Origin: an uncultured Bacteroidales bacterium
Lineage (GTDB): Bacteria; Bacteroidota; Bacteroidia; Bacteroidales; JAGOPY01
Assembly (NCBI GenBank): GCA_964447005.1
Contig: CAYUQP010000015.1
Span: forward strand, 22,484-86,483
Length of the DNA: 64,000 nucleotides
Reading direction: 5' to 3'
Part shown: piece after piece, positions 1 through 64,000 of the stretch
How the letters are laid out: the number at the start of each line of letters is the position of its first letter
Position numbering within the stretch: the stretch's first letter is position 1
Translations under genes and position numbers: made by a program
The notes under the pieces: generated by a model
Databases searched by the model: none
The model's input: only the letters and a program-made list of their open reading frames with translations
What the model was told of the DNA's origin: nothing

Positions 1-61
1 TGAGGAGGGGCTGGGGCATGGTTTCAGTTGGACAACTGGACAAAATTAAAATATTTTTCGC

Positions 62-97
62 TCTTCACGCTTCACTCTTCACGCTTCACTTTTCACT
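62..97. repeat. Heptamer tandem repeat (CTTCACG/CTTCACT) upstream of hypA
   Basis: ctcttcacgcttcactcttcacgcttcact read directly from the sequence. Confidence 0.75.
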
Positions 98-108
98 ATT
101 TTTGCTTC

Positions 109-453
109 ATGCATGAACTCTCCATCGCCCTGAGCATTGTTGAATCCGCCGAAGAAGCTGCCCTGAACAATGGCGCCTCGGTTATCTCGAAAGTAGAAGT
201 CGAGATCGGCACGATGGCCGGCGTCGAGACCGATGCGCTGCTGTTTGCCTGGGATTCGGTCATCCAGAACACGATGGCTCAGAACGCGCCGCTTATCATT
301 CACACGATCCGGGCCGAAGCCAAATGCCTCGAATGCGGCAAGGACTTCCCCATCGATAATTACTTCACGGAATGCCCGCAATGCAAAAGCTTCCGGTACC
401 AGGTCACCAGGGGCAGGGAACTAAAGGTAAGTTCAGTGACTATTGATTGTTAG
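109..453 (+). CDS. hypA: Hydrogenase maturation nickel metallochaperone HypA
   Basis: MHELSIA N-terminal Ni-binding motif plus two CxxC Zn motifs (CLEC, CPQC); true start is Met28 of the ORF-track protein. Confidence 0.95.
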   Translation: MHELSIALSIVESAEEAALNNGASVISKVEVEIGTMAGVETDALLFAWDSVIQNTMAQNAPLIIHTIRAEAKCLECGKDFPIDNYFTECPQCKSFRYQVTRGRELKVSSVTIDC

Positions 454-650
454 CAGTTCTCAATTATCCTTTCCCCATCGCTATCCCTGACCAATTTCCT
501 GGAATTTGGAATTTGGAATTTATAGTCCTACCTTCTTGTAATCTAACAACATACAAAAATATTGAAAAATATTTACCGCGTGACCGGGTATTTTTTCAAA
601 AAAACCGGATAAACATATAAAATCATTATTCAATTCATTAAACCTAAATT

Positions 651-2879
651 ATGAAAACAAACAGATGGAAAAAGAGAATGGCCATATTGCTCATTCTCCT
701 CGCGGGGGGGCATTATATGGCCAGGCCGGGTGTTATTATCACCGGCTTGCTTGATGGAACGCTTGACGGCGGTTGTCCGAAAGTGATTGAAATTTTCGTT
801 ACCGGAACTGAAAACCTGAATTACTACGAGATTTGGAGAAGCCTGAATGGTGCTCCGTTCGGGTCAGGTACCGGTGCGATCGCATCGATGAGCGGCACCT
901 TCACCAATACCTTTGTGTACCTGGTAAAGACCGATCATGTGGACGCCTTCCACGACGTCTTCGGCAATGAAGGCATCTTTGCAAACGTGGTACCGATGGG
1001 CATCATCAACGGAAATGGAAATGACGGTTTCCAGGTAAGGCTGAAGGTGGGATCAGTGGTCATCGACCAGGTGTGGTATGAAAACACTTCGAATTCTTAC
1101 GAGGACAGTTATTGGTATCGAAAGCACGGGACCGGGCCTGACGGCGGCTGGCTGTCGTCCAATTGGGAGACGCCTGGAAATAATGCGCTGGATGGGTTGG
1201 ATCAGGATGGTCTCCAGGCCGCGGTCCCTTTCGGTACTTATGCCATGGCATGGCTGGGAATCTCTGATGACTGGAACAACACCCTGAACTGGTCGCTGGG
1301 AATCATCCCCTCTTTCCAGACCAATGTTCTGGTTATGGAAACGGCGGCTTGCTTCCCGGTAATCACCAATTTTCCGTCGGAACCCGCGGTGTGCATGAAC
1401 CTCACCGTTGCCGACAGCGCCAGCCTGACCGTTCAGGCCGGGAAAGCACTGACAGTGTATGGAGACCTTCGCCTGGACACGCTGACTTCCGGGGAACTCA
1501 ACGATGGGCTGGTGCTTGGCTCCGACCAGGACCAGGTTCAGTCAGGCTCCCTGATCCTGATGGGCAATGTCACCGGCAAGGTCAGGGCACACAGGTACAT
1601 CGGTAAAGATAACGGGTGGCACTTTATTTCCTCCCCGGCAGATACACAGCTCTTTCAGCCTGGATTCGTGCCGGACCCGGTCGATAACACCTACGACCTT
1701 TACTACTGGGAAGAAACCGGCGACCTGTCCTCAGGCTGGGTCAACAGCCGTGATGAAACCGGTCAGTGGAACACCCTTTTCGGGGATGCTTTCATCCCTG
1801 GCAAAGGATACCTGGTGGCTTATTCACCGCTGAATGGCGGCCCGGAGACCAGGACTTTTTCCGGGGCCCCTTTTACCGGCAGCCTGGATTTGCCATTATC
1901 CCACTCCGGGAACTACTGGAACCTGCTGGGCAATCCCTACTCCTGCGCCCTGGATTGGTCTTCTGCAGGAATTAACAAGGAAGCCGTTGCGGGAAGCTCG
2001 ATGTACATCTGGGATCCGTCATGGAATGAAGGCCAGGGAGGTTACCGGATCCACAACGGCGAAATTGGAGTCCCGGCCGGAAACTCACCTTTCATCCCGG
2101 CGCTGCAGGGCTTTTTTGTCCAGTCGTTGGTACCAGGCAATTTAAGCATCGATATCCATACGGATGACCCGCTGGTGCACGGCGACCAGGAGTTCTACAA
2201 GCAGGGCAATGAACTGGCGGGTGAACTGATACGCTTGAGGGTTACTAATGGGAGGTTCTCCGACGAAATCCTGGTCTGCTTTGATGGACGGGCCACCAAC
2301 GAATATGACCCGGAATATGATGCCGTCAAATTGTTCAACGGCCATGAGGGCTGCCCGGAAATATACTCTCTGACCGCTGAGGAGCATAAGCTGGTCATCG
2401 ATATGCTGGGTGAAGCGCCTGTCTCCGTGAATTTGGGACTGTCATACAGTAGCAATGAAGACCTGGCCCTCGAAGCATTCGATTTTGAAGGACTTGAACC
2501 TGCCACGGGGATATTTCTCGAGGACCGGTTGCTGGACACATGGACGGACCTGCGCGAACAGCAGACCTATTCGTTCACTCATGACCCATTGCATACCGAG
2601 GACAGGTTTATACTGCATTTCATGAATACAACGGGCAAAGAAAACCCCAATGCGGATAAGCCAGGCGTCTGGTGTTACGGGAACCAGGTTTATATTGACA
2701 ACCCGGGAAACCAGCCGGCAAGTATTTCAATCTTCACATTGGAGGGAAAGTGCATTCAGCGCTCGGAACTCCGTGAAGGCCGGAGCATGATCACGGTCAG
2801 TGCTTCACCGGGGCTTTATATCCTTAATTTATCGGTTCCTTCGGGCATATCGTATCAGAAGATTTTCATTAACAAATAA
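651..2879 (+). CDS. T9SS-secreted protein (N-terminal lamin-tail-like domain, conserved Bacteroidota central region, type A CTD)
   Basis: Signal-like N-terminus; WHFISSP, PGKGYLV, WNLLGNPY and QGFFV motifs; C-terminal GLYILNL...QKIFINK CTD pattern. Confidence 0.75.
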   Translation: MKTNRWKKRMAILLILLAGGHYMARPGVIITGLLDGTLDGGCPKVIEIFVTGTENLNYYEIWRSLNGAPFGSGTGAIASMSGTFTNTFVYLVKTDHVDAFHDVFGNEGIFANVVPMGIINGNGNDGFQVRLKVGSVVIDQVWYENTSNSYEDSYWYRKHGTGPDGGWLSSNWETPGNNALDGLDQDGLQAAVPFGTYAMAWLGISDDWNNTLNWSLGIIPSFQTNVLVMETAACFPVITNFPSEPAVCMNLTVADSASLTVQAGKALTVYGDLRLDTLTSGELNDGLVLGSDQDQVQSGSLILMGNVTGKVRAHRYIGKDNGWHFISSPADTQLFQPGFVPDPVDNTYDLYYWEETGDLSSGWVNSRDETGQWNTLFGDAFIPGKGYLVAYSPLNGGPETRTFSGAPFTGSLDLPLSHSGNYWNLLGNPYSCALDWSSAGINKEAVAGSSMYIWDPSWNEGQGGYRIHNGEIGVPAGNSPFIPALQGFFVQSLVPGNLSIDIHTDDPLVHGDQEFYKQGNELAGELIRLRVTNGRFSDEILVCFDGRATNEYDPEYDAVKLFNGHEGCPEIYSLTAEEHKLVIDMLGEAPVSVNLGLSYSSNEDLALEAFDFEGLEPATGIFLEDRLLDTWTDLREQQTYSFTHDPLHTEDRFILHFMNTTGKENPNADKPGVWCYGNQVYIDNPGNQPASISIFTLEGKCIQRSELREGRSMITVSASPGLYILNLSVPSGISYQKIFINK

Positions 2880-2896
2880 TTAAACCCAAAATTAAA

Positions 2897-3136
2897 ATGA
2901 AAACAAGAAACATATACCGTTTTCTTATCGTATTGACGATCTCCATGATCTTGTGTTACATAACAGCAAACGGCCAGGCCCCGAATCCTCCCGGAGGCCA
3001 CGGGTACAACGGCAATCAGGGCGGAGGCGGCGCAGCCCCGATCGACGGGGGGGTCTCTATACTGGTATTGGCAAGCCTAGGCTACGGAGCCGCTAAATTC
3101 ATTCAAGCGAAGAAGAAAAATCAAAACGTTTCCTGA
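2897..3136 (+). CDS. Small PID-CTERM-type membrane-anchored protein
   Basis: Signal peptide, G/P/N-rich linker, then APIDGGVSILVLASLGYG transmembrane segment and basic tail KKKNQ. Confidence 0.8.
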   Translation: MKTRNIYRFLIVLTISMILCYITANGQAPNPPGGHGYNGNQGGGGAAPIDGGVSILVLASLGYGAAKFIQAKKKNQNVS

Positions 3137-3147
3137 ATTCGGGAATA

Positions 3148-3222
3148 GAACACGAATGACACGAATAAACGAATGATCACGAATCTGATCCGTGTAAATC
3201 CGTTGCATTCGTGTCATCCGTG
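3148..3222. repeat. Inverted pair of short tandem repeats (CACGAAT / ATTCGTG) between convergent genes; possible bidirectional terminator
   Basis: aacacgaatgacacgaat... on the left pairs with attcgtgtcatccgtgt on the right. Confidence 0.6.
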
Positions 3223-3224
3223 TG

Positions 3225-6044
3225 CTATGGCAATATCAGCGTCTTGACAGAAGATGACTTTTCGGAAGTGGCATGAATGAAATATACTCCGGAATTTAAG
3301 CCTTTATTATCTACTGACCAATTGAATTTATGATTTCCTGAATTAAAACTTGCTTTCACTATTTCATCCACTTTCCTTCCCATTATATCGTACACAATGA
3401 TATTCAGCAAACACGGTTCGGTCAATTCCACTTCAATGTTAAAATCCCTGGAAGGGTTCGGATAGACTTTCAGAAAGCCCTCACTGCGGTCATCATTATC
3501 TTCGATACCTGTGCCGATGATTGGCGTGGGGAGCTGGACATCCGTATACATCCGGTATTCGCCGGCCTGAAGGGTCATGGTTGTGGCCAGGCCGGTCACT
3601 TCCAGCGGCTGGCCGGTGAAGTATTCGTACCAGGTGCCTGTATGAGCGAAGCCGGGAACAATGGTCCCTTCCTTGACATCAAAATTTCCGAGAATAAGCA
3701 CGTTCATCGTGCTGTGCGCCAGGGTCATCTTCTTCATGGCGCCGGCAACAAACAGGTCGAAGTCCTCTGTTTCAAAGACAGGCTGTTCAATACGCAGCCC
3801 GATCAATGCGCCGTAAAAGTCCGCAAGGTATTTCCTCCGGCTATCATCCAGGTAATCCCATCTTACCGGTTTTTCACCGGTACGGCCGTTATAGTCGATT
3901 GAATAATCATAACCTATTTCGCCGAACTGCCACACTAATTTCGGGCCGGGGATAGTAAAGAAAAACAATGCATTCATGGCCATCCGGTGAAGGGCTGTGG
4001 CAGTATCTTTTATACTGTAATCACCCTGAATCTTACCCCAGGTTTCGCATTTATAAGTAAGCCGCTCTTCATCATGGCTTTCCATGTAACCAATTACATG
4101 GGGATCGTTCCATCCCCGCTTCTGATAATCAATCCATGAAAAATCCGATTCATTATTGTTCAGGTAAGACATAGCAGCCTGACCATAATTCCAATTCAGG
4201 TTTCCCCACAAAAGAATCCCATAATCTGCCAACTCCTTCTCTTCGGAGTTATCGGTCAGGTGCTCTATTGAAACTATTCCATCCGGATATCTTGCCCAGA
4301 TTGCATCGGCCATTCTTTTGATCAACCTAATCCTGTCAGCATCATAGTTATTTCCCCAGTAATCATCTTCACCCTTATAATTGTTACCATATCCTTTCGT
4401 AAAATCAAAACGGAATCCATCCAACTTATATTCTTTCATCCAATAGGCATTCACACTATCTATAAATTGCTGAGTATAAATACTCTCATGGTTGAAATCA
4501 CTACCACCCCATGATAAATCCGGATTCAGAAAGTTTGTGCTGACATTATACCATGGATTGTCCGGTGTAGGCTTGCTTCCATCAAAATACATCAATACCA
4601 TCGGGCTGGAATTATACGTATGATTAAAAACCATGTCCATAAGTACTGCTATTTCTCGTTTATGGCATTCATCAATAAAATGTTTCAGTTCATTCTTCGG
4701 CCCATAATACTTATCTGGTGCAAAGTAAAATACAGGCTCATAACCCCAGCTGATATTCCCGTTGAATTCATTGAAAGGCATAAGCTCGATAGCATTAACC
4801 CCCAAATCTTCAAGGTAATCAAGCTTTTCTATCAATGCCGCATAGGTATGTTCTGTTGTAAAATCCCTGGTCAGAACTTCATAAATTACAAGATCTGTTG
4901 TGGATACTGGTGAAAAATCTTCTACTTCCCATTCATAAGGTTGCTGGTTTGTTTGAATTACAGTCGCAATCCCTGTGGTCTTTCCATCAGGATAATCTAT
5001 CAAACCGGGATAGATATCCTCTGTAATATACTTATCATGGAATGGATCGCTGGTCTTGTCGGCATACGGGTCCCCCACCCTGATCTTTCCATCGATAAAA
5101 TACTGGTAAACATATTCCTTTCCCGGCTCCAGCCCGTCGATCTCAATCCAGTAACGCATTCCGTCGGGAGTCCGTTTCATGTAATACGCCTCATCGATAT
5201 CCCAGTTATTGAAATCCCCTATTACATAAATGTATTCTTTATAAGGTGCAAAAAGGCTCAGGACCACCGACTGGCTCCCTGTGTAATTCGTACCGTCGAA
5301 AACACCTGCCGGGCGTGCTTCAATTGTAACGGGCGGCCTGACATGATAATAGAAGGAATCAGCCACCATTTGCTCTGAATTTTTAGCAATTGCTTTAATA
5401 CAAAACTTACCATCTTCACTGGCTGTGATAGTATCCCTGAGATAATTACCCGCTACTTGTTTCAGCAATTCATTTCCTTTGTAAAGCATCACTGAATCGG
5501 CCTCATTGGCATTAACTTCGGTGATGAATGACTCCTCAAGCTGCACGATGACGGGGAACTGCTGCGGCAGAGCAAATGAAACCGACAATCCGGGCTCGAA
5601 AACATCGATAAAAATATCCCCTCCCGATTCGGTCTTACCTTCAAGCCATATGCCTCCCACCTGGGCAGCACTCCTGAAAACAAAAGCCATTTGCAAGATC
5701 TTTTCATTGGCCGGAACACCGTAATAATCTCGAATAGCTGGTGTTATATTTAAAGAATAAAGGTCCTGCCCGATCCGTGTCAGCTTTGTTTCAGGCGTAT
5801 TTTCCCCCCAGTCTGTCATCACGTATTGCCAGTCCGAACCACCGGCACTATATTGTGTAATGACGCCGGTATGGGCATAAACATCGCCGGTATAACCTGC
5901 CAGGCCACCGGAGCCAAGCGCCGCATTGAACGTAACGGTCACAGGGTTGGTAACGATGGGCAGCGGCGGGTCGGTGGTTACCAATTGGGCATTGACAATA
6001 ATTCCGATGAGGAATATGCAAAGTGTGACAAGGAGTTTTCTCAT
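3225..6044 (-). CDS. T9SS-secreted GH13 alpha-amylase/pullulanase-like enzyme with CBM48-type domain
   Basis: GH13 motifs DMVFNH, GFRFDFTKG, IEHL, ESHDEE; YIYVIGDFNNW CBM48-like motif; YPNP...GVYFI CTD; start MRKLL supported by promoter at 6063-6070. Confidence 0.9.
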   Translation of the reverse strand: MRKLLVTLCIFLIGIIVNAQLVTTDPPLPIVTNPVTVTFNAALGSGGLAGYTGDVYAHTGVITQYSAGGSDWQYVMTDWGENTPETKLTRIGQDLYSLNITPAIRDYYGVPANEKILQMAFVFRSAAQVGGIWLEGKTESGGDIFIDVFEPGLSVSFALPQQFPVIVQLEESFITEVNANEADSVMLYKGNELLKQVAGNYLRDTITASEDGKFCIKAIAKNSEQMVADSFYYHVRPPVTIEARPAGVFDGTNYTGSQSVVLSLFAPYKEYIYVIGDFNNWDIDEAYYMKRTPDGMRYWIEIDGLEPGKEYVYQYFIDGKIRVGDPYADKTSDPFHDKYITEDIYPGLIDYPDGKTTGIATVIQTNQQPYEWEVEDFSPVSTTDLVIYEVLTRDFTTEHTYAALIEKLDYLEDLGVNAIELMPFNEFNGNISWGYEPVFYFAPDKYYGPKNELKHFIDECHKREIAVLMDMVFNHTYNSSPMVLMYFDGSKPTPDNPWYNVSTNFLNPDLSWGGSDFNHESIYTQQFIDSVNAYWMKEYKLDGFRFDFTKGYGNNYKGEDDYWGNNYDADRIRLIKRMADAIWARYPDGIVSIEHLTDNSEEKELADYGILLWGNLNWNYGQAAMSYLNNNESDFSWIDYQKRGWNDPHVIGYMESHDEERLTYKCETWGKIQGDYSIKDTATALHRMAMNALFFFTIPGPKLVWQFGEIGYDYSIDYNGRTGEKPVRWDYLDDSRRKYLADFYGALIGLRIEQPVFETEDFDLFVAGAMKKMTLAHSTMNVLILGNFDVKEGTIVPGFAHTGTWYEYFTGQPLEVTGLATTMTLQAGEYRMYTDVQLPTPIIGTGIEDNDDRSEGFLKVYPNPSRDFNIEVELTEPCLLNIIVYDIMGRKVDEIVKASFNSGNHKFNWSVDNKGLNSGVYFIHATSEKSSSVKTLILP

Positions 6045-6062
6045 AAAATGTTGAATTTTATG

Positions 6063-6070
6063 CAAAAATA
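6063..6070 (-). promoter_or_regulatory. Bacteroidota housekeeping -7 promoter element (TATTTTTG)
   Basis: Exact TAnnTTTG match 18 nt upstream of the 6044 start. Confidence 0.65.
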
Positions 6071-6136
6071 GGCAATAAAAGAGACTGTCCTAAAAGTCCA
6101 GATCCATTCTTGTTAATCATTCTGACGATTTGAATT

Positions 6137-6389
6137 CCGACGGCTTTTGTCGTCGGGTCTGACAACCTCACCCCCTTTACCCCCTGCCCCCTATTGAGGG
6201 TGTAACAGAACTCTTAAATTAATGGAAAAATCTCTTTGCGAAACTTTGCGGTATCTTTGCGAATCTTTGTGTAACAGCCCTTTAGCTATTACGCAAAGCT
6301 ACACAAAGCAGACACAAAGTTACGCAAAGAGACTTCTGTTACACCCTCACGGGGGGTGAGGTTAAGAAACCGGCGGCTTTAGTCGTCGG
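6137..6389. repeat. Nested palindromic element bracketed by two REP-like hairpins
   Basis: REP copies at 6137-6156 and 6370-6389; inverted arms 6164-6175/6352-6363, 6196-6210/6334-6348 (15 bp perfect) and 6231-6240/6323-6332; inner CTTTGCG/CGCAAAG repeats. Confidence 0.85.
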
Positions 6390-6395
6390 CGATAC

Positions 6396-6432
6396 AAAAA
6401 AAAAGGGGCTGCTCAAACTTATGAGCAGCCCC
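6396..6432 (-). terminator. Rho-independent terminator of the scaffold gene
   Basis: 11-bp stem GGGGCTGCTCA/TGAGCAGCCCC, 6-nt loop, U9 tail on the minus strand. Confidence 0.85.
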
Positions 6433-6456
6433 ATATTTTTTATTAAATAAACGCTA

Positions 6457-9400
6457 CTACTGAACGATGAGCTTCTTCACCGCTTTCACACCGTTCTTGC
6501 CGGTAATGTTCACAAAGTACATTCCGGAAGTGAAACTGGAGGCGTTAAGTTGGATCAGTTCATCTGAGCTGACCGTCATTTGCCTGTTGACGATCGTTCG
6601 CCCGGCGATGTCCATGATATTCAGGGTCACCTCACCGGTAAAGATGTCGCTGTTCATTCTCAGGTAAACATTGTCGTTGGCCGGGTTGGGGAACAGGACA
6701 ACTTCATTGCTGTAATCTACAATGTCGGCAATCCCGAAAGTATAAGGCCCACCGGCAAGCTGGAGGTCACCAAGATCACCGGTATTGCTCCAGTTGCTGC
6801 CCGTTCCGTACCACACACTCTGACCTGTGCGTGCAACACCGTCATCGTTGTCATCATTACCAAGGCTGAATCCGAATGATCTGCCTTTTCCGGGGATAAA
6901 TCCGAATGCATCCCATCCTATTCTTAATTCTACATTATAACCGTCACCTGTCATTACAATCTTCGATTCCCAGTTAGTGAACTGCACACCGTCAGCCTTT
7001 AACCACAAAACGGTGTCAACAAACGGGTCAGTGATCATCTGGATCAACTGGGTATCAAAATCGCCGTCATAAGTGCCATCCCTGTCGTGGTTACCATCGA
7101 TATAATACTCAATGGCATCACTGTTCCACGGGTCAGAAAGAGCAAAGATATTGGCGTCGACGACTTTTACGCCAAGGTACCAGTTGTCCTTATCCCATTT
7201 AGATCCCCAGGTGACTGTATTATCAGTTGTTCCTTCAACGACGATTGCCGATGAATATGTTAGATTGAATTCAGACAGGTCACCGTCGATGGTTACCGGG
7301 GTATCGGTATAATCGGAATAAGCCACTCCGTCGTCAGCCGGTTCACTGGTAAAGGTATAAGCGCCGGTCATGCAGTCGAAGCCGACCCTGTAACGACCGG
7401 TAACGGCGGGGATTGCTGCACCGTTAAGTGTGGCAGTTCCTGCCGGGAAATCACCGGCGCCCCACATCACGGCTTCACTCATATCTTTTCTGAAAAACAG
7501 ATCCTGATTTTCAAACATCTCAAAGTTGCCCACATAGTAGGTTGGCTGGTCTGACGGGGTATTCAGCAGGACATCACCCACGTTTGCGTTGTATAAAGTA
7601 ATACAGCCGCAGGATAATGTACCAAACAGCAGGTCACCGAAGGCGGAAGTAACCTGGTAGTTTTGCAGGCCACCGTTCCATGCCATCTGGTAATCGATAC
7701 TTGTTCCGGAATCACTGTCGCTGATGATCAGGTCAAATCCGATCTGATTGCCCATTACTGCTGTTACGCCAAGTTCTGACCAGGGGATGGCCAGTTCCGC
7801 GGTATAGCCATCACCAAGCGGCTTCACGGCAAATCCAAGCTGGATACCTTCGATTGTATCCGGATGGACTACGATGACCACGGGTCCGGCAAAGCGGATA
7901 TGCAGGTCATTTTCATCATAGGCGCCGCCGTTCTTATTTCCATCGATGAAGAGCTCGCCCATTTCCATTGGGGTCAGTGCTCCGTCCATCACATCCAGCC
8001 CGACGAACAAATATTCATCATTATAGGTCACGCCGAAATAAATCAAGTTAGGATCTTCGGTCAGTGTACCGTTGACCACATTGCTGATGTTCTGATCGAT
8101 ATTCCAGTCGGCTTCGTCAAGCTGTCCGTCAACTACCATGTTGAACACTTTGGGAGCGATCACCGCATTCCCCAGGCGGACGAACTTGAAGTCGCCGGAT
8201 TTGCAATTGAAATAGATCTGGTATTTACCACCGGGAACGTCAATCAAAGCGGTCGGGTCCTGCACACCGGTTCCTTCCGGGAAGGTACCGCCCCATACAT
8301 TGGCAAATGTCTGGTCGGCATCCATGCGGAAGAGGAGCTGGGTGCTGGAGGTAAAGTTATATTCCAGGGAGAACTGGCTCGGGTACATCGGGTCGCGGAC
8401 CATCCATACATCCGTTGGAGGATCGCCGGCGCCCCAGCCGTTGAAGTCGCCCACGAGGCCGATCTCACCGCAGAAGTTCGGATTGGCGGTGAAGTTGTAT
8501 TCAAAGGTCGTGGTGTTGAAAGTCACATCATATTTGCCGGCCACCAGCGGGATGTTCGGGCCGTTGGGCGTACCGGTCCCGCTCGGGAAGGTATTGTTAC
8601 CCCAGTTGGCACTCCAATCCTTATTTTCACGGAATTTGACATCCGAATTGGCAAACCATGAACGGGACAGTTTCCAGAGGTTTGGATTCATCGCATCCCT
8701 GTTCATCGGGACATCGCCGTTCCAGCCGTTGAACGCGCCGATCATGCTGATGGCGCCGCTGGCCGCAGTAAAGGTGTAAGCACCGGTGGAGCAGTTAAAG
8801 GTCACCATGTAATCGGTGGTCAGGCCTGATCCATCAACAGGCGCCATGATATTCGGGCCGTCCTGGGTAGCTGTACCGGACGGAAAGTCAGCGCCACCCC
8901 AGTTTACGCCCCAGTCGCTATTCTGGCGGAATTTCATTTCCACGATGCCGTCGGCATTGCCATCAGCGGAAGCATCCAGGGTAAGAATGACCGACCATTC
9001 ATTCGGGCTGGCCATGTTACGGGTCATCCAGTAATCTTCGGCCCATCCGTTGAATTCACCGATCAGGCCAATGTTACCGCAGGTGCTGGTGAAATTGTAA
9101 GCGCCTGTTGAGCAGTTAAACTCGACCTTGTAGGAACCAACCGGCACCGGAACATTCGGGCCGTCCTGGGTAGCTGTCCCTGACGGGAAATCAGCACCGC
9201 CCCAGTTCACTCCCCAGTCGGAATTCTGGCGGAATTTCAATTCTACAATGCCGTCGCTGTTACCGTCGCTGCCGGCCGTGAAAATAACGATAGCGCTCCA
9301 GACATTCGGATCCATGGCGCTGCGGGTCATCCACTCGTCAGCGGCCCAGCCGTTGAATTCGCCGATCATGCCGATCTCACCGCAAGTGGCCTGGAAACTG

Positions 9401-9753
9401 TATGACCCCGTGCTGCAGTTAAAGGATACGAGATAATTTCCATACGGGACCGGGATATTTGGCCCGTCCGGCGTAGCAGTTCCTGAAGGAAAATCAGCTC
9501 CGCCCCAGTTGGTTGCCCAATCGGAATTGGCACGGAATTTCATTTCAATAATACCATCGGCATTGCCATCATCGCCGGCGCCAACCGACAGAATCACCGT
9601 GAAAAGTTCGGGCTGTTCAGGGTTACGGACCATCCAGTAATCGGCGGCCCAGCCGTTAAATTCGCCAATGAGACCGACTCGTCCGCACTGGCCCATCACT
9701 TCAGTTGTAATAAATGAAGCGAGAATCATTAAGAATAGTAAAGATTTTTTCAT
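6457..9753 (-). CDS. T9SS-secreted non-catalytic multi-module protein: five tandem SusE/F-like beta-sandwich modules, a CBM9-like domain, a sixth degenerate module, a second CBM9-like domain and a CTD
   Basis: Repeats of CGx(I/V)GLIGEFNGW...MKFRxNxDWxxNWG...FNC; two VDGxLxExxW/IDGDLSE...YIDGN...GFxLxxxDxD CBM9-like units; FPNP...GMYFV CTD. Confidence 0.85.
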   Translation of the reverse strand: MKKSLLFLMILASFITTEVMGQCGRVGLIGEFNGWAADYWMVRNPEQPELFTVILSVGAGDDGNADGIIEMKFRANSDWATNWGGADFPSGTATPDGPNIPVPYGNYLVSFNCSTGSYSFQATCGEIGMIGEFNGWAADEWMTRSAMDPNVWSAIVIFTAGSDGNSDGIVELKFRQNSDWGVNWGGADFPSGTATQDGPNVPVPVGSYKVEFNCSTGAYNFTSTCGNIGLIGEFNGWAEDYWMTRNMASPNEWSVILTLDASADGNADGIVEMKFRQNSDWGVNWGGADFPSGTATQDGPNIMAPVDGSGLTTDYMVTFNCSTGAYTFTAASGAISMIGAFNGWNGDVPMNRDAMNPNLWKLSRSWFANSDVKFRENKDWSANWGNNTFPSGTGTPNGPNIPLVAGKYDVTFNTTTFEYNFTANPNFCGEIGLVGDFNGWGAGDPPTDVWMVRDPMYPSQFSLEYNFTSSTQLLFRMDADQTFANVWGGTFPEGTGVQDPTALIDVPGGKYQIYFNCKSGDFKFVRLGNAVIAPKVFNMVVDGQLDEADWNIDQNISNVVNGTLTEDPNLIYFGVTYNDEYLFVGLDVMDGALTPMEMGELFIDGNKNGGAYDENDLHIRFAGPVVIVVHPDTIEGIQLGFAVKPLGDGYTAELAIPWSELGVTAVMGNQIGFDLIISDSDSGTSIDYQMAWNGGLQNYQVTSAFGDLLFGTLSCGCITLYNANVGDVLLNTPSDQPTYYVGNFEMFENQDLFFRKDMSEAVMWGAGDFPAGTATLNGAAIPAVTGRYRVGFDCMTGAYTFTSEPADDGVAYSDYTDTPVTIDGDLSEFNLTYSSAIVVEGTTDNTVTWGSKWDKDNWYLGVKVVDANIFALSDPWNSDAIEYYIDGNHDRDGTYDGDFDTQLIQMITDPFVDTVLWLKADGVQFTNWESKIVMTGDGYNVELRIGWDAFGFIPGKGRSFGFSLGNDDNDDGVARTGQSVWYGTGSNWSNTGDLGDLQLAGGPYTFGIADIVDYSNEVVLFPNPANDNVYLRMNSDIFTGEVTLNIMDIAGRTIVNRQMTVSSDELIQLNASSFTSGMYFVNITGKNGVKAVKKLIVQ

Positions 9754-9942
9754 AGAACAGATTATTAATTAATTAATTGATGTTTTGGACTAATTCTTTG
9801 GTGCTAAAATACTATATAATTTCAAATCCGGATCATTAAATTTCATAAAAATTCATAATAGTTAACCGGGAAAAATCAATTAAAAAAATGTTAATTTAGG
9901 CACCTGTTTAGTAAGTTAGTCTATAATCTAATTAAACATCTT

Positions 9943-12900
9943 ATGAATAATCATTTACGCAGTTTATTGAAAGTGGGATTAACGGGATTGATCATGATTT
10001 TTTGCATGACCGGCCTGTACGCCCAGGAGAAAAAAGTCTCCGGAGTTGTTAAAGATGCCGAAACAGGCGAAACCCTGATCGGGGTGAATGTTACGGCTGC
10101 TACCAACAAAACGCTGGGTACTGTGACGGATATCGACGGAAATTATAGCATTGCCGTTCCCGATACGGTCAACGCGCTGAGTTTCTCATTCGTCGGTTAC
10201 ACGACCCAGGTTATAGAAATTACCTCGGGAAAAATCGACGTAAAGCTATCTCCGGGGCAGCAGCTCACGGAAGTGGTCGTGGTCGGTTATGGCACGCAGA
10301 AAACCCGTGAAGTGACCAGCGCTGTCTCCAGCGTGAAAGCGGAAGACTTCAACCGCGGCAACATCAGCGACCCCATCCAGTTGATCCAGGGCAAGGTTGC
10401 AGGGCTTTCTATTGCCAAGCCGGGAAATGACCCCAACCAGGATTTCACCATTCGCCTGAGAGGCCTCTCAACCTTCGGTTCCAACACCGAGCCGCTGATC
10501 GTCATCGACGGGATCCCGGGTGCCAACATGAAATCCATCGACCCGCAGGACATCGTTTCCATCGATGTACTGAAAGATGCATCCGCAGCGGCAATTTATG
10601 GTACCAGGGCCGCTTCGGGGGTTATCCTGATCACCACAAAAAAAGGTGAATTCGTGCCGGGAGGGAAAACGTTCAACGTGGAATTCGGTGCTTCTCTGAC
10701 GTATGAAACGATCGCCAGAACGGTCAGCAACCTCAGCGCGGACGATTACCTTTCACTTACGGAAGGGGATTCGACGAACCATTTCGGCTACACCACCGAC
10801 TGGTTCGATGAGATCACCAGCCCGTCGCTGTCGCAAACCTATAACCTGGCCATGAGCGGCGCCGATGAAAACACGAACTACCGCGTGGCCGCCAACTACA
10901 GGGAGGTGGACGGCGTGGTCATGGGAACCGGCTTCAACCAGCTAAACGGCCGGTTCAACCTGTCGCAGAAAGCTTTAAAGGACAAACTGACCTTCGATTT
11001 AAACCTGTCAACAACTCTACGGAATGAGAAATACTCTCCTTCGGAAGCCCTGCAGTATGCCACAATTTTTAATCCTACTGCCCCTATAACTGCTGAAGAC
11101 CCGTTCTCCGAAGAATGGGGAGGCTATTTCCAGCGTCCTGCCTTCTATTTCTATAATCCTGTCGCCATCATCGAACAAAACGATCTCGATGGCAAGAAAT
11201 ACAACATCCAGGGCGGATTCAAAGGCACCTACGAGATCATCAAGGGATTGAAAGCTTCGGCTTTTTATTCACTGACTTCAAATAATGACCTTTACGGGAC
11301 CTACTACAGTAAAAATTCGCTCTGGACGGCGCACGGGACGGGCAGCCATGAAGGATTCGCACGCCGTGAGACCAAAGACTATTTCAACCATATGCTGGAG
11401 TTGACGGGATCCTATGAAAAGACCATCGAAAAAGTCACTTTCTCAGTGCTGGGCGGCTACTCCTGGCAACAGGCCACTAATGAAGGCTTCTGGGCTTTTG
11501 GCAAAGGGTTCCTCTCGGATGACTTTTCTTACAACGATTTGGGCTCCGCATCCGGTGACCTCCCGAATAACCAGATGTTTGACAGCTGGAAGGACCGGAC
11601 GACACTGATCGGTTTCTATGCCCGTGCAACAGCCAACTATGATAATGGCATATTCCTTACCGCGAACTTCAGGCGCGACGGCTCATCAATGTTCGGTGAA
11701 AACGCGAAGTGGGGGAATTTCCCCGGGGTCAGTGCCGGGGTTGACCTGGCCAGGTATATTGAGATACCTTATGTGGACCGGTTGAAGGTCCGCGGAGGCT
11801 ATGGCGTTACCGGAAATCTCCCGCCAAATCCCTATCTGTCGAAGCTTTTGTACAATGCCACCAATGATTACTTCTTCTATAATGGAGAATATATTCAGGC
11901 TTACGGTCCCACCCGGAACAATAACCCTGATCTGCAATGGGAAACCAAGCATGATCTTGGCTTTGGACTTGATTTTGCAGTGCTCGATTACAGGATCACC
12001 GGTTCTATTGATTACTACCAGAGCAACAGCGAGGACCTGATCCTGGAGTATGATGTTCCCGTGCCGCCTTATCCCGCTTCAAGGATGTGGCTTAACCTTG
12101 GTGAGTTAAAGAATTCAGGCCTGGAATTCAATGTACAGTACCAGACCTTATCAACGCGGGAATTCGTTTGGAACACCGAGCTCAATTTTGCAAAATTCTT
12201 CGAAACAACCCTGGTAAAGATAACGGATACGCTTACAGGAAACCAAAGTACGCTGTGGTTCGGTCAGCTTGGAGATCCGGGCCTTATCGGAATACAAACG
12301 ATCAAACTCGAAGAAGGAGGCCCGGTAGGACAAATCTATGCACCCATATATGTTTACACTGATACAGCGGGGGCAATGTGGTACGAGACCATTCTGAGAG
12401 ACAGTACCGGCGCTCAGATTGGTACAGATACAACCAAGTCGGGCGTACCAAAAGACGGTTACAGTGTTATCGGAAACGGACTGCCCAAATTCCAGTTCGG
12501 ATGGGGAAATACCTTTAGCTACAAGGGGTTCTACCTGAACTTCTTCCTCAGGGGAGTTTTCGGACACTCGCTCGTCAATGTCAACAATGCCAAATTCGGC
12601 GTACCAAAAGCCCTGGGTATCCAGAGTGGTATGGACATTATCAATGATTATGCCGATGTGACCGATGGCCCTTCTTATTCTGATATTCACGTTGAAAAAG
12701 CCAATTTTGTCCGGCTCGACAACTGGTCGCTTGGGTACAACTTCAAACTGAAGAAGAATGAATACGTGGAAAGCCTGAAAGTTTACTTTTCAGGCCAGAA
12801 CCTGTTCACGATCACCAATTACAGCGGTGTTGATCCCGAAGTGCGTTACGAAGACTCGGCCGATAATAACAATGCCCTGGCTCCCGGCCTCGACCGGCAG

Positions 12901-12954
12901 AATACGTATTTCAGCACCCGGACCTTCACCCTGGGCGTGAATGTTGTTTTTTAA
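9943..12954 (+). CDS. susC: SusC/RagA TonB-dependent transporter
   Basis: N-terminal carboxypeptidase-regulatory-like domain, EVVVVGYG, PLIVIDG, IDVLKDASAAAIYGTRAASGVILITTKKG plug motif, C-terminal Phe. Confidence 0.97.
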   Translation: MNNHLRSLLKVGLTGLIMIFCMTGLYAQEKKVSGVVKDAETGETLIGVNVTAATNKTLGTVTDIDGNYSIAVPDTVNALSFSFVGYTTQVIEITSGKIDVKLSPGQQLTEVVVVGYGTQKTREVTSAVSSVKAEDFNRGNISDPIQLIQGKVAGLSIAKPGNDPNQDFTIRLRGLSTFGSNTEPLIVIDGIPGANMKSIDPQDIVSIDVLKDASAAAIYGTRAASGVILITTKKGEFVPGGKTFNVEFGASLTYETIARTVSNLSADDYLSLTEGDSTNHFGYTTDWFDEITSPSLSQTYNLAMSGADENTNYRVAANYREVDGVVMGTGFNQLNGRFNLSQKALKDKLTFDLNLSTTLRNEKYSPSEALQYATIFNPTAPITAEDPFSEEWGGYFQRPAFYFYNPVAIIEQNDLDGKKYNIQGGFKGTYEIIKGLKASAFYSLTSNNDLYGTYYSKNSLWTAHGTGSHEGFARRETKDYFNHMLELTGSYEKTIEKVTFSVLGGYSWQQATNEGFWAFGKGFLSDDFSYNDLGSASGDLPNNQMFDSWKDRTTLIGFYARATANYDNGIFLTANFRRDGSSMFGENAKWGNFPGVSAGVDLARYIEIPYVDRLKVRGGYGVTGNLPPNPYLSKLLYNATNDYFFYNGEYIQAYGPTRNNNPDLQWETKHDLGFGLDFAVLDYRITGSIDYYQSNSEDLILEYDVPVPPYPASRMWLNLGELKNSGLEFNVQYQTLSTREFVWNTELNFAKFFETTLVKITDTLTGNQSTLWFGQLGDPGLIGIQTIKLEEGGPVGQIYAPIYVYTDTAGAMWYETILRDSTGAQIGTDTTKSGVPKDGYSVIGNGLPKFQFGWGNTFSYKGFYLNFFLRGVFGHSLVNVNNAKFGVPKALGIQSGMDIINDYADVTDGPSYSDIHVEKANFVRLDNWSLGYNFKLKKNEYVESLKVYFSGQNLFTITNYSGVDPEVRYEDSADNNNALAPGLDRQNTYFSTRTFTLGVNVVF

Positions 12955-12981
12955 TTGCAAATCAGATAACATCAATCAGCT

Positions 12982-14547
12982 ATGAAAAAGTTCTTAATCA
13001 CCCTGAAAATATTCCTGGCCATCGCACTACTGGTGATGGTCCAACCTTCCTGCACCAAACTGGATGAAGAAGTCTATTCCGACCTGACTGCCGATAATTT
13101 CTTTTCAAATCCGGACAATTTGGTTTATGCCTTTGGTAAAGCATACACTTCATTGTACGACCTGGTCGGGCATAAATACGGTATGCAGGGCAGCGAATGC
13201 GGCACCGACATGCTGATCGTTCCCCAGCGGGGAGGCGACTGGCTCGACGGCGGTGAATGGCACCGCTTTCACCGTCATACCTGGACCTCGCAGGATAATT
13301 ATTTCAACCACTGGTGGACCAATATCTACGCCAACGGGGTCAGTACAGTAAACCGGCTCATCTATGAGTTCGAAAGCCTTGAAGGAGTTGATGTTACGCC
13401 GGCAGTTTCAGAACTGCGGGCCCTGCGCGCTCTCTACTACTACTGGCTGGTCGATAAATTCGGCAACGTGCCGATCGTGGATGACTTCAACGGCCCTGCC
13501 AAGCCGTTCACTTCCTCACGACAGGAAGTGCACGACTGGGTTGTAAGTGAGTTGCTCGAATCCATGCCATACTTATCCAGGGAAACCGGGCTGCCGATGT
13601 ACGGCAGGATCAATTACTACACAGCTCAGATGATCCTTGCCAAAATGTACCTCAATGCAGCGGTTTTCACCGGTACGGCACAATGGGAAAAAGCCCTGGC
13701 AGCCTGCGATACGATCATCAATTCCGGATTGTACAACCTTAACGCCAATTACTTTGACAATTATATCGCCGATGCGTCCGGTTCCAGGGAGGTGATCCTG
13801 GCCGTTCCTTTTGATGAATTACTGGCAGACGGATTCGAAATCCACCTCTTCTCGCTGCATTATGGATTGCAGCAGAAATACGGCTTCACGGCCGCTACAT
13901 GGAACGGTATCTGCTTCCAGGAAAGCTTCTTCAACCTGTTCGGCGCGGAAGATCTCCGCCGGAACGGTATGCTTTTCGGGCCGCAATTCTTCGACGACGG
14001 GACCCCGGTAACCGACCCGAGCTGGGAAACCTTCAGTCCCACCCAACCTTTTGACCCGGACGGAGCCCAGGTCAACCTCACACCGTTCGTTAACCAGCTC
14101 GAACCCAACTGCCTCAGGCAATGCGGCGCGCGTGTGGCCAAATTCCCCTTCATCGCCGCCAGTCCAAGGTATATCAGCAACGATTTCCCGATCTTCCGCT
14201 ATGCCGATGTGCTGCTTATGAAAGCCGAATGCCTGCTGCGTCTTGGACAGGCCGGTGATGCATTGCCGATTGTGAACGAAGTCAGGGCCCGCGCCAGCGC
14301 AGGTGATCTTGATGAGGTCACCTTCCTTGACCTGCTTGAAGAGCGCGGCCGCGAGCTATTTTGCGAAGGGCACCGCCGGTCGGACATGATCCGCTTTGCA
14401 GACGAGATCCCGGCTGATAATCCGCTGAATTATTTCGCTCCCAGGTGGGAAAAGGAAAATGTCACGGAGCCTTTCCGCAGCCTGTGGCCTATCCCGCAGA
14501 GCAAACTGGATGTGAACGAGAATCTGGAACAGAATACGGGGTACTAA
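12982..14547 (+). CDS. susD: SusD/RagB glycan-binding lipoprotein
   Basis: Lipobox QPSC, LRALYYYWLVDKFGNVP, FRYADVLLMKAE, ERGRELFCEGHRRSDMIRF, terminal QNTGY. Confidence 0.96.
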   Translation: MKKFLITLKIFLAIALLVMVQPSCTKLDEEVYSDLTADNFFSNPDNLVYAFGKAYTSLYDLVGHKYGMQGSECGTDMLIVPQRGGDWLDGGEWHRFHRHTWTSQDNYFNHWWTNIYANGVSTVNRLIYEFESLEGVDVTPAVSELRALRALYYYWLVDKFGNVPIVDDFNGPAKPFTSSRQEVHDWVVSELLESMPYLSRETGLPMYGRINYYTAQMILAKMYLNAAVFTGTAQWEKALAACDTIINSGLYNLNANYFDNYIADASGSREVILAVPFDELLADGFEIHLFSLHYGLQQKYGFTAATWNGICFQESFFNLFGAEDLRRNGMLFGPQFFDDGTPVTDPSWETFSPTQPFDPDGAQVNLTPFVNQLEPNCLRQCGARVAKFPFIAASPRYISNDFPIFRYADVLLMKAECLLRLGQAGDALPIVNEVRARASAGDLDEVTFLDLLEERGRELFCEGHRRSDMIRFADEIPADNPLNYFAPRWEKENVTEPFRSLWPIPQSKLDVNENLEQNTGY

Positions 14548-14575
14548 ATGGGTAACCATTCTGTGGTTTCAAACT

Positions 14576-14683
14576 CCAACGACTAAAGCCGTTGGTTACT
14601 ATAGCCTTACAAATAAAACCGACGACTTCAGCCGTCGGTTTTTATTTTGCAACTAACTTGGAACCAACGGCTTTAGTCGTTGG
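14576..14683. repeat. Cluster of three REP-like palindromes; the central copy forms a bidirectional terminator
   Basis: Inverted copies at 14576-14595 and 14664-14683 flank aaataaaaccgacg-acttcagc-cgtcggtttttattt (14611-14647) between convergent genes. Confidence 0.85.
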
Positions 14684-14703
14684 AGTTCACAACCAAAGCG
14701 AGG

Positions 14704-16107
14704 TTATTTCACATATACCAGGTATTCCCAAGGTTTCAGCCTCACCGCATCACCCTTCTTAAACGTCATCTCTTCTTCCGAAAACCATTCTTTGTAGTTG
14801 CCAGCAAAGGCATCCCCTTTCAATTTGAATTCCTTTACCTCACCCGTCAGGTTTGCCAGCACAAAAACCCTGTCGCCTTCTTTATCACGGGTGAAAGCAA
14901 ATACAGCGGTGTCGGCAGTCGTATTGATCCGCTTCAGCTTTCCTCCCCAGTTCCCGTTCCAGAGCGGCTGGTAGGAATGTTTCAAAGCGAAAAGCTTCTG
15001 GTAGAAGGGCTCGAGGCGGTAATCCCCCCAGATGATGGTGTCTTTGTCAAAAAACCTCAGGCGTTCGTTGAAGGCAGATTCCTGGCCGCTGTAAACCAGT
15101 GGCATGCCAGGCAGGGTCGCCGTCAGCACGGCCATGCAGACCGAGCCGGCGCCCATCCGCTCGAATTCCGTCCCCTGCCAGGAGTTCTCGTCATGGTTCG
15201 AGGTAAATGCCATCCGGTAAGCATCGGTAGGATAAAGGGTGTCCTGTTTCCGGAAATAGTCTTCCAGCGCGTTGGCGTTTTTCTCTCCTTTGGCAATGGA
15301 ATTCATGATATGATGCAACTCCCAGGCGTACGACATGTCGAAGGCCCGGAAATGGTGCGGTGGCTCTTCGGCTTCTGCCAGCATGAAAACCGGCTTGATC
15401 CGGTCCAGTTCGGCCCGGACCTGCTCCCAGAAATCCAGTGGCACCATGCCGGCGACATCACAGCGGTAACCATCGATATCGGCCTCCGTGACCCAATATT
15501 TAAACGCATCGATCATGGCCGCACGCATCCCGGGGTCATCATAATTAAGATCTGCGACGTCGCTCCAGTCATAAGGAGAAACAAAATTACCCAGTGAATC
15601 CTTCGTATACCATTCCGGGTGTTCCGTGATCCAGGCATTGTCCCACGAACTGTGGTTGGCCACCCAGTCGATGATCACCTTCATCCCCTGGGCATGTGCG
15701 GTCCCGACAAGTTTTTTGAAGTCATCAAGGGTGCCGAACTCAGGATTGACTCCTTTATAATCCTTCACGGAATAATAGCTTCCCAGGCTGCCTTTGCGGT
15801 TCTTCTCCCCGATCGGATGGATCGGCATCAGCCACAGGATATCCACACCCATTTTTTTCAGGCGGGGAATATGCTCAAGGAAGGCGTTAAAAGTCCCTTC
15901 GGGAGTGAATTGCCTGATGTTCACCTCGTAAATGTTCGCGTTGCGGCTCCATTGCGGATGAACGACAAAGCTCTGCGGCGGTTCTTTCGTCGCCGGGGTT
16001 TCCTTTTTGGGGGCATTGCAGGCTACAACCAACAGGATCAGGATCACCGGCAGGAGCAGCAGTAGCTCAGATAAGGTTCGGGTAATTGTCATTTTATTGA
16101 TATTCAT
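14704..16107 (-). CDS. GH13 alpha-amylase-family lipoprotein
   Basis: Lipobox LVVAC; YEVNIRQFTPEGT, DWVANH, GYRCDVAG, LAEAE, SNHDEN. Confidence 0.92.
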   Translation of the reverse strand: MNINKMTITRTLSELLLLLPVILILLVVACNAPKKETPATKEPPQSFVVHPQWSRNANIYEVNIRQFTPEGTFNAFLEHIPRLKKMGVDILWLMPIHPIGEKNRKGSLGSYYSVKDYKGVNPEFGTLDDFKKLVGTAHAQGMKVIIDWVANHSSWDNAWITEHPEWYTKDSLGNFVSPYDWSDVADLNYDDPGMRAAMIDAFKYWVTEADIDGYRCDVAGMVPLDFWEQVRAELDRIKPVFMLAEAEEPPHHFRAFDMSYAWELHHIMNSIAKGEKNANALEDYFRKQDTLYPTDAYRMAFTSNHDENSWQGTEFERMGAGSVCMAVLTATLPGMPLVYSGQESAFNERLRFFDKDTIIWGDYRLEPFYQKLFALKHSYQPLWNGNWGGKLKRINTTADTAVFAFTRDKEGDRVFVLANLTGEVKEFKLKGDAFAGNYKEWFSEEEMTFKKGDAVRLKPWEYLVYVK

Positions 16108-16119
16108 TTATTTATTTAT

Positions 16120-18498
16120 TTAGTTATTGTATAATATTTCAAACGACCAGGGTTGAAGATCTATCGAAAGCTCCCCGTCTTTAATTGCGAAATCATTCCC
16201 GAATCCGGATTTCATTCCCTCCGCATCCAGCCAGCCGGGCAAACTCACCGTCAGCTTTACCGGTTCATTGCGCTTGTTGAACACAACTATCACGGAATTG
16301 TCAAAGTAATTCCTGGCATAGGCATAAATCTTGTCACTGACCTGCAACGTCATGAAATTCCCGTAGATCAGGGCCAGGTTTTCTTGCCTGATCCTGGCCA
16401 GCTTCGTTGCTTTCTCCTTTGTCGTGAGCTCCAGGGAGGTAAGGTCCGCGAACTTCATCTGCCGCCGCGAATCAGGGTCATTGCCGCCGGGGATTCCGAG
16501 CTCATCACCGTAATAGATCACCGGCAGCCCCGGAATGGTCATGATAAAGGCCGTCAGCATCGAGAGCTTCTGGTATCCGACCGGATCACCGACGCCGATA
16601 TCTCTTTTCCACCCGGCCATCTTTGCATTTTCACCAAACTTCAGGTCTCCGCCGGCGTAAGAGATAAACCGGCCCCTGTCCTGATTGCCGGTGATGTATC
16701 CCATCCGGTTCGTATTTCCGTAAAAGTCAAAACTGGTCTGCAGCGTGTTGTCGAGATTGGTGAACGGATCCTCTTCGCGTGCAAACACACCGATGGCTGC
16801 ATCGTAAACATTAAAATCGAATTGCCCGTCGAGCATTCCTGCACCCACGTAACCGGATATGAGCTCAGGCCCGCCGTAGGTTTCCCCGATCTGGTATATA
16901 TCACGCCCTTCACCCGCAACCACCTTCTCCTTGATCTTTTTTGTCAGCGTTCTCCAGAAGATCTCCGGGATGTGCTTGGTGGCGTCATGCCTGAAACCAT
17001 CCAGGTTGTATTCCCGCAACCACCAAACTGCCGAGTCGGTCAGCATTTCCGTCACTTCAACCTGCTGCAGGTCCAGCGTGGGCAGAAAATCATCGAACCA
17101 GGTGGTGAGCCGGTGCTCGTCCCACTTCTCGGTATTTTTCGTTCCGTCCGGCAGGTAAAGACTGGTGGTCCAGTCAGGATGCTCAATATAATAAGGATGC
17201 AGTTCATGGACATGATGTGCCACGAAATCCAGCAGGACGTTCAGCCCGTTGTCATGGGCGGTCTTCACCATTTCTTTCAACTCTGCCGATGTACCAAAGC
17301 GCGGGTCAACCTGCGTGAAAGAGATCGGCCAGTAGCCGTGGTAGGCCGAGAATTTGGTCTTCGGGTCATTCCATTGGCCATACGCGCCTTTCGGGTTCAG
17401 CACGACAGGGGAAATCCATATTGTATTCACGCCCAGGTCATTAAAATATCCTTCCCTGATCTTTTGCGTAACGCCCGCAATATCGCCGCCAAAAAAATCG
17501 GCCTTCGGCAGCACCAGCGCCGGATCGCCAATCGGCTCGTCATTGCCGGGATTACCGTTGTGAAAACGGTCCACGAAAACATTGTAGATGATCTGTGCTT
17601 CCATATCGGTACGCATGACTTTCGCGGGATCCGAAACCACGCTGCCGTTGTTAAGCGGTATCATGAGATCATTCGATACACCGGCATCGTTGTATGAATA
17701 AATCCTGATGAACGAACGCTCCATCGATGTTGCCTCTGCAGGAATTGAGATTTCAAGCTTATTTTCTTCTAATTCAAGATATGACTCATCCAACCGGATA
17801 TTTTGCCAGAAGACGAAAAACGCTTCCGGTTTGGTTGTCCATCTTATTGAGAGGCTGTTTCTACCCTCTTCGATATCATCGGTATAAAGAAATGGCAGCA
17901 GCGATTTTTCCACCAGGCCCACTTTCAGGACCGAGTTGAATGCCCCGTTGTTATTATCCACCGAATCCGGATTGGCAGGATCAACTCTCCATTTCCCATC
18001 AGTGACAAGCTGGTACTGATACCTGCCCGGATTCAGCGGAAGGACAACCGACCAGTTTCCATTTTCCAGTTTCAATTCCGTCCTCGACGGGGTCCAGCCG
18101 TTGAATTCGCCGGCAAGCTGCACACTGCTGTATTCCTTACCGGCAGGATCAAAGGTATAAATGAAGTCCGTTTTCCTGCTTTTCATGACCAGGACCGATT
18201 GCCAACCGCCATTGCTCCATACTTTCATTTCAGAAAGCGGCTCAATGATCCCGGAAGGTTTAAAACTTGCAGTAGCTTTATCCGGCGACAACACAGCTTT
18301 CAACCTCCCGAGGTAAACTGAATCGACGATCTCCGGATTTGGCACGAAATCTGTTATAATCAGTTCCGTTTGGTCTTTGTCAAGACGCAGGGGAAGTGCA
18401 AGGCCGGGTATAAAATGATGGGAAGGCAGGGGGGACGGGGACTTGCTGCAGGCAGCCAGGATCAGGAACAACCATAACAGGGGAACGATTCGCTTCAT
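16120..18498 (-). CDS. GH13 lipoprotein with CBM48/AMPK-type glycogen-binding domain
   Basis: Lipobox LAAC; VQLAGEFNGW...YQYQLVTDGKWRVDP; DFVAHH, GFRHDATKH, IGETY, GNQD; start taken at MKRIV. Confidence 0.9.
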   Translation of the reverse strand: MKRIVPLLWLFLILAACSKSPSPLPSHHFIPGLALPLRLDKDQTELIITDFVPNPEIVDSVYLGRLKAVLSPDKATASFKPSGIIEPLSEMKVWSNGGWQSVLVMKSRKTDFIYTFDPAGKEYSSVQLAGEFNGWTPSRTELKLENGNWSVVLPLNPGRYQYQLVTDGKWRVDPANPDSVDNNNGAFNSVLKVGLVEKSLLPFLYTDDIEEGRNSLSIRWTTKPEAFFVFWQNIRLDESYLELEENKLEISIPAEATSMERSFIRIYSYNDAGVSNDLMIPLNNGSVVSDPAKVMRTDMEAQIIYNVFVDRFHNGNPGNDEPIGDPALVLPKADFFGGDIAGVTQKIREGYFNDLGVNTIWISPVVLNPKGAYGQWNDPKTKFSAYHGYWPISFTQVDPRFGTSAELKEMVKTAHDNGLNVLLDFVAHHVHELHPYYIEHPDWTTSLYLPDGTKNTEKWDEHRLTTWFDDFLPTLDLQQVEVTEMLTDSAVWWLREYNLDGFRHDATKHIPEIFWRTLTKKIKEKVVAGEGRDIYQIGETYGGPELISGYVGAGMLDGQFDFNVYDAAIGVFAREEDPFTNLDNTLQTSFDFYGNTNRMGYITGNQDRGRFISYAGGDLKFGENAKMAGWKRDIGVGDPVGYQKLSMLTAFIMTIPGLPVIYYGDELGIPGGNDPDSRRQMKFADLTSLELTTKEKATKLARIRQENLALIYGNFMTLQVSDKIYAYARNYFDNSVIVVFNKRNEPVKLTVSLPGWLDAEGMKSGFGNDFAIKDGELSIDLQPWSFEILYNN

Positions 18499-18578
18499 GG
18501 GAATTTGTGTTTGGTTATGCAAATATCGGTATTAAAGGGACTCCCCGGGGAGGTTGAATCCGTTATAAGAAAAATTTG

Positions 18579-18586
18579 TAATTTTG
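18579..18586 (+). promoter_or_regulatory. -7 promoter element (TAATTTTG)
   Basis: Exact consensus match, with TTG about 22 nt upstream. Confidence 0.65.
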
Positions 18587-18641
18587 CTGCGTCTTACTAC
18601 CACATTGTTAGTAATCAACATTAAAACCTGATCGATCGAGC

Positions 18642-20135
18642 ATGAAAATTGAAAATTCGATGGCAACTGTATTAAATGATAACCCGGTGATCTACGAGAT
18701 CAATACATTTATCTGGTTAAGGGAACTGGGAGAAAAATACCGCAAAAAGATCACGCTGGCCAATGTGCCTGTCAAAGAATTCGATGAGCTGGCGGCAATG
18801 GGATTCGATGCAATCTGGCTGATGGGTGTCTGGAAACGAAGCCATGCGGGCCTGGAAATTGCAAAAAAGCATGAAATTATCATGAAAGAGCTTCAGGAAG
18901 CACTGCCCGACCTGCAGGAAGAAGATATTGCCGGTTCACCGTATTGTATCAAAGAGTACACGGTGGATCCGTCAATCGGCGGAGATAAGGGCCTGGCCAG
19001 GACCCGGAAAGAAATGGCCGCGCGCGGCATGAAACTGATCCTGGATTTTGTGCCGAACCACGTGGCCCCCGATCATCCGTGGACCAAATCGAACCCCGGC
19101 TTTTTTATCACCGGAACGGAACAAGAAATGTCGTCCCGTAACGAAGACTTTTATAAATCCGGGAAAAATATTTACGCAAAGGCCCGTGACCCTTTTTACC
19201 CGCCTTGGCCTGATGTTTTGCAGTTAAATGTATTTGACAATGGCTTGCGTGAAAAGCTGCTCGAAACGCTGAAAACGATCGCCGCTGCCAGCGATGGCAT
19301 CCGTTGTGATATGGCCATGCTGGTGATGAACGATATTTTCGGAAAGAACTGGGGTGAAAAAGCAGGACAGGCACCTGCGGTGGATTTCTGGAATTTCATG
19401 ATCCCCGCGGTGAAAAAGGAGTTCCCCGGTTTCATGTTCATCGCGGAGTCATACTGGGATACGGAACCGGCGCTGATTGCCCAGGGCTTTGACTATTGTT
19501 ACGATAAAAGATATTATGATTACCTGAAGGAAGGAGCGCCCCACATGTTACAGCACCTGTCGGAAATGGACAAATACCGGGAAAAGCTTCTCCGGTTTAT
19601 TGAAAACCACGATGAACCGAGGGCGGCAGGGCTTTTTAACTTCATGAAGAACAGGGCTTACGCCCTGGCGTCCCTCACCCTTCCGGGGCCACGACTAATC
19701 CATGACGGGCAAATCACAGGACGTACCGTAAAAGTGCCCGTTTTCCTGTCAAGAAGACAGGATGAGCCGGAGCAGGCGGAAATCAGCAAGTTTTACCTGC
19801 AATTGCTGAAATTGCTGAGGTTTGATGCGGTGCGCAAAGGGAAATGGGCCCTGTGCAACGTTTCAGGATGGATTGACAACCAGACATGCCGGAATCTACT
19901 GACCTTTGAGTGGGTCTGCGAACACGAAACCCTTATGATCGTAGTCAACCTGAGTGATTCCTCCTCCCAGGCATATGTGAAATCAGGCTTTCAATACAGG
20001 CCTGGCAGAACTTATCAACTGTTTGATGTTACTTCAGGGGAACTCTATCTCCGCGATGGCGAAGAAATGAACGATCCGGGGCTTTATATCGTTTTATCCG
20101 GTTGGGGGGTGCATGCATTTAGCATTGAGCATTAG
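18642..20135 (+). CDS. Cytoplasmic GH13 alpha-amylase-family protein
   Basis: IYEINT, GSPYCI, DFVPNH, GIRCDMAM, IAESYW, ENHDE; no signal peptide. Confidence 0.9.
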   Translation: MKIENSMATVLNDNPVIYEINTFIWLRELGEKYRKKITLANVPVKEFDELAAMGFDAIWLMGVWKRSHAGLEIAKKHEIIMKELQEALPDLQEEDIAGSPYCIKEYTVDPSIGGDKGLARTRKEMAARGMKLILDFVPNHVAPDHPWTKSNPGFFITGTEQEMSSRNEDFYKSGKNIYAKARDPFYPPWPDVLQLNVFDNGLREKLLETLKTIAAASDGIRCDMAMLVMNDIFGKNWGEKAGQAPAVDFWNFMIPAVKKEFPGFMFIAESYWDTEPALIAQGFDYCYDKRYYDYLKEGAPHMLQHLSEMDKYREKLLRFIENHDEPRAAGLFNFMKNRAYALASLTLPGPRLIHDGQITGRTVKVPVFLSRRQDEPEQAEISKFYLQLLKLLRFDAVRKGKWALCNVSGWIDNQTCRNLLTFEWVCEHETLMIVVNLSDSSSQAYVKSGFQYRPGRTYQLFDVTSGELYLRDGEEMNDPGLYIVLSGWGVHAFSIEH

Positions 20136-20137
20136 AA

Positions 20138-20238
20138 GTTTTGAGTTCTTAGTTTTGAGTTTTGAGTTTGAGTTATTGAGTTATTGAGTTATTGTTTCAA
20201 TTAAGTAACCAGGAACTTGGAACCAGGAACCAGGAACT
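20138..20238. repeat. Heptamer tandem repeats (TTTTGAG/TTATTGAG, then GGAACCA/GGAACTT) filling a convergent intergenic gap
   Basis: Read directly from the sequence. Confidence 0.8.
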
Positions 20239-22083
20239 TCATCTTAATTCAAGGATGTACGCTGTTTCAGGTTGAAGATCAATGCTTTCTTCGAATAAAT
20301 ACTTCTCCCCTGTCATTACATCCATACCTTCTTTATAATCGTTAAGCACTTCGTTGAACCTGCTGAGGTCCAACTGCTTGTTTTCTTTATTCTTATTGAT
20401 GACTACCATCACGGCATCCATATCCAGGTAACGGAAATAGACATAGATCCCGTCCTGCGGAACAAACTGCTTCAGCTTCCCGTAATGAATAACCTCCGAG
20501 CCCTTGCGCCAGTTCAGCAACTTCCGCAGGTATTCATGCCCCTCCTCACTGACGACTGACGACTGACGACTGACGACTGACGACCCCCACTCCCCTCCCG
20601 GAAAATTCTCCCGGATATACCCGTGCCCTTTCGGCTCCTCGCCTGTCATCAGATACTCGGTGCCGTAATAAAGCATGGGAATGCCCCTCGTAGTTAAAAG
20701 CACCGCCATGGCCATCCTGTATTTCGCAAAATCCTCCCCGACACTGGTATAAAACCTGGTCAGATCGTGATTATCCGCGAAGATCACATTCATGAACGGA
20801 TCGGAATAAATAAAATCCTGTGAAAGCACGTAATAGATCCGTGCTAAGCCGCTCGTCCAGCCTTCATTCTCAACCAGCGCGTCTTTCAGCGCGTAATGCA
20901 TCGGAAAATCGGTAACCGATCTCAAGCGTGAGGTATAATCCCCGCTGACCGGCGAACCATTCTGCCAGTAGGCGGTGTGGGTTTCTTTCTGCAGCCAGGT
21001 CTCGCCGACCACGTCGAAATCCGGGTACTCCTCCATCACACGCTGCATCCAGCCAGCCATGAAATCCTTGTAGGAATAAGGATACGTGTCCATCCGGATG
21101 CCGTCAAGGCCGGCAAACTCGATCCACCAGATGCTGTTCTGGATCAGATAACTGGCAAGGACTTCATGGCTCTGGTCCAGGTCGGGCATCGGTGTGTCGA
21201 ACCAGCCGGTCTGCATTCTTTCCCGGTCAAAATCAGAAGCATACGGATCCATCACCGTTTCAGCCCGGAAATTCGACCGGGTGAACTCCGGAAACTGATG
21301 CACCCAGTCCTCCGCCGGAAGATCTTTGATCCACAAGTGATTAGCCCCGCAGTGATTGAATACCATGTCCATGATCACTTTAATGCCCTTCGAATGGCAG
21401 GCATCGACCAGGGATTTGTAATCCTCATTGGAACCAAACCGGGGATCAACGCGGTAAAAATCGGTAATGGCATAACCATGGTAAGAATAAGCGGCCATAT
21501 TGTTCTCCAGGACCGGGTTGAGCCAGATAGCGGTTACACCCAGATCTGACAGGTAGTCCAACTCCTGCACAATCCCTTTGATATCGCCCCCGTGTCTCCC
21601 GTTCGGATTGGCCGGGTCAGCCTTCTCAAGCATGTCCGCAGCCGAATCATTGGTGGTATCTCCGTTGGAAAACCGGTCGGGCATGATCAGGTAGATCACA
21701 TCCTCTTTGCCGAAACCCTGCCTGCTTTTCGATCCTTCTTCACGACCCCTCAGCTCGTATTCTTCGAAGAAGCGGACCTCGCGCATGTATTCGAAAACAA
21801 TGGGAATCTTCCCCGGAACGGCACTTGCGCTAACCTCCAGGTCCAGTACCAGGTAATTGGGGTTCTCAAGCCGTACGATGCGCTCAAGCTCTACACCGGG
21901 ATAGTTGAATTTCGGCTCGGTTTCTGATATGTTTTCCCCGTAACACATAAGCTGCAGGGAACTGTTTGTCATGCCAGCCCACCAGAAAGGAGGATCGATC
22001 CGGAGTGCAGGATTCTGCGACAGGACAATAAAAGGCAGACTTAAAAGAAAAATTGTAACCGTATATTTGATCATTCGGTGCAT
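20239..22083 (-). CDS. Neopullulanase/cyclomaltodextrinase (SusA-like GH13)
   Basis: RIDPPFWWAGM N-domain, IYLIMPDRF, DMVFNH, GIRMDTYPY, VGETW, DNHD, C-terminal beta domain; start moved to MHRMIK because a promoter element overlaps 22110. Confidence 0.9.
   Translation of the reverse strand: MHRMIKYTVTIFLLSLPFIVLSQNPALRIDPPFWWAGMTNSSLQLMCYGENISETEPKFNYPGVELERIVRLENPNYLVLDLEVSASAVPGKIPIVFEYMREVRFFEEYELRGREEGSKSRQGFGKEDVIYLIMPDRFSNGDTTNDSAADMLEKADPANPNGRHGGDIKGIVQELDYLSDLGVTAIWLNPVLENNMAAYSYHGYAITDFYRVDPRFGSNEDYKSLVDACHSKGIKVIMDMVFNHCGANHLWIKDLPAEDWVHQFPEFTRSNFRAETVMDPYASDFDRERMQTGWFDTPMPDLDQSHEVLASYLIQNSIWWIEFAGLDGIRMDTYPYSYKDFMAGWMQRVMEEYPDFDVVGETWLQKETHTAYWQNGSPVSGDYTSRLRSVTDFPMHYALKDALVENEGWTSGLARIYYVLSQDFIYSDPFMNVIFADNHDLTRFYTSVGEDFAKYRMAMAVLLTTRGIPMLYYGTEYLMTGEEPKGHGYIRENFPGGEWGSSVVSRQSSVVSEEGHEYLRKLLNWRKGSEVIHYGKLKQFVPQDGIYVYFRYLDMDAVMVVINKNKENKQLDLSRFNEVLNDYKEGMDVMTGEKYLFEESIDLQPETAYILELR
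20549..20584 (-). repeat. Perfect (TCGTCAG)5 heptamer repeat inside the neopullulanase CDS
   Basis: ctgacga x5 on the plus strand, translated as SSVVSRQSSVVS. Confidence 0.95.
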
Positions 22084-22107
22084 ATCAGAAAATCTATTAG
22101 TGAATTT

Positions 22108-22115
22108 CAAAAGTA
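22108..22115 (-). promoter_or_regulatory. -7 promoter element (TACTTTTG) for the SusA-like gene
   Basis: Exact consensus match. Confidence 0.6.
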
Positions 22116-22244
22116 AATAATTTGTTGCGGATTTCTAAAAAATCTCCTTCCCCCGTTTGGCTGTTGAACCTCACAAAATTTTTCAACACCCGGTTATTAA
22201 TAAATATTGAATCGTCAATATAAAACCGGTATTTTTTTAAAGTA

Positions 22245-22371
22245 AACTTACATCCGGAATCTGAATTGGCCAATATCATTCCAAGACCGGGTTGCTGTTA
22301 GAGTCAGATCATAATAGCCGAGAAACTTCCCGGACTGAAAAAAGCCCTGCACGTTTGTTCAGGGCTTTTTT
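22245..22371 (+). ncRNA. Candidate small structured RNA ending at an orphan terminator
   Basis: Lies between divergent genes that each have their own promoter; possible pairings TCCGG/CCGGA, TTGGC/GCCGA and ATCTGA/TCAGAT; strand uncertain. Confidence 0.35.
22338..22371. terminator. Bidirectional Rho-independent terminator with no CDS ending near it
   Basis: AAAAAAGCCCTG-loop-CAGGGCTTTTTT. Confidence 0.75.
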
Positions 22372-22417
22372 GCATGTTGTCCTGTCCTTTAGCTGACCTT
22401 CGAAACAGATAAATTGC

Positions 22418-22425
22418 TAATTTTG
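22418..22425 (+). promoter_or_regulatory. -7 promoter element (TAATTTTG) for the TreS-like gene
   Basis: Exact consensus match. Confidence 0.65.
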
Positions 22426-22493
22426 CCGCCGCCAACGAGCATGGATCAATTCTCATTACTTGTTGATTATAAATTATTTATAAAGATACCGGC

Positions 22494-24206
22494 ATGAACG
22501 GCAAATATTCACTTTTATATACTATCTGGAAGGAACTCTATCCGGATGAGGCGACCGGCCTGCTGGACGGATTTACGGCCGAACTCGACCAATTCCTTGG
22601 CGAGCTTTCCCTTCCGGACCTGGAAAAGGAATGGTACAAGGACGCCGTTGTGTATTCACTCTATGTTGATTTGTTTGCCGGGGATTTCCGGGGCCTCACC
22701 AATCGTCTCGGCTATCTGAAAGACCTTGGGGTGAATTGTCTCTGGCTCCTTCCAATCCTGGATTCGCCCATGCGCGATGCAGGCTTTGATATCAGCGATT
22801 ACCGGAAGATCAGGAAAGAACTCTCCGGGCTCGGTGCAAATGCAACCGACGAGCAGGTCGACCGGCTGTTCACCGATTTTCTCAACAAAGCCCACGAAAA
22901 TGGGCTGAAGGTGATCTTCGATATCGCTACCAATCATATCTCAGACCAGCATCCCTGGTTCCGCGAAGCGGTCAGTTCCAAAGACAACCCTTACCGGGAT
23001 TTCTTCATCTGGAGCAAAACCGGCAAGGAATATGCCGATGCAAGGATCATCTTCTACGGGATCGAGGAAAGCAACTGGAAAAAACAGGGCGACGAGTATT
23101 ATTTCCACCGTTTCTTTGACTTCCAGCCCGACCTCAACTACAGGAACCCGAAAGTGCTCGTGGAAATGTCGCGCAACCTGATGTTCTGGTTGAAACGCGG
23201 CGTCGACGGTTTCAGGGCCGATGCCATACCTTATATATGGAAGGAAGAAGGAACTGCCTGTGAAAATCACCCGAAAACCCATACGGTGGTGAAGTTCTTC
23301 AGGGCAGTGATCGACCTGGTCAGGCCCAATACGCTCCTGCTTGCCGAAGCATGCCAGAAACCGCACGAGGTCGTGAAATACTTCGGTAACGGAAATGAAT
23401 GCAACGCCGGATACCATTTCCCGCTGATGCCCATGATCTTCAAATCAGTTGCCATGGCCGGCAAAGGACCGGTAGCCACGACCCTTTCACGGCAAGTCAC
23501 CCCGGATATCCCCGCCGGGGCGCAATGGTTCACCTTCCTGCGTTGCCACGACGAACTGAGCCTCGAACTGGTTTATGTCACCGAAGAAGACCGCAAATAC
23601 ATCCATGAGCACTACTGCCGCCAGCCCCGGTGGGATTTCCGCCTCGGGCAGGGCATCTCCGCCAGGCTGTCAGAACTCATGGAAAGGGACCCGGCACGGA
23701 TCGGACTGATCTATTCGGTCATGCTCACCCTGCCCGGAACACCGGTCATCTACTACGGCGATGAATTCGGCAAGCTCAACGACGAAGCCTACTACCAGGA
23801 AATGAAAGTTGCCGTGGGAAAAGATGACACGCGTTTCCTTGTCCGCGGCAAGATCAACTGGAAGGAGGTTGAAGCTGCACTGGCCGATCCCGCCTCCTAT
23901 GAATCTGCCGTTTTCGACCGGGTGAGGTCGATGCTTAAAGCGCGGAATGAATATCCTGTATTCGGCAGGGGAACCCTGGAGTGGGTGGATCTTAAGAAAT
24001 CCGACGGCAGCCCGGCTGAAGAAGTGATGGCCTACTACAGGACTGTGAATGAATATAAAATCCTTGTGGTTCAGAATCTTTCAGGGAAAAAGATCAGCAT
24101 AAAATGGGATATTCCCTTCCGGAGAAACCTGCTGGGCAATGATGTATTAATTCATGATCATCAGCTTGAACTGGAAGGATTTAGTCTTTGTTGGTTAATG
24201 ACTTGA
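22494..24206 (+). CDS. TreS-like GH13 (maltose alpha-D-glucosyltransferase/trehalose synthase family)
   Basis: WYKDAVVY, SPMRDAGFDISDY, FFDFQPDLNY, GFRADAIPY, LLAEACQ, FLRCHDELSL, LPGTPVIYYGDE. Confidence 0.85.
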   Translation: MNGKYSLLYTIWKELYPDEATGLLDGFTAELDQFLGELSLPDLEKEWYKDAVVYSLYVDLFAGDFRGLTNRLGYLKDLGVNCLWLLPILDSPMRDAGFDISDYRKIRKELSGLGANATDEQVDRLFTDFLNKAHENGLKVIFDIATNHISDQHPWFREAVSSKDNPYRDFFIWSKTGKEYADARIIFYGIEESNWKKQGDEYYFHRFFDFQPDLNYRNPKVLVEMSRNLMFWLKRGVDGFRADAIPYIWKEEGTACENHPKTHTVVKFFRAVIDLVRPNTLLLAEACQKPHEVVKYFGNGNECNAGYHFPLMPMIFKSVAMAGKGPVATTLSRQVTPDIPAGAQWFTFLRCHDELSLELVYVTEEDRKYIHEHYCRQPRWDFRLGQGISARLSELMERDPARIGLIYSVMLTLPGTPVIYYGDEFGKLNDEAYYQEMKVAVGKDDTRFLVRGKINWKEVEAALADPASYESAVFDRVRSMLKARNEYPVFGRGTLEWVDLKKSDGSPAEEVMAYYRTVNEYKILVVQNLSGKKISIKWDIPFRRNLLGNDVLIHDHQLELEGFSLCWLMT

Positions 24207-24267
24207 AAAAATAAGAGGATTGATCAGAGGTCAATTTTATATAGCTGGTTTGTTTTGGCTCAGAACA

Positions 24268-24332
24268 CCAACGACTAAAGCCGTTGGTTCCGAGTGTGTT
24301 ACAAAATATCAACCGACGGCTTTAGTCGTCGG
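24268..24332. repeat. Inverted pair of REP-like palindromes
   Basis: ccaacgactaaagccgttgg (24268-24287) and ccgacggctttagtcgtcgg (24313-24332). Confidence 0.85.
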
Positions 24333-24439
24333 CGATGCGAAATAAAGAGGTTGCTCTGATTTTTGTGGCAGCTTCTCAAACGAAAAAATATAACTTACGG
24401 CCTTGATAAACCCTCAGTTTTCGAAAAATATATAAATAG

Positions 24440-27400
24440 ATGGATTCACAAGCTTTTGACGCGGTAATATTCGACCTCGACGGGGTGATCACCAAAACGG
24501 CGCTGGTGCACAGCGCTGCCTGGAAAAAGATGTTCGATGCCTATCTCCGGGAACGGGAATCGAAATACGGTGAACCCTTCAGGGAATTCACACAAAAAGA
24601 CGACTACCTGCCGTATGTGGATGGTAAACCCCGCTACAAAGGGGTTGAATCGTTCCTCGCCTCGCGTGGCATCAGCATTCCTTACGGCGATCCCTCGGAT
24701 GATCCGTCAGTGGAAACCATCTGCGGCATCGGGAACCGGAAAAACATCGCTTTCAATGAGGCGCTCCGGTCGGATGGCGTGGAGACTTATGAATCCACCG
24801 TTGAGCTGATCCGCCGGCTCAAAGAGGAAGGCATCCGGGTCGGGGTGGCCTCCTCGAGTAAAAACTGCAGGCAGGTGCTCGAAACAGCCGGGCTGCTCGA
24901 TTGGTTCGAAACCCGCGTCGACGGCGAGGTCAGCGCCGAACTGGGGCTGAAAGGAAAGCCCGAACCGGATATTTTCACAGTGGCTGCCGATAACCTGGGC
25001 GTCAGCTACGACAGGGCCGTGGTGGTGGAAGATGCCGTATCAGGCGTGCAGGCAGGCAAAAAAGGAAATTTCGGACTGGTCCTGGGCATAGCAAGGGAAG
25101 AAAATGAACAGGAACTTTATGCCAATGGAGCCGATATCGTTGTAAAAGACATCGGTGAAATAGGCTTTGATGGAATACTGAACTGGTTTAAACAAGGCAT
25201 CTTCCTGGATAACTGGTCGATAAAATACCATGACTATGTCGCTGAAAAGGAAAAAACCCGGGAAGCCTTGCTGACCGTGGGCAACGGCTTCTTCGGAACC
25301 CGCGGCGCCATGCCGGAAGCCGAGCCGGGAAAATTCAACTATCCGGCAACCTACATGGCTGGCGTTTATAACCGCCTGGTCTCAAAAGTCGGCGACCGGG
25401 ATATTGAAAACGAGGATTTTGTCAACGTGGTTAACTGGGTTCCGGTCACATTTAAAATCAATGACGAAGACTGGTTCGATATCAATAAGACCCACATCCT
25501 TGAGGTAAAAAGGGTGCTGACATTCAACAACGGGTTGCTGGTGCGCAGGCTCGTGGTCAGGGACGGACATGGCAGGGAAACACTGATCGTGACCCGCCGG
25601 ATTGCCAGTATGGAGAACCCCAATATGGCTGCCCAGGAATACGCCATCACCCCCTTGAATTATACTGCCAGGATCACCGTGCGCTCCGGTCTTTACGGGG
25701 ACCATATCAACGCCGGGGTCGACCGCTACAGCCAGCTCAACCAGAAGCACATCGAACCGATTTTGCTCGGCTCCGAGGAAAACCACCAGTATATCGTGGT
25801 GAAAACCACAAGGTCGAACACGGTCGTAGCGGTTACGGCCAGGGTTAAAGTCTTCGAGGACGGGGACAGGATTTATGTCCATTTCAGCAAGAACCATTCG
25901 GCCGGAAGATCCAGGATTGAATTTTCGAAAAACGTGGAGCAGGGAATGGAACTGAAGGTACAGAAGATTGTATCGCTGTATCATAACCTGGGCAGGAAAG
26001 AAGAGGATCCCCTTGAAAAGGCACTGGATATCTGTAAGAAGTATAAGACCTTCGACGAGGTCCTTGAAAAATCGTCGCGCAAATGGGAAGAGATCTGGGA
26101 CCGCATCGATATACGGCTGGTGGGAGACCGCCTGGCACAAAAGCTGCTCAGGATGCACCTTTACCACACGCTGGTCACCACCTCGCCTCATAATACCGGC
26201 ATCGACGCAGGCATTCCCGCACGGGGGCTTCACGGTGAAGCCTACAGGGGACATATCTTCTGGGATGAACTGTTCATCCTTCCGGTCTACAATATGCACT
26301 TCAGGGAAATAGCCCGGTCGGTCCTGCTTTACCGTTACAGGAGACTGGACGAAGCACGCAAATACGCCGCCGAATACGGATACCAGGGCGCGATGTTTCC
26401 CTGGCAAAGCGGCAGCAACGGCCGGGAAGAGACCCAGGTGATCCATCTCAACCCGCTGTCAGGCGAATGGGGCCCCGATCACAGTTCCCTGCAGCGGCAT
26501 GTCTCGCTGGCCATTGCTTATAACGTCTGGCAGTACTTTCATTTTACGGGGGATATGAAATTCATGGAAGATTACGGTGGAGAGCTCTTATTTGAGATCT
26601 GCCGTTTCTGGGCGAGCAAAAGTAAACTCAACAGGGCCACCGGAAGATATGAGATCATCAAGGTGATGGGACCGGATGAATTTCATGAAAAATACAAGGA
26701 CACCGAAGAAGGCGGGCTGAAAGACAATGCCTACACCAACATCATGGTGGCCTGGATGTTCAGCAAGGCTAACCAGTTACTCGAAAAGATGGAGCCTGGG
26801 AAAAAAGCAGTGCTGTGCGATAAGCTCAGGCTCACCGGCGGCGAGACCGAGCGCTGGAATGATATCGCCTCGCGGCTGAACCTGGTGATCTCTCCCGAAG
26901 GGATCATCGCACAATATGACGGGTATTTCGATCTGCATGAACTTGATTTTGAATACTACCGTGCCAGATATGGCAATATTTACCGGATGGACCGACTGCT
27001 GAAAGCGGAAGGCAAAACACCCGATGAATATAAAGTGGCAAAACAGGCCGATACGCTGATGTCCTTCTATAACCTGAGCAAGGAAGAGGTCGATGGGATC
27101 CTGGGCCGCATGGATTACCACCTGCCGGAGGATTACCTGATGCGGAACCTGCAGTATTACCTGGCCAGGACCTCCCATGGCTCCACGCTGAGCCGCGTTG
27201 TCCATTCACAGCTCGCAAACCTCACCGGTGACCACCGGCTGAGCTGGGAGCTATACCTGGACGCCCTGACCAGCGATTACGCAGATATCCAGGGAGGTAC
27301 TACCGCCGAAGGCATTCACGCCGGCGTCATGGCCGGAACGGTCTGGGTGGCCCTGGCTTCCTTCGCAGGACTGAACCTCCACGGCGATTATCCCCGCTTC

Positions 27401-27595
27401 GATCCCAACCTGCCCGTGCACTGGCGCAGGATCAGCTTCTCCTTCACCTTCAGGGAGGATGATTACGAATGCGAAGTGACCCCCTGCTGTGTCCGCCTCC
27501 GTATCGACCGCGCAACAGCCGGCACGGCAAAAATCGGGATCAGGAACAAAGAATTTGAAATAATAACGGGTGAATGGGTGGAATTCGAAATCTAG
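24440..27595 (+). CDS. Fusion of a beta-phosphoglucomutase-family HAD domain and a GH65 disaccharide phosphorylase
   Basis: HAD motifs FDLDGVIT, GKPEPD, VEDAVSG; GH65 motifs GNGFFGTRG, RGLHGEAYRGHIFWDE, GPDEFHE, KQAD, HGSTLS. Confidence 0.92.
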   Translation: MDSQAFDAVIFDLDGVITKTALVHSAAWKKMFDAYLRERESKYGEPFREFTQKDDYLPYVDGKPRYKGVESFLASRGISIPYGDPSDDPSVETICGIGNRKNIAFNEALRSDGVETYESTVELIRRLKEEGIRVGVASSSKNCRQVLETAGLLDWFETRVDGEVSAELGLKGKPEPDIFTVAADNLGVSYDRAVVVEDAVSGVQAGKKGNFGLVLGIAREENEQELYANGADIVVKDIGEIGFDGILNWFKQGIFLDNWSIKYHDYVAEKEKTREALLTVGNGFFGTRGAMPEAEPGKFNYPATYMAGVYNRLVSKVGDRDIENEDFVNVVNWVPVTFKINDEDWFDINKTHILEVKRVLTFNNGLLVRRLVVRDGHGRETLIVTRRIASMENPNMAAQEYAITPLNYTARITVRSGLYGDHINAGVDRYSQLNQKHIEPILLGSEENHQYIVVKTTRSNTVVAVTARVKVFEDGDRIYVHFSKNHSAGRSRIEFSKNVEQGMELKVQKIVSLYHNLGRKEEDPLEKALDICKKYKTFDEVLEKSSRKWEEIWDRIDIRLVGDRLAQKLLRMHLYHTLVTTSPHNTGIDAGIPARGLHGEAYRGHIFWDELFILPVYNMHFREIARSVLLYRYRRLDEARKYAAEYGYQGAMFPWQSGSNGREETQVIHLNPLSGEWGPDHSSLQRHVSLAIAYNVWQYFHFTGDMKFMEDYGGELLFEICRFWASKSKLNRATGRYEIIKVMGPDEFHEKYKDTEEGGLKDNAYTNIMVAWMFSKANQLLEKMEPGKKAVLCDKLRLTGGETERWNDIASRLNLVISPEGIIAQYDGYFDLHELDFEYYRARYGNIYRMDRLLKAEGKTPDEYKVAKQADTLMSFYNLSKEEVDGILGRMDYHLPEDYLMRNLQYYLARTSHGSTLSRVVHSQLANLTGDHRLSWELYLDALTSDYADIQGGTTAEGIHAGVMAGTVWVALASFAGLNLHGDYPRFDPNLPVHWRRISFSFTFREDDYECEVTPCCVRLRIDRATAGTAKIGIRNKEFEIITGEWVEFEI

Positions 27596-27668
27596 CCCCC
27601 TCCCCGGCCCTCCCCCATTCGGGAGGGAGAGGGAGCAATGGAACTTTGGAACTTTGGAACTTTGGAAC
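27596..27668. repeat. C/G-rich hairpin followed by (GGAACTTT)3 octamer repeat
   Basis: cccctccccggccctccccc...gggagggagaggga, then ggaacttt x3. Confidence 0.75.
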
Positions 27669-27684
27669 AAATAATTTATAAAAC

Positions 27685-28317
27685 ATGTTAGGTGACGTAC
27701 TACTTATAGAAGATAAACACCGGATTGCCGGTGAAGCGATCATCCAGAAAATACTGGAGCAGAAAAAAGATAAATTCATGATAGCCATTTCCGGGGAATC
27801 GGGATCGGGAAAATCGGAACTGGCGCATGTCATTGCAAAAGGCCTGAGAAAACACGGGATCAAGGCAAAACCGATCCACATCGATAACTATTACCGGATC
27901 CATCCGCTGGAGCGCACCGAATGGCGCAAAAAGAACGGGATAGAGAACGTGGTGGGCTACGATGAATACGACTGGAACACCATCTATACCAATATCGAAG
28001 ATTTCAGGAACAACCGGGAATCGTCCATGCCCTGCGTGGACCTGGTCACGGAGCAGGTCGACCGGCTTACGACCGACTTTAAAGGCATCGACATGCTGGT
28101 CATCGATGGCCTGTATGCAATCAAAACCGAAGGAGTTGACCTGAGGATCTTCCTGGAGCTGACCTATCATGAAACAAAGAAAGCCCAGGTGGTCAGGGGG
28201 AAAGAACCCCAGAACGAATACCGCATGGCCGTGCTCGAGCAGGAACACCGCATGGTCCAGGCGCTGAAACCCAAGGCGGATATCCTGATCTCGAAGGAAT
28301 ACGAGGTTTTATCCTGA
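27685..28317 (+). CDS. Uridine-kinase-like P-loop kinase
   Basis: Walker A GESGSGKS, HIDNYY, LVIDGLYA. Confidence 0.75.
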   Translation: MLGDVLLIEDKHRIAGEAIIQKILEQKKDKFMIAISGESGSGKSELAHVIAKGLRKHGIKAKPIHIDNYYRIHPLERTEWRKKNGIENVVGYDEYDWNTIYTNIEDFRNNRESSMPCVDLVTEQVDRLTTDFKGIDMLVIDGLYAIKTEGVDLRIFLELTYHETKKAQVVRGKEPQNEYRMAVLEQEHRMVQALKPKADILISKEYEVLS

Positions 28318-28335
28318 TAATTCACCCTGGACCGT

Positions 28336-30000
28336 TTGTATTCCTTTTCAAAAAAAGAGCGATGGGCACTTGCCGGTCTCACAGTGCTGCTGCTTCCAGC
28401 GTTGCTGGTCAACCTGGGAATGGTGCCGCTTTACGTGGAGGAACCCCGGCGCGCAACCGTCGCGCTGGAAATGATGCTCCGGGGTAACTGGCTCGTTCCG
28501 ACAATAAACGGTGAATTCTACTACCTCAAACCCCCGCTGTTCAACTGGATCCTGGCGGGGATCTATTATTTCGCAGGAGGGCCGACCGAACTCCTTACCC
28601 GCATTCCGACCGTAGTATCGCTCCTGTTGCTTGGCCTGGTCATTTTCTGGTCAGGAAAAAAATACGTCAGTGCTGATTTTGGCGCCCTTTCGGCATTATT
28701 GTTTGTTACGGCGGCGGGAAACCTTTATTTCAACGCGCTGCTGGCGGAGATCGACATTTTTTACAGCCTGGTCACCTACAGCGGAATGATCCTGCTTTTT
28801 TATTTCCACCAGAAGAAGAGCTACCTGTTGCTCTTCCTGTCGGTATATTTCCTCGGCGCCATCGGGATCCTGACCAAAGGGCTCCCCAGCCTTGTATTCA
28901 CGGGATGGTCTCTGCTCGTATTCTTCCTGGTGAATAAAGATTTCAGAAAGCTGTTCACCTGGCAGCACCTGGCCGGTATCCTCATTTTTCTGGTGCTGAC
29001 CTTTGGATATTTTATCGTATACAGCCGGCATGGCGACGCCGTGAAGTACCTGATGAACCTGTCCGTCGAATCAGGGAAAAGACTGTCAGGGGATACTTTC
29101 CTGGATTACATCGGGCATTTGCTGCTCTATCCGCTGGATACCCTGATGAACCTGCTTCCCGCTTCACTGCTGCTGATCTTTGCCGCCAGGCGGTCATTCC
29201 TGAAAGATGTCCGGTCAAATACTTTTATGCGGTTTGCCCTGCTGATGCTCCTCGCGCATTTTCCCGTTTACTGGTTCCCGCCCGGCGGCCGGCAGCGCTA
29301 TATCATCATGCTCTACCCTTTCATGGTCCAGTTGTTCGTTTATTTTTACCTTATTTATTTTTATAAAGAGAAAGAAAGGTTCCGGCTATTTTCGGTACTT
29401 ATTCTCGTAGCAACCGGCCTGGGCGCTATCGGGAGCCTGGTACCGTTGCTGGTCGGGAGCATGCAAACCGTCCCCTTGCTGATCCCGGTTTGCCTGGTTT
29501 CCTTCGTGTTGATGGCCGCCCTGTTTTTCCTCCAGCTTAAAAACCCTTCATGGTCGGTCATCAATCTCCTGGCTGCTGTGATCCTTCTCAGGATCTTCTT
29601 CGGCATGACGGTGCTCCCGGTACGCGCTACCGAAGGCGTCGCACCGGCCAACAAACTGGCCGCCGCGGAGATCATCAAAACAGCCGGGAAAAGGGATGTT
29701 TGCATCCTGGACCCTACCTACCTGCCCATGCAGACCATCTTTTATTATGAAAAGGAAAAGCTTGAAATCCTGCCCCGCTGCAACACAATGCAACCAGGAA
29801 AGGTTCTTATTACGGAGAAGTTTATTCTTGCTGAATATCACTTCCGAAAAGAAACCAGTGAAATGATGATCAACCCGGTAAAGCCTGTCTCAGACCGTCT
29901 CAGCCGCGAAGACCAACGCATCATCCCCGGCAGGGATTATGAGATAATCAGTGAATTAACGCTGCAAAAAAGAAACTATCTGCTGATAACTCTAAACTAA
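28336..30000 (+). CDS. ArnT/PMT-like (GT-C) membrane glycosyltransferase
   Basis: EEPRRA, YYLKPPLFNW, LTKGLP motifs; many hydrophobic helices; TTG start. Confidence 0.85.
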   Translation: MYSFSKKERWALAGLTVLLLPALLVNLGMVPLYVEEPRRATVALEMMLRGNWLVPTINGEFYYLKPPLFNWILAGIYYFAGGPTELLTRIPTVVSLLLLGLVIFWSGKKYVSADFGALSALLFVTAAGNLYFNALLAEIDIFYSLVTYSGMILLFYFHQKKSYLLLFLSVYFLGAIGILTKGLPSLVFTGWSLLVFFLVNKDFRKLFTWQHLAGILIFLVLTFGYFIVYSRHGDAVKYLMNLSVESGKRLSGDTFLDYIGHLLLYPLDTLMNLLPASLLLIFAARRSFLKDVRSNTFMRFALLMLLAHFPVYWFPPGGRQRYIIMLYPFMVQLFVYFYLIYFYKEKERFRLFSVLILVATGLGAIGSLVPLLVGSMQTVPLLIPVCLVSFVLMAALFFLQLKNPSWSVINLLAAVILLRIFFGMTVLPVRATEGVAPANKLAAAEIIKTAGKRDVCILDPTYLPMQTIFYYEKEKLEILPRCNTMQPGKVLITEKFILAEYHFRKETSEMMINPVKPVSDRLSREDQRIIPGRDYEIISELTLQKRNYLLITLN

Positions 30001-30046
30001 TAAACTTAAAGCTTGCGGCTTGTAGCTTGCAGCTTGCAGCCAACCC

Positions 30047-31780
30047 TCACTCATCCACATCTTTCACGAACAAAACCAGCACCGCCGCGATCACCATGGA
30101 GATCCCGCCGAGGATCAGCGCGTAAACCGATTCCCCGCCGGCCATAGTCTTCACGAAGAAACCAAGGATGCTGGCCGCCAGGATCTGCGGGATCACGATG
30201 AAGAAGTTGAAGATACCCATGTAGGTCCCCATCTTGTGCTGCGGCAGCGAGCCCGTTAAAATCGCGTATGGCATGGCCAGGATGCTCGCCCACGCAAGCC
30301 CGATGCCCAGCTCTGAGATCATCAGCATGTTAGGATTGGAAATAAGGTAAAACGATGCCAGGCTGATCCCGCCGATGAGCAGGCTGATGGCATGGGTGCG
30401 TTTCCGGCCGATAACATTCGCCAGGGCAATGATCACGAAGGCCATAATAGCGGCAAATCCGTTATATACGGCCATCAGCACCCCGACCCAGTCTGCCCCC
30501 TTGTTATATTCCCTGTTCACGTGGCTGAGCCTGTCTTTCAGGCCCGCTCCAATGTGTAACACATCATTCCGCTTTTCATCGTTGAAAAACTGGACTATTT
30601 TCATCGGGATAGCCGTCTTTTTCCCCTTATCAAGCCGTTCCCCCAAACGATCAAGCTCTTTCCTGATGCCGGGCAGGTCTTCTTGCAGTTCAGCACGCTC
30701 CGCGACGGCAGGCTGCTCTATAATGTCAACCATTTGCCGGTAGGTTTCCCGGTCCAGGTTCATATCGTATTTTGTGCTGGTAACGGCCGCTGTAGTATAG
30801 ATCCACATGGCAAAGAGGGCGAACCATGAAAAGAACTGCACGACGGCCAGTTGTTTCATCGTCCCCGGCATTTTGAACAGATCATTGATAACCACCACAA
30901 AGCCATTCTGATCGTTGCCATTCCGGACTAAAATTCCGGTGATGAACTGGATGAGCCCGAAAGCCAGCAAGCCCACCGAAAGAATGTATAATTCGGCTTC
31001 AAGTTTATACCAGTAAATGAGCACGGATGCGAGCACCCCGGCGATCATCCAGTAATAGCTCCTATTCAGGAATTTTTTTGCCGGAAGGATTTCATCCCTT
31101 ACGTGGCCGTTTGGACCTTCAGCAATATCTTCACCGGCAAATTCTTTCATTTCATCCGGCGAATACTCCCTTGTCCGGAGAACAGTGTATAAAACCGCCA
31201 GGAAGAAAACCGCCGCACCAATATAAAAAGCCAACTTGACCGAAGGAGGGATCTGCCCTTCCGGTGCCGTGTTCTCGACACCAAAGAAATTGGTCATCAT
31301 ATAAGGCAATGCTGAGGCGACCACCGCCCCGATGCCGATGAAAAAGCTCTGCATCGCAAAGCCCATGGTGCGTTGCCTTGAAGGCAGCATATCCCCGACG
31401 AAAGCCCTGAACGGTTCCATGGAAATGTTGATGGAAGCGTCCATGATCCAGAGCATTCCGGCAGCGACCCAAAGGGTGGGTGAATTGGGCATGAAAAGCA
31501 GGGCCAGGGAAGCAAGGATCGCTCCGACCAGGAAATAAGGTCGCCGGCGACCCAGACGGTTCCAGGTATTGTCGCTCAAGTGCCCGATGATCGGCTGGAT
31601 GATCAGGCCCGTGACCGGCGCCGCGATCCAGAGAATGGGAATATCCTCAACCTTGGCGCCGAGCGTTTCGAAAATTCGACTGACATTGGCATTCTGAAGG
31701 GCAAAACCAAACTGTATGCCCAGGAACCCAAAACTCATGTTCCATATCTGCCAGAAAGATAACCGGGGCTTTTGTTTCAT
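30047..31780 (-). CDS. MalT-like (SLC45/GPH-type) MFS maltose transporter with a large loop insertion
   Basis: IWNMSFGFLGIQFGFALQ, LGRRRPY, NISMEPFRA, VQFFSWFALF, GIFNFFIVIPQ. Confidence 0.9.
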   Translation of the reverse strand: MKQKPRLSFWQIWNMSFGFLGIQFGFALQNANVSRIFETLGAKVEDIPILWIAAPVTGLIIQPIIGHLSDNTWNRLGRRRPYFLVGAILASLALLFMPNSPTLWVAAGMLWIMDASINISMEPFRAFVGDMLPSRQRTMGFAMQSFFIGIGAVVASALPYMMTNFFGVENTAPEGQIPPSVKLAFYIGAAVFFLAVLYTVLRTREYSPDEMKEFAGEDIAEGPNGHVRDEILPAKKFLNRSYYWMIAGVLASVLIYWYKLEAELYILSVGLLAFGLIQFITGILVRNGNDQNGFVVVINDLFKMPGTMKQLAVVQFFSWFALFAMWIYTTAAVTSTKYDMNLDRETYRQMVDIIEQPAVAERAELQEDLPGIRKELDRLGERLDKGKKTAIPMKIVQFFNDEKRNDVLHIGAGLKDRLSHVNREYNKGADWVGVLMAVYNGFAAIMAFVIIALANVIGRKRTHAISLLIGGISLASFYLISNPNMLMISELGIGLAWASILAMPYAILTGSLPQHKMGTYMGIFNFFIVIPQILAASILGFFVKTMAGGESVYALILGGISMVIAAVLVLFVKDVDE

Positions 31781-31951
31781 GTAATTTTAAATTTTAAATT
31801 TTAAATGCTGGATGCTATTTGCTCTTCGCTCTTTGCTAAATATTCAAGCAATATTAGATATTATTCTCTGATTTTCGAATATGGCACTGAAATTCCTCTG
31901 TGGATCTCCGTGCTATCTCAGTGGACCTCTGTGTAACTTATATAAATAAAT

Positions 31952-31959
31952 TATATTTG
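31952..31959 (+). promoter_or_regulatory. -7 promoter element (TATATTTG) for the Crp/Fnr gene
   Basis: Exact consensus match 22 nt upstream of the start. Confidence 0.6.
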
Positions 31960-31981
31960 TCAAAAAAATCTTCAATCCTTC

Positions 31982-32677
31982 ATGGCTAAAACCTTCAGAC
32001 AATACGACTGCAACCAGTGCAAAAAGCGGATCGAGATGTTCAGGGTGCTTCGCGAGGAGGATTTGAGTCTCCTTGAAGAAAAACGATACGAGGTTTTGTA
32101 TCACACCGGGGAGACTATCTTCAAGCAGGGGACCTCATTCACACATACGATCTGTATCCTTGAAGGTCTGGTTAAAGTATACCTGGAGTCGGAAAACCGG
32201 AAAAGATTCATTCTTTCCCTGATCGGTCCGGGAGAAATGATCGGGAGCCCCGGAATGTTTACGGATGATAAGCATCATTTTTCCGTGGTGGCAGTAGAAG
32301 ACACGCTGGCGTGTTATGTTGAAAGGCAGGTGATCGAAGAGATCATCCGAACCAACAACCTGTTTGCCATCGAAATGCTTAAAAGGTCTAATATAAGGGA
32401 TATCAACCACTTCAGAAAATTCACAAGCTTAACCCAAAAGCAGGTACCTGGCCGTGTTGCTGAAGTAATATTATACCTTTATAAATCAGTATACAAAACA
32501 AACCCCTTCATACTTTCCATTACCCGGCAGGATATGGCTGACATGGCCTCAGTGACTAAAGAAGGGACCATCCGGGTGTTGAAAGACTTTAAAGACGCAG
32601 GTCTCATTTCACTGAACGGCAATGAGATGAAAATCCTTAATGAAAAAGCGCTCTTGAGTATCTCCGAGGTCGGATGA
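31982..32677 (+). CDS. Crp/Fnr-family transcriptional regulator
   Basis: cNMP-binding-like domain, C-terminal HTH (ITRQDMADMASVTKEGTIRVLKDF), N-terminal CxxC. Confidence 0.92.
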   Translation: MAKTFRQYDCNQCKKRIEMFRVLREEDLSLLEEKRYEVLYHTGETIFKQGTSFTHTICILEGLVKVYLESENRKRFILSLIGPGEMIGSPGMFTDDKHHFSVVAVEDTLACYVERQVIEEIIRTNNLFAIEMLKRSNIRDINHFRKFTSLTQKQVPGRVAEVILYLYKSVYKTNPFILSITRQDMADMASVTKEGTIRVLKDFKDAGLISLNGNEMKILNEKALLSISEVG

Positions 32678-32807
32678 GATGCGACTGAATGAAATTTATA
32701 CTCATTCTAAATAAAAATTCAACTTTCAGATCCATCTTTTTTCTTATCTTTATCATATTGTCTTTCTGACATTTGTAGATTTGTAAATAGGACTTCTTGA
32801 TTTTATA

Positions 32808-32821
32808 TTGATTTTTATCAA
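32808..32821. promoter_or_regulatory. Perfect FNR-type box TTGAT-TTTT-ATCAA
   Basis: Exact match to TTGAT-N4-ATCAA between the regulator and the first cytochrome gene. Confidence 0.75.
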
Positions 32822-32940
32822 TATTTCTATGGTTCTTATGCAAATAATTATAACATAAATATCACCACCATTTTAAACATGACGATTAATGAATGTGAGT
32901 AATATTGCTTCGTGAATTCAAAACTTAAACAACGCGCTAT

Positions 32941-33957
32941 ATGAAAAAAATGAACTTTTTAACAATGATCTTATCAGTGGCAGTAGTTGTGTCACTGATT
33001 GTAGTTACCGCCTGCACTAAAGAAGGCCCGCAAGGCCCTCCGGGTGAAGACGGTATGGACGGCAACGCGACCTGCGGGGCCTGCCATGACAACACTGAAA
33101 CGATCGAAATTATTTCTGCCCAGTGGGGAAATTCCATCCATGCAATCGGCGGACATAATTTTGAAAACAGGACCACCTGCGCCCCCTGCCACACCAGCCA
33201 GGGATTCAAGGAAGTAGTCAATACGGATACTACAGCGACTATGGCAGCCGTCCAGAATCCGGCAAACATCAACTGCTACACCTGCCACAAGATTCACGAC
33301 ACTTACGCGAAAGCTGATTTTGAACTGAGGAAAACCACTCCTCACACTTTCTGGCTGACAAAGGAAACTGTGGACCTGGGCGCTGCAAACCTCTGTCTTG
33401 CATGTCATCAGCCCAGAACTTCCTATGTTATACCGGACGTCAATAATCCGGGAGGCATGTACAATGTTACCAACTCCCGTTTTGGTCCGCATCATGGCTC
33501 ACAGGGCTCCACGCTTACCGGAACGGCATTTTACCTTGTGGGAGGCGGATATTCCAACAGTTCACACGTTAACATTACCGATGCCTGTGTTACCTGTCAT
33601 ATGGCTGACCCTATCGGATATACAGCCGGGGGACATTCATTCAGTATGTACGATGCAGCTGAAGGCGAATACAATGTAGCAGGTTGTGCTCCATGCCATA
33701 CCGCAGATGAAGCTATTCAGCTGATCGAAGAACTGCATCCTGAAATCGAAGCTTTACTTACCGAGCTTCAAACTCTGTTAGAGGCTGCCGGAATTTACAA
33801 CCCTGTCAACGGACTGGCGAAAACCGGTGAGTATACCAACAAAGTTGCCGGCGCTTACTGGAACTATATCAGCATTGAGGAAGACAGGAGCCTTGGCGTT
33901 CATAACCCGAAATTTGTGAAAAGATTACTTGAGCAATCAATCGCTTCAATACAATAA
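32941..33957 (+). CDS. Hexaheme c-type cytochrome lipoprotein
   Basis: Lipobox VTAC; six CxxCH motifs (CGACH, CAPCH, CYTCH, CLACH, CVTCH, CAPCH); GPHH motif; helical C-terminus EDRSLGVHNP. Confidence 0.92.
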   Translation: MKKMNFLTMILSVAVVVSLIVVTACTKEGPQGPPGEDGMDGNATCGACHDNTETIEIISAQWGNSIHAIGGHNFENRTTCAPCHTSQGFKEVVNTDTTATMAAVQNPANINCYTCHKIHDTYAKADFELRKTTPHTFWLTKETVDLGAANLCLACHQPRTSYVIPDVNNPGGMYNVTNSRFGPHHGSQGSTLTGTAFYLVGGGYSNSSHVNITDACVTCHMADPIGYTAGGHSFSMYDAAEGEYNVAGCAPCHTADEAIQLIEELHPEIEALLTELQTLLEAAGIYNPVNGLAKTGEYTNKVAGAYWNYISIEEDRSLGVHNPKFVKRLLEQSIASIQ

Positions 33958-33980
33958 ACATTTAACGACATTTTAAAAAT

Positions 33981-34006
33981 AGGCTTCGTAACTGAAGCCT
34001 TTTTTT
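33981..34006 (+). terminator. Rho-independent terminator after the hexaheme gene
   Basis: AGGCTTC-gtaact-GAAGCCT followed by a T-run. Confidence 0.75.
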
Positions 34007-34007
34007 A

Positions 34008-34015
34008 TAATTTTG
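34008..34015 (+). promoter_or_regulatory. -7 promoter element (TAATTTTG) directly after the terminator
   Basis: Exact consensus match 14 nt before the ATG at 34030. Confidence 0.55.
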
Positions 34016-34029
34016 AAAAAACAAAGCCT

Positions 34030-34401
34030 ATGAAAAAGATCATACTATTAATTATCACGATGTTAAGCATCATGACCTGGCAATCCTGCCAATATGAATG
34101 GATTGACCCAATCGACACGGTTATCCCGGATGTTGTCAGTTTTGCCGGTGATATTCAGCCTATCTTCGACAGGAGTTGCAATAGCACCGGTTGCCATGCA
34201 ACCGGAGGCGTCGCTCCCGACCTGAGCCCCGCCAACGCCTATAATGATCTGATTGCCAAAAACCAGATCAACCTTGCCAATCCTGCCGGCAGCATACTCT
34301 ACACCAAATGTGCCACCGGCGGATCAATGGCTAAATTCACAAAACCAGGCGATGCCGATCTCATCCTGAAATGGATCGAACAGGGCGCTTTGAATAATTA
34401 A
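34030..34401 (+). CDS. Small monoheme cytochrome c-like lipoprotein with atypical CX4CH motif
   Basis: Lipobox WQSC; IQPIF...CNSTGCH; distal GSM; ILKWIEQGA end. Confidence 0.75.
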   Translation: MKKIILLIITMLSIMTWQSCQYEWIDPIDTVIPDVVSFAGDIQPIFDRSCNSTGCHATGGVAPDLSPANAYNDLIAKNQINLANPAGSILYTKCATGGSMAKFTKPGDADLILKWIEQGALNN

Positions 34402-34432
34402 CGGGATTTATAACGATAAAATCATTACCAGT

Positions 34433-35347
34433 ATGAAAAATATGATCATTATAGTCCTGGCTTTATTTATCAGCGCTTCCTTAAACGCACAGGACACGGA
34501 ATCAACAAAAAAAGTGAACAAGAACAAAACCCTCCTCGGGTACTTCATGGTCAACGACAGCAAACCGATGCTCACGTATGAAAGCGGGATGATCATCGAT
34601 AACCAGACCAGCTATATCCCAACAGCCAAAACCCTGGAATTCGTTATCCAGCACCGCTTTGGCAGCATGGAGAACGGGCTGTCGGATTTTTTCGGGATCT
34701 ATGGAACCGCCAACACCCGCCTTGCGTTGAATTATAGTGTTATGGACTGGCTGCAGGTCGGATTCGGAACCACTAAAAATTACAAACTCCAGGATTTCAG
34801 CCTGAAGGCCAACCTTCTGAAACAGAGCAGGGACAATAAATCGCCGGTGGATGTCACTTATTATGGAAATTTCTCCATCGACGCCCGCGACGAAACCTAT
34901 TTCGGTGAAGATTACAAATTCGGCAACCGCGTCGCTTACTTCAATGAACTGATGGTCTCCAGGAAATTCTGCGACTACTTCATCATGTCGGTCGGCGGCA
35001 GCTTTACCCACTTCAACCAGGTCGATTCTTTAATGGAACATGATAAGATCGCCCTGCATTTCGTAGGCCGGGTCAAATTCACCCAGCAGTCGTCGCTCAT
35101 CATCAATTGCGATGTGCCCTTGAAAATCGACGGGATCAAGGAATGGGGCGAATTCACAAATCCTCCGAAATATAATTTTGGATTTGGTTATGAAGTCGTT
35201 ACAGCAACCCACGTGTTCCAGATCTTCGCCGGTTCGGCAACGTACCTTGTACCTCAGTACAATGTTATGCTGAACCAGGATGATTTCTTTAAAAATATCG
35301 ATAACGTGTTCATCGGATTCAACATTTCCAGGGTCTGGAATTTCTGA
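34433..35347 (+). CDS. Outer-membrane beta-barrel protein (DUF5777-like)
   Basis: Signal peptide, FVIQHRFG and THVFQI motifs, amphipathic strands, C-terminal FNISRVWNF. Confidence 0.75.
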   Translation: MKNMIIIVLALFISASLNAQDTESTKKVNKNKTLLGYFMVNDSKPMLTYESGMIIDNQTSYIPTAKTLEFVIQHRFGSMENGLSDFFGIYGTANTRLALNYSVMDWLQVGFGTTKNYKLQDFSLKANLLKQSRDNKSPVDVTYYGNFSIDARDETYFGEDYKFGNRVAYFNELMVSRKFCDYFIMSVGGSFTHFNQVDSLMEHDKIALHFVGRVKFTQQSSLIINCDVPLKIDGIKEWGEFTNPPKYNFGFGYEVVTATHVFQIFAGSATYLVPQYNVMLNQDDFFKNIDNVFIGFNISRVWNF

Positions 35348-35386
35348 TGATATTATTCATTACCAAAATGATATGGCATTAATTTA

Positions 35387-35484
35387 ACCACAAAGGCGCA
35401 CTAAAGTTTGCACAAAGTCACACAAAGTTTGTGAATTGTATGTCTTTGTGCGCCTTTGTGACTTCCTTTGTGCGCCTTTGTGGT
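35387..35484. repeat. Palindromic element with 15-bp perfect terminal inverted repeat and CACAAAG/CTTTGTG inner repeats
   Basis: accacaaaggcgcac (35387-35401) pairs with gtgcgcctttgtggt (35470-35484). Confidence 0.85.
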
Positions 35485-35552
35485 GATCTTAAGCAAACAA
35501 AATGTTTTTCAACCAGCTAAATAAATGCTAACCTGACTATTCAATCTTAAAG

Positions 35553-36512
35553 ATGTTAAAGAACAGCATATTTATCCTATTGTTTATTTTAGCCTTCCTG
35601 CTGCCTTTGATCGGTCAGGAAGAATCCGAAATAGCCCCCATCACTTACGAAAAGAACCATGAATGCCTGAAATGCCACGGGCAAAAATATTTTTCCTACT
35701 TCAACGAATATGTCGGCAGGGATGTTAAAGAAAGAATGAATCCCATGTATATTATGGATTCGGCAACTTTCTACATGTCAAACCACCGCACCTTTATGTG
35801 CACGGATTGCCATTCCTATGAATATGGAACGAGCTTTCCCCATCCGAACCAGCTCCGTTTTGAACCCAGTTTCTCCTGTATGGATTGCCATGAAGGCAAT
35901 GACGAGTATGCCGAATTCCAGTTTGAAAAGATCAACGAGGAATTCCTTGCCAGCGTGCACTCGGAAAAGCACAGCGATGAATTCACCTGCTGGATGTGCC
36001 ATAATCCCCACACCTACCATATTACGGCACGGACCAGTGAAAACCTGCTGGAAACAATTCAGTACGATAACGAAATTTGCCTGAGCTGCCATAGCGACCA
36101 GTCAAAAATGGGCCTGCTCTCAGACAGGCACATTTATGATATGCTCAATCAACATGAATGGCTGCCCAACCAGAAACTGCATTTCAACAAAGTCAGGTGT
36201 ATAGAGTGTCACGCGCGTATCAGTGACACGTTAATGGTAGCACATAATATTCAGCCCAAAGAGCAGGCCGTAAAGCTTTGCGTGGAATGTCATTCCCAGA
36301 ACTCTATCCTGATGGCCTCCCTGTTCAAGCATATTAAGCAGGAAACCCAGGAAAAACAGGGCTTCCTCAACGCGGCCATCCTTAGCCAGGGTTACGTGAT
36401 CGGCGCCAACCGGAACACCTACCTGAACATCGGCAGCCTGGTGATCTTCGGCCTGGTAATACTCGGCATAGCAACTCACGCAATTCTCAGATACATCTAC
36501 CCAAAAAATTAA
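35553..36512 (+). CDS. Heptaheme c-type cytochrome with signal peptide and C-terminal His-containing TM helix (CbcL c-domain-like)
   Basis: Seven CxxCH motifs (CLKCH, CTDCH, CMDCH, CWMCH, CLSCH, CIECH, CVECH); TM helix LVIFGLVILGIATHAILRY. Confidence 0.9.
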   Translation: MLKNSIFILLFILAFLLPLIGQEESEIAPITYEKNHECLKCHGQKYFSYFNEYVGRDVKERMNPMYIMDSATFYMSNHRTFMCTDCHSYEYGTSFPHPNQLRFEPSFSCMDCHEGNDEYAEFQFEKINEEFLASVHSEKHSDEFTCWMCHNPHTYHITARTSENLLETIQYDNEICLSCHSDQSKMGLLSDRHIYDMLNQHEWLPNQKLHFNKVRCIECHARISDTLMVAHNIQPKEQAVKLCVECHSQNSILMASLFKHIKQETQEKQGFLNAAILSQGYVIGANRNTYLNIGSLVIFGLVILGIATHAILRYIYPKN

Positions 36513-36516
36513 CACT

Positions 36517-37137
36517 ATGTCATCCGTTTATTTATATCCTGTCTGGGTTCGATTATGGCACCTCATCAATGCCATCCTGTTCCTTATTTTAATCATAACC
36601 GGCCTCAGCCTTCAATATTCAAGCAAAGAATACACGCTTCTACGTTTCGACCTGGCGGTAACACTCCATAATATCTCCGGTATCCTGCTCACAATTAATT
36701 ATCTTGTGATCTTTTTCGGTAACCTCTTTACAAAAAATGGTTTTTACTACCGGATGAGAAGGCGCTGGCTTATGAAAGAAATTCCATTACAGACACGATA
36801 CTACCTGTTCGGGATCTTCCGTGGCGAAAAAGCCCCATTCCCCATTAACAGCCGGCGCAAGTTCAACCCGCTGCAGAAAATTGCGTATTTCTCGGTCCTT
36901 TATTTCCTGATGCCGTTGATATTCATCACCGGATGGGCCCTCATTTTCCCTAACGTGCTCTTCGTGGATAAGATCTTCGGTACCAGCAGCCTGCATTTCA
37001 CCGACCTGGTACATATCATCGTTGGTTTTATACTTTCCCTCTTCATGTTCGTGCATATTTACCTATGCACCATCGGCAAGCCCCCGGGCTCGCATTTTAA
37101 AGCAATGTTAAGCGGTTGGCATCATTCAGACCATTAA
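36517..37137 (+). CDS. Di-heme cytochrome b (HydC/FdnI/PhsC-like)
   Basis: Four TM helices; VRLWH, TLHNISG, KFNPLQK, LVH...FVHIYL. Confidence 0.9.
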   Translation: MSSVYLYPVWVRLWHLINAILFLILIITGLSLQYSSKEYTLLRFDLAVTLHNISGILLTINYLVIFFGNLFTKNGFYYRMRRRWLMKEIPLQTRYYLFGIFRGEKAPFPINSRRKFNPLQKIAYFSVLYFLMPLIFITGWALIFPNVLFVDKIFGTSSLHFTDLVHIIVGFILSLFMFVHIYLCTIGKPPGSHFKAMLSGWHHSDH

Positions 37138-37141
37138 AGCC

Positions 37142-38656
37142 ATGAAACTCAAAAATCTTAAACTGCCGGCATCATTTTACAACTGGACATCCATCATTGG
37201 TGCCACCATTGCCCTGATCAGCCTGTTCATGATCGTGTTCCTCTTCGTGATCACATCGATCTTCAACCAGGGCGGGTCTTATATCGGCATTGTCATTTAT
37301 ATCGCGCTTCCTGCCCTGCTGGTCATCGGGCTCATCCTGATCCCCATCGGGATGATCATCAAATACAGGAAGAATAAAAAAGAAGTGAAAAAAGACCTGA
37401 GATGGCCGGCTTTTGATTTTAATGAGCCCAGGCAACGCAATGCATTCATGATCTTTGCAGTGGGATCCACCATTTTTCTGCTTCTTTCAGCGATTGGCAG
37501 TTATGAGGCGTTTCACTATACCGAATCGGTGGAATTCTGCGGCACCCTATGCCATGAAGTGATGAAACCTGAATACGTGGCCTACCAGAATTCACCCCAC
37601 GCACGGGTGGCCTGCGTGGAATGCCATGTCGGTGAAGGAGCGGACTGGTATGTGCGGTCAAAATTGTCGGGCCTTTACCAGGTGTATTCCGTCACATTCA
37701 ACCTGTATTCAAGGCCCATCGAGGTTCCCATCCGAAACCTGCGCCCCGCCATGGAAACCTGTGAAGAATGCCACTGGCCGGAGAAATTCTATGCCCGCCA
37801 GCTCAGGATCGAACGGCATTATCTTTCAAACAGCGAAAATACCGAGTGGGACATTCACCTGCAGATGAAGACCGGGCCCAGCCTCAGCGCTCTCGGTCTG
37901 CAGGAAGGCATCCACTGGCACATCAACCCCGATATTAAAGTGGAATATGTAGCTACGACCCATGATCGCGAGACCATTCCCTGGATACGCTACACGAACC
38001 TGAAAACCGGCGAGGTCCATGAATACATGGACACTTCCAACCCGATGGAACCAGGCCAGATGGATACGCTGGAGATCAGGCGGATGGACTGCATGGACTG
38101 CCATAACCGTCCGTCGCACAATTACCAGACCCCGATCTTTGCCATTAACAGCGCGATTACGGCGGGTCAGATCCCGAAAGAGCTGCCCGATATCAAATAC
38201 CAGGCGATGCAGGTCATGAACGGCGATTATTCAACGGAAGATTCGGCCATGATGGCTATCGAACAAGGTATCAATGAATACTATTCAATGGCTTACGAAG
38301 AATTGTACCAGGCAAAACCAGAACTGATAAAGCAGGCCATTGCAGGGATCCAGGACGCTTTTAAGAAAAATATCTTCCCCGAGATGAGGGTGAAATGGAG
38401 TGCTTACCCGAATCATATCGGGCACCTTGAATTCAATGGCTGCTTCCGCTGCCACAATAACAACCATGTGTCGGACGACGGCAGGGTGATCTCCATGGAT
38501 TGCAACCTATGCCATTCCATCGTTGCACAGGGAACGCCCGGCAATATGCAGGTCATCCAGGGCCTTGACGAATCGCTCGAGTTCTTCCATGTGGACGATC
38601 CCGACGGGAACTGGAAAGATGCGCTTTGCTCCGATTGCCACCGCGATTTATATTAA
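37142..38656 (+). CDS. ImcH-like NapC/NirT-family heptaheme inner-membrane cytochrome
   Basis: Three N-terminal TM helices; seven heme motifs (CGTLCH, CVECH, CEECH, CMDCH, CFRCH, CNLCH, CSDCH); 504 aa. Confidence 0.85.
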   Translation: MKLKNLKLPASFYNWTSIIGATIALISLFMIVFLFVITSIFNQGGSYIGIVIYIALPALLVIGLILIPIGMIIKYRKNKKEVKKDLRWPAFDFNEPRQRNAFMIFAVGSTIFLLLSAIGSYEAFHYTESVEFCGTLCHEVMKPEYVAYQNSPHARVACVECHVGEGADWYVRSKLSGLYQVYSVTFNLYSRPIEVPIRNLRPAMETCEECHWPEKFYARQLRIERHYLSNSENTEWDIHLQMKTGPSLSALGLQEGIHWHINPDIKVEYVATTHDRETIPWIRYTNLKTGEVHEYMDTSNPMEPGQMDTLEIRRMDCMDCHNRPSHNYQTPIFAINSAITAGQIPKELPDIKYQAMQVMNGDYSTEDSAMMAIEQGINEYYSMAYEELYQAKPELIKQAIAGIQDAFKKNIFPEMRVKWSAYPNHIGHLEFNGCFRCHNNNHVSDDGRVISMDCNLCHSIVAQGTPGNMQVIQGLDESLEFFHVDDPDGNWKDALCSDCHRDLY

Positions 38657-38743
38657 TCGAAGGGGTAATCCATACTATTCACTGGGCTTTTTTCGTTTTA
38701 TATCCTATCTTTGCTGATTAATGCTTAAACGGTATCCCGTATC

Positions 38744-39415
38744 ATGAAAAAAATCATTCTCTTATCGTTATTCATCATTCCTCTGTTTGTCCTTTCCCAG
38801 GAAAAAAACACCAAGATCGGTGAAACCACTGTCCGGCGAGTCAGTGTTGGCGCTGAGATCTACCAGGATTTCTGGATGAACTGGCCCAAAGGGATGAATG
38901 TCCGTGCCATCAACCAGGGCGCCGGAGGATTTGTCATGTATAATATCCCCCTGGGAGAAAGCCCGCTCAGCTTTTCGATCGGCGCCGGGCTGGGTTTTCA
39001 TAACCTGTTCAGCAACACGGTGATCGACAATATTCATGCCGATACCATTAGCTTCACGCCAATACCCGACTCGATCAGTTATAAGAAAAGCAAGCTGGGC
39101 CTTTCCTATCTCGACTTCCCGATTGAGCTGAGGCTTGTCACAAAAGATAAACTAAGGTTTTCCGTAGGTGTAAAACTCGGCTACAACCTGGATGCCAAAA
39201 CCAAGTATAAAGGCAATGACCTGGACGGAAACCTGAGCACGGTGAAATACAGGAAAGTGGAACATATTGACAAATTACGGTTCGGGCCGACCATCCGGTT
39301 TGGTTATGACTGGTTCCAGATCATGGGGTATTTTTCGGTGACCCAGGTGTTTGAAAAAGGACTTGGCCCGGAAGTTTACCCGATTTCAGTCGGGTTCACC
39401 TTCATGCCATTCTGA
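38744..39415 (+). CDS. Outer-membrane beta-barrel (PorT/porin-family-like)
   Basis: Signal peptide, YLDFPIELR motif, C-terminal Phe; own promoter TATCTTTG at 38706-38713. Confidence 0.75.
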   Translation: MKKIILLSLFIIPLFVLSQEKNTKIGETTVRRVSVGAEIYQDFWMNWPKGMNVRAINQGAGGFVMYNIPLGESPLSFSIGAGLGFHNLFSNTVIDNIHADTISFTPIPDSISYKKSKLGLSYLDFPIELRLVTKDKLRFSVGVKLGYNLDAKTKYKGNDLDGNLSTVKYRKVEHIDKLRFGPTIRFGYDWFQIMGYFSVTQVFEKGLGPEVYPISVGFTFMPF

Positions 39416-39432
39416 TCCGTCTTAATTCCTGT

Positions 39433-40047
39433 TCAGGATCTGTAAAGGAAAAAGGACAGGATGGTAAAAAATCCGAGCAAAAATCCCGCGTAGACCTGCC
39501 ATGGCGTATGTGCCTGCAGTTTCAGCCTGGCGAAGCCGACTAGTCCCGCCGACAGAACAGTGAACATCAGGAGCATAAAATAGAAGGTGCCGAGAAAATA
39601 GGACAAGCCCAGCACCATCCCTGCCATTGCCCCCACAGAAGCCATATGACTGCTGATCTTCCAGAAAAAATTGATCCCCATGACAAGTATGTTCAGCAGG
39701 GTGGCCCCGATGACGAAATAGTAATAGACCGGGGATATCTGGAGTTTTTTAAGAATATAATAAGTAAGGTAAAAGAAAACGATGCTGATGATGTAAGGCA
39801 TGGTCCGGTCTTCCCTTTTGGACAGGAAAGTAGTGGTGACCATCCCGGTTTTGATCATAATAAAAATAAAAAGTGTGGGTAGAAGGCAGGTAGTCAGGAA
39901 GATAAGTCCGATCACCATCCACTTCGCTTCGACCGGCATCAGTGCTGAGAAATACGCGGGCATGGTCAGCAAAATGGCGAAAGCGTAAGTCGGGACGAAT
40001 AACGGGTAAAAAATGACAGATATTACCTGGGCAATGCGTTTTTCCAT
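39433..40047 (-). CDS. PAP2-superfamily-like membrane protein
   Basis: WKISSHM, ARLKLQAHTPWQVYAG; promoter element at 40065-40072 supports the MEKRI start. Confidence 0.7.
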   Translation of the reverse strand: MEKRIAQVISVIFYPLFVPTYAFAILLTMPAYFSALMPVEAKWMVIGLIFLTTCLLPTLFIFIMIKTGMVTTTFLSKREDRTMPYIISIVFFYLTYYILKKLQISPVYYYFVIGATLLNILVMGINFFWKISSHMASVGAMAGMVLGLSYFLGTFYFMLLMFTVLSAGLVGFARLKLQAHTPWQVYAGFLLGFFTILSFFLYRS

Positions 40048-40084
40048 TGGAAAAAATTGAGGCGCAAAAGTAATGCTTTTTGGA

Positions 40085-41572
40085 TTATAGTTCTTTCCGC
40101 AACCTTGCAACAGGGATATTTAGCTGTTCGCGGTATTTGGCCACGGTGCGGCGGGCAATGTTGTATCCTTTGTCTTTCAGGATTTCGGTGAGCTGCTCGT
40201 CGGTAAGCGGTTTGCCCTTGTCTTCAGCGTTGATGAAATCTGAAAGTATTTTTTTGATCTCACGGGTGGAGACCTCTTCGCCGGAGTCTTTCTGCATCGA
40301 TTCGGAGAAGAAGGTTTTCAGCAAAAAGGTCCCGAAAGGCGTCTGGACGTACTTGCTGTTGGCCACGCGGGAAATGGTGGAAATATCCAGGTTCACTTTC
40401 TCCGCTATATCTTTGAGGATCATCGGCTTGAGCGTAGTTTCATCGCCGGTCCGGAAGTACTCATCCTGGTAATCCATGATGGCCCGCATGGTGACATACA
40501 GCGTATTCTGCCGCTGTTTGATGGCGTCGATGAACCATTTGGCCGAGTCGATCTTCTGCTTGACGAACATCATCGCCTCTTTTCCTTTGCTGTGCTTATT
40601 TTCCGAATACAGCTCCATCATATCCAGGTAAGTCCTGTTGATGCGCAGCTCGGGAGCGTTTCGGGAGTTCAGCGTGAGTTCCAGCTCGCCGTCGATGTTT
40701 CTGACCGAAAAATCAGGGATAACGTAATTGTTGATCCGTGTGGTTTCGCTGACCGAATCGCCGGGTTTGGGGTTCAGCTTGAGGATCTCCTGGACGGCGC
40801 TTTTGAGGTCTTCTTCTGACAACCTGGATTTCTTTAGTATTTTATCGTAATGTTTCCGGGTGAATTCATCGAAATTTCGTTCCAGAATCAACTCGGCATT
40901 TTCGACGTCCCGTGTGCGGTCATCCTGTCGTCGTAACTGGATCAGGAGGCATTCCTGGAGGTTTCGGGCCCCGATGCCCGGAGGGTCGAGCTCCTGGACG
41001 ACCTTCAGCACTTCCAGGATCTCTTCCTTTGTCGTCTCGAGCCCTTGTGAGAAAGCCAGGTCGTCGGTCATGGCGCTGATGTCACGCTGCAAATATCCCG
41101 CATCATCAAGGTTGCCGATGATCGTCAGCCCGATCTGGTATTGCTTCTCGGTAAGTTCCCTCAGGCCGAGTTGCGCGATGAGGAATTCCTGGAAGCTGGT
41201 TCCGGCAGCATAAGGCATATCGCGCTGCTCGTCGTCAGGCCCCTGGTTGTTGGCAGCCATCCTGTAGGCCGGGATATCGTCCTCATCGAGATAGTCGTTA
41301 AAATCAAACTCATCGTCCGGGCTTTTCTCTTTGAAGTCATCTGTTTCGCCGTCTTCATCAGCGCCCAGGGGCGAGTCGTCCATGTCCCCGAAATCATCTT
41401 CCTCCTGGTTATCTGCAGAGTCCTCGGGCATTTCAAGGGCGGGATTTTCCTCAATTTCCTGCTTGATCCTTTGTTCCAGCGCCATGGAAGGGATCTGCAG
41501 CAGCTTCATCAGCAGGATCTGCTGAGGGGAAAGCTTCTGTAACAACTTTTGCTGCAGGCGCTGGTTCAACAT
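40085..41572 (-). CDS. rpoN: RNA polymerase sigma-54 factor
   Basis: Q-rich region I, LKDIAE...STISRV HTH, RpoN box ARRTVAKYRE. Confidence 0.98.
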   Translation of the reverse strand: MLNQRLQQKLLQKLSPQQILLMKLLQIPSMALEQRIKQEIEENPALEMPEDSADNQEEDDFGDMDDSPLGADEDGETDDFKEKSPDDEFDFNDYLDEDDIPAYRMAANNQGPDDEQRDMPYAAGTSFQEFLIAQLGLRELTEKQYQIGLTIIGNLDDAGYLQRDISAMTDDLAFSQGLETTKEEILEVLKVVQELDPPGIGARNLQECLLIQLRRQDDRTRDVENAELILERNFDEFTRKHYDKILKKSRLSEEDLKSAVQEILKLNPKPGDSVSETTRINNYVIPDFSVRNIDGELELTLNSRNAPELRINRTYLDMMELYSENKHSKGKEAMMFVKQKIDSAKWFIDAIKQRQNTLYVTMRAIMDYQDEYFRTGDETTLKPMILKDIAEKVNLDISTISRVANSKYVQTPFGTFLLKTFFSESMQKDSGEEVSTREIKKILSDFINAEDKGKPLTDEQLTEILKDKGYNIARRTVAKYREQLNIPVARLRKEL

Positions 41573-41707
41573 AAGGGATGTATCTTTTTGTTGTTTTAAA
41601 GATACAAAAATATTAATTACCGCTTACATGGCTACATTGTTAAACTGTTAAATTGTTCTATTGCTCAATTGTTATTTTCTATCCAGTATCGTGATTTGGT
41701 TATCGGA

Positions 41708-41790
41708 TGGTCAGGTGGTCAGGTGGTCAGGTGGTCAGGTGGTCAGGTGGTCGGGTGGTCAGGTGGTCAAGTGGTCAGGTGGTCAGGTGG
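41708..41790. repeat. (TGGTCAGG)10 octamer tandem repeat
   Basis: Ten units, two with single substitutions, ending 5 nt before the IS left end. Confidence 0.95.
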
Positions 41791-41845
41791 ATAAATGTCT
41801 TGTCCTGAAATAGGTTTACAGGAAAAGTAAACTTAAAACAGGATT

Positions 41846-42223
41846 ATGAAAACAAAAACTTACCGTTTTCCGAACGAATTTAAATTAAAAGTTGTTCAGG
41901 AGTACCTAAGCACAAGTATGAGTCAGAAGGAACTCATGGAGAAGTATAAAATTCGCGGTCCTAACACAATTAAGTTATGGATGCGTAAATTTGATCTTCA
42001 GTTGCCCAGTCAGCAACAAATAGAATTACAGCGCATGATGTCAAAGGAAAAAGAAAAGACACCCTATGAGCGGGAACTGGAGGCAAAGGTCAAGCAGTTG
42101 GAGTACCAGTTGGAGGATGAGAAACTGCGTACCCTGGCCCTGAGCACGATGATAGACCTTGCCGAGAAGGAGTTCAAGATCCCGATCAGAAAAAAATCTG
42201 GGGCCAAACCGTCGAAGTCATAA
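41846..42223 (+). CDS. IS3 transposase OrfA (HTH)
   Basis: FKLKVVQEYL HTH, coiled coil, A7 slippery site at 42190-42196. Confidence 0.9.
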   Translation: MKTKTYRFPNEFKLKVVQEYLSTSMSQKELMEKYKIRGPNTIKLWMRKFDLQLPSQQQIELQRMMSKEKEKTPYERELEAKVKQLEYQLEDEKLRTLALSTMIDLAEKEFKIPIRKKSGAKPSKS

Positions 42224-42246
42224 AACACGATCATTCCCAACAAGGC

Positions 42247-43134
42247 ATGGAAAAATTGTGTCGATTGTTTGGCCACAGCAGGCAGGCCTATTATCAAAAC
42301 CGCAAGTACGATCACCAGCAGTCCCTTGATGAAGAGATCATCCTGGAGATGGTTCGCGATAAACGAAAGCTCATGAGCCGGATAGGGGCCCGAAAGCTCC
42401 TGGAGATGATCTTGCCCGGACTTCAGCAACAAGGAATGGACATCGGAAGGGATGCTTTCTTTGATCTGCTTCGCGACCAGGGATTGCTGATCCGCAAGAG
42501 AAAAAGGAAAGTGATCACCACCTATTCCCGGCATTGGTTGAAGAAGTACCCCAACCTGATCAAGGACCTTGTGATAGACCGGCCGAATCAGGTATGGGTA
42601 TCAGATATTACTTATATTGAGACGGACCAGGGATTTATGTATTTGTTTCTGATCACTGATGCGTATTCACGAAAGATCTTGGGCTACTATTTATCAGAGG
42701 ATCTCAAGACCACCGGTGCGATCAAGGCGCTGGAGATGGCTTTTGCAAACAGCCTTTATCCTCTGAATGGCCTCATTCATCACTCAGATCGGGGCATCCA
42801 GTATTGTTCCGGAGATTATGTAGCACTTCTTCAGCAGAATCATGTGCAGATTAGCATGACTGCCAAAGGCGATCCCCGGGAAAATGCAATTGCTGAACGA
42901 GTGAACGGCATCTTAAAAGATGAATGGATACATCATACCCATTATAAAACCAAGGCTGAAGCCAGGAAGCATCTGGATGCAATCATCCCCATCTATAATA
43001 ACATCCGGCCTCACGCAAGTTGTGACATGCTGACCCCTGAGAAATCATATTTGACTACAGGTGTTCTAAAAAAACGCTGGAAAACATATCCCAGAAAGAA
43101 ATCAACAATGCAATTGCAAGAAGCCGCATCGTAA
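42247..43134 (+). CDS. IS3 transposase OrfB (DDE integrase core), -1 frame relative to orfA
   Basis: WVSDITY, HHSDRGIQY, ENAIAERVNGILKDE; the -1 frame is open from the A7 site. Confidence 0.93.
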   Translation: MEKLCRLFGHSRQAYYQNRKYDHQQSLDEEIILEMVRDKRKLMSRIGARKLLEMILPGLQQQGMDIGRDAFFDLLRDQGLLIRKRKRKVITTYSRHWLKKYPNLIKDLVIDRPNQVWVSDITYIETDQGFMYLFLITDAYSRKILGYYLSEDLKTTGAIKALEMAFANSLYPLNGLIHHSDRGIQYCSGDYVALLQQNHVQISMTAKGDPRENAIAERVNGILKDEWIHHTHYKTKAEARKHLDAIIPIYNNIRPHASCDMLTPEKSYLTTGVLKKRWKTYPRKKSTMQLQEAAS

Positions 43135-43531
43135 TCTGCTGTTATACAATCCGGTATAACATGATTAACAAAATTGCGAGTTATGAACAAAGAAAAAAGA
43201 AGCAAAAAAGAAAAATTACATAAAACATCATGTAAATTTATCTCAGGATTAAATCAAAAAGTGTAAACATTTTTTAGGACGAGACAAAATATTCCAAAAA
43301 AATCGCGAAGCGACGACCGATAATAGCCCCGGACGCCAGTCCGGGGAAAAAAGAGCGCAACATCCGATGAAAGTGCCAGATGCACGAAACAAAAGAATCC
43401 TTAATTAACAATCAGCTAATTTCCTGAACCTGAGTCAGAAAATTATCAACACATCTTGCTTTTTGCCATTTATTATCGTATTTTCGTATTTTCCATTTCA
43501 TTTAACCTTCCAACCAAAACCAATTGATCCA

Positions 43532-43696
43532 ATGAAATGGTATAACCAAATACCGCATTTCCGTAGAGAGAGAGAGAGAGAGAGTTTAGATCATCTCGCT
43601 CCCCTCCTGAATAAAGACCCTCCTTTATTAAAATTCACATTATTCAAGCTTAATAATCAATTAATTAATCGAAATCCTTTAATCTATTCAATATGA
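43532..43696 (+). other. Putative 54-aa leader ORF containing (AG)10, with its stop overlapping the S8 start (ATGA)
   Basis: ATG at 43532; (AG)10 at 43565-43584 encodes RERERES; TGA at 43694-43696. Confidence 0.4.
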
Positions 43697-46600
43697 AAAA
43701 GATATTTATATTACTAATATTTGTGTCTCCGATTTACATGAATTCAACTTGTGCCATGATTTATATTGTTGGTAATGATACCCTTCATTTTGACAATGAA
43801 AATTACTATCAAATTGTGCTTGCAGATACATTCTATATTGATTCCACCAGAGTATTCGTTAAATATTACAATCAAGCAAGTAGTTATGATAAAGTATCAA
43901 TTGAAATAAAGTATAATTTGAGTAAAGAGAAAGAATATAATTCCATCGGATGGATATGTTATTCGTTAAGCCAGTCAAACAGATCTTTTATCGGTATTTT
44001 ATCGGATTTAAATAATGAAAGTATTATTGATCAAGTAGATTTGAACACATCAGTTTATTATGCATGCGATGCTTTGGAACCTTCTGATGACGATTTTAAT
44101 GACCAGTGGTATTTGGAACGAATTCAAGCTCCAAGTGCATGGGCTTTGACTACAGGTGATCCCAATATTATCGTAGCTATTATAGATGATGGATTTGACT
44201 GGACACATGCAGATCTTGGACCCGGAAATGATAATTACGACAATATTTATCTTAACCAGGATTTAAATCCCATTCCCACCCACGGCGAAGATCCATGGGA
44301 TGATTGGGATGATCCAACTACCGGCGATAAAGATGATAATGAAGGAAATGACTGTGAAGATGACTGGAAAGGATGGGGAGAAATGTATCTTGAGCAAGGT
44401 GGATATACTGATGGAAATGATGTTAGAAATTATAGTTATCAATTTTTAAAAGATGAATTAGGCGATGATGATGATGCAGATGCACTTTGGAAGCATGGAA
44501 CATTTATTGCAGGTATAATTGGTGCGAAAACAAATAACGAGGAAGGTATTTCAGGCATAGCAGGTGGTTGGGGAAATAAAGGGATATCTTTAGTTCTCTT
44601 TAAAAAGGGTATATGCTGTGATGGACAACCAATGAGTCAAAATGTTGTACAAGGTATTTTATATGCAGTTGATGATTTGCCTTATTCGCAAAAGGCACAG
44701 ATAATTGAAATGCCGTTTATGGTAAATGATTGGAATAATATAATCCATGAAGCAATTGATCATGCTATTGAGAAGGGAGCATTTTTAGTGGCAGCCGCAG
44801 GAAATCATGCTTCTGGCGGCCAGTGGTACGTTACCTATCCCGCAAGTGACCCGGATGTTTTTGCTGTTGGTGCCACAGACCATTATGATATCAGAAAAAT
44901 CAATTCAAATTATGGTCCAGATCATCAACTTGATTTATGTGCTCCAGGTGATGATATATTGAGTCTTGTACCCCAAGATGGTCATGATGATGATGGTTAT
45001 CAAACTATTGAAGGAAAAACATCTGCAGCCTCAGCAATGGTAGCTGGTACAGCAGCACTGATGCTTTCAGTGAATCCGGAGCTGACCAATCTTCAAATCG
45101 CTCAAATACTGAGAGATTCTGCAGATAAAGGGGAATATTATATTTACGATGAAGGTTATAATCCTGAGATCGGTTATGGAAGGCTGAATGCTTACAGATC
45201 CGTATGTGGAGCAATGGCTCTGGCCGAAGACTGGGAAATTTCCAACGGCACAATAATCTTGGATTCTGACAGATCGTTTATGAACTCGATTTATATTAAA
45301 GATGGAGCCACATTGACTATTACTGCTAAGATAGAATTTGGACCTGAGGCTAAACTGGTTGTAGAACAGGGCGGAACATTAATTATAGATGGTGGAACTC
45401 TTACTAATATGAAGTGTTGCGGTTACGAGTTCACCAATTGGCCCGGCATCCAGGTATGGGGAGATAGATTTGCTTCACAGTATGCGCCTGGCGCACAGGG
45501 AAAACTGATCGTTAATAGCGGCACTATAGAAAATGCCCTGCTAGCGGTCGATCTCTGGAAACCTGGTACCACCGATATGACGGGAGGTATCATTGAAGCG
45601 CATGATGCCCTGTTTTTAAACAATGCCAAATCGGTGCGTGCCATATATTACCGTAATTTTAATCCCGATTATCCGAACCTGGAAATGGATTATTACAGCA
45701 ACTTTGATGATTGTTCATTTATACTGGATGACCAATATTTTGGGACCGCATTATTTGAGAAGCATGTTGATCTTGCTCAAGTCAGAGGACTTAAGTTTTA
45801 TGGCTGTACCTTCTCACTTGATCACACTGCAGAGTTTGTTTCATATCATAGTATTGGTATAGCAGCCTATAATGCCGGTTTCTATATACTTCCTACTTGT
45901 ACGACCCAGGTCATACCGTGTCCGGTAATTGACAGTTGCTGGTTCAATGGATTTAATTTTGCAATTGGCGTATGGACTCCAGCCCAGCTGACTGATCATC
46001 CCATTTTAATAACAAATGCTCACTTCGATAACAACAGCACAGGTGTTTATATTAATGACCATGATTATACGGTAATTCTGGAAAACTTCTTTGAAGCAGG
46101 CTATGATGATCCCTATCATGGTAATTGTGATTTCGCCGATGGAGTAGGAGTTGATATTCATCAATCAAATGGTTTCATTGTTGAAAACAATAAACTCCGT
46201 AAAAATAGCCTGGCAACCAGTGGTAATTATGCAGGAATAAGAGTTAAGGATTGTCCTTCTGAGCACGATATCATTTATAAAAATGAATTCGACGGCCTGA
46301 GTTATGGAAATTATGCGGAGGGAACTAATCGGTTAAGCCCTCGGGATGATGAAACAGGTATAGAGTATCAATGCAATTGTAATTCTCATAATGCTGTGGA
46401 TTTTATGGTACAGTTCATCGGAACGGATACTGCCGGAGCGATGATACGCGGTTGGCATGGTGATCAGAATAATGCTTCTGGGAATGTTTTTTCAAGGTAC
46501 ACACCTTCAGTAATGCACTTTAGCAACAGAGGAAAAAGTACAATCAATTATTACTTCTGTGATCCATGCACAGATGAAGAGCCAATAAATATTTTCACCT

Positions 46601-47832
46601 GGAAACCTGAATATTTTGAGAAAGAAATAAGTAATGGTAACACTTGCCCGGATCACTACGGGGGTGGAGGGCATATTAAACTCACCTTTGAAGAAAGGTT
46701 GGATAAGGAGGAGAGTTTTGCACAAAACCTGAGCGATTATAATTCGGTAATTTATTTATATGAATCACTTGAAGATGGAGGAAATTCTGAAACGGAATTA
46801 TCCGATATTGAATCTGCCGAACCTGATGATATGTGGGAGTTAAGAAGTCAGCTACTTGGCCATTCACCGCACCTTTCTCAGGAAGTATTAAGGGCCATGG
46901 CAAACCGTACCGATGTATTTCCTGATGATGTCTTGCTGGAAATTCTTTCAGCGAATCCGGATGAATTGAACAGGGATACATTGATCAGTTATCTAGAACA
47001 AAAAGAAGATCCTCTTCCGGAATATATGATCGATATTCTCAGGCAAGCTGTTAGTGGGATAACATATAAGACTATACTTGAAAATGAAATTGCTCAATAT
47101 CATGCAGCAAAAACTCAGGCCGCCCAGGATATTATCCGAAGTATCCTGTTCGATACGGTCTTTAATGTAACCGATTACCGGAACTGGCTGGATAATTTGG
47201 ACAATATCGTAGCCGACCGTCAAATCATTTCAACGTATCTTTCAGAAAATGACACATCAAGCGCAATCGCATTGCTAAATTTGTTACCTTCATTGTATGA
47301 GCTTGAAGGGGATGAACTGGAAGACTATAACGAATACAAATACTTGGTTGAGATGCAAATGGCCTATAAAACTGAAGGAAGATTGATGAACGAGCTGGAC
47401 AGCTCTGATATTCTGGGACTTGATGCTATTGCTTCTGATGAAAGCTTTAGTGCCGGAAATATAGCAAGGAATATCCTCTCTTATGCAGGTATTCATCAGT
47501 ATTGTAATTGCTTGCCGTTTATTGACAGTTCATATATGAAAAATACTTTCGTTTCTGGAACGAATACAATGATTGGTAACGATATCTTGAAGATATCAGC
47601 AAAACCCAATCCTGCACGCACCTATGTAGCATTCGATTATGAGTTGATGACAGGACATGCTGCTGGACTTATCAATATTTCAGATATTCATGGAAAAGTG
47701 ATCTGGCAAATTCAGGTGAGTGGCAAAAAAGGTCAGAAAGTTTGGAACACTACCAGAGTACAAGCTGGAGTATACTATTTTAACCTACTATCGGACGGGT
47801 TAAACAAAACGGGTAAAATTGTGATCTTTTAA
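43693..47832 (+). CDS. T9SS-secreted S8 (subtilisin-like) peptidase
   Basis: IIDDG, KHGT, AAAGN, KTSAAS; long beta-rich and helical C-terminal regions; AKPNPA...GVYYF CTD; low GC. Confidence 0.9.
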   Translation: MKKIFILLIFVSPIYMNSTCAMIYIVGNDTLHFDNENYYQIVLADTFYIDSTRVFVKYYNQASSYDKVSIEIKYNLSKEKEYNSIGWICYSLSQSNRSFIGILSDLNNESIIDQVDLNTSVYYACDALEPSDDDFNDQWYLERIQAPSAWALTTGDPNIIVAIIDDGFDWTHADLGPGNDNYDNIYLNQDLNPIPTHGEDPWDDWDDPTTGDKDDNEGNDCEDDWKGWGEMYLEQGGYTDGNDVRNYSYQFLKDELGDDDDADALWKHGTFIAGIIGAKTNNEEGISGIAGGWGNKGISLVLFKKGICCDGQPMSQNVVQGILYAVDDLPYSQKAQIIEMPFMVNDWNNIIHEAIDHAIEKGAFLVAAAGNHASGGQWYVTYPASDPDVFAVGATDHYDIRKINSNYGPDHQLDLCAPGDDILSLVPQDGHDDDGYQTIEGKTSAASAMVAGTAALMLSVNPELTNLQIAQILRDSADKGEYYIYDEGYNPEIGYGRLNAYRSVCGAMALAEDWEISNGTIILDSDRSFMNSIYIKDGATLTITAKIEFGPEAKLVVEQGGTLIIDGGTLTNMKCCGYEFTNWPGIQVWGDRFASQYAPGAQGKLIVNSGTIENALLAVDLWKPGTTDMTGGIIEAHDALFLNNAKSVRAIYYRNFNPDYPNLEMDYYSNFDDCSFILDDQYFGTALFEKHVDLAQVRGLKFYGCTFSLDHTAEFVSYHSIGIAAYNAGFYILPTCTTQVIPCPVIDSCWFNGFNFAIGVWTPAQLTDHPILITNAHFDNNSTGVYINDHDYTVILENFFEAGYDDPYHGNCDFADGVGVDIHQSNGFIVENNKLRKNSLATSGNYAGIRVKDCPSEHDIIYKNEFDGLSYGNYAEGTNRLSPRDDETGIEYQCNCNSHNAVDFMVQFIGTDTAGAMIRGWHGDQNNASGNVFSRYTPSVMHFSNRGKSTINYYFCDPCTDEEPINIFTWKPEYFEKEISNGNTCPDHYGGGGHIKLTFEERLDKEESFAQNLSDYNSVIYLYESLEDGGNSETELSDIESAEPDDMWELRSQLLGHSPHLSQEVLRAMANRTDVFPDDVLLEILSANPDELNRDTLISYLEQKEDPLPEYMIDILRQAVSGITYKTILENEIAQYHAAKTQAAQDIIRSILFDTVFNVTDYRNWLDNLDNIVADRQIISTYLSENDTSSAIALLNLLPSLYELEGDELEDYNEYKYLVEMQMAYKTEGRLMNELDSSDILGLDAIASDESFSAGNIARNILSYAGIHQYCNCLPFIDSSYMKNTFVSGTNTMIGNDILKISAKPNPARTYVAFDYELMTGHAAGLINISDIHGKVIWQIQVSGKKGQKVWNTTRVQAGVYYFNLLSDGLNKTGKIVIF

Positions 47833-47892
47833 TATTAATCATTCGGCTGCTGCGGGCTGATTGCTCGCAGCAGCTTTACAAACTAGCAGTAA

Positions 47893-49815
47893 ATGAAATC
47901 TAAAATCATACTCATATTCGTTATTTTTATATATAATTTTTCCCTAAAAGCTCAAATTGCGGATGTGATATGGCAAACCTGTTTAGGCGCAACAGATGGG
48001 CAGAACTGGACTGAAGCTGCTGTTAAAACCGATAATGGGTATATGTTTGGAATTTATATTCTTAATGATGGACCCGGCGTCTCGAATTATCACGGTGGTG
48101 CCGACGCATGGATTGTCAATACCAATGAGCTTGGAGATGTGATTTGGGAGAGATGCTATGGCGGAAGTTCAGGTGATGGTCCTCACAAAATCATACGCAT
48201 TGATGCCAATGCCTATTATCTGTTTAATCATGCAAGTTCAACTGATGGAGATGTACATAATTTCCAAGGAAAAGACTTTTGGATGGTTAAGATTAAGGCC
48301 AATGGAGAAATTTTATGGGAGAAAAATTATGGGGGATCTGTAAATGGTGAAATAGCTGTGGATGCCATACTGATGCCTGATAAAGGGGCATTGATGATGG
48401 GAAGGCTCAGCTCTTCAGGTGGTGATGTTACACACTCCTATGGGGATATGGATGTATGGCTGTGCCGGATAGACTCTGTGGGTGATATCATTTGGCAGAA
48501 AACGATAGGAAATTTCGGGAAAGATAATGGATTGAAAGTGAAACTCACCTTGCATAATTCTATACTCTTTATTGGTGGCCATGAGGTTACCGGGGGCATG
48601 ATCGATTGCCCAGATCTTGGATATTATATCGACACAGATGTCTGGATCCTGGAAATGGATATGGATGGAAATTTTATCAACCAATGGTGTTTTGGTGGCA
48701 AATATTATGACCTTGGATATGATATTCTAGAAGAGAGTGCAGGTTATACTTTTGTAGCTTCAACCAGATCAAATGATAGGGATGTCAGTGGTTTTCACGG
48801 TCCGGCGGGAGAAAATGAATCTTCTGATATTTGGGTAGTAAATATTAATTTCCAAGGTAATATTATATGGCAAAAATGCCTGGGTGGTTACTCTTATGAG
48901 TGGCCGATAATTGTAACAAAAACTTCAGATAGTGGATATATTATTATTGGTAACACCAATTCTCATGATGGGGATGTTACAGGAAACCATACCACGGAAT
49001 CGAACGAAACTGACATCTGGGTGGTCAAACTGAGCAGTGACGGGCAACTGCTTTGGGAGCATTGCTTTGGCGGTTTAGGAACCGACCGGTTTTGGGGCAT
49101 ACATAGCGTAGTTAAAAACGATGATTACAACTATATTATCGGGGCAAATTCAAACCATGCGAGTGGTGATGTAACCTGTAATTTATTCCCCTATGAAGAG
49201 ACTTCCAATGCCTGGCTCTTTGAGATCAAAGACTGTTTTTATTATATGCCTTTACCTCCCGATACTATTATCGGTCCGGATACAGTCTGTTCAACTGTGA
49301 ATCCTGAGTCACTCTATTATGTGGAAACAGTGCCCTGGGCAACAGGATATGATTGGGTGATCGATCCTGACTCAGCCGGCATTTTCTTTCTTGATTCCGC
49401 TTCCATTCATGCAAACTGGAACCCGCTCTTCGGTGGATCGGTCACGGTCAAGGCAAGAAGTTATAATGATTGTGGATTTTCAGCATGGTCGGAACCCCAT
49501 GTTACACAGGTCTTTTCCTGTTTGGGAGTGAATGAGCATGGAGGCACGGAGGCATGGGGGCATGGAGGCATGGTGTTGTGGCCGAATCCCGCCAGAGACA
49601 TTGTCGATTTTCGATGGTCGATTTTCGATGGTCGATTTGATCTGACATTGAGGATTTATGATTTGTTTGGGAGAGAAATCCGGAAAATTGCTATTCCTGA
49701 AAACGAGCATGAGATTCAATTCAGCGTCGAAAATTTTATATCGGGGTTGTATGTGATTGTCATTAAAGATGGGAATAGTATCATCGGAAGTGCCAAGATG
49801 GTTATTGCAAGATAG
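47893..49815 (+). CDS. T9SS-secreted repeat protein (DxW(V/I)VK propeller-like repeats, PKD-like domain, CTD)
   Basis: Repeated DAWIV/DFWMVK/DVWLC/DIWVV...W...GG; WPNPA...GLYVI CTD. Confidence 0.8.
   Translation: MKSKIILIFVIFIYNFSLKAQIADVIWQTCLGATDGQNWTEAAVKTDNGYMFGIYILNDGPGVSNYHGGADAWIVNTNELGDVIWERCYGGSSGDGPHKIIRIDANAYYLFNHASSTDGDVHNFQGKDFWMVKIKANGEILWEKNYGGSVNGEIAVDAILMPDKGALMMGRLSSSGGDVTHSYGDMDVWLCRIDSVGDIIWQKTIGNFGKDNGLKVKLTLHNSILFIGGHEVTGGMIDCPDLGYYIDTDVWILEMDMDGNFINQWCFGGKYYDLGYDILEESAGYTFVASTRSNDRDVSGFHGPAGENESSDIWVVNINFQGNIIWQKCLGGYSYEWPIIVTKTSDSGYIIIGNTNSHDGDVTGNHTTESNETDIWVVKLSSDGQLLWEHCFGGLGTDRFWGIHSVVKNDDYNYIIGANSNHASGDVTCNLFPYEETSNAWLFEIKDCFYYMPLPPDTIIGPDTVCSTVNPESLYYVETVPWATGYDWVIDPDSAGIFFLDSASIHANWNPLFGGSVTVKARSYNDCGFSAWSEPHVTQVFSCLGVNEHGGTEAWGHGGMVLWPNPARDIVDFRWSIFDGRFDLTLRIYDLFGREIRKIAIPENEHEIQFSVENFISGLYVIVIKDGNSIIGSAKMVIAR
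49536..49638 (+). repeat. Two tandem repeats inside the CDS: (GCATGGRG)5 and a 14-mer GTCGATTTTCGATG x2.5
   Basis: Encode HGGTEAWGHGGM and VDFRWSIFDGRF around the CTD start. Confidence 0.8.
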
Positions 49816-50006
49816 GTTGAGATAGGGATCTCATCTGATATTTCCTTTTCTCCCGCCAGGGAGAAAAGACAGAAGCAAGGGACTGACGTCTTGGGCTACT
49901 GTCTGTCGTCACTATGTGACTGAATGGAATTGAACACGTTGTGTCCCCTCACTTCATTGTTTGAGCGAAATGTTGGCTCTTGGCTCTTAGCTTTTGCTAT
50001 TAACAC

Positions 50007-50062
50007 AAAACTAAAAAACTCAATAACTCAACCTCAAAACTAAAAACTCGAAACTCAAAACT
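50007..50062. repeat. Heptamer repeat (AAAACTC/AAAACTA) after the asnS stop
   Basis: Read directly from the sequence. Confidence 0.75.
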
Positions 50063-51512
50063 CTGCATTCTGCGGTGTCCTTGGAAAAGGGATCACATCC
50101 CGGATATTTCCCATCCCCGTCACAAACAGCATCAGCCGCTCGAAGCCAAGGCCGAAGCCGGCGTGAGGGACGGTGCCGAATTTGCGGGTCTCAAGATACC
50201 ACCAGAGCGTCTCTTCGGGGATATGCATCTCTTTGATGCGCTGATGGAGCTTCTCCAGGTTCTCCTCGCGTTGTGAGCCGCCGATGATCTCGCCGATTTG
50301 GGGGAACAACACGTCCATGGCCCTTACGGTCAGGCCGTCGTCGTTCTGCTTCATATAGAACGCCTTGATCTCTTTGGGATATCCGGTGATGATGACCGGC
50401 TTTTTGAAATGCTTCTCGACAAGATAACGCTCATGCTCGCTCTGCATGTCGGCGCCCCATTTTTCGATCGGGTAAACGAACTTCTTTTCCCTGTTGGGCT
50501 TGGATTTCATGAGGATGTCAATGGCTTCGGTATAGGTGATCCGCTCGAATTCATTAGCCAGGACAAATTCCAGCTTCTCGATCAATCCCATGGCCTGCCG
50601 CTCTTCCTGTTTCTTGTTCTTTTCTTCGTCTTCCAGCCTTTTTGCCAGGAAATCCAAGTCTTCACGGCAATTTTCAAGAGCATAACTGACGAGGTACTTG
50701 AGCATCTCCTCGGCCAGGTCCATATCGTCGTTGATGTCGTAGAAGGCCATTTCCGGCTCGATCATCCAGAACTCGGCCAGGTGGCGGCTGGTGTTGGAAT
50801 TCTCGGCCCGGAAAGTCGGACCGAAGGTGTACACGTCCGACATGGCCAGTGCAGCCAACTCTGCTTCGAGTTGCCCCGAAACGGTCAGGTTGGTGGGCTT
50901 TCCGAAGAAATCTTGTTTGTAATCCACGTCACCGGTTTCAGTGAGCGGAGGCTTGACCGGATCCAATATTGTCACACGGAACATCTCCCCTGCCCCTTCG
51001 GCGTCGGAACCGGTGATGATGGGCGTGTGGATGTTATAAAACCCTTTGTCGGTGAAAAACTTGTGGATGGCAAAGATCATAGCGTGCCTTACGCGGGTCA
51101 CGGCTGAGAAAGTATTAGTACGAAAACGCAGGTGGGCCTTTTCACGCAGGAACTCCAGCGAATGCCGCTTGGGCTGCAGCGGGTATTCGTCAGGATTGGC
51201 TTCGCCGTAAAGAATGATGTCGTTTGCCAGTAATTCCACCCGCTGCCCTGCGCCCGGTGATTCGATCAGCACACCTTTGACCGACAGCCCGGCCCCGGTG
51301 TTGATCCTGGCCAGCAGCCCGGTGTCGACCGTGTCCGGCTGCACCACAACCTGCAGGTTCTGGATCGTCGACCCGTCGTTCAGCGTGATGAAAATAACGT
51401 TCTTGCTTTCCCGTTTGGTGCGCACCCAGCCTTTTGCAACAACTTCCCTGTTCACTTCCCCGGTGAGCAGCAACTCCTTGATCTTCGTTCTCTTGATTCC
51501 GTGATCTAGCAT
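50055..51512 (-). CDS. asnS: Asparagine--tRNA ligase
   Basis: [50 protein letters not shown]. Confidence 0.98.
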
Positions 51513-51545
51513 GTTCTTTTTATTTTGAGGTGCAAAGGTAGGAAA

Positions 51546-51636
51546 AAGGTGGTAAGGTGATAAGGTGATAAGGTGATAAGGTGATAAGGTGGTCAGGGGG
51601 TCAGGGGGTCAGGGGCATGGGGGTATGGGGGTATGG
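51546..51636 (+). repeat. Octamer-phased G-rich array containing a five-tract G-quadruplex motif (51596-51631)
   Basis: AAGGTGAT units change to CAGGGGGT and then TGGGGGTA; G5-TCA-G5-TCA-G4-CAT-G5-TAT-G5. Confidence 0.85.
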
Positions 51637-51732
51637 TAGTCTGCTCCGTTAGGAGCAAAATATCGGTAGAAGGGCGGATAGCATTAAAATTTAAAGTGCC
51701 ATCGGCACGACAGAATGGTTTAATTTTGCCAC

Positions 51733-52800
51733 ATGCCTGAAATCATAACAAATATCCGTCCCTTATCGGAATATCTCACCCTGAAGGCGGGGCCCATGAT
51801 CATCGCCGGGCCGTGCAGCGCCGAATCGGAAGAACAGGTCCTGGCAACGGCGCGGGAACTGGCCAAAATTCCTCAGGTAGCTGCTTTCCGTTGCGGGCTG
51901 TGGAAACCAAGAACCCGGCCCGGCGACTTTGACGGAGTCGGCGAGCCAGGGCTGGCCTGGCTGAGAAAGGCAAAACTGGAGACTGGATTGGCGATTGCCG
52001 TGGAAGTTGCGCTACCTGCTCATATTGAACTTTGCCTGAAGAACGGGGTCGATATTCTCTGGATCGGCTCCAGGACCGTCGTAAATCCTTTTTCGGTCCA
52101 TGAAATTGCGAAAGCGCTTAAAGGTGTTGATATTGCTGTGCTGGTCAAGAACCCGGTCAGTCCCGACCTGCTGCTCTGGATCGGTGCCCTGGAGCGGCTG
52201 AGCCATCAGGGGATCACCAAACTTGCTGCAGTACACAGGGGGTTCTCAGCCTACGGGAGCAGACCCTTCCGCAACCTGCCCATCTGGGAGATCCCGATCG
52301 AATTGCGCCGCCTGGTTCCCGGCCTGCCGGTGCTGGCCGATCCCAGCCACATCAGCGGAACCAGGAGCATGCTGCCCCATGTAGCCCAATCCGCGATCAA
52401 CCTGGCTTTCGACGGTTTGATGATCGAATCGCACATTGACCCTGACCAGGCACTCACCGACCGTGAGCAGCAGATCACCCCGGCTGATCTTGCCGTATTG
52501 ATCCGGGAACTGAAATTGCCTAATGAACGGCAAGGACAGAGGGATGAATTAATTGATGAACTAAGACTGAGGATTGATGATCTGGATGAACAAATCCTGC
52601 AATTGCTGGCGAAGAGGATGGAAACTGCCAAGAAGATCGGGGCGCAGAAAACCGAGCTAGGGATGGACACATTGCAACTGGAACGCTGGCGGCAGGTGGT
52701 GGAGGACCGTCTTGCCAAAGGCACGTCCCTGGGCCTTGGCCGTGACTTCCTGCTCAAACTGCTGCACGCAATCCACCAGGAATCCCTTCGCATTCAGTAA
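51733..52800 (+). CDS. Bifunctional DAHP synthase / type II chorismate mutase
   Basis: IAGPCSAES, WKPRTRP, VKNPV, DPSHISG, GLMIESH; C-terminal LRLRIDDLDEQILQLL. Confidence 0.93.
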   Translation: MPEIITNIRPLSEYLTLKAGPMIIAGPCSAESEEQVLATARELAKIPQVAAFRCGLWKPRTRPGDFDGVGEPGLAWLRKAKLETGLAIAVEVALPAHIELCLKNGVDILWIGSRTVVNPFSVHEIAKALKGVDIAVLVKNPVSPDLLLWIGALERLSHQGITKLAAVHRGFSAYGSRPFRNLPIWEIPIELRRLVPGLPVLADPSHISGTRSMLPHVAQSAINLAFDGLMIESHIDPDQALTDREQQITPADLAVLIRELKLPNERQGQRDELIDELRLRIDDLDEQILQLLAKRMETAKKIGAQKTELGMDTLQLERWRQVVEDRLAKGTSLGLGRDFLLKLLHAIHQESLRIQ

Positions 52801-52860
52801 TTACACGAAGCCAAAAAAAATTCCCCAATTCAAAATTTAAAATTCAAAACTTAAAATTCC

Positions 52861-53769
52861 CTAAAGCCATTTCCTCCGCTTGAAATAAAACAGCATGGTC
52901 ACGACCACCATCAGCATAAGCACGATAATGATGATGAATGACCGGGAATCATTTTGCAGCGGCAGCCCGATATTCATCCCGTAAAGCCCGGTGATGAAAG
53001 TCAGTGGCAATAGGATCGCCGAGAAGAAAGTCAGCGTCTTCATGATGTCGTTGATGCGGTTGGTCTGGAGGGAATCAAAGGTTTTTGACAAACCCTCGAT
53101 CAGTTCCTGGTAATCCTCTGCCATGTCCCACATTTTCTGGTTATAGTCGAGGATGTTGCCCCAGTAATCCTCCATGTTTTCCGCGAATCCGGCAATCTGC
53201 CCCGACTCGAATTTATGGAACAGTGGCAACTGGGGCTTAAAGATTGTATTAATGAGGATGATGTTCTTCCGGGTGATGGAGATCTGTAAAATTGTTTTTT
53301 GTGCACGGATACTGAACAGGTCCTCGCTGATGCGGTCCAGTTCCAGTCCAAGCCGGCGCATCAGGTTCAGCGATGAGTTCATCAGCTTTTCGAGCACATG
53401 GTACAACATGGCGTCAGAAGTGCCGATCTCAATTTCTTCCTTGTTTATGATTCGCTTACGGGCATCGGCAAACAGGTCCGAAACGATCCAGTTCGTCTGG
53501 TCGATACTGATCACATAGTCTTCTCCCCAGAAGAATTTTACTTCCTTGATGGTCAGGAAACGGTTGTGATGATCGAAACTGGGAAAATGAAGGATGATAA
53601 AATAATAATCATCATAAATGTCAATTTTCGGTCGTTGGTTGGTACTTCGGCAGTCTTCAATATCCAGGGGGTGGAAGTGAAAGTTGTCCTTCAGGTAATT
53701 CAGGTCTTCTTCAGACGGGCTAATGATGTGGTGCCACCTCAGGGTACCTATTTTTACCGTATCAACCAT
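52861..53769 (-). CDS. corA: CorA-family Mg2+/Co2+ transporter
   Basis: FHPLDIEDC, QRPKID, GLYGMN signature, two C-terminal TM helices. Confidence 0.92.
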   Translation of the reverse strand: MVDTVKIGTLRWHHIISPSEEDLNYLKDNFHFHPLDIEDCRSTNQRPKIDIYDDYYFIILHFPSFDHHNRFLTIKEVKFFWGEDYVISIDQTNWIVSDLFADARKRIINKEEIEIGTSDAMLYHVLEKLMNSSLNLMRRLGLELDRISEDLFSIRAQKTILQISITRKNIILINTIFKPQLPLFHKFESGQIAGFAENMEDYWGNILDYNQKMWDMAEDYQELIEGLSKTFDSLQTNRINDIMKTLTFFSAILLPLTFITGLYGMNIGLPLQNDSRSFIIIIVLMLMVVVTMLFYFKRRKWL

Positions 53770-53900
53770 AACTTTGCCGGTTTAATGATGATTAGTATCA
53801 ATGATATTCTACATTCCGGTAGGATTTAAAATCTGCCGGCAAAGATAGGAAACGAATCGGAAAAGGAGGAAGTTTTTTTTGGAAGAATTATTTATGTTCC

Positions 53901-56273
53901 TCAGCGAATGATAAATTTGCAGGAGGCCCGGACTGTATTATCTTCTTCCATCCGGCAGAAATAAATTCCCGGAGCCCAGTCTTTAACATCTATTTTGATC
54001 TCTTCGGCCATTCCGTAAGGGTTATGCTGACAGACAAGCTGACCCTGGAGATTATAGATTTTCAGCACAGCATTTCCGTAGCCGCGGTCATCTTTCAGTG
54101 TTAATGTCAGTGTTTCTGCTGAAGGGTTCGGGTATGCCGATATCTTTTCATTTTCTGATAAAGTATTTTCATTACCTACACCAGTTTCGATATCCACCAC
54201 TGCTAATTCCATATCATCCCAGAAAAATCCGTCGCCATTCTCGTAAACATCGCTAACCAGCACAAACCTGATCTTGATCTGCTTGTCGATGAATTGTGAC
54301 AGGCTGATCTCTTCCTTGACCCAGGAATTCTGAACGCCGTCATACAGTGGTTCACCGATGGCCTGGTTTGAATTTCCGATCTTTGTATATTTCCCCTGCA
54401 TAGGGGTCCAGGTAGCGCCATTATCATCAGATATCAGCACTTGCACATAATCCCAGCCTGCCTCAATATCCCATTTGGCCCAGAAACTCAGGCTGGCATA
54501 AGCCCTGTCAGACAGATCGATGGGATCCTCCAGCGTGATGGCGTTGGTTTCCTGGTTGCCGTAATTGCCCACCGGGGAATCTGTGATGGAACGCGGCGAT
54601 GAGTGATATTGCATCGTAGTGGTATTCCATTTGTTAGAAGTCCAGTTGGTAAAATCGGATGCGTCATCTTCAAAAATGATCACCGGTGTGCCGTAAATCT
54701 TGGTGATGGTATCGGAAAACGTTGCCAGCCCGTTATTGACCGAAAGCAGGTACTGCACCTTATCCCCGCTCAGGATGCCTTCTTTCAGCGTGTAAGTGAA
54801 GGCGGCGCTCGCCGTCTCCAGTATCTCGAGATCATTGTACACGAAAGGTCCGCTGACAGAAGCCAGGGCGTCATTCAACGGTTCGATGGATACCGTGTAG
54901 CTGGCCCCTTCTTCCAGGCCGAGCCGCTTGATCTCAAAAAAGAGCATCCCGCTCTGGGCTTCGAGGATTGTCGGGGCAAGGTCTCTGACAGGAGCATATG
55001 GCCCGGACAGGCGGGCAGCCATCAGGTTGGCATACATGTGCTCCTGGCACAGAGGGATGATCCGGTTGACCGATGGCCAGAAACCGTCGGAACCGCCTCC
55101 GACCTCCGGGGTATAGGCATAAATAAGCTGTTTGGATTCCTGTTCGCCGTACATCCAGTCGTCGCTGCCGCCATTGGTAGCATAGATCGTTGTGTACGCC
55201 GGGCCGAAAGTGTAACCGTTCTCAGTGGTCAGAATTTCCGCGTGCCCGTGATAGATATCATCATGTTCGCAGGGAGTAGCAGTCCATCCCCAGGCGTAGA
55301 GCAAAAGGTTGGCATAAGAATGGTAATTCAATGCGATCCTGAATTCGTGGTCCTCACAAAAATCCCTGACAGACTGCGTCTCCGGCTCTGAAAAAGCGGA
55401 TTCGCCGCGGTAGGTATCATCGGATGGATCAGGTGACGACCCGCTGTTGTTATACCCCCACTTATACCCGTAATTCCGGTTAATATCAACACCGTAAGAA
55501 CCATCATAGTTCGGCCTGCGGTTTTTACGCCAGTTGCCTCCCCCGTTCGGATAGTTCTGGATGTTATAGGCATAACCATCCATATTGACTATTGGAACAA
55601 AATAAAGCTCGAAATTATCCACAATGTACTGAACATCAGGATCTGTTTCATAATTCTCCAGCAGGTAATACATATAGTAAACAAGCAGTTGCAGGCCGAT
55701 CGGTTCGCGGGCATGGTGCATCCCGGTATACAGGACTTCCGGTTCATCCTCATCGACGTCAGGGTTATCCGACAGCCTCACCCACCATAATTGCCTTCCA
55801 TTATGCGTTTCATAATTCAGTGGTTGCCGCTCCGAAATCAGATCGGGGTATAGTGAAGCCATATTATCCAGGTGTACCATTGCCTGGTCGATGGTCAGGA
55901 AACCGCCGCAGGAACCCAACTCAAATCCTTCAGGCACAGGCCATTCGCGGCTTAACTCATACTCCATCTTTTTCAGGGCGTCCAGGTCAGACATAAAGGG
56001 CTCATTGCGCTCAACATAATATTTTGTGACATCCTCGATCAGCACTTCATAATGCACTCCCTGCTCCGACGCTATCTCAAGTTCTTTTTGCGAAAGTTCA
56101 CAGATCACATAGGCACCGGCCTTGAAAATCCCGTGGTCGATATATAAACCATTGTGCGCGAGCTCCTCCAACCGGTCCTGGCTTGCATATAGCTTAACCC
56201 TGGAATACCTTTCCTGCGCCTGGATGCCGGAAAGAAGAATTGTTAAGATGAAAATGAAATAGAGTCGTTTCAT
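53901..56273 (-). CDS. T9SS-secreted M14 zinc carboxypeptidase with MAM/immune-inhibitor-like domain
   Basis: HAREP, WRKNR, GVDINRNY, NYHSY, TPEVG; YPNP...GIYF CTD. Confidence 0.92.
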   Translation of the reverse strand: MKRLYFIFILTILLSGIQAQERYSRVKLYASQDRLEELAHNGLYIDHGIFKAGAYVICELSQKELEIASEQGVHYEVLIEDVTKYYVERNEPFMSDLDALKKMEYELSREWPVPEGFELGSCGGFLTIDQAMVHLDNMASLYPDLISERQPLNYETHNGRQLWWVRLSDNPDVDEDEPEVLYTGMHHAREPIGLQLLVYYMYYLLENYETDPDVQYIVDNFELYFVPIVNMDGYAYNIQNYPNGGGNWRKNRRPNYDGSYGVDINRNYGYKWGYNNSGSSPDPSDDTYRGESAFSEPETQSVRDFCEDHEFRIALNYHSYANLLLYAWGWTATPCEHDDIYHGHAEILTTENGYTFGPAYTTIYATNGGSDDWMYGEQESKQLIYAYTPEVGGGSDGFWPSVNRIIPLCQEHMYANLMAARLSGPYAPVRDLAPTILEAQSGMLFFEIKRLGLEEGASYTVSIEPLNDALASVSGPFVYNDLEILETASAAFTYTLKEGILSGDKVQYLLSVNNGLATFSDTITKIYGTPVIIFEDDASDFTNWTSNKWNTTTMQYHSSPRSITDSPVGNYGNQETNAITLEDPIDLSDRAYASLSFWAKWDIEAGWDYVQVLISDDNGATWTPMQGKYTKIGNSNQAIGEPLYDGVQNSWVKEEISLSQFIDKQIKIRFVLVSDVYENGDGFFWDDMELAVVDIETGVGNENTLSENEKISAYPNPSAETLTLTLKDDRGYGNAVLKIYNLQGQLVCQHNPYGMAEEIKIDVKDWAPGIYFCRMEEDNTVRASCKFIIR

Positions 56274-56351
56274 AAACTTGTTTTATAAAAAAATTTAAAG
56301 CAGACAAATATATGCAATAATTCAAAGAATGGTCAAATGATCAGTAAGACA

Positions 56352-56945
56352 TTAATAGTTCCAGTGAAAGGTCCGGATCATATGCCTGATATCATCCCGG
56401 ATAAAATCGATGACCGGCGCAAGGGAATCATTGTTTGGTGAAACATTGAAATACAGCGCCCCCCGGAGGAAGCGCGAAGAGCTGTCGGTCAGAAAAAACT
56501 GGCAGGGAGATGCGGCCTGCGCTCCTTCGATAAAGTAGACGAGCCCGAAGACCCGGTCATCCGGCCGGTAGATCAGCGAATCATTTATCGCATCGGCCTT
56601 TGGAATGTGCTTGACAACAAAGGTCCTGCTGTCTTCAAGGAATACGTTCAGATTTTCGTTGACCGGTTTAAAACTGATGTGGATGCGGCCACTGTATTGA
56701 GGAAAATCCACGTTGATCCAGTAAGGCTCGGAACTGGCCCTTGTATCGGGTATAATCCGGGCATAGACCGGGTATTCGAAACGGTAAGGATAAGTGGTAT
56801 CGAATGCAGTGTACTTTTTTTCAGGAAAATCGATCCGGAAGTATCCCCTGGGCTTCGGGGCATAATCCTGTTCACAGCCCGTGATCAGCAGAAACAAAAC
56901 GACAACGGTTCCGGTACATGTTAGCAGGTTTTTGATCTTCCTCAT
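56352..56945 (-). CDS. gldD: Gliding motility lipoprotein GldD
   Basis: Lipobox ITGC, YAPKPRGYFRIDFP, FLRGALYF. Confidence 0.93.
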   Translation of the reverse strand: MRKIKNLLTCTGTVVVLFLLITGCEQDYAPKPRGYFRIDFPEKKYTAFDTTYPYRFEYPVYARIIPDTRASSEPYWINVDFPQYSGRIHISFKPVNENLNVFLEDSRTFVVKHIPKADAINDSLIYRPDDRVFGLVYFIEGAQAASPCQFFLTDSSSRFLRGALYFNVSPNNDSLAPVIDFIRDDIRHMIRTFHWNY

Positions 56946-56963
56946 TTTATCGTTGATCCCGTT

Positions 56964-58334
56964 TCAGTTCCCGGATTCAGCATCCGGCTGGATTTTGTTC
57001 AATGTAACCATTACCCGTTTGATCCTTCGCTGGTCAACCGCTTTAACCGTAAATATAAACTGACGGTAAATGACTTTTTCGCCCCGTTGAGGCATTTTCT
57101 GCAACAGTTCGAGCAAAAGGCCGGCCAATGAATCGGAGTCACCCCTGGCCTCATCAAATGTATCATCCTCAATGCCAAGAATTTTGCACAGATCATTCAG
57201 TGAAGTTTTTCCTTCGAAGATGTAATTGTAATCATCAATCCGGGTATATTCAAAATCACCAACAGGCTCATCATGTTCATCACTGATCTCGCCGACAATT
57301 TCTTCCAGGATATCCTCCAGGGTAACGATGCCTGAAGTCCCTCCAAATTCATCCACAACGACAGCCATGTGGACTTTCTTTTCCTGGAATTCCTGGAGCA
57401 GGTCGTTGATCTTTTTATTTTCAGGGACGAACAACGCGTCTTTTAACAAACCGCTCCAGTTAAACTCATCATTTTCATCCAGATGAGGCAGCAGGTCCTT
57501 GATATACAGTATACCTTTTATATTATCGAACGAGTCGTCATAGGCCGGGACCCGTGAATAACCGGCTTCCACGACAATTTTTAGCAGTTCGCGGAACCTT
57601 GTGCTGAGATCGACGGCTGTTACATCCACCCTGGATTTCATGATCTCCTTCACTTCGATATCCCCGAATTTGACGATACCCTGCAGGATCTTTTTATCCT
57701 CTTCGGGGGTGTCATGGCCGGCCGTGAGTTCTATCGCGTCGGATAATTCGCTCATCGAAACATCGTAGGCCCTTCTGCTGATCCGTTTGTCGATCAGGTT
57801 GGTGGAGTGCACCAGCATACTGCTGAGAGGATAAAAGATTTTCATAGCGATCCGGACCGGTCCCGCCATAAACCTTGCCATAACAAGGCTGTTCTGGGTC
57901 GCGTAAACTTTAGGCATGATCTCGCCGAAAAGAACGATCAGGGAAGTGACCAGGACTACCTGGATCAGAAAGGCCAGCCAGTATGGGAAACGATTGAAAT
58001 CGAAGAGGTTATTTGTAACATAGGTCGAAATGATCGCAATGGCTACGTTGATAAAGTTATTGGTGATCAAAAGCGTCGCCAGCAATCTTTTGGGCGTGTC
58101 AAGCAAAAGCAATACCAGGCGGTCGGATCTGTCCTGCTTTACCCGGAGCTCATGCAATTGGTTCGGGCCAAGCGAAAAGAAGGAAACCTCAGCTGCAGCA
58201 GTCAGCGCCGATCCGATCAGCAATATCAGTATCGCAACAAAACCGGCAATGATCCCGAAAGACACGTTGATCGTGCCGGCTTGCAGCAACACCATCGTTA
58301 TCATAGAAAATGGATCAGGAACAACAGTATCCAA
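56964..58334 (-). CDS. gldE: GldE (CNNM/CBS/CorC-HlyC protein)
   Basis: DUF21 TM region, CBS pair, [10 protein letters not shown], CorC domain; adjacent to gldD. Confidence 0.93.
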
Positions 58335-58374
58335 GGGTATGAGTAATTGTTTCAGGTTGCAAAGGTAGGAAAAA

Positions 58375-58517
58375 AGTCATTAGTCGTTAGTCATTGGTCG
58401 TTAGTCATTGGTCGTTAGTCAATAGTCATTGCTTGTATATAAAAATATGTTTAGACTTATGATTTGCAAATAACCAGTGACCAAAGACCAAAGACTAAGG
58501 ACTAATGACTAATGACT
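58375..58517. repeat. Inverted pair of heptamer arrays (TTAGTCA/TTGGTCG versus TGACTAA/AGACCAA)
   Basis: Left array 58375-58431 is the imperfect reverse complement of right array 58477-58517. Confidence 0.85.
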
Positions 58518-58518
58518 C

Positions 58519-58974
58519 TCAGAACGGCAGGTCATCCTCCGGCTGCTCTGGAGTCACTTCCGAATGCTGTTCAGCCGGTTCCGTGTGTGCGGCCTTCTCC
58601 GTCCTCGTTGCACCGTTGTTTTCCGCGCCGGCCTGCTGGTCACGCTTGCTGCTGAGCATAACCATATTATCGCCGATGATCTCGGTAATGAAACGCCGGT
58701 TCCCCTCTTTATCGGTATACTCGCGCGTTTTGATCTTGCCTTCAAGATAAATGGTGCTTCCTTTTTTAAGGTAAGAATCGGCAACATCCGCCAGTCCACG
58801 CCATAAAACAATATTATGCCACTCGGTCTGGTCGATCCTCTCCCCGCTTTTACCTTTGTAAGTTTCTGTCGTGGCGAGGGAAAAGCTCGCCTTTTTGACA
58901 CCTCCTTCCAAATTCCTGATCTCAGGGTCCTTACCAAGATTTCCGATCAAAATTACCCTGTTAACTCCTGCCAT
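58519..58974 (-). CDS. ssb: Single-stranded DNA-binding protein
   Basis: VNRVILIGNLGKDPE, acidic tail DDLPF. Confidence 0.98.
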   Translation of the reverse strand: MAGVNRVILIGNLGKDPEIRNLEGGVKKASFSLATTETYKGKSGERIDQTEWHNIVLWRGLADVADSYLKKGSTIYLEGKIKTREYTDKEGNRRFITEIIGDNMVMLSSKRDQQAGAENNGATRTEKAAHTEPAEQHSEVTPEQPEDDLPF

Positions 58975-59046
58975 AATCTTTAATTTTTAAATGTTAATGA
59001 ATGGTTTAATTTCACAAAATTAGTCATTAAGAGCGACTTCTGCTTA

Positions 59047-60132
59047 TTAATCCGGAATTTTCGAAAATATACCCGGTTGTCCGGCAACTTTTTTTAAAAA
59101 TTTTTCTATCAGCCTGGGAACCGGGTAGTTATGGATATCCATAAATGGGATCCGTATGTAATCATTGTTAAAATATTCATCGGAATGAATGATTAAAAAC
59201 CTGGCAAAGAGTTCACGGTGGGAAAGCAGGTACCTGGGAAAATTGATCGATTGTTCAATTGTTAAAGGATATTTCCCGGATATTTTTTTCCAGCTTTTCA
59301 GCTCCAGGAATTGTTCATCATTAGTTTCAGTCTCAGTTTCTATCAGCGGAAAATCATAAAGGTTCTTCCAGATATCATTTCCCTTTCGCTTATTGATCCA
59401 GACTGATAGATCAGGATTGTTTCGGGAATATATAATAAGGTAGTGGAAATATCTTTTTGCCACTCTTACCGGTTTCTTTACTAACGGTAGTTCGCTGGTA
59501 AGCCTTTTCCTGCATGCAACACATTTTTCCGACAGCGGGCATCGTTCGCAAAGTGGCCGGGCCGGTTTGCACACCAGGGCACCGAGTTCCATGACCGCCT
59601 GGTTGAAAATCCCGGGCCGTTCCGGGTCCAGTTGATGCTCCAGGAACTCCCTGACCTGTTTTTTGCCGGGGGCGTAACTGACCGGCTCCTTAATGCCTTT
59701 GTACCGGGCCACAACGCGCATAACATTCCCGTCGATCACCGGATGGGGCTGGTTAAAGGCAATCGAAGCAATTGCACCGGCAGAATAATCACCAACGCCT
59801 TTCAGGCGCCTGATATCATCATATTTCACCGGGAAAACAGAATCATGGTCGTGAACGATACTTTTAGCCGCCTCGTGCAGGTTCCTGGCCCTGGTATAAT
59901 ACCCCAGCCCCTGCCAAAGTTTCATCACTTCCTCTTCCTGCGCCATGGCAAGGGAATCTACATCAGGAAACCGTTCCAGGAACCGCTGGTAATAATCAAG
60001 TCCTTGATCGACGCGGGTTTGCTGCAGGATCACTTCGGAAATCCAGATACGGTAAGGATCGGAAGTATGCCGCCAGGGGAGATCACGTTTGTTTTGGCTA
60101 TACCAGTCTAATATAAGGTGACGAAAACCCAT
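59047..60132 (-). CDS. mutY: A/G-specific adenine glycosylase
   Basis: WISEVILQQT, LGYYTRARNL, HhH motif GVGDYSA, 4Fe-4S motif CKPARPLCERCPLSEKC. Confidence 0.97.
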   Translation of the reverse strand: MGFRHLILDWYSQNKRDLPWRHTSDPYRIWISEVILQQTRVDQGLDYYQRFLERFPDVDSLAMAQEEEVMKLWQGLGYYTRARNLHEAAKSIVHDHDSVFPVKYDDIRRLKGVGDYSAGAIASIAFNQPHPVIDGNVMRVVARYKGIKEPVSYAPGKKQVREFLEHQLDPERPGIFNQAVMELGALVCKPARPLCERCPLSEKCVACRKRLTSELPLVKKPVRVAKRYFHYLIIYSRNNPDLSVWINKRKGNDIWKNLYDFPLIETETETNDEQFLELKSWKKISGKYPLTIEQSINFPRYLLSHRELFARFLIIHSDEYFNNDYIRIPFMDIHNYPVPRLIEKFLKKVAGQPGIFSKIPD

Positions 60133-60263
60133 CCGTTTTGAAACAAATTATTATTGAGCTAATTAGAACAATTTTTTTTTGATTGTGTTGAATCGGCAAA
60201 TGAAAATAAATTATCTTTGCCGTCTTTAAAAAAATAAGTTAAAAATCTAAAATTTATTTAGTT

Positions 60264-60554
60264 ATGACCAAAGCAGAAATCGTTGCTGAAATAGCAAACA
60301 AAACAGGGATTGAGAAAGTTGCAGTTCAGGCCAGTGTTGAAGCTTTCATGGAAGCCGTGAAGAACTCACTTGCTAACGGGGAAAATGTTTACCTGAGGGG
60401 ATTCGGCAGCTTTACAATCAAGAAGAGGGCTGAAAAGACCGGTCGGAATATTTCAAGGAACACCACGATCATTATCCCGGCACACAACATCCCGGCGTTC
60501 AAACCGGCCAAGACCTTTGTCAGTGAGGTGAAAGGTAACGTTAAAGTAAAGTAA
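60264..60554 (+). CDS. hup: DNA-binding protein HU
   Basis: MTKAEIV, VYLRGFGSF, GRNIS, PAFKP; promoter TATCTTTG at 60212-60219. Confidence 0.95.
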   Translation: MTKAEIVAEIANKTGIEKVAVQASVEAFMEAVKNSLANGENVYLRGFGSFTIKKRAEKTGRNISRNTTIIIPAHNIPAFKPAKTFVSEVKGNVKVK

Positions 60555-60573
60555 TCCATTAAAACTGCTTAAA

Positions 60574-60663
60574 ATGCCCAGCGGGAAGAAAAGAAAAAGA
60601 CACAAGATGGCTACACACAAACGCAAAAAGCGTTTGAGAAAGAACAGGCACAAGAAGAAATAG
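60574..60663 (+). CDS. 29-aa basic ribosomal protein bS22 (below the ORF-track cutoff)
   Basis: MPSGKKRKRHKMATHKRKKRLRKNRHKKK, located between hup and rng. Confidence 0.85.
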   Translation: MPSGKKRKRHKMATHKRKKRLRKNRHKKK

Positions 60664-60742
60664 GCCACAAACCCATTTTGCCCTATGTTCTTGATACCAT
60701 CCGGCTTTAAGCTCCCAGGATGTTATATCACTAAACAACTTC

Positions 60743-62353
60743 ATGGTGGATAGGGAATTGATTATCGACGCGAAGTCAGGAGAAGTTGAAATAGCTTTAC
60801 TTGAAGACAAGGTACTTGTCGAACTTCAAAAAGAAAAAAGCAATCAAGGCTTTCAGGTTGGCGACATTTATCTCGGCAAGGTTCATAAGATCATGCCCGG
60901 GCTAAATGCCGCTTTTGTTGACGTGGGCTATGAGAAAGATGCATTTTTGCACTACCTCGACCTCGGCCCGCAAATCCGGTCGCTCAGCAAGTTCATCAAG
61001 CTGGCAATGGCCGGCAAAGGTCAGAAAATACCCCTGGAGCAGTTCATTGCCGAAGAGGATATTGAGAAAACCGGGAAAATCTCCCAGGTCCTGAAAGTTA
61101 ACCAGCCGGTACTGGTCCAGATAGAGAAAGAGCCCATCTCTTCAAAAGGCCCCAGGATCTCCTGCGAAATCTCATTCGCGGGCAGGTTCCTGGTGCTGGT
61201 CCCCTTCTCCAACCGGATCAGCGTATCCACGCGGATCAAATCGGTGGAAGAAAGGAACCGGCTGAAAAGGCTTATCACCAGTATCAAGCCAAAAAATTTC
61301 GGGGTCATTATCCGGACGGTCGCCGAAGGAAAAATGGTCGCGGAACTTGACGCGGACCTGAAAAACCTTGTGGCGAAATGGCACGAACTGGTGACCAAGC
61401 TCAACATGGCCAAACCCTCTTTTAAGGCCCACAGTGAACTGGACCGCACTTCAGTCATTTTGCGTGACATTCTGAATGAATCGTTTAACTCCATTACAGT
61501 TAACGACCATTCATTGTTTGAAGAGATTCGGAATTATATCGGGAAGATCGCGCCGAAAAAGGTGGACATTGTCAAATTTTACCGCGGTCGGGTCCCCATC
61601 TACGAGTTTTTTGGTGTTGATAAACAGATCAAGAATGCGTTCGGGAAGACGGTCAGCATCAAATCCGGCATTTACCTGATCGTGGAACATACCGAAGCCA
61701 TGCATGTCATCGACGTGAACAGCGGCCACCGGTCGCGAAAGGAAAATTCCCAGGAAGAGAATGCCCTGGCGGTCAATATGGAAGCAGCCATTGAGATTGC
61801 ACGGCAGTTGAGGCTCCGCGATATGGGCGGCATAATTGTCATCGATTTCATCGACATGCATGAATCGGGTCACCGCCGCCAGCTTTTCCAAAAGCTCAAG
61901 GACGAAATGGCAAAGGACCATGCAAAGCATACCATCCTCCCACCGAGTAAATTTGGTCTTGTTCAGGTTACACGCCAGCGGGTAAGGCCGGAAAACGAGA
62001 TCGAAGTCCTGGAAAATTGTCCTGCCTGTAAAGGCTCCGGCCAGATCAGGTCCAGCTCCCTGCTCCTCGATGAGATCGAAGCGAACATCCGGCAGCTAAT
62101 TACCGAACAGAACGAATCCTACATCAGGATCACTCTTCATCCTTTTATCTATGCCTACCTTACCAAAGGATTCCCGTCCACACAGATGAAATGGTACATG
62201 AAGTACAAGAAATGGATCCGCCTGGAACCGGTCACATCACATCATTTCCTTGAATATCACTTCTTTAACAGGATCGAGGACGAAATTAAGCTGAACGGCG
62301 AACTGCCCAAAGGTGCGCTGCTCGACAGCCAGCCGGTGGAACCGGAGGAGTAG
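60743..62353 (+). CDS. rng: Ribonuclease E/G family
   Basis: S1 domain GDIYLGKV...AAFVDVG, IDVNSG, DMGGIIVIDFIDM, CPAC motif. Confidence 0.96.
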   Translation: MVDRELIIDAKSGEVEIALLEDKVLVELQKEKSNQGFQVGDIYLGKVHKIMPGLNAAFVDVGYEKDAFLHYLDLGPQIRSLSKFIKLAMAGKGQKIPLEQFIAEEDIEKTGKISQVLKVNQPVLVQIEKEPISSKGPRISCEISFAGRFLVLVPFSNRISVSTRIKSVEERNRLKRLITSIKPKNFGVIIRTVAEGKMVAELDADLKNLVAKWHELVTKLNMAKPSFKAHSELDRTSVILRDILNESFNSITVNDHSLFEEIRNYIGKIAPKKVDIVKFYRGRVPIYEFFGVDKQIKNAFGKTVSIKSGIYLIVEHTEAMHVIDVNSGHRSRKENSQEENALAVNMEAAIEIARQLRLRDMGGIIVIDFIDMHESGHRRQLFQKLKDEMAKDHAKHTILPPSKFGLVQVTRQRVRPENEIEVLENCPACKGSGQIRSSSLLLDEIEANIRQLITEQNESYIRITLHPFIYAYLTKGFPSTQMKWYMKYKKWIRLEPVTSHHFLEYHFFNRIEDEIKLNGELPKGALLDSQPVEPEE

Positions 62354-62476
62354 CGAGAGTCCTTAGTCGATAGTCTTGAGTCTTTAGTCTGAAGTTTTTA
62401 ATTTTTATTTTCAGTTTTAGTTGTCTTTCTGTTAGGGATTGCTTTACTTTGCTGCACTAACCAAACTAAAACTGCT

Positions 62477-63625
62477 ATGAAAAAACTATTTCTGGCTGTG
62501 GTGATGACCACAGCATTCGGTCTCAGCCTTTTATCCCAGGTTCCTTCTGTAAGTATTAAGATCGACACCGCCGAACGGTTCCGCTTTGAAGGAAACCGAC
62601 TGAATTTCCTGAACCCAGGCCGAAACGTACTGATCGGCGACAGTACAGGGTTTAAAATGGATCCTTCTGCTTCCGGTAATGTTTACATCGGGGATTTAAC
62701 AGGACAATGGGATACAATGGGATTTTACAATACATTTATCGGCAGCCAGGCAGGCTATTCCAACAGGACCGGTATCCGAAACACCTTTCTGGGTTTTGGG
62801 GCCGGACAAGGTAATTCGTCGGGGGCTCGGAACACTTTTGTCGGGATGTGGGCTGGTGCTACAAACTTCGATGGATCACATAACACTTACATCGGCAGAA
62901 ATACTGCGTTTTACAACCAAAACGGTTACGGAAATGTATTTATCGGGGATAATGCAGGAGTTTTTGAATTAGGTTCCAATATGCTGTATATCGCCAACAC
63001 AAACACAACCACACCGCTAATCTATGGTGAATTCGACAATGCTTTCCTTCGGTTCAACGCCTACAACACTGAGTCAACCGGTGATTTTATGTCCTACGGC
63101 AAAGTCAGGGCCAACGACGTGTTCAGCCATAACGGAACGCCGGGCATCTCTGACACGGCAAATTATGTGACCAACATCGATTTCCAGAATGGCATGCTAA
63201 AATACAGGACCGTAGTCTATTCAGGTGGTATTGCGACTTACAACAGCGACGAATCGGGCTGGGTGACCCAGGTCGGCGATCCGATTTTCCTCTGCGGCCA
63301 GATATCCCTCATTGGTGAATTCAGCGGTTGGTCGCTTGATCATTTAATGACAAGAGACATCAATAATCCTGATCTCTGGACAACCACCATGTACCTGACT
63401 GCAGAAAACGATTTCATGCCCCAGGATGGCCTCGTTGAGATGAAATTCCGCGAAAACCAGGACTGGTCAGTCAACTGGGGATCCGATCTGTTTCCTTCCG
63501 GAACAGCTATCCCCCTTGGCCCCAACATTCCGGTACCACTCAACATAAACTTCACGACGACCATTTACGAAATCGCGTTCAACTGCAAAACCGGGGAGTT
63601 TACGTTTACGGATGTGTCGCAGTAG
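62477..63625 (+). CDS. Secreted protein with ~7 NTFxG..AG 17-residue beta-roll repeats fused to a C-terminal SusE/F-like module
   Basis: Signal peptide; repeats such as NTFIGSQAG and NTFLGFGAG; aa 273-382 match the modules of 6457..9753. Confidence 0.85.
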   Translation: MKKLFLAVVMTTAFGLSLLSQVPSVSIKIDTAERFRFEGNRLNFLNPGRNVLIGDSTGFKMDPSASGNVYIGDLTGQWDTMGFYNTFIGSQAGYSNRTGIRNTFLGFGAGQGNSSGARNTFVGMWAGATNFDGSHNTYIGRNTAFYNQNGYGNVFIGDNAGVFELGSNMLYIANTNTTTPLIYGEFDNAFLRFNAYNTESTGDFMSYGKVRANDVFSHNGTPGISDTANYVTNIDFQNGMLKYRTVVYSGGIATYNSDESGWVTQVGDPIFLCGQISLIGEFSGWSLDHLMTRDINNPDLWTTTMYLTAENDFMPQDGLVEMKFRENQDWSVNWGSDLFPSGTAIPLGPNIPVPLNINFTTTIYEIAFNCKTGEFTFTDVSQ

Positions 63626-63712
63626 TTCCAGAGTTCCAGAGTTCCTAATATCTAATTTCCATTTTCGGCTTGGTCTTGAGTTGGGATTTTTGGTTTTGAG
63701 TTTGGGTTCAGC
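63626..63712. repeat. Short tandem repeats after the stop (AGTTCCAG, TTTGAGT/TTTGGGT)
   Basis: Read directly from the sequence. Confidence 0.6.
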
Positions 63713-63868
63713 GTTGAATGCGCTCTGATATAATCTTATATCTCTATAAATGTTATCAAAATTCATTATAAATTACTGATATTTATTAACATATCGTATT
63801 ACCCCCCCTGTTTTTCCGATTAATTCCTGTTTTGAGCCGCTCCTTTTTTTCATTCAAATGATCATGCC

Positions 63869-64000
63869 ATGAAAACATTAATCCAAAACCTTAGCGCTTT
63901 CTTCCTGGTCCTTGCAGTTTTTTCGGATGCAATTAGCCAGGAAATAGAAATTGATCTTACCTTTACAGGTGACACGGTAATTAATCCTTTTGAGAACATT
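63869..64000 (+). CDS. 5' end of a secreted protein running off the window
   Basis: MKTLIQNLSAFFLVLAVFSDAISQEIE..., signal-peptide-like and open to the window end. Confidence 0.6.
   Translation, partial: MKTLIQNLSAFFLVLAVFSDAISQEIEIDLTFTGDTVINPFENI

Follow-up and report, generated by a model that had tools for sequence, protein, structure and literature searches.

To our knowledge, every surface component in the Sus paradigm drawn from gut Bacteroides is a lipoprotein. Among these components, SusE and SusF of Bacteroides thetaiotaomicron (PDB codes 4fem and 4fch, and 4fe9; PF16411) have no catalytic function and consist of starch-binding X25-type beta-sandwich modules in tandem; their genes lie beside susCD in a starch PUL, downstream of susD. 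Both are N-terminally lipidated, begin with an Ig-like SusE domain (PF14292) and carry two to three binding modules. BT3088 (SGBPdex, PDB codes 9sji and 9sje), a lipoprotein within the SusCD utilisome of a dextran (alpha-1,6) PUL, likewise contains several such modules in tandem. Non-enzymatic adherence to starch through multiple X25 modules is also known from Ruminococcus bromii Sas20 and Sca5 (PDB code 7rpy), which belong to a Gram-positive amylosome relying on cohesin-dockerin pairs and sortase, and in which two X25 lobes form one clamshell site while single lobes do not bind (PMC9112005). A second relevant fold, CBM9 (PF06452), is represented by modules attached to the xylanases Thermotoga maritima Xyn10A and Caldicellulosiruptor kristjanssonii Xyn10C-GE15A (PDB codes 1i82 and 7nwn), which bind beta-glycan chain ends. 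The ligands of all characterised CBM9 modules are beta-linked (cellulose, xylan or xyloglucan, and their reducing ends), not starch; the terminal sugar is sandwiched by an aromatic clamp (W71/W175 in T. maritima, Y89/W191 in C. kristjanssonii) that recognises terminal glucose and also binds free glucose (PMC8280721).

The gene described here occupies positions 6457-9753 on the minus strand of the 64-kb stretch of DNA that was analysed (the window), has an ATG start and encodes 1098 residues. Its product, referred to below as the scaffold, is a large enzyme-free protein that combines six SusE/F-like modules, two CBM9 modules and a T9SS tag, and is encoded in a starch-utilisation cluster. Five tandem modules of ~100 residues are followed by a CBM9 domain, a sixth, degenerate module, a second CBM9 domain and a type A T9SS C-terminal domain (CTD); direct repeats with a period of 303 nt are present in the DNA. 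All residues (1098 of 1098) were assigned to binding folds or sorting signals, leaving none for a catalytic domain, and no enzyme family was matched in Pfam and NCBIfam searches. Foldseek searches with residues 527-1010 returned CBM9 structures, a putative B. uniformis carbohydrate-binding protein, CBM9-fold haem subunits, Sas6 and SusF, and nothing else. Because all residues are placed in domains and this region yields binding folds only, the scaffold has no catalytic domain; the initial annotation of this DNA had recognised none either.

A module HMM searched along the scaffold detected exactly six copies, at residues 22-122, 123-223, 224-330, 331-423, 426-526 and 714-803, whose domain E-values lie between 1e-38 and 1e-47; identity to M1 is 36-68%. 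The number of ~100-residue modules given in the initial annotation was thus correct, but its description of all six as Trp-rich holds for five (3-5 Trp each), the sixth being degenerate, with one Trp and no FNGW motif. Conservation was assessed on an alignment of 20 sequences, the window protein and 19 orthologs. M1 (residues 22-123; 9385..9690, minus strand, as for all features of the scaffold below), an X25/SusE-F-like beta-sandwich (HMM E 5.7e-46), has putative stacking residues W35 and W79 and a Cys pair, C23/C113; W35, W79 and W83 are kept in 90-95% of orthologs, and both cysteines are missing in the same two orthologs. In M2 (residues 124-223; 9085..9384) the putative stacking residues are W136 and W180, which, like W184, show 100% conservation in orthologs. 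M3 (residues 224-330; 8764..9084) is 73% identical to M2, contains a seven-residue loop insertion and has W237 and W281 as putative stacking residues. M4 (residues 331-425; 8479..8763; putative stacking residues W344 and W380) lacks a Cys pair, and its loop is shorter. Of all modules it is the best conserved, with a mean identity to orthologs of 0.73, and it shows clear orthology by position (73% on the diagonal versus 46-49% off the diagonal). M5 (residues 426-526; 8176..8478) retains W440, and F483 aligns with the second stacking position. M6 (residues 715-802; 7348..7611), located between the two CBM9 domains, is still recognised as X25-like (HMM E 3.9e-38); however, its alignment shows YNANVG where the others have FNGWAA and a glutamate in place of the SDW tryptophan, such that both stacking aromatics are gone. 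The cysteines C715, C717 and C794 are conserved in orthologs, and M6 is probably a structural spacer.

M2 was modelled with AlphaFold (AF2) at a pLDDT of 98.0. The comparison of a single module with SusE/F structures, which had been proposed earlier as a check, placed SusF (4fe9) first among PDB entries in Foldseek (E 8.8e-5, TMq 0.74, rmsd 2.2 Å), followed by the second X25 module of R. bromii Sca5 (7rpy), by SusE (4fem/4fch, ranks 3 and 4) and then by the CBM48 of AMPK-beta. All of these top matches are starch or glycogen binders. The modules are therefore predicted to adopt a SusE/F CBM-like fold, an X25-like beta-sandwich of ~100-120 residues. The tryptophans of the FNGW and SDW motifs align, with one consistent offset, with the ligand-binding W620 and W661 of Sca5 X25 (PMC9112005). 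This two-aromatic platform is Trp/Trp in M1-M4, where the putative stacking tryptophans are 90-100% conserved among the 20 aligned sequences, Trp plus Phe in M5, and missing in M6. Since M6 lacks both aromatics, the scaffold would have no more than about five X25 sites and one or two CBM9 sites.

At the sequence level, these modules are linked only indirectly to SusE/F of B. thetaiotaomicron. PF16411 has no match in the whole scaffold at E<=0.01 (its gathering score of 27.5 bits is not reached) and none with single modules at E<=10, and the window's own modules reach the Pfam threshold of no family. SusF matches the module profile with an E-value of 0.53, and the relative P0035 has no match in the PDB. 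Of 110 related modules that were aligned, 53 match PF16411 (SusF_SusE). Two relatives, P0017 (102.7 bits) and P0028 (82.9 bits), exceed its gathering score and share 35-37% identity with the whole of M1-M5. The best PDB sequence match of the window-module profile is 7rpy (E 0.035), and that of the module-family profile is BT3088 (E 1.9e-11), the alignment covering only the N-terminal half of each module. With a dextran-binding protein as the best match, linkage specificity is not fixed within this fold.

The two CBM9-like domains reported by the initial annotation were both recovered above the PF06452 gathering score of 23.4 bits: CBM9a (residues 527-714; 7612..8175) at 50.4 bits (E 3.3e-13) and CBM9b (residues 803-1010; 6724..7347) at 61.6 bits (E 1.2e-16). 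The AF2 model of the CBM9 region (pLDDT 86) superposes on 1i82 (Foldseek E 2.4e-11, TMt 0.81, rmsd 2.6) and on 7nwn (TMt 0.81, rmsd 2.2), with TMt values of 0.81-0.83 across the two structures. Alignment to these two structures shows that the clamp of CBM9a is incomplete (M596/Y699). In CBM9b it is complete: W876 and W988, both invariant in orthologs, align with the W71/W175 clamp of T. maritima CBM9-2, and phmmer detects 7nwn (1.3e-8) and 1i82 (7.3e-8) with both tryptophans aligned. In contrast to the xylanase-borne CBM9 modules, this pair lies on either side of a degenerate X25 module, within an enzyme-free protein whose gene belongs to an alpha-glucan PUL; no glycoside hydrolase shares the polypeptide, the classical partner being a GH10 xylanase. 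By analogy with the recognition of terminal glucose and the binding of free glucose by described clamps (PMC8280721), an alpha-glucan chain end may be a ligand.

The N-terminus (residues 1-21; 9691..9753) is a signal peptide of the signal peptidase I type, MKKSLLFLMILASFITTEVMG, judged by eye, with predicted cleavage before Gln22 of QCG. Since Gln, and not G/A/S, precedes the cysteine (EVMG/QCG), there is no lipobox, in agreement with the initial annotation, and orthologs have AM[SG]QCG in common. An N-terminal Gln after cleavage is consistent with the Bacteroidota "Q-rule". At the other end, a short linker and the type A CTD occupy residues 1011-1098 (6460..6723). The CTD identified earlier was confirmed from residue 1020 to the C-terminus by PF18962 (7.8e-15, 55.4 bits, cutoff 27) and TIGR04183 (6.8e-11, 42 bits, cutoff 23). 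Genes for the T9SS machinery (SprA/Sov, PorV, PorU and others) were not seen within the 64-kb window; at least six CTD-bearing proteins are encoded there, which implies that the T9SS is likely to be active. Cargo of this system may stay anchored on the cell or end up in the medium (PMC10202324), so the sequence of the scaffold is compatible with either fate.

The scaffold gene lies head-to-head with susC (9943-12954, plus strand; TIGR04056 E 1.4e-194), as had been noted, across an AT-rich divergent intergenic region of 189 bp (9754..9942) in which no TAnnTTTG motif was found. The gene that follows susC is susD (12982-14547, plus strand), which matches SusD_RagB at 5.8e-31 and NF033071 SusD at 1.4e-48, the latter below the NF033071 cutoff. 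Downstream of the scaffold gene, on the same strand, is a gene for a 946-residue GH13 enzyme with a CBM48 and a type A CTD (3225..6065; PF00128 2.8e-19, CBM_48 1e-5, PF18962 1.2e-10), which matches the alpha-amylase of PDB code 8xx9 (E 7.7e-173). An intrinsic-terminator-like hairpin (6405..6432, minus strand; 11-bp stem with eight GC pairs, followed by a T-run) begins 25 nt past the scaffold stop codon, and the strength of this hairpin suggests that the scaffold and the T9SS amylase are probably not in one operon. The window PUL contains six GH13 genes, a GH65-HAD fusion and an MFS sugar transporter. No lipoprotein SusE/F gene follows susD in this PUL, which agrees with the earlier interpretation of the scaffold as a SusE/F substitute.

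Related loci (n=22) were found in MAGs of Bacteroidales, Lentimicrobiaceae and Marinilabiliales, and 21 of the 22 match over the full or nearly the full length. The arrangement that the initial annotation had pointed out is conserved in many MAGs: susC and susD diverge from the scaffold gene, with the GH13-CTD gene as the conserved downstream neighbour of the latter, in MAGs of several families. All related loci that show susC share the divergent orientation except one (L016), where the ortholog is codirectional and directly 3' of susCD (susC-susD-scaffold).

The closest architecture outside this group is that of five-module X25 proteins with a type A CTD from Saprospiraceae and other Bacteroidota (P0017 and P0028 among them), which are collinear with M1-M5 at 35-39% identity (E ~1e-120). 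They carry the same CTD, and the Saprospiraceae members have the same locus layout, head-to-head with susCD; a GH13 gene is found downstream of the relative P0028 (locus L027). Neither the CBM9a-M6-CBM9b insertion nor the Cys pairs of the scaffold are present in them, and their first-Trp motif is GxATPGGW rather than GEFNGW. Related modules are fused to GH13 and a CTD in P0189, P0213 and P0267, and to a SusE N-terminal domain and CBM20 in P0197. One Saprospiraceae relative lies near GH53 and GH5 genes, and an eight-module relative from Flavobacterium pallidum lies outside any PUL. The class comprises 4,328 representatives at 50% identity, whose database names are often "SusF/SusE family" or "T9SS sorting domain protein". 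Thus, the rarity claimed in the initial annotation was overstated, the five-module architecture with a CTD being common and already auto-annotated as SusF/SusE family, and the scaffold is a variant of a widespread class rather than a fundamentally new protein. In the literature searched, no experimental paper on this class or on the five-module relatives was found, and no binding data for CTD-bearing members.

The scaffold differs from SusE/F in the signal peptidase I signal, with M1 starting at residue 22; in the missing PF14292 domain, which had no match in a Pfam search; in its six modules, two CBM9 domains and C-terminal CTD; and in a gene divergent from susC rather than downstream of susD. 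Any tether would be at the end opposite to that of SusE/F, and, with no lipid anchor and no N-terminal SusE domain, contact with SusCD would need another route. Compared with Sas20/Sca5, it shares aligned ligand tryptophans and a non-enzymatic multi-X25 design but adds CBM9 and T9SS features that those proteins lack, and BT3088, from a dextran PUL, is not T9SS cargo. The most probable reading, at about 0.68, is that the scaffold is a non-catalytic multivalent alpha-glucan binder that is exported by the T9SS, most likely attached to the surface, and does the tethering job of SusE/F. Judging from its sorting signals, it would cross the inner membrane by Sec with cleavage by signal peptidase I, and the outer membrane by the T9SS via the type A CTD; after removal of the CTD it would most likely be joined to the cell surface by its new C-terminus. 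The fold and conserved residues suggest that helical alpha-1,4-glucan would find a two-aromatic platform on each of M1-M4 and probably on M5. The proximal half would consist of CBM9a, the degenerate M6 and CBM9b, whose Trp/Trp clamp belongs to a type that holds chain ends, with a preference for the reducing end. In the context of a PUL without SusE/F lipoproteins, the scaffold would take over their polysaccharide tethering and hold starch or glycogen at the surface beside the T9SS GH13 enzyme and the SusCD importer. The initial interpretation as a T9SS "super-CBM" is partly supported: domain architecture, predicted folds, conservation, synteny and GH13 association were seen, and from these we infer the ligand, the surface anchoring and the cooperation with SusCD and GH13.

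If the scaffold were instead released, it would be a soluble multivalent starch binder with the same fold and ligand that coats or cross-links granules or particles of glycogen. It could also link cells to granules and raise the local concentration of the GH13 enzyme secreted with it, resembling an amylosome without cohesin-dockerin pairs. There is precedent in RemA, a type A cargo of F. johnsoniae that is apparently attached to the surface first and released later (PMC12618676), and in Sas20 and Sca5, which work inside extracellular complexes (PMC9112005); the F. pallidum relative is placed as a free agent might be. On the other hand, in P. gingivalis a covalent bond joins type A CTD cargo to anionic LPS (PMC9143113), the close and conserved association with susCD better fits a cell-surface role, and a binder free to diffuse would act as a public good, its benefit to the producer being doubtful. 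Release is considered unlikely.

More improbable still is a tether with two targets, in which alpha-glucan is the ligand of the X25 modules and beta-glycans of the plant cell wall (chain ends of cellulose, xylan or xyloglucan) are that of the CBM9 pair, holding the cell to plant debris with embedded starch granules; in an extreme version, the whole protein would bind a non-starch glycan. The beta-glycan ligands of every characterised CBM9 (PMC8280721), the intact and invariant clamp of CBM9b, the profile match to the dextran-binding BT3088 and the GH53 and GH5 genes near one Saprospiraceae relative are consistent with it. However, the PUL is uniformly directed at alpha-glucan (six GH13, GH65 and cyclomaltodextrinase), it is GH13 and not beta-glycanases that is fused to related modules, and a clamp that accepts terminal and free glucose (PMC8280721) could take an alpha-glucan end. 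Cryptic catalytic or granule-disrupting activity is hardly credible given the complete assignment of residues, the Foldseek results and the lack of Pfam or NCBIfam enzyme matches described above, even though one report (PMC8211771) credits some B. thetaiotaomicron SusE-like proteins with degradative capacity.

For the reading as a surface-attached T9SS binder, these loci point to another arrangement that recurs among Bacteroidota of sediment, wastewater and marine settings: one amylase and a starch-binding accessory protein, the latter with as many as six X25 modules as well as CBM9 domains, are both exported as T9SS cargo. They also argue for correcting the habit of annotating as "SusF/SusE family outer membrane protein" proteins without the lipoprotein features of that family. 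Whether T9SS-tethered binders substitute for SusE/F, whether a CBM9 clamp can act on alpha-glucan chain ends, and how high valency aids the capture of alpha-glucans in the form of granules or particles, bacterial glycogen necromass for example, are questions raised by this architecture. Tentatively, and at somewhat less than even odds, many environmental Bacteroidota may have a starch system unlike the Bacteroides paradigm, with a longer, C-terminally tethered T9SS cargo as the surface binder in place of lipidated SusE/F in a SusCD utilisome; the lineage of the window may have acquired in addition a CBM9 clamp for chain ends close to the membrane, with four or five X25 sites holding helical glucan distally and chain ends being caught in the vicinity of SusCD. 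If true, assembly in the style of the utilisome would not be a general rule, and the T9SS would be integral to Sus-like uptake, more than an exporter of enzymes.

The scaffold gene (window positions 6457–9753, minus strand) encodes a protein of 1098 residues. Searching the protein with an HMM of the six putative modules gave exactly six copies, M1 (residues 22–122), M2 (123–223), M3 (224–330), M4 (331–423), M5 (426–526) and M6 (714–803), with per-module domain E-values of 1e-38 to 1e-47. Motifs common to the modules are C-G-x-I-G-L-I-G-E-F-N-G-W, K-F-R-x-N-S-D-W-x-x-N-W-G, F-P-S-G-T and Y-x-V-x-F-N-C-x-T-G-x-Y-x-F. The initial annotation described six Trp-rich modules; the number holds, but M6, positioned between the two CBM9 domains, has no FNGW and only one Trp, so the protein contains five Trp-rich modules and one degenerate copy. 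The other proposed elements were all recovered. Both CBM9-like domains, CBM9a (residues 527–714; Pfam CBM9_1 E-value 3.3e-13) and CBM9b (residues 803–1010; 1.2e-16), exceed the Pfam gathering score, and the protein ends in a type A T9SS sorting domain (CTD; PF18962, 7.8e-15; TIGR04183, 42 bits versus a cutoff of 23). The signal peptide ends ...EVMG|QCG without a lipobox, Gln standing just before Cys. The repeated module begins with this Cys, and a lipoprotein was ruled out because Gln occupies position -1 and because each module starts with such a Cys, whose putative partner is the Cys of FNC. The absence of an enzyme also stands, since every residue is assigned to an element and no space is left for a catalytic domain.

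Searched singly against Pfam at E≤10, the modules returned only noise (AMPK1_CBM, 0.12; SSrecog; ASFV p17), with no model matched. A profile of the six window modules gave weak PDB matches only (7rpy, 0.035; SusF, 9.5). With a deeper module-family profile the best match was BT3088, a dextran surface glycan-binding protein (SGBP), at 1.9e-11; SusF stayed at 0.53, so a direct sequence link between the scaffold modules and SusE/F could not be made, and a PF16411-positive relative (P0035) had no PDB match by phmmer. A search with M1–M5 matched 1,465 proteins. Most top matches are proteins of ~590 residues, collinear with M1–M5 (35–39% identity, E-value ~1e-120), which carry PF16411 (SusF_SusE) and PF18962; ‘SusF/SusE family outer membrane protein’ and ‘T9SS type A sorting domain-containing protein’ are the names given to many of them. 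When some relatives were re-scanned, P0017 (102.7 bits) and P0028 (82.9 bits) exceeded the PF16411 gathering score, and PF16411 matched in 53 of 110 aligned module instances.

The AlphaFold2 model of M2, built on the 110-instance module alignment, has a mean pLDDT of 98.0. Its first Foldseek match in the PDB is SusF (4fe9; E-value 8.8e-5, query TM-score 0.74, rmsd 2.2 Å), followed by the X25-2 module of R. bromii Sca5 (7rpy), SusE (4fem, 4fch) and the glycogen-binding CBM48 of AMPK-beta, which are alpha-glucan binders throughout. For M2, the predicted structure thus agrees with the expectation that the modules fold like the SusE/F carbohydrate-binding modules. SusE and SusF are themselves tandem X25 modules, and W620 and W661 of Sca5 form a conserved starch-binding platform (PMC9112005). 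In the HMM alignment between the window-module profile and 7rpy (one numbering offset, chain index + 477), these two residues align with the Trp of FNGW and the Trp of SDW. The corresponding pairs are W35 and W79 in M1, W136 and W180 in M2, W237 and W281 in M3, W344 and W380 in M4, and W440 and F483 in M5; M6 has Asn and Glu. The platform Trp residues of M1–M4 are 90–100% conserved among 20 aligned sequences (the window protein and 19 orthologs), and the paired Trp residues would lie side by side as a platform. In each of M1, M2 and M3, the first Cys and the FNC Cys are missing jointly in the same two orthologs, the pattern that an intramodule disulfide between them would give, and such a bond is likewise predicted.

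The modules appear to differ in history. M4, M5 and M6 are old, each with a clear positional ortholog across species. The coding DNA contains direct repeats with a period of 303 nt (101 codons), and M1–M3 (8764–9690) are 73–84% identical to one another in DNA and 65–73% in amino acids, versus 55–62% to their positional orthologs, which suggests gene conversion or recent re-duplication.

The AlphaFold2 model of residues 527–1010 (pLDDT 86.3) matches CBM9-2 of T. maritima (1i82; E-value 2.4e-11, TMt 0.81) and CBM9.3 of C. kristjanssonii (7nwn/7nwo; TMt 0.81–0.83) in Foldseek, with a putative B. uniformis carbohydrate-binding protein, CBM9-fold haem subunits, Sas6 and SusF next and no enzyme fold among the matches. 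CBM9 modules grip the terminal sugar of a chain, preferably at the reducing end, between two aromatic residues, W71/W175 in TmCBM9-2 and Y89/W191 in CBM9.3 (PMC8280721). In phmmer alignments the clamp positions of CBM9b are W876 and W988, both invariant in orthologs, and those of CBM9a are M596 and Y699. CBM9b therefore looks competent for chain-end binding, which is doubtful for CBM9a. M6 resembles a structural spacer, yet its sequence is conserved, with C715, C717, W764 and C794 invariant or almost so in orthologs. A group of 497-residue metagenomic proteins (P0131 and P0134–P0140) is 62–66% identical to the CBM9b part only. The one scanned, P0134, has two CBM9_1 stretches and a CTD and no X25 modules, so the CBM9–CTD unit also exists as a stand-alone T9SS protein.

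The window contains a large alpha-glucan locus. Just downstream of the scaffold gene lies a GH13 enzyme with CBM48 and a CTD (3225–6065; alpha-amylase 8xx9, E-value 7.7e-173), and on the other side susC, followed by susD, is head-to-head with the scaffold gene as first annotated, 189 bp away. The polysaccharide-utilization locus (PUL) further includes five GH13 genes, one of them for a cyclomaltodextrinase, an MFS sugar transporter and a GH65-HAD fusion (24440–27595, plus strand, 1051 residues) that joins an N-terminal beta-phosphoglucomutase-type HAD hydrolase to a complete GH65 maltose-phosphorylase-like enzyme. Next after susD comes not a SusE/F-type lipoprotein gene but a GH13 gene on the opposite strand, 157 bp away. 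A strong terminator-like hairpin (6405–6432; 11-bp stem and T-run) 25 nt past the scaffold stop codon indicates that the scaffold gene is probably a separate transcription unit, and an operon with the downstream GH13 gene was considered unlikely for this reason. The susC/scaffold intergenic region contains no Bacteroidota -7 motif (TAnnTTTG), and a sigma-70 consensus scan for the promoters of the two genes performed no better than on shuffled sequence. A 742-residue protein (651–2879, plus strand) has a weak type A CTD (TIGR04183, 25.5 bits versus a cutoff of 23) as its sole match in Pfam, NCBIfam and PDB sequence searches. Its gene is kept beside the GH13-CTD gene in three related loci (L002, L006 and L025), and it is thus probably a further T9SS component of the PUL.

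Several other features of the window were observed. Between the scaffold terminator and the GH13-CTD gene lies a nested palindromic element (6120–6400) with 51-nt arms of CTTTGCG/CGCAAAG repeats inside 32-nt and 12-nt inverted repeats, and one 32-nt piece of it is present again at 24311–24342. The element is not present in orthologous loci, no Rfam family passed threshold in 6000–6500, and it could represent a regulatory hairpin or an insertion of the MITE or REP type. Just past the PUL, a multihaem cytochrome c cluster (32941–38656, plus strand; Cytochrome_C7, c3 and NapC/NirT-like) with a DUF5777 outer-membrane beta-barrel hints at an anaerobic host lifestyle or one with extracellular electron transfer. 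Three further type A CTD proteins, a 1379-residue S8 subtilase, a 640-residue PKD-domain protein and an M14 carboxypeptidase with a MAM domain, are encoded in 43693–49815 (plus strand) and 53901–56273 (minus strand); the S8/PKD stretch has markedly lower GC (0.39–0.43 versus about 0.50) and positive GC skew, and may thus have been acquired horizontally. Distant from the PUL and adjoining RNase G, a 382-residue ORF (62477–63625, plus strand) combines a signal peptide with a repetitive region rich in Gly and Asn and, at its C-terminus, a single X25-like module (CGQISLIGEFSGWSLDH...; module HMM domain E-value 2.3e-29); it has no CTD and no Pfam or NCBIfam match.

When one genome per GTDB species was scanned, 22 related loci emerged, all in MAGs with the labels Bacteroidales, Lentimicrobiaceae, Marinilabiliales or Bacteroidetes/Bacteroidota; 21 of the orthologs are full or near-full length, with 49–79% identity. 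The order susD, susC, scaffold, GH13-CTD, with susC and the scaffold gene divergent, is kept wherever the contig reaches far enough. The exception among loci showing susC is L016 (Marinilabiliales UBA12394, 5419–13312), where the ortholog comes after susC-susD in the same orientation, as SusE does classically. Saprospiraceae proteins with five modules and a CTD are likewise encoded head-to-head with susCD, with a GH13 gene following in L027 (P0028), and an eight-module Flavobacterium pallidum protein lies outside any PUL. The module family comprises 4,328 representatives (50% identity, E≤1e-3), 2,257 of them at E≤1e-10, with 2–10 modules per protein. Among six long relatives scanned, three fuse modules to GH13 and a CTD and one combines a SusE N-domain, modules and CBM20, which ties the family to alpha-glucan enzymes. 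The base architecture of five modules and a CTD beside susCD is thus common and already auto-annotated, and the CBM9a–M6–CBM9b insertion is the specific variant here, found in about 20 MAG species. In a body of literature that covered few subscription journals, no experimental study of T9SS-tethered SusE/F-like binders, T9SS-context SGBPs or Saprospiraceae SusE-like proteins was found, which is weak evidence of absence.

That the scaffold is a non-catalytic protein exported by the T9SS, which binds alpha-glucan multivalently in the service of this PUL, is given a probability of roughly 0.7. The export steps are established for the signal families concerned and are applied to the scaffold from its own signals. 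The protein would be exported by Sec, cleaved by signal peptidase I before Gln22, translocated by the T9SS via its type A CTD and relieved of the CTD. PorV is the shuttle for type A cargo (PMC12618676), and in P. gingivalis such cargo is linked covalently to anionic LPS (PMC9143113). In general, T9SS effectors end up either anchored or in the medium (PMC10202324), and a released protein of the same fold and ligand could act as a soluble factor that coats or bridges granules. Given how consistently the scaffold is paired with susCD, we consider release unlikely and a surface-tethered form more likely. A second alternative, that the CBM9 pair of a tethered scaffold binds plant beta-glycans, is more doubtful still: beta-glycans are the targets of all characterized CBM9 modules and the best PDB sequence match of the module profile is a dextran SGBP, but the PUL is uniformly alpha-glucan and related modules are fused to GH13. 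A concealed catalytic or granule-disrupting function is highly improbable, a hidden catalytic domain being ruled out by the full residue assignment and the exclusively binding folds matched by residues 527–1010.

As a surface-tethered alpha-glucan binder, the scaffold would be attached at its C-terminus, with CBM9b nearest the membrane and M1 farthest, the reverse of the polarity of SusE/F. Avid binding of helical alpha-1,4 stretches would come from four or five X25 sites, CBM9b possibly holding a chain end, and the scaffold would take the tethering role of SusE/F for the neighboring T9SS amylase and SusCD. The ligand, the anchoring and this cooperation are predicted from the features described; at that level of prediction and context, the initial interpretation as a T9SS-secreted SusE/F substitute is largely upheld. 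In its predicted role the scaffold resembles SusE/F, to which PF16411 and the X25 fold link it as a remote homolog. It departs from the SusE/F family proper in lacking a lipobox, an N-terminal SusE domain and a direct PF16411 match, and its gene is not downstream of susD; a T9SS-cargo branch of the X25/SusE-F module superfamily describes it better. Outside Bacteroides, PUL-encoded proteins with T9SS tags are familiar, so the scaffold would be plausible rather than surprising to a PUL specialist. It is of interest as a predicted and widespread alternative to lipoprotein SGBPs, and for the alpha-glucan role that CBM9 may have.

Follow-up and report, generated by a model that had tools for sequence, protein, structure and literature searches.

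The starch-utilisation locus and the array-bearing enzyme

The 64,000-nt window (the whole stretch of DNA analysed here) contains a starch-utilisation locus at positions 9943..27595, as defined by Pfam and by gene tables of orthologous loci. According to Pfam, the locus comprises a SusC-like gene (9943-12954), a SusD-like gene (12982-14547), five GH13 genes and a gene encoding a GH65 maltose-phosphorylase/HAD fusion (24440-27595). The minus-strand CDS at 20239..22083 encodes a 614-aa protein, assigned to GH13_46 enzymes of the SusA/cyclomaltodextrinase type (neopullulanase) by Pfam, PDB sequence matches and Foldseek. In this protein, an N-terminal hydrophobic leader is followed by the Cyc-maltodext_N domain (residues 28-115 according to Pfam), the alpha-amylase catalytic domain (133-497) and the Cyc-maltodext_C domain (537-612). 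Sequence matches in PDB are 9fyz, 9dcq and 1h3g (E about 1e-165 to 1e-170), and the full-length Foldseek comparison with 3edd, 9fyz and 9dcq yields TM of 0.90-0.94.

The GH13_46 subfamily (SusA and the Flavobacterium cyclomaltodextrinase) is characterized by the order of domains, that is, an N-terminal immunoglobulin-like domain, a catalytic TIM barrel with domain B and a C domain, by MPDLN in region V, by a Trp-Trp pair between regions V and II, and by the aromatic Y-[GSP]-Y at the end of region II, in addition to the GH13 triad of Asp nucleophile, Glu proton donor and Asp transition-state stabiliser (Marecek & Janecek 2022, PMC9781549). The window protein has this domain order (Pfam and Foldseek) and the triad, D332 (GIRMDT), E361 (VVGETW) and D440 (ADNHD), which is invariant in our 104-sequence alignment. 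The double Trp and the aromatic end of region II are also present (NSIWWIEF and GIRMDTYPYSY), with W319, W320 and Y336 being invariant, and the protein is probably an active enzyme of this type. There is a one-residue departure in region V, seen in this species only, which reads MPDLD, while relatives at <=91% identity have MPDLN. The residue following E361 is Thr (GETW), differing from the subfamily feature; SusA itself also has Thr here, and this difference does not argue against GH13_46 membership.

A perfect heptanucleotide array, G(TCGTCAG)5T, lies 81% of the way along the CDS, in its 3' fifth, at 20548..20584 on the minus strand (Tandem Repeats Finder: period 7, 5.3 copies, 100% matches, score 74). 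It is not a chance occurrence, since the top array score in ten Markov shuffles of the window does not exceed 48. The ORF at 20239-22110(-) carries the array in frame, with the translation ...FPGGEWG-SSVVSRQSSVVS-EEGHEYLRKLLNWRK. When counted in phase from the Trp499 codon, by comparison with orthologues, the array consists of six heptamers, GGGTCGT, four copies of CAGTCGT, and CAGTGAG. The CGTCAGT strand is stop-free in all frames and thus translatable, while ACTGACG contains TGA whichever frame is used.

An earlier, sequence-only reading of this DNA had described a perfect in-frame (TCGTCAG)5 in a neopullulanase CDS, about 100 codons upstream of the stop, where a change by one or two units would frameshift the C-terminal part of the protein. 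All three statements agree with our data: the array is seen in Tandem Repeats Finder output, sequence and translation alike, and 102 codons separate the last repeat codon from the stop. Moreover, as a period of 7 is not divisible by three and the array lies within the CDS, slippage by a single unit would truncate the product. In particular, arrays of 3, 4, 6 or 7 units produce in silico truncations of 507-527 aa, and those of 2, 5 or 8 units stay in frame (607, 614 and 621 aa, respectively).

Loop replacement and its distribution among orthologues

Translation, alignments and the AlphaFold2 (AF2) model delimit the repeat-derived segment as codons Gly500-Ser512 (GSSVVSRQSSVVS, positions 20548..20586, minus strand). 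Alignments to SusA and its homologues place this segment in the distal part of the beta8-alpha8 loop, which in SusA, and likewise in every homologue at <=61% identity, has a canonical form of constant length. Hence the proposal that the repeat had replaced a surface loop is borne out by the alignment to SusA homologues that had been suggested as its check. The AF2 model has mean pLDDT of 90, residues 500-510 being the sole internal stretch with pLDDT below 50, ahead of helix 513-527. The repeat-coded residues are thus predicted to form a disordered surface loop, with the remaining fold intact. On the barrel, the segment is situated at the catalytic face, that of the beta-to-alpha loops, right after the conserved GHG.IR and FPGGW motifs.

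The flank of the array, TGAGGAGGGGC (20538..20548, minus strand), lies where helix alpha8 begins and runs from the third base of the Ser512 codon through Glu513-Glu514-Gly515 to the first base of that for His516. The same 11-mer occurs at positions 1-11(+), as had been noticed previously, against a chance expectation of 0.05 matches. This occurrence is confirmed, but its proposed link to the repeat did not hold. The GAGGAGGGG part of the flank encodes the conserved Glu-Glu-Gly that opens helix alpha8, and the orthologue L001 has it too, so the flank is ancestral coding sequence and not a repeat element. No array adjoins the copy at 1-11, and the shared 11-mer is best read as a coincidence.

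The 104-sequence alignment consists of 51 homologues at <=61% identity and 53 closer relatives. All 51 distant homologues have a constant canonical stretch of 37 aa, DFPGGW.GD..NAF...GRT..Q.EAF.Y..LL.WR, and all 53 closer relatives have heptamer-derived segments of 34-70 aa. The lengths of the latter are quantised, most being 36 aa (n=17), 43 aa (n=12) or 50 aa (n=3), with one of 57 aa, where 36, 43 and 50 aa correspond to 6, 9 and 12 heptamers, with each three-unit step adding 7 aa. In the DNA of the orthologues, the arrays begin directly 3' of TGG. The array of L210 contains 10 units, mainly CAGTCGT, and the one of L209 contains 12 units of the form C[AG]GT[CT][AG]N, while in L001 and L004 the arrays are interrupted by inserts. 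One insert, GGAGCGAAGCGACGTCC with the hairpin that follows it, recurs within the arrays of L001 (with one mismatch), L003 (twice) and L087; it has no copy in the window, and no inverted repeats or duplications were identified when GGAGCGAAGCGACGTCC was considered as a MITE/REP-type element.

The loop replacement is not recent, as it is common to about 50 diverged orthologues. Neighbour joining on loop-masked sequences groups 50 of the 53 repeat-type sequences in a single pure clade. The other three (P0060, P0064 and P0065) lie outside this main clade, so the replacement may have had more than one origin. The array could have arisen by insertion or by local expansion; when local origin was considered, a GTCAG or CAGTC core was found in the homologous stretch of 5 of about 48 canonical orthologues (that is, in few cases).

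A pattern S-x-V-x-S/G-x-Q recurs in the repeat-type segments of about 53 orthologues, and D-S-L/D-S-R motifs are seen in some of them. The retention of segments with this pattern, the motifs and the catalytic-face position of the loop would be expected if the loop had been selected, the flexible Ser/Val/Gln-rich segment having gained a function such as cleft gating, partner binding or periplasmic O-glycosylation. This explanation seems distinctly unlikely. The wide range of lengths and sequences with tolerance of unrelated inserts, the disorder predicted by AF2, and the lack of an Asp-Ser/Thr sequon in the window peptide all argue against it. Moreover, related heptamers generate the S-x-V-x-S/G-x-Q pattern in any frame, and thus selection is not needed to account for it.

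Stability of the array and its genomic setting

The sequence-only reading had further proposed that the array creates ON/OFF variation in maltodextrin breakdown. Such a phase-variable contingency locus would toggle, by slipped-strand mispairing, between the full-length protein (5 units) and truncated ones (4 or 6 units). The perfect array, a unit length that is not a multiple of three within a CDS, the loss of helix alpha8 and the C domain upon a change by one or two units, and the change of heptamer number at this site over long times are all consistent with it. Nevertheless, one and the same array is carried by the window and by L081, L082, L083 and L086 from four JGI samples, whose genes are 99.8-99.95% identical. 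These five independent assemblies of the species represent at least four samples, each consensus reporting the majority allele, so that rare unit-number variants could be hidden. Its length is unchanged in the two nearest relatives, L084 (90% DNA identity, 3 substitutions in the array) and L085 (87%, 2 substitutions). Since the array is degraded there only by point substitutions, the peptide encoded in L084 and L085 is almost unchanged although the DNA repeat is imperfect. Hence no repeat-number polymorphism is seen among the consensus assemblies of the window and L081-L086. Within the reach of the data, both outcomes that the proposal itself had set as speaking against it are observed: an invariant number of units, here among assemblies, and a nearly identical peptide in homologues that lack the perfect repeat.

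No truncated allele at >=85% identity was found among the best 120 database proteins. The only two truncated orthologues have other explanations. In P0062/L088, an array of at least 13 units is joined to foreign DNA with 65% GC, making it a chimeric contig, and in P0063/L087 a single nucleotide is deleted from the codon ahead of Trp, outside the array and with no change in units. The name of the L087 contig, 'contig_', suggests a long-read assembly.

Logan k=31 contigs end 30 nt inside the 37-nt array. This is because k-mers made up purely of array sequence also occur at many other loci (their depth is 20-60x that of the flanks), and so 4, 5 and 6 units are indistinguishable in these contigs; alleles of three or fewer units were not assembled in any of the 8 runs. 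Considering also that the tract has just 5 units, lies at the far end of the CDS and belongs to a periplasmic catabolic enzyme, we regard phase variation as very unlikely. ON/OFF switching is not supported by the available data, though rare variants are possible.

The window contains 49 arrays, compared to 2-12 Tandem Repeats Finder rows in shuffled sequences, and 29 of the 49 lie within the intergenic 9.4% of the window, with periods 7 and 8 dominating. The earlier suggestion that the repeat is of an intergenic type is therefore well founded, 7-8-nt arrays being typical of the intergenic DNA of this genome. Heptamer arrays (AGTTTTG)~7.6 and (AACCAGG)4.4 at 20137..20237, directly after the stop codon of the gene, serve as unconstrained comparators: they are identical within the species, while both the unit and the length differ in L084 and L085 at 87-90% identity. 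The units in the window are diverse, no single specific unit (e.g. TAACTGA or CCCCAGT) being shared by its arrays, and the exact in-CDS unit occurs once in 64 kb, yet it is common in metagenomes. Arrays of this unit, (CGTCAGT)n, are found in frame elsewhere, in inter-domain linkers of unrelated genes, so in-ORF copies have the stop-free orientation and occupy tolerant positions (the disordered loop and linkers).

The concentration of 7-8-nt arrays in intergenic DNA, often beside stop codons or promoters, suggests some sequence-level role or process, and regulation has been proposed for the TAACTGA and GGGNATC repeats (PMC4679880, PMC4692102). One could thus ascribe to the array a role in DNA or RNA (a protein-binding site, an internal regulatory element or a structure), its translation being incidental. 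We consider this highly improbable, as no RNA structure is predicted at the array (z = -0.12), the locus has no Rfam match, no promoter or terminator signal at the array exceeds that in shuffles, and the unit sequence varies among orthologues. Finally, arrays of this unit do misassemble elsewhere (L088 is chimeric at the array, and the Logan contigs break within it), but an array created or mis-sized by the assembler, a concern raised initially, has negligible probability and is excluded by the agreement to the base of the five independent assemblies, the array being in frame and equal in length in orthologues.

Interpretation and comparison with known systems

Taken together, these observations make it likely that the array represents a long-unit microsatellite that became fixed in frame and forms an old, stable and clade-wide repeat-derived loop in a SusA-type enzyme. 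In an ancestor within a clade of uncultured sludge/digester Bacteroidales, a heptamer array of the type that fills the intergenic spacers of this genome would have taken over the beta8-alpha8 loop in its final ~17 residues, starting directly after the invariant Trp499. Its translation yields a Ser/Val/Gln/Arg-rich peptide, predicted to be a disordered surface loop. Over long times, heptamers would have been gained and lost, presumably by slippage, and a small hairpin-bearing element would occasionally have been inserted, with only frame-keeping lengths surviving, mostly those of 6, 9 or 12 heptamers. In the window species and its nearest relatives, the array would have been frozen at six phase units and subject to point substitution like ordinary coding DNA. 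As the array is perfect in the species and degraded in the two nearest relatives, recent homogenisation by slippage could replace this reading of stasis.

A bolder interpretation, that an active genome-wide process seeds and remodels 7-8-nt arrays and writes new loops, the GH13_46 loop being a recurrent target, with up to four separate acquisitions suggested by the tree, tuned in three-heptamer steps, seems unlikely, and the same applies to its weaker version, in which the 5-unit tract slips at a low rate and generates a small OFF subpopulation. On the bolder view, heptamer arrays would quite generally supply these Bacteroidales with new protein linkers that are able to evolve.

As an instance of a long-unit microsatellite that has become fixed within a coding loop, the array is clean but otherwise ordinary. 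It presents a case of a non-triplet microsatellite absorbed into a catalytic domain with long subsequent persistence, where the history of slippage would be visible solely as lengths quantised in three-unit (7-aa) steps. For annotation, it follows that a perfect non-triplet repeat in a CDS alone is no evidence for phase variation. In GH13_46 enzymes, what follows the invariant FPGGW appears to be freely replaceable and may be a possible site for loop engineering. Moreover, the unusually repeat-rich intergenic DNA of uncultured digester Bacteroidales breaks and mis-joins assemblies.

Among GH13_46 references, Bacteroides thetaiotaomicron SusA (9FYZ), Flavobacterium sp. 92 cyclomaltodextrinase (1H3G/3EDD) and BcGH13A (9DCQ) share the domain order, the catalytic residues and the signature motifs with the window enzyme, whose gene also belongs to a Sus-like starch locus. 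Unlike them, the window enzyme has a repeat-coded peptide in place of the W.GD..NAF...GRT..Q loop before helix alpha8, and MPDLD instead of MPDLN in CSR-V.

Heptanucleotide repeat systems have been described for TAACTGA in Beggiatoaceae, Cyanobacteria and Bacteroidetes (MacGregor 2015, PMC4679880) and for GGGNATC in Xanthomonas and Nostoc (Rehm 2015, PMC4692102). As in these and in the cyanobacterial STRR repeats, the window has tandem 7-nt units in many arrays per genome, enriched in intergenic DNA near gene ends, with occasional in-ORF copies, only in the stop-free orientation and mostly structurally peripheral. The window unit ACTGACG and TAACTGA have ACTGA in common. STRR1 and STRR3 share a CAGT/ACTG core with the window unit. 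These resemblances are a lead and not evidence for a common origin. Unlike the known systems, the window genome mixes many units with no dominant one, and the in-ORF copy, located in a catalytic domain whose enzyme family is well characterised, is traceable across about 50 orthologues, where lengths come in steps of three units.

SSR contingency loci, such as tetranucleotide repeats in genes and 7-bp repeats in hmw promoters of Haemophilus influenzae (PMC8262952, PMC12721329), resemble the window array in having a perfect tandem repeat, which in the window lies within a CDS and has a unit length not divisible by three. They differ from the window array in that the latter shows no unit-number polymorphism among assemblies or close relatives, and its observed orthologous alleles are all in frame, apart from the chimera and the 1-nt deletion. 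Tracts in known phase switches are longer and mostly lie close to the 5' end of a gene with a surface or restriction-modification function, while the window tract is short and lies in the 3' fifth of a gene for a periplasmic catabolic enzyme of a free-living sludge bacterium. The same view of the tract length and position in switches is attributed to Lin and Kussell where they are cited in PMC4692102.

A further parallel is leuA of Mycobacterium tuberculosis, an in-frame coding VNTR with 57-bp repeats (PMC2704214). There, too, a repeat appears to be tolerated in a metabolic enzyme, with lineage-specific copy number and the protein not destroyed. Unlike that of the window array, the leuA unit is a multiple of three, so all changes of its copy number would stay in frame, whereas in the window array only every third one would do so.

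The heptamer array and its host enzyme

The array identified by Tandem Repeats Finder (TRF) has period 7 and occupies positions 20548-20584 (5.3 copies, 100% matches, score 74), reading G(TCGTCAG)5T on the minus strand; in Markov shuffles of the window the top array score never exceeded 48. The minus-strand ORF that bears it (20239-22110) encodes a 614-aa protein from the ATG at 22083, where translation of the array gives SSVVSRQSSVVS between the flanks FPGGEWG and EEGHEYLRKLLNWRK, with the stop 102 codons further. TRF and translation thus agree with the sequence-only reading, which had placed a perfect in-frame array about 100 codons before the stop. The opposite strand, ACTGACG, contains TGA, and hence coding is possible in one orientation only. 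The predicted frameshift of the C-terminal domain on gain or loss of one or two units also holds in silico: the frame is kept with 2, 5 or 8 units, for products of 607, 614 and 621 aa, while 3, 4, 6 or 7 units lead to a premature stop and a product of 507-527 aa. The reported recurrence of the array flank at the window start is real as a sequence match (the 11-mer TGAGGAGGGGC at 1-11 and 20538-20548(-)), but is treated here as chance. The nearest array is 46 nt from the copy at 1-11, and GAGGAGGGG beside the repeat comprises the codons of the conserved Glu-Glu-Gly with which the next helix starts, being also present in the orthologue on contig L001.

The protein contains Cyc-maltodext_N, Alpha-amylase and Cyc-maltodext_C domains and has full-length matches to SusA of B. 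thetaiotaomicron (9fyz, E 1.7e-169), BcGH13A (9dcq) and Flavobacterium cyclomaltodextrinase (1h3g). Its AlphaFold2 model, built from a 104-sequence alignment (mean pLDDT 90, pTM 0.89), superposes on these structures with TM 0.90-0.94. Most GH13_46 signatures set out by Marecek and Janecek (PMC9781549) are found, in particular the WW pair, YPY ending region II and the catalytic D332/E361/D440, with MPDLD in region V versus MPDLN in GH13_46. The gene belongs to a complete Sus-like starch locus (9943-27595) with a SusC/SusD pair, five GH13 genes including the array host, and a GH65/HAD fusion. The five GH13 genes differ in architecture, one having an AMPK1_CBM/CBM48-type module, and the 1051-aa fusion combines HAD (beta-phosphoglucomutase-like) with GH65 maltose phosphorylase. 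The nearest genome records are uncultured Bacteroidales MAGs, and the sequence is present in sequencing runs of metagenomes from sludge, wastewater and digesters.

Replacement of a loop across the clade

When the 104-sequence alignment is sliced at this region, each of the 51 sequences with <=61% identity has a canonical stretch of constant length (37 aa, DFPGGW.GD..NAF...GRT..Q.EAF.Y..LL.WR), while all 53 closer sequences differ from it after the invariant Trp (Trp499 in the window protein), with slices of 34-70 aa and peptides such as QSAVGGQQSAVGGQ, QSSVVSRQSSVVS and QLTVGSRQLTVDS. The proposed loop replacement is therefore correct, but it is old and common to a clade. The loop-masked neighbour-joining tree places 50 of the 53 repeat-type sequences in a single pure clade, while the remaining three branch immediately outside, among three canonical ones, which suggests one main origin, with additional independent origins possible.

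In DNA, the corresponding segments of the orthologues are arrays of heptamers starting directly after the TGG codon; counted in this phase, the window array has six units. Of the 10 units in contig L210, most are CAGTCGT, the unit of the window array, and the 12 in L209 follow C[AG]GT[CT][AG]N. Slice lengths of the repeat-type sequences cluster at 36 aa (n=17), 43 (n=12), 50 (n=3) and 57 (n=1), a step of 7 aa being three heptamers. The arrays of L004 and L001 are broken up by inserts. An extra insert of GGAGCGAAGCGACGTCC followed by a small hairpin (GGAGCG(A/G)AGCGACGTCC plus short hairpin) occurs within the array at the same protein position in three different orthologues: L001 (4455-4644), L003 (2201-2393, twice, with copies at 2260 and 2307) and L087 (4493-4508). 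Peptides such as AERRPDFVGI and AKRRPERSEG result from its translation, and it could be a mobile or REP-like element of small size that targets the arrays; no copy was found in the window. Of about 48 canonical orthologues, only 5 have the core pentamer in the homologous stretch. The array may derive from an insertion of intergenic-type DNA or from expansion in place.

Internally, the model drops below pLDDT 50 at residues 500-510 alone, with helix alpha8 beginning at 513. The functional part of loop 8 (GHG.IR, FPGGW) is conserved and lies upstream of the replaced segment. Selection for a function of the repeat-derived loop itself is an unlikely explanation of the array.

Constancy of the unit number among assemblies

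The identical perfect array is present in five independent assemblies of the species, namely the window and L081, L082, L083 and L086 (JGI samples 3300010356, 3300009690, 3300009687 and 3300009868), whose genes are 99.8-99.95% identical; unit numbers were compared between assembled sequences, as contigs at k=31 break in the array and cannot distinguish 4, 5 and 6 units. Array length is also unchanged in two more distant genes, L084 (90% nucleotide identity, three point substitutions) and L085 (87%, two point substitutions), with no indels and a substitution rate close to that of the remaining gene. Intergenic arrays just past the stop codon, serving as an internal control, are identical within the species and differ in unit and length in L084 and L085, so unconstrained arrays turn over on this timescale, while the coding one does not. 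No truncated close allele was found among the 120 best database proteins. The suggested ON/OFF switching of the enzyme is not upheld by these observations, and a true phase-variable switch is quite improbable.

Two distant truncated proteins were rejected as OFF alleles. P0063 (L087) has a 1-nt deletion in the codon preceding Trp. In P0062 (L088), an array of at least 13 heptamers (2000-2140), with a higher-order 21-nt unit of three variant heptamers (CAGTCAG-CGGTCAG-CGGTCAG), gives way abruptly to foreign 65%-GC DNA encoding DUF1616. L088 is a chimeric metagenome contig joined at the shared array, and thus repeats of this kind cause misassembly.

A role of the array at the DNA or RNA level is very unlikely, as no RNA structure, Rfam family, or promoter or terminator signal was found at the locus, and an assembly artefact is scarcely credible. 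The array is probably a fixed, translated long-unit microsatellite forming a predicted disordered surface loop, which would be under ordinary coding constraint within the species and would undergo rare three-unit length changes and insertions over long times.

Repeats elsewhere and known systems

The exact array unit has no other occurrence in the rest of the 64-kb window. In all, 49 tandem arrays were counted in the window, compared with 2-12 TRF rows in shuffled sequence; the intergenic 9.4% accounts for 29 of the 49, mostly with periods 7 and 8 and many different units. Nearly every intergenic spacer is crowded with 7-, 8-, 10- and 14-nt arrays, often directly past stop codons (e.g. 20137-20237, 27639-27668, 30010-30040, 41636-41790, 51546-51636, 52827-52859, 62354-62422), the longest being (TGGTCAGG)10.4 at 41708-41790. 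Some intergenic arrays are paired with their own reverse complement at a distance of 6-38 nt (58375-58517, 35379-35492, 6228-6335); the arms of these inverted pairs, 49-51 nt long and 76-82% complementary, could form long imperfect hairpins. The motif G(G/T)TGCAAAGGTAGGAAAAA, common to 51527-51548 and 58352-58372, has an array on one side and a minus-strand gene start on the other, and contains TAccTTTG on the minus strand. The Bacteroidetes -7 promoter consensus is TAnnTTTG, and by this likeness these arrays would be just upstream of promoters. The long spacer 43134-43693 holds an Rfam match to Acido-Lenti-1 RNA (RF01687, 43301-43346(-), 44.1 bits versus a gathering score of 37, full model covered).

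Besides the GH13_46 array, the only strong in-gene arrays are two in-frame ones on the plus strand of the gene for a T9SS-tailed PKD-domain protein (47893-49815(+)): (GCATGGAG)4.8 at 49536-49573 (38 nt), just before the C-terminal sorting domain, and (GTCGATTTTCGATG)2.6 at 49603-49638 (36 nt), inside Por_Secre_tail (aa 562-638). The ORF reads through both arrays, although neither has a unit size that is simply divisible by 3.

Outside the window, array-unit k-mers are 20-60x deeper than the flanks in sludge metagenomes, and more than 120 metagenome contigs (42-71% GC) carry (CGTCAGT) in at least 4 copies. In several of them, the repeat is read in frame at the linkers of recognisable, unrelated proteins of other organisms (L138 4031-5005, L152 1346-2593, L090 7614-9662, L123 2-1555), encoding SSVVSRQ-type peptides; the sites are glucosaminidase-LysM, the stretch separating the two glycosyltransferase domains in L152, helicase-WYL, and immediately N-terminal to Wzy_C.

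Heptanucleotide repeats are, according to Mrazek 2007 (cited in PMC4679880 and PMC4692102), the over-represented class of long SSRs in bacteria and mostly intergenic. For TAACTGA repeats of Beggiatoaceae, Cyanobacteria and some Bacteroidetes, the rare copies within ORFs have the stop-free orientation and lie at the periphery of proteins (PMC4679880). The array described here is neither a new kind of system nor a demonstrated contingency locus; it is a well-resolved further example of bacterial heptanucleotide repeats, in a well-known enzyme family.

Follow-up and report, generated by a model that had tools for sequence, protein, structure and literature searches.

A widely conserved Bacteroidales cytochrome gene cluster with a probable role as an extracellular electron sink

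The window, the whole stretch of 64,000 nucleotides analysed here, comes from an uncultured Bacteroidales bacterium, and its SusC/SusD genes and T9SS C-terminal domains confirm a Bacteroidota context. All seven open reading frames described in an earlier note on this DNA (g1 to g7) were found, co-oriented on the + strand between positions 31982 and 38656. The 21 c-haem motifs attributed to them are likewise present, as 19 CXXCH, one CX3CH and one CX4CH. Haem-motif density in the cluster is far beyond chance, with 19 CXXCH in ~1,900 aa versus 0 in the ~19,400 aa of the other window ORFs of at least 150 aa. The earlier note had read these genes as a coherent multihaem chain from quinol to the outer membrane, a claim that gains from their retention as a unit in numerous species of the Bacteroidales: among at least 579 species genomes, the 80 best all keep the g1-g6 core in synteny, with cultured Carboxylicivirga, Tangfeifania and Sunxiuqinia among the carriers. 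The cluster is a real, widely conserved Bacteroidales unit, adjoined in 10-13 species by the cytochrome c maturation genes ResB/CcsA.

The case for its surroundings is weaker. A co-oriented gene for a small OMP_b-brl_2 outer-membrane protein (g8; 38744..39415, + strand; 223 aa; PF13568, 3.7e-12) follows the cluster in closer relatives only and is absent from the loci of more distant species; that it belongs to the cytochrome system is doubtful. The suggestion of H2 as an electron source is not supported, given that the hypA-like ORF (109-453) is isolated, 31 kb from the cytochrome cluster, and that the Pfam scan showed no hydrogenase gene in the ORFs of the window that it covered. Nor do we carry forward the proposal of sugars as an electron source, made from an adjacent starch locus, as this adjacency recurs only in those closer relatives that were checked and is not seen in more distant loci.

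The first gene, g1 (31982..32677, + strand), encodes a Crp/Fnr-family transcription regulator of 231 aa (cNMP_binding, 2.4e-19; HTH_Crp_2, 3.4e-14), for which NCBIfam matches to FnrL, Fnr and FixK are weak and every one under cutoff. Conservation in 64 homologs reaches 90% or more at Cys10, Cys13 and Cys111, and a g1 homolog adjoins the cluster, in either orientation, in 46 of 58 species loci. About 120 nt 5' of g2 lies a perfect FNR-type box, TTGATTTTTATCAA (32808..32821, + strand); the window has just one other perfect match to TTGAT-N4-ATCAA. In the 260 nt that precede g2, 43 of 57 species loci have the shorter pattern TTGA-N6-TCAA. Control through this box suggests induction under anoxia, and the cluster is probably oxygen-regulated. 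Between g2 and g3 there is a terminator-like hairpin with a T-run (33981..34000, + strand; 8-bp stem with 4 GC pairs, then TTTTTTATAA), which, judged by its consensus match alone, is a possible attenuator.

As proposed earlier, g2 (32941..33957, + strand; 338 aa) encodes a hexahaem c-type lipoprotein, with lipobox VTAC and 6 CXXCH, and it is present in 56 of 58 species loci. The mature N terminus, C-T-K-E-G-P, leads into five GXY triplets as in collagen, and the C-terminal part is a helical bundle resembling OcwA/NrfA. OcwA was the best match in a PDB profile search (6i5b, 4.4e-11), and the AF2 model (pLDDT 84.9) predicts an OcwA-like fold, for which Foldseek ranked OcwA (7.9e-6, TM 0.51) ahead of the S-layer undecahaem cytochrome 6qvm and the NrfA entries. 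Membership of the NrfA/OcwA structural family would also suit a possible, though rather unlikely, alternative, namely respiration of a soluble acceptor with g2 as a periplasm-facing terminal reductase for a small molecule such as nitrite, hydroxylamine, a soluble quinone, chelated Fe(III) or a sulfur species. OcwA slowly reduces nitrite and hydroxylamine, and some g2 homologs carry the database annotation nitrite reductase c552. However, g2 has no CXXCK motif, and there are exactly six invariant His beyond those of its six CXXCH (H67, H119, H184, H209, H232 and H321), leaving no obvious open-coordination catalytic haem and consistent with non-catalytic bis-His haems throughout. The absence of a molybdopterin, FeS or sirohaem catalytic subunit from g1-g7 argues in the same direction. 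So does the composition of the cluster in other lineages: Prolixibacteraceae versions, with an extra 19-haem cytochrome of ~930 aa and a tetrahaem protein, reach 41 haems, and so large a cytochrome is typical of long-range transfer, not of soluble-substrate catalysis.

The small c-type lipoprotein encoded by g3 (34030..34401, + strand; 123 aa; lipoprotein Cys20) is monohaem, in agreement with the earlier note, through a single atypical CX4CH (CNSTGCH), CXXCH being absent. It is PSCyt1-like, with the pattern PIF..C(X2 or X4)CH..G..P.L; among 78 homologs the haem motif is either CX4CH or CXXCH, and the lipobox Cys is invariant and followed by E/Q-Y-E/D. Its neighbour g4 (34433..35347, + strand; 304 aa) is a DUF5777 protein (PF19089, 1.6e-64) whose signal peptide, terminal Phe (...RVWNF) and confident AF2 model (pLDDT 81.8) indicate an outer-membrane beta-barrel, predicted to have 12 strands. 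Residues invariant in g4 include E69, H74, R75, K125, R166, R177, H193, H203, D204, E254 and H260. We read g3 and g4 as a functional pair: of 77 species loci, 71 have g3 directly 5' of the barrel gene, and lipoproteins resembling g3 are likewise encoded 5' of DUF5777 paralogs (hmmsearch 5e-15, 1e-9 and 1e-23).

A barrel of the porin-cytochrome type had been assumed at this position. We rejected g4 as an Mtr/Pcc-type porin, as 12 predicted strands are too few to sheath a multihaem cytochrome; moreover, no periplasmic decahaem or octahaem partner of the MtrA/OmaB type is encoded. Foldseek neighbours of the model are FapF, COG4313, NanC, Tsx, KdgM (12 strands) and OmpG (14), and with this strand number and likeness to small solute or polypeptide channels the known mode of outer-membrane wiring, the MtrB sheath, cannot apply to the predicted structure. 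Of these neighbours, Tsx, NanC, KdgM, COG4313 and OmpG are small specific channels, as a barrel admitting a soluble substrate to g2 might be, in which case g3 would serve as an accessory electron donor at its opening. The Bacteroidetes lipoprotein export signal, C-X-K-(D/E)2, is matched only partly by g2 (C-T-K-E-G) and g3 (C-Q-Y-E-W), which also favours a periplasmic reductase and makes surface exposure of the two lipoproteins putative.

By its architecture, g5 (35553..36512, + strand; 319 aa; 7 CXXCH) appears to be a CbcA-like heptahaem cytochrome c, periplasmic, with a signal peptide and a C-terminal TM helix at 293-311 that carries His309. Its homologs (n=74) combine 7 motifs with 7 further conserved His and H309 in the TM helix. 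The stop codon of g5 is separated by 4 nt from the start of g6 (36517..37137, + strand), which on the same grounds is assigned as a CbcB-like dihaem cytochrome b of 206 aa, with 4 TM segments and conserved H15, H51, H166 and H180 (Ni_hydr_CYTB, 7.4e-25). The top NCBIfam match of g6 is a thiosulfate reductase cytochrome b subunit, PhsC (6.8e-51, under cutoff). This could again be taken to indicate a soluble acceptor, but the PhsC-like label is a documented mis-annotation of CbcB homologs; Joshi et al. described CbcBA homologs in just this way, with a thiosulfate-reductase-like cytochrome b, and noted that such clusters occur in Bacteroidetes. Labilibaculum, a member of the Bacteroidetes reported to have cbcBA homologs, offers a physiological precedent for metal reduction: while fermenting glucose it reduces Fe(III) citrate, Fe(III) oxide and Mn(IV) oxide, whereas nitrate, nitrite and sulfate are not reduced. 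The 'NrfHA' annotation given for this organism is suspicious.

The last gene, g7 (37142..38656, + strand; 504 aa), follows g6 after a gap of 4 nt and, by architecture and signature residues, can be assigned as an ImcH-family inner-membrane heptahaem quinol oxidase. ImcH is defined by 3 TM helices, a CX3CH adjoining TM3 and six CXXCH (PMC6295460). The earlier ImcH-like assignment is borne out by the length and 3 TM helices of g7, its CX3CH at 133-138 next to TM3 and 6 CXXCH, and the residues E128, H138, K174, Q180 and Y189, which correspond with a constant +1 offset to E127, H137, K173, Q179 and Y188 of G. sulfurreducens ImcH, covering the E/K/Q/Y signature. Domain matches are to NapC/NirT N-terminal (3.3e-8) and NrfH (1.2e-12). 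As a fixed member of the cluster, ImcH could not be upheld: just 21 of 46 species loci have it within 10 kb, which makes it an optional neighbour.

That g7 is absent or inverted in many loci would be expected if the adjacency were partly coincidental, with the g1-g6 core and ImcH independent, and g3 and g4 serving a non-respiratory envelope role (lipid or quinone handling, or lipoprotein display, for example) merely co-regulated with a periplasmic cytochrome chain. The paralogous pairs of g3-like lipoprotein and DUF5777 barrel, which adjoin lipid-binding YceI and lack multihaem cytochromes, would fit such a role. We consider this very improbable in view of the close g6-g7 spacing in the window, the retention of the covalent haem motif by g3 in both paralog lineages, and the arrangement in almost every one of the 80 species loci, where g3-g4 are flanked by g2 and g5-g6 on the same strand and at short distances.

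Inward electron flow is also improbable. The donor would be extracellular or close to the outer membrane, with Fe(II), a cathode, a partner cell or reduced humics as examples, and the electrons would go to an oxidase or the quinone pool. Here g3 and g4 would form a split Cyc2-type cytochrome-porin, and a monohaem protein beside a barrel does recall the cytochrome-porins of Fe(II) oxidation, which are monohaem and fused. Reducers and oxidisers alike have CbcL/MtoC-type quinone-interacting cytochromes, and a soluble class-I-type monohaem cytochrome c of ~139 aa, found in 54 of 80 species and missing from the window lineage, resembles oxidase-feeding carriers. Cyc2, however, is fused and has 16 strands, unlike the split 12-strand barrel and separate lipoprotein of this cluster. 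In addition, ImcH homologs are known only from Fe(III) reducers, the FNR box suggests anoxic induction, and the carriers are described mainly as fermentative or facultative anaerobes.

The explanation that we favour, and consider moderately likely, is an FNR-type-regulated anaerobic chain, respiratory or assisting fermentation, that leads from the menaquinol pool to outer-membrane cytochromes and most likely serves acceptors at or beyond the surface, such as Fe(III)/Mn(IV) minerals or chelates, humic quinones, electrodes or partner cells. The cluster is thus probably an extracellular electron sink. Menaquinol would be oxidised at the inner membrane through two entries, the split CbcA/CbcB-type bc complex (g5/g6) and the ImcH-type heptahaem protein (g7). 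Electrons may then pass through the bis-His heptahaem domain of g5 and, in most other species, also through the soluble monohaem cytochrome c, to an outer-membrane module of g3 and the g4 barrel. The terminal reductase would be g2, an OcwA-like, all-bis-His hexahaem lipoprotein on a flexible collagen-like tether, and g1 would switch on the operon via the FNR box 5' of g2. Weighing against this reading are the small barrel, the missing MtrA/OmaB-type partner, the partly matched export signals and the lack of the monohaem cytochrome c in this lineage. In the literature searched we also found no reports on expression, localisation or phenotype for cluster carriers and no description of Carboxylicivirga, Tangfeifania or Sunxiuqinia as metal reducers. 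The outward direction of flow, an outward-facing lipoprotein, the mode of outer-membrane crossing and the acceptors named are what we infer from this arrangement.

The inner-membrane parts of the cluster have counterparts among the metal-respiration proteins known from Geobacter. Besides the ImcH-like g7, g5/g6 share with CbcA/CbcB the 7 haems, the C-terminal TM helix with a His and the 4-TM cytochrome b, in accordance with the published description. By contrast, CbcL, after which the earlier note had modelled quinol oxidation here, is a fused protein with 9 haems and 6 TM segments and does not match the split g5/g6. The nearest solved relatives of g2 by profile and fold, ahead of NrfA, are OcwA and the C. 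ferrireducens S-layer undecahaem cytochrome, both cell-surface terminal EET reductases of Gram-positive metal reducers. Homologs of ImcH, CbcL and cbcBA have been reported in Bacteroidetes before; with these and the fermentative Fe/Mn reduction by Labilibaculum, the surprise voiced earlier at such a chain in a usually fermentative phylum was overstated. What is apparently undescribed is the outer-membrane module, which appears to be of a new kind, with a putative role in passing electrons out of the cell.

The cluster is real and coherent, and the interpretation offered in the earlier note is partly right. Seven co-oriented ORFs are present on the plus strand exactly as that note had described them: g1, a Crp/Fnr regulator identified by Pfam-type domain matches (31982-32677); g2, a lipoprotein of 338 aa in which a motif scan located the lipobox VTAC and six CXXCH (32941-33957); g3, a lipoprotein of 123 aa with the haem motif CNSTGCH, a CX4CH, found by the same scan (34030-34401); g4, a DUF5777 barrel (1.6e-64; 34433-35347); g5, with a signal peptide, seven CXXCH and a C-terminal transmembrane (TM) helix according to motifs and hydropathy (35553-36512); g6, a cytochrome b recognized by its domain match and four TM segments (36517-37137); and g7, for which motifs and hydropathy give three TM helices, one CX3CH and six CXXCH (37142-38656). 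The total of 21 c-haem motifs likewise holds, with 19 canonical and two atypical ones, and no CXXCH occurs outside the cluster in any other window ORF of at least 150 aa. Genes for cytochrome c maturation and menaquinone genes were not found within the window, which is metagenome-derived; a 98.6%-identical strain sits on a 108-kb JGI contig. The GC content of the cluster is slightly lower (0.44-0.48) than that of its surroundings (about 0.50). Despite this dip, horizontal transfer of the cluster is not favoured: in those closer relatives for which the flanks were inspected (58-75% identity in the barrel), the locus is syntenic with the neighbouring housekeeping genes.

A barrel-profile scan of species-representative genomes identified at least 579 that encode a relative of g4, and the gene-content frequencies reported here were taken from the best 80 of these at least 579 loci. 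The best 80 are nearly all from Bacteroidales (Lentimicrobiaceae, Prolixibacteraceae and Marinilabiliaceae), and they include the cultured carriers Carboxylicivirga linearis, C. fragile, Tangfeifania diversioriginum and Sunxiuqinia elliptica. By strict criteria the g5-g6 pair lies downstream of g4 in 54/70 loci, g2 is part of the cluster in 56 of 58 (42 upstream, 14 downstream), and a Crp/Fnr gene adjoins it in 46/58; an ImcH-like gene is located within 10 kb in 21 of 46. A monohaem cytochrome c of ~139 aa that is encoded between g4 and g5 in 54/80 species is absent in the window, and ResB/CcsA maturation genes adjoin the cluster in 10-13 species. More distant homologs possess the common core without ImcH, or with ImcH inverted. 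As a separate observation, an extra cytochrome of ~930 aa (19 CXXCH) and a tetrahaem protein of ~163 aa are encoded beside the ImcH-like gene in Prolixibacteraceae and related loci, bringing the total to 41 haem motifs; the loci with the 19-haem cytochrome are L040, L057, L058, L062, L071, L080, L087 and L088, at about 12.5-17.5 kb in each.

By the definition given in PMC6295460, ImcH homologs measure 495-519 aa and have three TM motifs at the N terminus, six CX2CH and, beside the membrane domain, an atypical CX3CH. g7 agrees with all of these features: length, TM helices (23-41, 48-66 and 101-119, by hydropathy), CX3CH (CGTLCH, 133-138) and six CXXCH (158, 207, 317, 434, 454 and 496). All seven haem motifs are kept in 28 Bacteroidales homologs. 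According to a preprint on ImcH, haem 1 is ligated by H137 on the proximal side and, unusually, by Q179 on the distal side; E127, K173 and Y188 are conserved residues of the quinol site. Matched by position and not by alignment, E128, H138, K174, Q180 and Y189 of g7 correspond to these residues at a constant offset of +1; in the 28 Bacteroidales homologs, the first four are at least 90% and Y189 at least 70% conserved. Profile matches of g7 are to NapC/NirT (3.3e-8) and NrfH (1.2e-12), and NrfH is its sole solved relative. Judged by architecture and signature residue positions, g7 fits ImcH. The g7 family is very abundant independently of the cluster (>7,900 database relatives).

The proposal that g5 and g6 represent CbcL did not hold, given that CbcL is one polypeptide with nine haems fused to a six-TM b domain, whereas here there are two polypeptides with seven haems and a four-TM b subunit. 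CbcA, a cytochrome with seven haems, has a single TM helix at its C terminus, which donates a b-haem histidine, and CbcB is a four-TM dihaem b subunit usually annotated as 'thiosulfate reductase-like'. g5 contains seven CXXCH plus seven further conserved His, and His309, inside its C-terminal TM helix (293-311), is conserved in 74 homologs. g6 has four TM segments with conserved TM histidines H15, H51, H166 and H180, and its top NCBIfam match is the thiosulfate reductase b subunit PhsC (6.8e-51, below cutoff). By these sequence features, g5/g6 fit CbcA/CbcB better than CbcL. The inner-membrane half of the cluster is not new, since homologs were already noted in the phylum: Joshi et al. reported homologous cbcBA clusters in Bacteroidetes (Prolixibacter, Marinilabiliales and Labilibaculum), and the counts of ImcH and CbcL homologs by Zhong and Shi include Bacteroidetes.

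g4 carries a signal peptide and a C-terminal Phe, typical of outer-membrane barrels. Its AlphaFold2 model has 12 strands (pLDDT 81.8, from a 38-sequence alignment), and its Foldseek neighbours are channels of 12-14 strands, namely FapF, OmpG, the COG4313 channel, NanC, Tsx and KdgM. MtrB has ~26 strands, and Mtr/Pcc porins are much larger than 12-strand barrels. Predicted strand number and fold neighbours rule against g4 being a porin of the porin-cytochrome (Mtr/Pcc) type. There is also no ORF in the cluster for a soluble periplasmic 8- to 10-haem partner of the MtrA/OmaB type; the only non-lipoprotein multihaem proteins are the membrane-anchored g5 and g7. ImcH genes had likewise not been found beside mtrAB-type genes. 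A barrel with the predicted 12 strands has no room for a multihaem wire, and g4 falls short of the size that the Mtr/Pcc mechanism requires. Either electrons cross the outer membrane by a novel route, or the chain ends in the periplasm. The invariant polar residues of g4 are E69, H74, R75, K125, R166, R177, H193, H203, D204, E254 and H260, and strand periodicity is ambiguous as to whether the invariant His face the lumen or the lipid. DUF5777 is not mentioned in the literature searched.

The mature N terminus of g2, C-T-K-E-G-P, is invariant and directly followed by a collagen-like (GXY)n stretch (33015-33059; residues 26-40), the triplet number of which varies among species from roughly 3 to 10. 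This stretch may serve as a flexible tether or form a short stalk that supports trimerisation. g2 has six CXXCH, exactly six further invariant His and no CXXCK; based on the six extra invariant His, its haems are probably all bis-His, without an open-site haem. A g2 profile built from 38 homologs matches OcwA (6I5B; 4.4e-11, residues 216-346), with NrfA behind. Using the AlphaFold2 model (pLDDT 84.9), Foldseek likewise places OcwA first (7.9e-6, TM 0.51), followed by the S-layer undecahaem cytochrome of Carboxydothermus ferrireducens (6QVM) and then NrfAs. In Thermincola, OcwA acts as terminal reductase at the cell surface, and the 6QVM undecahaem is likewise a surface terminal reductase in extracellular electron transfer (EET). 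Both g2, through its invariant C-T-K-E-G-P, and g3 show only a partial match to C-X-K-(D/E)2, the export signal of Bacteroidetes lipoproteins. The outer membrane is the weak link, with a small predicted barrel, no MtrA-like partner and partial export signals. In the main rival reading, a periplasm-facing g2 reduces a soluble substrate let in by the barrel g4. We regard this reading as credible but unlikely.

In 78 homologs of g3, the lipobox Cys is invariant and followed by E/Q-Y-E/D, and the haem motif varies between species, being either CX4CH or CXXCH. The surroundings of the motif, PIF..C..CH..G..P.L, resemble monohaem domains of the PSCyt1 type. g3 lies immediately upstream of g4 in 71/77 loci. 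A second, paralogous DUF5777 barrel (27-32% identical) is encoded near the cluster in five loci (L008, 13262-16610; L019, 19339-20800; L025, 18354-19250; L027, 18416-20788; L044, 15835-17171). A g3-like haem lipoprotein adjoins or is near this barrel in L008, L027 and L044, with three g3-like repeats in L008. Instead of multihaem cytochromes, a YceI-family lipid-binding protein is found beside the paralogous barrel in L008, L019 and L027, followed in L008 and L027 by a protein of ~145 aa that matches Pfam tRNA_anti-like in L008. The paralogous barrel and the g3-like lipoprotein constitute a separate, uncharacterised outer-membrane haem module. Since g3-like lipoproteins precede paralogous barrels too (hmmsearch 5e-15, 1e-9 and 1e-23), g3 plus g4 is a recurrent two-gene unit, kept in two paralog lineages. 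An exhaustive HMM search of the DUF5777 family yielded 1,567 representative clusters. Gene fusions ('Rosetta stone' evidence) lend no support to a cytochrome-barrel unit: among the 150 best representatives, the three N-terminally extended proteins examined contain neither a CXXCH nor a cytochrome domain, and a fourth protein, of 615 aa, is a tandem barrel.

We tentatively propose, while considering it somewhat unlikely, that g3 and g4 represent a new class of outer-membrane electron transfer, a split 'cytochrome-porin' without a wide sheath, which together with the OcwA-like hexahaem protein would form a phylum-specific EET route in Bacteroidales and the missing genetic basis of fermentative Fe/Mn reduction. 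In such a unit, the haem might sit at the entrance or in the interior of a narrow barrel, the lining of which includes invariant His, Glu and Arg; alternatively, a lipoprotein tether might be threaded through, or a lipid-soluble carrier might be employed, as hinted by YceI beside the paralogous pairs. The outer-membrane half of the cluster, comprising the OcwA-like hexahaem lipoprotein, the monohaem lipoprotein and the DUF5777 barrel, appears to be undescribed. Nothing equivalent to a Bacteroidota outer-membrane EET module was found in the literature searched, and the 'giant PCC cluster' of Lentimicrobium, with proteins of 61 and 20 haems, appears to be a different locus.

A perfect FNR-type box, TTGATTTTTATCAA (TTGAT-N4-ATCAA), is located at 32808-32821, ~120 nt upstream of g2, and in 43 of 57 species loci a TTGA-N6-TCAA core precedes g2. 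g1 has three conserved Cys (C10, C13 and C111), which suggests that it may be an FNR-like redox sensor; the [4Fe-4S] centre of FNR takes four Cys ligands. A terminator-like hairpin lies between g2 and g3. A regulator of the BccR type was not found adjoining the cluster, and the nearby rpoN encodes the sigma factor itself. This rpoN gene (sigma-54; 40085-41572, minus strand) is positioned 1.4 kb downstream of the cluster, a proximity that is limited to closer relatives and probably coincidental.

The surroundings of the cluster are typical of Bacteroidota. A starch/maltodextrin utilisation locus (3225-27595) upstream includes SusC/SusD (9943-14547), a fused HAD-GH65 maltose phosphorylase-like protein (24440-27595), five GH13 amylases, and T9SS-tailed amylase and CBM9 proteins. 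This locus had been taken as evidence for sugars as an electron source, and hypA as evidence for H2; both arguments were rejected. The starch genes adjoin the cluster only in the closer relatives checked, hypA is 31 kb away, and no hydrogenase gene was found among the window ORFs scanned. The hypA-like ORF is solitary (109-453, plus strand; 114 aa, beginning MHE and containing CxxC...CxxC), and the ORF that follows it (651-2879, 742 aa) has no Pfam match. A polytopic membrane protein of 554 aa with a TTG start (28336-30000, plus strand) is encoded between a PRK-family kinase and an MFS transporter; it has no Pfam match and is absent at this position in the metagenome-assembled genomes L005-L007, in which g7 is 86% identical.

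A low-GC (0.39-0.43) segment of 8.3 kb (41674-49994) is missing from the 98.6%-identical strain L001. It contains an IS3-family transposase orfA/orfB (41846-43134), an S8 subtilase of 1379 aa (43693-47832) and a PKD/T9SS-tailed protein (47893-49815). Within the segment, just past the transposase, an Rfam match to the Acido-Lenti-1 sRNA is located on the minus strand (43301-43346; 44.1 bits, gathering score 37). The aspS region beside the segment is 91% identical to L001, compared with 98.6-99.5% for the flanks, which suggests a recombination hotspot.

Taken together, the best-supported reading of the cluster is a chain, induced under anaerobic conditions, that leads from menaquinol to a module at the outer membrane. 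Electrons would enter through CbcAB-like g5/g6 and ImcH-like g7 and end at the g3-g4-g2 module, in which the terminal electron-transfer protein may be g2, OcwA-like and probably with bis-His haems throughout. The chain most likely serves to dispose of electrons outside the cell during fermentation. Fe(III) citrate, Fe(III) oxides and Mn(IV) oxide are all reduced by Labilibaculum (Bacteroidetes) in the course of glucose fermentation, whereas nitrate, nitrite and sulfate are not. Bacteroidales are dominant fermenters of sediments, digesters and bioelectrochemical reactors. If they unload electrons on minerals, humics, electrodes or partners, fermentation balances, Fe/Mn cycling and the interpretation of 'electroactive' communities change. 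ImcH and cbcBA had already been spotted in the phylum, but an outer-membrane route had not, and the cluster provides a specific, genetically testable candidate, the conservation of which spans uncultured MAGs from digesters as well as cultured strains of Carboxylicivirga, Tangfeifania and Sunxiuqinia. Whether a new crossing or a periplasmic stop, either outcome would sharpen genome-based calls of 'EET potential', for which counting haems beside any barrel is common practice.

By comparison with known systems, the g5/g6 pair resembles CbcBA of G. sulfurreducens (GSU0593-0594) in its heptahaem cytochrome with a His-bearing C-terminal helix and its four-TM dihaem b subunit. It differs in gene order, here c then b, in regulation, with Crp/Fnr and an FNR box here versus the sigma-54-dependent BccR in Geobacter, and in being embedded among outer-membrane genes, which the Geobacter operon lacks. 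g7 (504 aa) is close in length to ImcH of G. sulfurreducens (GSU3259, 507 aa), and CX3CH directly follows TM3 in both; in Bacteroidales, the ImcH-like gene accompanies the cluster in some loci only (21/46). OcwA of Thermincola potens and 6QVM have in common with g2 an NrfA-type C-terminal bundle of long helices and a haem core. They contain 9 or 11 haems compared with 6 in g2, a lipoprotein of the Gram-negative type that carries a collagen-like tether, and the identity is only ~20%; OcwA has two open-site haems, whereas g2 probably has none. Like MtrCAB of Shewanella and OmaB-OmbB-OmcB/ExtABCD of Geobacter, the cluster has cytochrome genes on both sides of a barrel gene, among them one for a multihaem lipoprotein, and adjoining inner-membrane quinol oxidases. 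By contrast, g4 is a small-channel-like DUF5777 protein with 12 predicted strands, and no barrel-threading periplasmic cytochrome is encoded. The pairing of g3 and g4 recalls Cyc2, the fused monohaem cytochrome-porin of Fe(II) oxidisers, in which one haem is coupled to one outer-membrane barrel, whereas g3 and g4 are two polypeptides, a lipoprotein cytochrome and a smaller barrel.

Follow-up and report, generated by a model that had tools for sequence, protein, structure and literature searches.

Gene and protein architecture

The fibre gene lies within a 64,000-nucleotide stretch of DNA from an uncultured Bacteroidales bacterium, and this whole stretch is referred to as the window. The open reading frame begins with an ATG and spans 382 codons and a stop codon. 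It encodes a secreted, fibre-like protein in which a signal peptide is followed by a short β-strand-containing segment, a repetitive stalk with a conserved neck, a small β domain and, at the C-terminus, a carbohydrate-binding module of the X25 type (Table 1). Searched as a whole, the protein matched no Pfam or NCBIfam family at E ≤ 1, and a sequence search of the PDB with it also returned no match.

Table 1. Parts of the fibre gene and the scaffold modules with which it was compared; positions are those of the window.
Feature	Position	Strand	Basis
Whole gene, secreted fibre-like protein with C-terminal X25 module	62477..63625	+	ORF list; ~20 orthologues
Signal peptide for Sec and signal peptidase I, aa 1-20, MKKLFLAVVMTTAFGLSLLS, Gln at +1	62477..62536 (next part from 62537)	+	Read from the sequence
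Conserved N-terminal β segment, aa 21-49, QVPSVSIKIDTAERFRFEGNRLNFLNPGR	62537..62623	+	Kept in orthologues and in X25-less paralogues
Stalk of seven 17-residue repeats, NxFxGxxAGxxNxxGxx, predicted β-solenoid, aa 50-169	62624..62983	+	Period; AlphaFold
Conserved neck or cap, aa 170-195, LYIANTNTTTPLIYGEFDNAFLRFNA	62984..63061	+	Stalk-family alignment
Linker and small three-strand β domain, aa 196-271	63062..63289	+	Specific to the non-S74 subfamily
X25 / SusE-SusF-type carbohydrate-binding β-sandwich, aa 272-382, flanked by C273 and C370	63290..63622	+	Model; Foldseek
Six homologous modules of the T9SS scaffold protein (comparison partner, outside the fibre gene)	7345..9690	-	

The AlphaFold model of the protein, built on an alignment of 105 sequences, has a mean pLDDT of 85.6 and a pTM of 0.75. 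The N-terminal β segment, which is possibly the end by which the protein is attached, is modelled at pLDDT 56-64. The small β domain is modelled with strands at aa 227-235, 240-249 and 252-256. Ten positions of the linker and this domain (G223, T227, Y243, T245, G251, S257, S260, W262, V266 and G267) are invariant in the orthologues, and the region has no match in Pfam, the PDB or phage sequences.

The C-terminal module and the T9SS scaffold

The comparison partner of the C-terminal module is a 1,098-aa scaffold protein encoded at 6457-9753 on the reverse strand, within a SusC/SusD/GH13 starch locus (3225-20135) 53 kb from the fibre gene. This protein bears six copies of the module (modules 1-5 at 8173-9690 and module 6 at 7345-7614, all on the reverse strand), in addition to two CBM9 domains and a Por_Secre_tail. 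An HMM of the module run on the six-frame translation of the window found exactly seven copies, namely the six of the scaffold and the one of the fibre protein; the stalk has no paralogue in the window.

The initial annotation had reported that the C-terminal module matches scaffold modules 1-3, and module 3 best, and this was borne out. BLASTP pairs aa 273-381 of the fibre protein with aa 225-332 of the scaffold, which is module 3; the identity is 52%, with a single gap and E 8e-32. Modules 1 and 2 are each 49% identical to the fibre module, with a gap of 6-7 residues at a TT-containing segment; the value is 45% for module 4 and approximately 30% for modules 5 and 6. Likewise supported is the reported architecture, in which a repeat stalk resembling tail fibres is fused to the glycan-binding module of the scaffold. 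The TT insertion, located before the penultimate strand, is carried by every fibre module and recurs in many of the scaffold modules found in other organisms. Being so widespread, it gives no reason to regard scaffold module 3 as the donor.

Identity of the module

By family, the module is of the starch-binding X25 / SusE-SusF type (PF16411, PF22058), of which it forms a divergent branch. X25 is a β-sandwich of approximately 120 residues that occurs in tandem in SusE and SusF and also in some GH13 pullulanases (PMC9112005). PF16411 and PF22058 did not match the fibre protein or the scaffold modules of the window at E ≤ 1, the modules of the window obtained just a sub-threshold AMPK1_CBM match in Pfam, and the sequence-profile matches of the module to the PDB were marginal (best E 0.016, to Sca5, 7rpy). 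Relatives whose module is 40-42% identical to that of the fibre (P0044 and P0047) do pass the Pfam SusF_SusE model, with 89.8 bits where 27.5 would suffice. Membership in the X25 / SusE-SusF group thus appears to hold by transitive homology, without a direct profile match.

The predicted fold agrees with this assignment. The module is modelled as a β-sandwich at pLDDT 88-96, and in a Foldseek search of the PDB this model matched the structures of SusF, Sca5 X25 and SusE. SusF (4fe9) ranked first, with E 9.8e-5 and a probability of 1.00, followed by Sca5 X25-2 (7rpy, E 1.2e-4), SusE (4fch/4fem, E 0.02) and then the CBM48 of AMPK. The SusE entries contain maltoheptaose or α-cyclodextrin. The X25-2 domain of Sca5 has been solved with maltotriose (PMC9112005).

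Two traits set the branch apart. One is a pair of cysteines, placed in a CG motif at the first strand and an FNC motif at the last; the other is the optional insertion of 6-7 residues ahead of the penultimate strand. In the fibre protein, C273 and C370 are the sole cysteines, and a disulfide between them probably locks the module. Across 29 modules, three tryptophans show little or no variation: W14, W59 and W63 in module numbering, equivalent to W285, W330 and W334 in the protein. Conserved aromatic residues are common to the fibre and scaffold modules. The Trp of a DW motif aligns with the stretch of 7rpy that contains W661 (numbering counted by hand), which is a ligand-binding Trp of Sca5 (PMC9112005). 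The second Sca5 Trp, W620, is aligned with Met or Leu in the fibre module in the sequence alignment.

Distribution across architectures

A profile built from the seven modules of the window was searched against 1.84 billion representative proteins. It returned 1,506 clusters at E ≤ 0.001, of which 627 passed E ≤ 1e-10, and most contained 3-10 copies of the module. Of the relatives found in this way, 54 were scanned against Pfam, with SusF_SusE (PF16411) counted at E ≤ 1e-5. This domain was present in 32 and a T9SS CTD in 37. The SusE N-terminal domain was found in seven, X25_BaPul_like in three and an alpha-amylase catalytic domain in six; CBM9, CBM20 and CBM48 also occurred. The module is therefore a mobile domain, as first proposed, in view of the many architectures, the 1,506 clusters and partners that include the T9SS CTD, alpha-amylase, CBM9, CBM20 and the SusE N-domain. 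The accompanying suggestion that it is possibly an unnamed family did not survive the Foldseek matches to SusF, Sca5 X25 and SusE and the SusF_SusE hits among the sampled relatives, which place it in the X25 / SusE-SusF branch.

It was also observed that the CG...FNC subfamily falls under the Pfam threshold. Pfam models thereby miss a whole X25/SusE-F branch, and starch-binding capacity in the Bacteroidota of sludge and digesters is under-annotated as a result. X25/SusE-like modules are not all starch binders, so the ligand of the fibre module is not settled by its family. One homologue within the module family matches BT3088, which binds dextran, and a ligand other than starch is thus also conceivable.

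The repeat stalk and its relatives

The stalk has N[TV][FY]xG repeats that recur every 17 residues; the seven copies begin at aa 50, 68, 85, 102, 119, 136 and 153, in line with the approximate count of seven NTFxG..AG repeats in the initial annotation. They are modelled at pLDDT 94-98. Each contributes one three-residue strand, and these strands are stacked at an exact spacing of 17 residues in the AlphaFold model, which depicts the stalk as a single-chain β-solenoid. The predicted fold needs no trimer in silico, and such a confident monomeric solenoid would neither prove nor exclude one. Foldseek of the stalk-bearing model against the PDB gave no match at E ≤ 0.001 (best E > 3).

Sequence relatives of the stalk are found in phages and in Bacteroidota. 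It matches the PHROG tail spike family phrog_4636 (E 2e-11), and in tblastn the repeats match 20 phage records at 35-49% identity, with annotations of tail fibre, appendage and virion structural protein. Uncharacterised phage proteins in BFVD are matched as well. P0048, a "tail fiber domain-containing protein" of Bacteroidota, aligns over aa 20-201 (approximately 190 aa), across stalk and neck, at 43% identity (E 3e-32). Judged by this sequence homology, the stalk seems to stem from the same stock as the stalks of phage tail fibres.

The most conserved columns of the stalk family lie in the neck (L150, I152, N154, P160-I162 and F166 in the numbering of alignment A5). In relatives that carry a Peptidase_S74 chaperone, the neck motif GSNxLYIxNSxTxxPLIYGEFDN leads straight into that domain. 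It had been stated from the outset that such repeats usually precede an S74 chaperone, and Peptidase_S74 (PF13884) does stand behind the same repeats in 49 of the 120 homologues listed; PF26696, "PTL_trimer", was found in nine of the 120. The fibre protein has no Peptidase_S74 match in Pfam. In the relatives, the S74 part matches solved phage tail-fibre and MyRF chaperones, and the repeat part matches no solved structure. The literature search found no mention of PF26696 and nothing relevant on the Bacteroidota tail-fibre-domain family. As a large and confidently modelled family without a solved structure, the stalk is a reasonable target for structure determination.

The stalk had been described as a "YadA/tail-fibre-like" β-roll. 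The tail-fibre half of this description stands, on the homology to phage and S74 proteins. The YadA half was rejected: the period is 17 rather than 14 residues, Pfam gives no match to Hep_Hag, a YadA head or an anchor, and Foldseek searches of the PDB with the module model and with the stalk-bearing model returned no autotransporter head.

Orthologues, synteny and exchange of tips

Approximately 20 orthologues share the full architecture, at 45-88% identity and with 5 to >14 repeats. In a cluster look-up they bore no name or were termed "hypothetical protein". A single-protein scan of genome contigs returned one locus only, and this holds an orthologue of the scaffold, not a fibre. In all five contexts examined, the fibre gene sits between rng (RNase G) and trpS, within the gene block CorA - M14 peptidase-CTD - GldD - CNNM - SSB - MutY - HU - RNase G - [fibre] - TrpRS - HflX - Lnt, and the genes upstream of it in the window are the same as in the related contexts. 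No phage genes were found within 10 kb of the fibre gene in the five contexts. Carbohydrate genes are absent from its vicinity in four of five related contexts; in one relative, fibre genes lie 7 kb from an X25-CBM9-CTD scaffold.

Neighbour-joining groups the fibre modules in a single cluster, which does not fall inside the scaffold modules of the window; the bootstrap for strict monophyly is 24/100, a value that is weak because the domain is short. The fusion is nonetheless an old one, as read mainly from orthology and synteny. The initial annotation had attributed the fibre to domain shuffling. A recent intragenomic transfer from scaffold module 3 was considered and dismissed, as the architecture and the rng/trpS position are conserved among orthologues down to approximately 45% identity, the fibre modules cluster apart from the scaffold modules of the window and the TT insertion is widespread. 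The intact orthologues at 45-88% identity, together with the constant position between rng and trpS, were counted as a sign of selection.

The tip borne by the same stalk and middle domain varies. Some proteins end at the middle domain, one continues directly into Fib_succ_major (P0018) and others carry X25; X25 and Fib_succ_major occur together in P0125, in P0032 and, in L006, in a protein of 772 aa. In more remote members of the family the tip is either S74 or a small CWRVTV domain. This exchange of tips on one stalk was counted in favour of a fibre, as receptor-binding fibres do likewise. A search of 50,697 phage records gave no match to the C-terminal half (middle domain and X25). Decay is seen in one orthologue, in L006/L007, where a TGA has taken the place of the conserved Trp codon and the first Cys is missing.

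The T9SS, SusC/D and GldD genes of the window are of the Bacteroidota type, and the habitat of the organism is sludge, wastewater, biofilm and digesters. The fibre gene was not found in any metatranscriptome searched, and four RNA runs compared with 59000-64000 gave only matches of 30-70 bases, originating from the rng and HU genes of other organisms. A scan for sigma-70 promoters and terminators was uninformative, as is to be expected for Bacteroidota.

Export signals and localization

The N-terminus consists of MKK, a hydrophobic core and an S|Q junction after S20, and the orthologues have A|Q in the same column. The Gln at +1 follows the Bacteroidetes Q-rule for substrates of signal peptidase I (PMC5837995). 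Neither of the two sorting signals typical of surface proteins was detected, in agreement with the initial reading that there is no CTD and no lipobox. A T9SS CTD of type A (PF18962/TIGR04183) or type B (PF13585) was not found in the fibre protein at E ≤ 1 in Pfam or NCBIfam, and the same searches do detect a T9SS CTD in three neighbouring proteins of the window. The chain ends four residues past the last X25 strand of the model. There is no Cys before residue 273 that could serve a lipobox, and no Pfam match to the SusE N-domain (PF14292).

No route to the Bacteroidota surface is known for a protein that lacks a CTD, a lipobox and a barrel, so the fibre protein could remain periplasmic. The prevailing view of glycan capture in Bacteroidota names two kinds of protein, namely lipoproteins (SusD/E/F) and, in environmental lineages, T9SS-secreted multi-CBM proteins. 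If the fibre protein is on the surface, it would represent a third mode of display for a starch-binding module, with neither sorting signal, and the question of its export is raised.

Proposed function and alternative explanations

The combination of an X25 module with a phage-type fibre stalk was previously undescribed, and both parts come from known families; the fibre gene thus represents no new domain family, nor did it arise by a recent shuffle. The analysis shows which domains make up the protein, how the module folds, that each half has homologues, and that the gene and its position are conserved. On balance, the protein is probably an extracytoplasmic fibre that binds α-glucans. This ligand is suggested by the identity of approximately 50% to scaffold modules of a SusC/SusD/GH13 locus and by the structural neighbours of the module.

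We infer the ligand, the oligomeric state, the surface location and the cooperation with the starch locus, and they would fit together as follows. The protein would be exported by Sec, with signal peptidase I cutting after S20 to leave the Gln at +1. The N-terminal β segment would form the attachment end, and the rigid solenoid stalk, with its seven 17-residue coils and the neck, would space the X25 tip from the point of attachment. The X25 module would be held at the distal C-terminal tip, beyond the small β domain. If the protein is a homotrimer, as is expected of S74 relatives, three modules would confer avidity for the helices of starch, glycogen and malto-oligosaccharides. Its action would be complementary to that of the multi-X25 scaffold that is encoded in the starch locus and secreted by T9SS.

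The same architecture could serve a different ligand, namely another glucan or a bacterial surface polysaccharide or exopolysaccharide (dextran, floc EPS), and the protein would then act as a cell-cell or floc adhesin in sludge. The separate clustering of the fibre modules from the scaffold modules, the position of the gene outside the starch locus and the dextran-binding BT3088 within the SusE/F-like family speak for such an adhesin, as do the addition or substitution of Fib_succ_major in sister fibres and the sludge, biofilm and digester habitat. The MAT fibres of Bdellovibrio bind surface glycans of other bacteria (PMC10769870). We regard this alternative as unlikely, given that the module is 50% identical to the modules of a GH13/SusCD-locus scaffold, that the conserved aromatics are common to both and that the best structural matches are all starch binders. 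A location in the periplasm or at the inner leaflet, where a monomeric solenoid would act as a spacer and X25 would bind imported malto-oligosaccharides or periplasmic glucans, is distinctly unlikely. It would explain why the signal is of the Sec/signal peptidase I kind only, with no CTD, lipobox or barrel, and it is consistent with a modelled stalk that is self-sufficient as one chain and with the housekeeping gene neighbourhood. The stalk family otherwise consists of phage fibres and surface adhesins, however, and it is hard to see what a rigid fibre with exchangeable lectin-like tips would do in the periplasm. X25 modules are also not known to play a part in the handling of periplasmic maltodextrins in the Sus model.

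The match of the stalk to phage tail-fibre and tail-spike families, and the decaying orthologue in L006/L007, would suit a third explanation, in which the protein is left over from the receptor-binding protein of a prophage or tailocin, acquired a host module by chance and has no cellular function. Phage fibres are made without a Sec signal peptide, and this protein has one; no phage gene lies within 10 kb in the five contexts, the rng/trpS position and the reading frames are intact in orthologues to approximately 45% identity, and the C-terminal half is unmatched in 50,697 phage records. This explanation is highly improbable and was ruled out on the Sec signal, the phage-free contexts, the conserved position and the intact frames.

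The α-glucan-binding fibre may belong to something larger. We put forward quite tentatively that Bacteroidota possess a family of cell-encoded adhesins derived from phage fibres, with exchangeable tips and parallel to the MAT fibres of Bdellovibrio, of which this would be a trimeric, starch-catching member with a new route to the surface and an unsolved stalk fold. If this is true, the tip of a trimeric "grappling" fibre would show three SusE/F-type modules to starch granules. It would also imply a surface-display pathway that needs neither a T9SS CTD nor lipidation and is undescribed in Bacteroidota, and the 17-residue solenoid would be a fold without a solved representative.

Comparison with known systems

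Among the closest known systems are phage tail fibres and tailspikes that end in an S74 intramolecular chaperone (K1F endosialidase, T5 pb1) and, in Bacteroidota, the "tail fiber domain-containing proteins"; the stalk repeats and the neck are homologous to theirs. In the fibre protein, however, the small β domain and X25 replace S74, a Sec signal is present and there is no phage context. The likeness to YadA-type heads is limited to a Gly/Asn-rich repeat with an N-x-hydrophobic-x-G core; unlike these, the fibre protein has no membrane anchor and the opposite polarity, with a C-terminal binding tip. Some of the S74 relatives are nevertheless annotated by JGI as "trimeric autotransporter adhesin".

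The MAT superfamily fibres of Bdellovibrio bacteriovorus are located on the cell surface, possess a signal peptide, fall into S74 and non-S74 subfamilies and bind prey glycans (PMC10769870). They are made up of a conserved β-rich domain of approximately 130 aa behind the signal peptide and a trimeric β-helix/prism stalk (PMC10769870). Chromosomal genes, a signal peptide, a phage-like fibre, S74 and non-S74 versions and interchangeable C-terminal binding domains are features common to both systems. The differences are the phylum, a 17-residue solenoid here as opposed to intertwined β-prisms and the role of MAT fibres in prey recognition rather than nutrient capture. In the comparison with the solved MAT fragments there was no sequence match, and Foldseek to Bd2133 (8ond) gave E ~8.5. 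The resemblance would thus be an architectural analogy, with no family membership.

SusE and SusF of Bacteroides thetaiotaomicron share with the fibre protein a β-sandwich module of approximately 100 residues and the association with SusC/SusD/GH13. Both are lipoproteins whose N-terminal SusE domain is followed by two or three modules in tandem, and both are encoded inside the locus, whereas the fibre protein carries a single C-terminal module on a stalk, lacks the lipobox and SusE N-domain and is encoded 53 kb from the locus. Sca5 and Sas20 of Ruminococcus bromii have the same module fold and present X25 on a non-enzymatic scaffold for starch capture (PMC9112005). They differ in that they belong to a Gram-positive cohesin-dockerin assembly, in which tandem X25 pairs form one extended site and there is no fibre stalk.

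Fibre genes in the rng-trpS interval

The interval between rng (RNase G) and trpS, in which the fibre orthologues reside, acts as a slot with a varying set of secreted-protein genes. In one relative (L004), it houses two additional T9SS cargo genes. Downstream of the fibre gene in the window, an AT-rich spacer is followed by a new signal-peptide ORF and not by trpS. A fibre orthologue of 61% identity, with full synteny, is carried on a 42 kb contig (L001; AMWB02154135.1, GCA_000315315.2). The contig numbers of this assembly run beyond 150,000, and it may be a metagenome or a host genome with bacterial contigs.

A relative, L006, contains two fibre genes in tandem within this slot. The second is composed of two stalk blocks, followed by X25 and then Fib_succ_major (TIGR02145); the proteins P0125, P0014 and P0032 were noted together with this stalk-X25-Fib_succ_major type. 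It appears that in P0018 the stalk is fused straight to Fib_succ_major, without X25.

The reading frame of the other L006 gene, an orthologue of the 452-aa type also found in L007, is broken by an in-frame stop: the codon for the conserved Trp of NPDxW reads TGA instead of TGG. The first Cys of its module is replaced by Arg (SCG to SRG), and NWG is altered to NWC. This orthologue looks like a decaying copy. The second fibre gene that adjoins it in L006 is intact.

Coordinates of the fibre, scaffold and slot features
Feature	Locus	Coordinates	Detail
Fibre gene	window	62477-63625 (+)	one module
3′ flank of fibre gene	window	63626-64000	
Signal-peptide ORF	window	start 63870	MKTLIQNLSAFFLVLAVF...; truncated by window end
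Scaffold	window	6457-9753 (-)	six modules
Scaffold module 6	window	7345-7614 (-)	
Slot cargo 1	L004	within 3924-9726	1,390-aa Peptidase_C1
Slot cargo 2	L004	within 3924-9726	516-aa protein
Scaffold	L005	5890-9246	1,119 aa
452-aa-type fibre orthologue	L006	8001-9359	
452-aa-type fibre orthologue	L007	1543-2901	
Second fibre	L006	9570-11888	
Scaffold orthologue	L006	16051-17110	X25-CBM9-CTD
P0018	L008	5303-7172	

Scaffold modules and their relatives

Pfam assigned SusF_SusE or X25 to none of the seven modules of the window scaffold and fibre, the sole match being a sub-threshold one to AMPK1_CBM. Standard annotation therefore overlooks the CG...FNC branch. Module 6 of the scaffold is set apart from the other five, beside the CBM9 domains. 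Its GEFNGW motif is lost, with LYNANVG in its place, and the module may be degenerate or altered in function.

In L006, the fibre genes are followed by trpS, hflX and lnt and then, just 7 kb away from them, by the scaffold orthologue. A further scaffold, of 1,119 aa, is encoded in a MAG labelled Chlorobiota (L005; JAADFW010000045.1), and shares its 5+1 module layout with the scaffold of the window.
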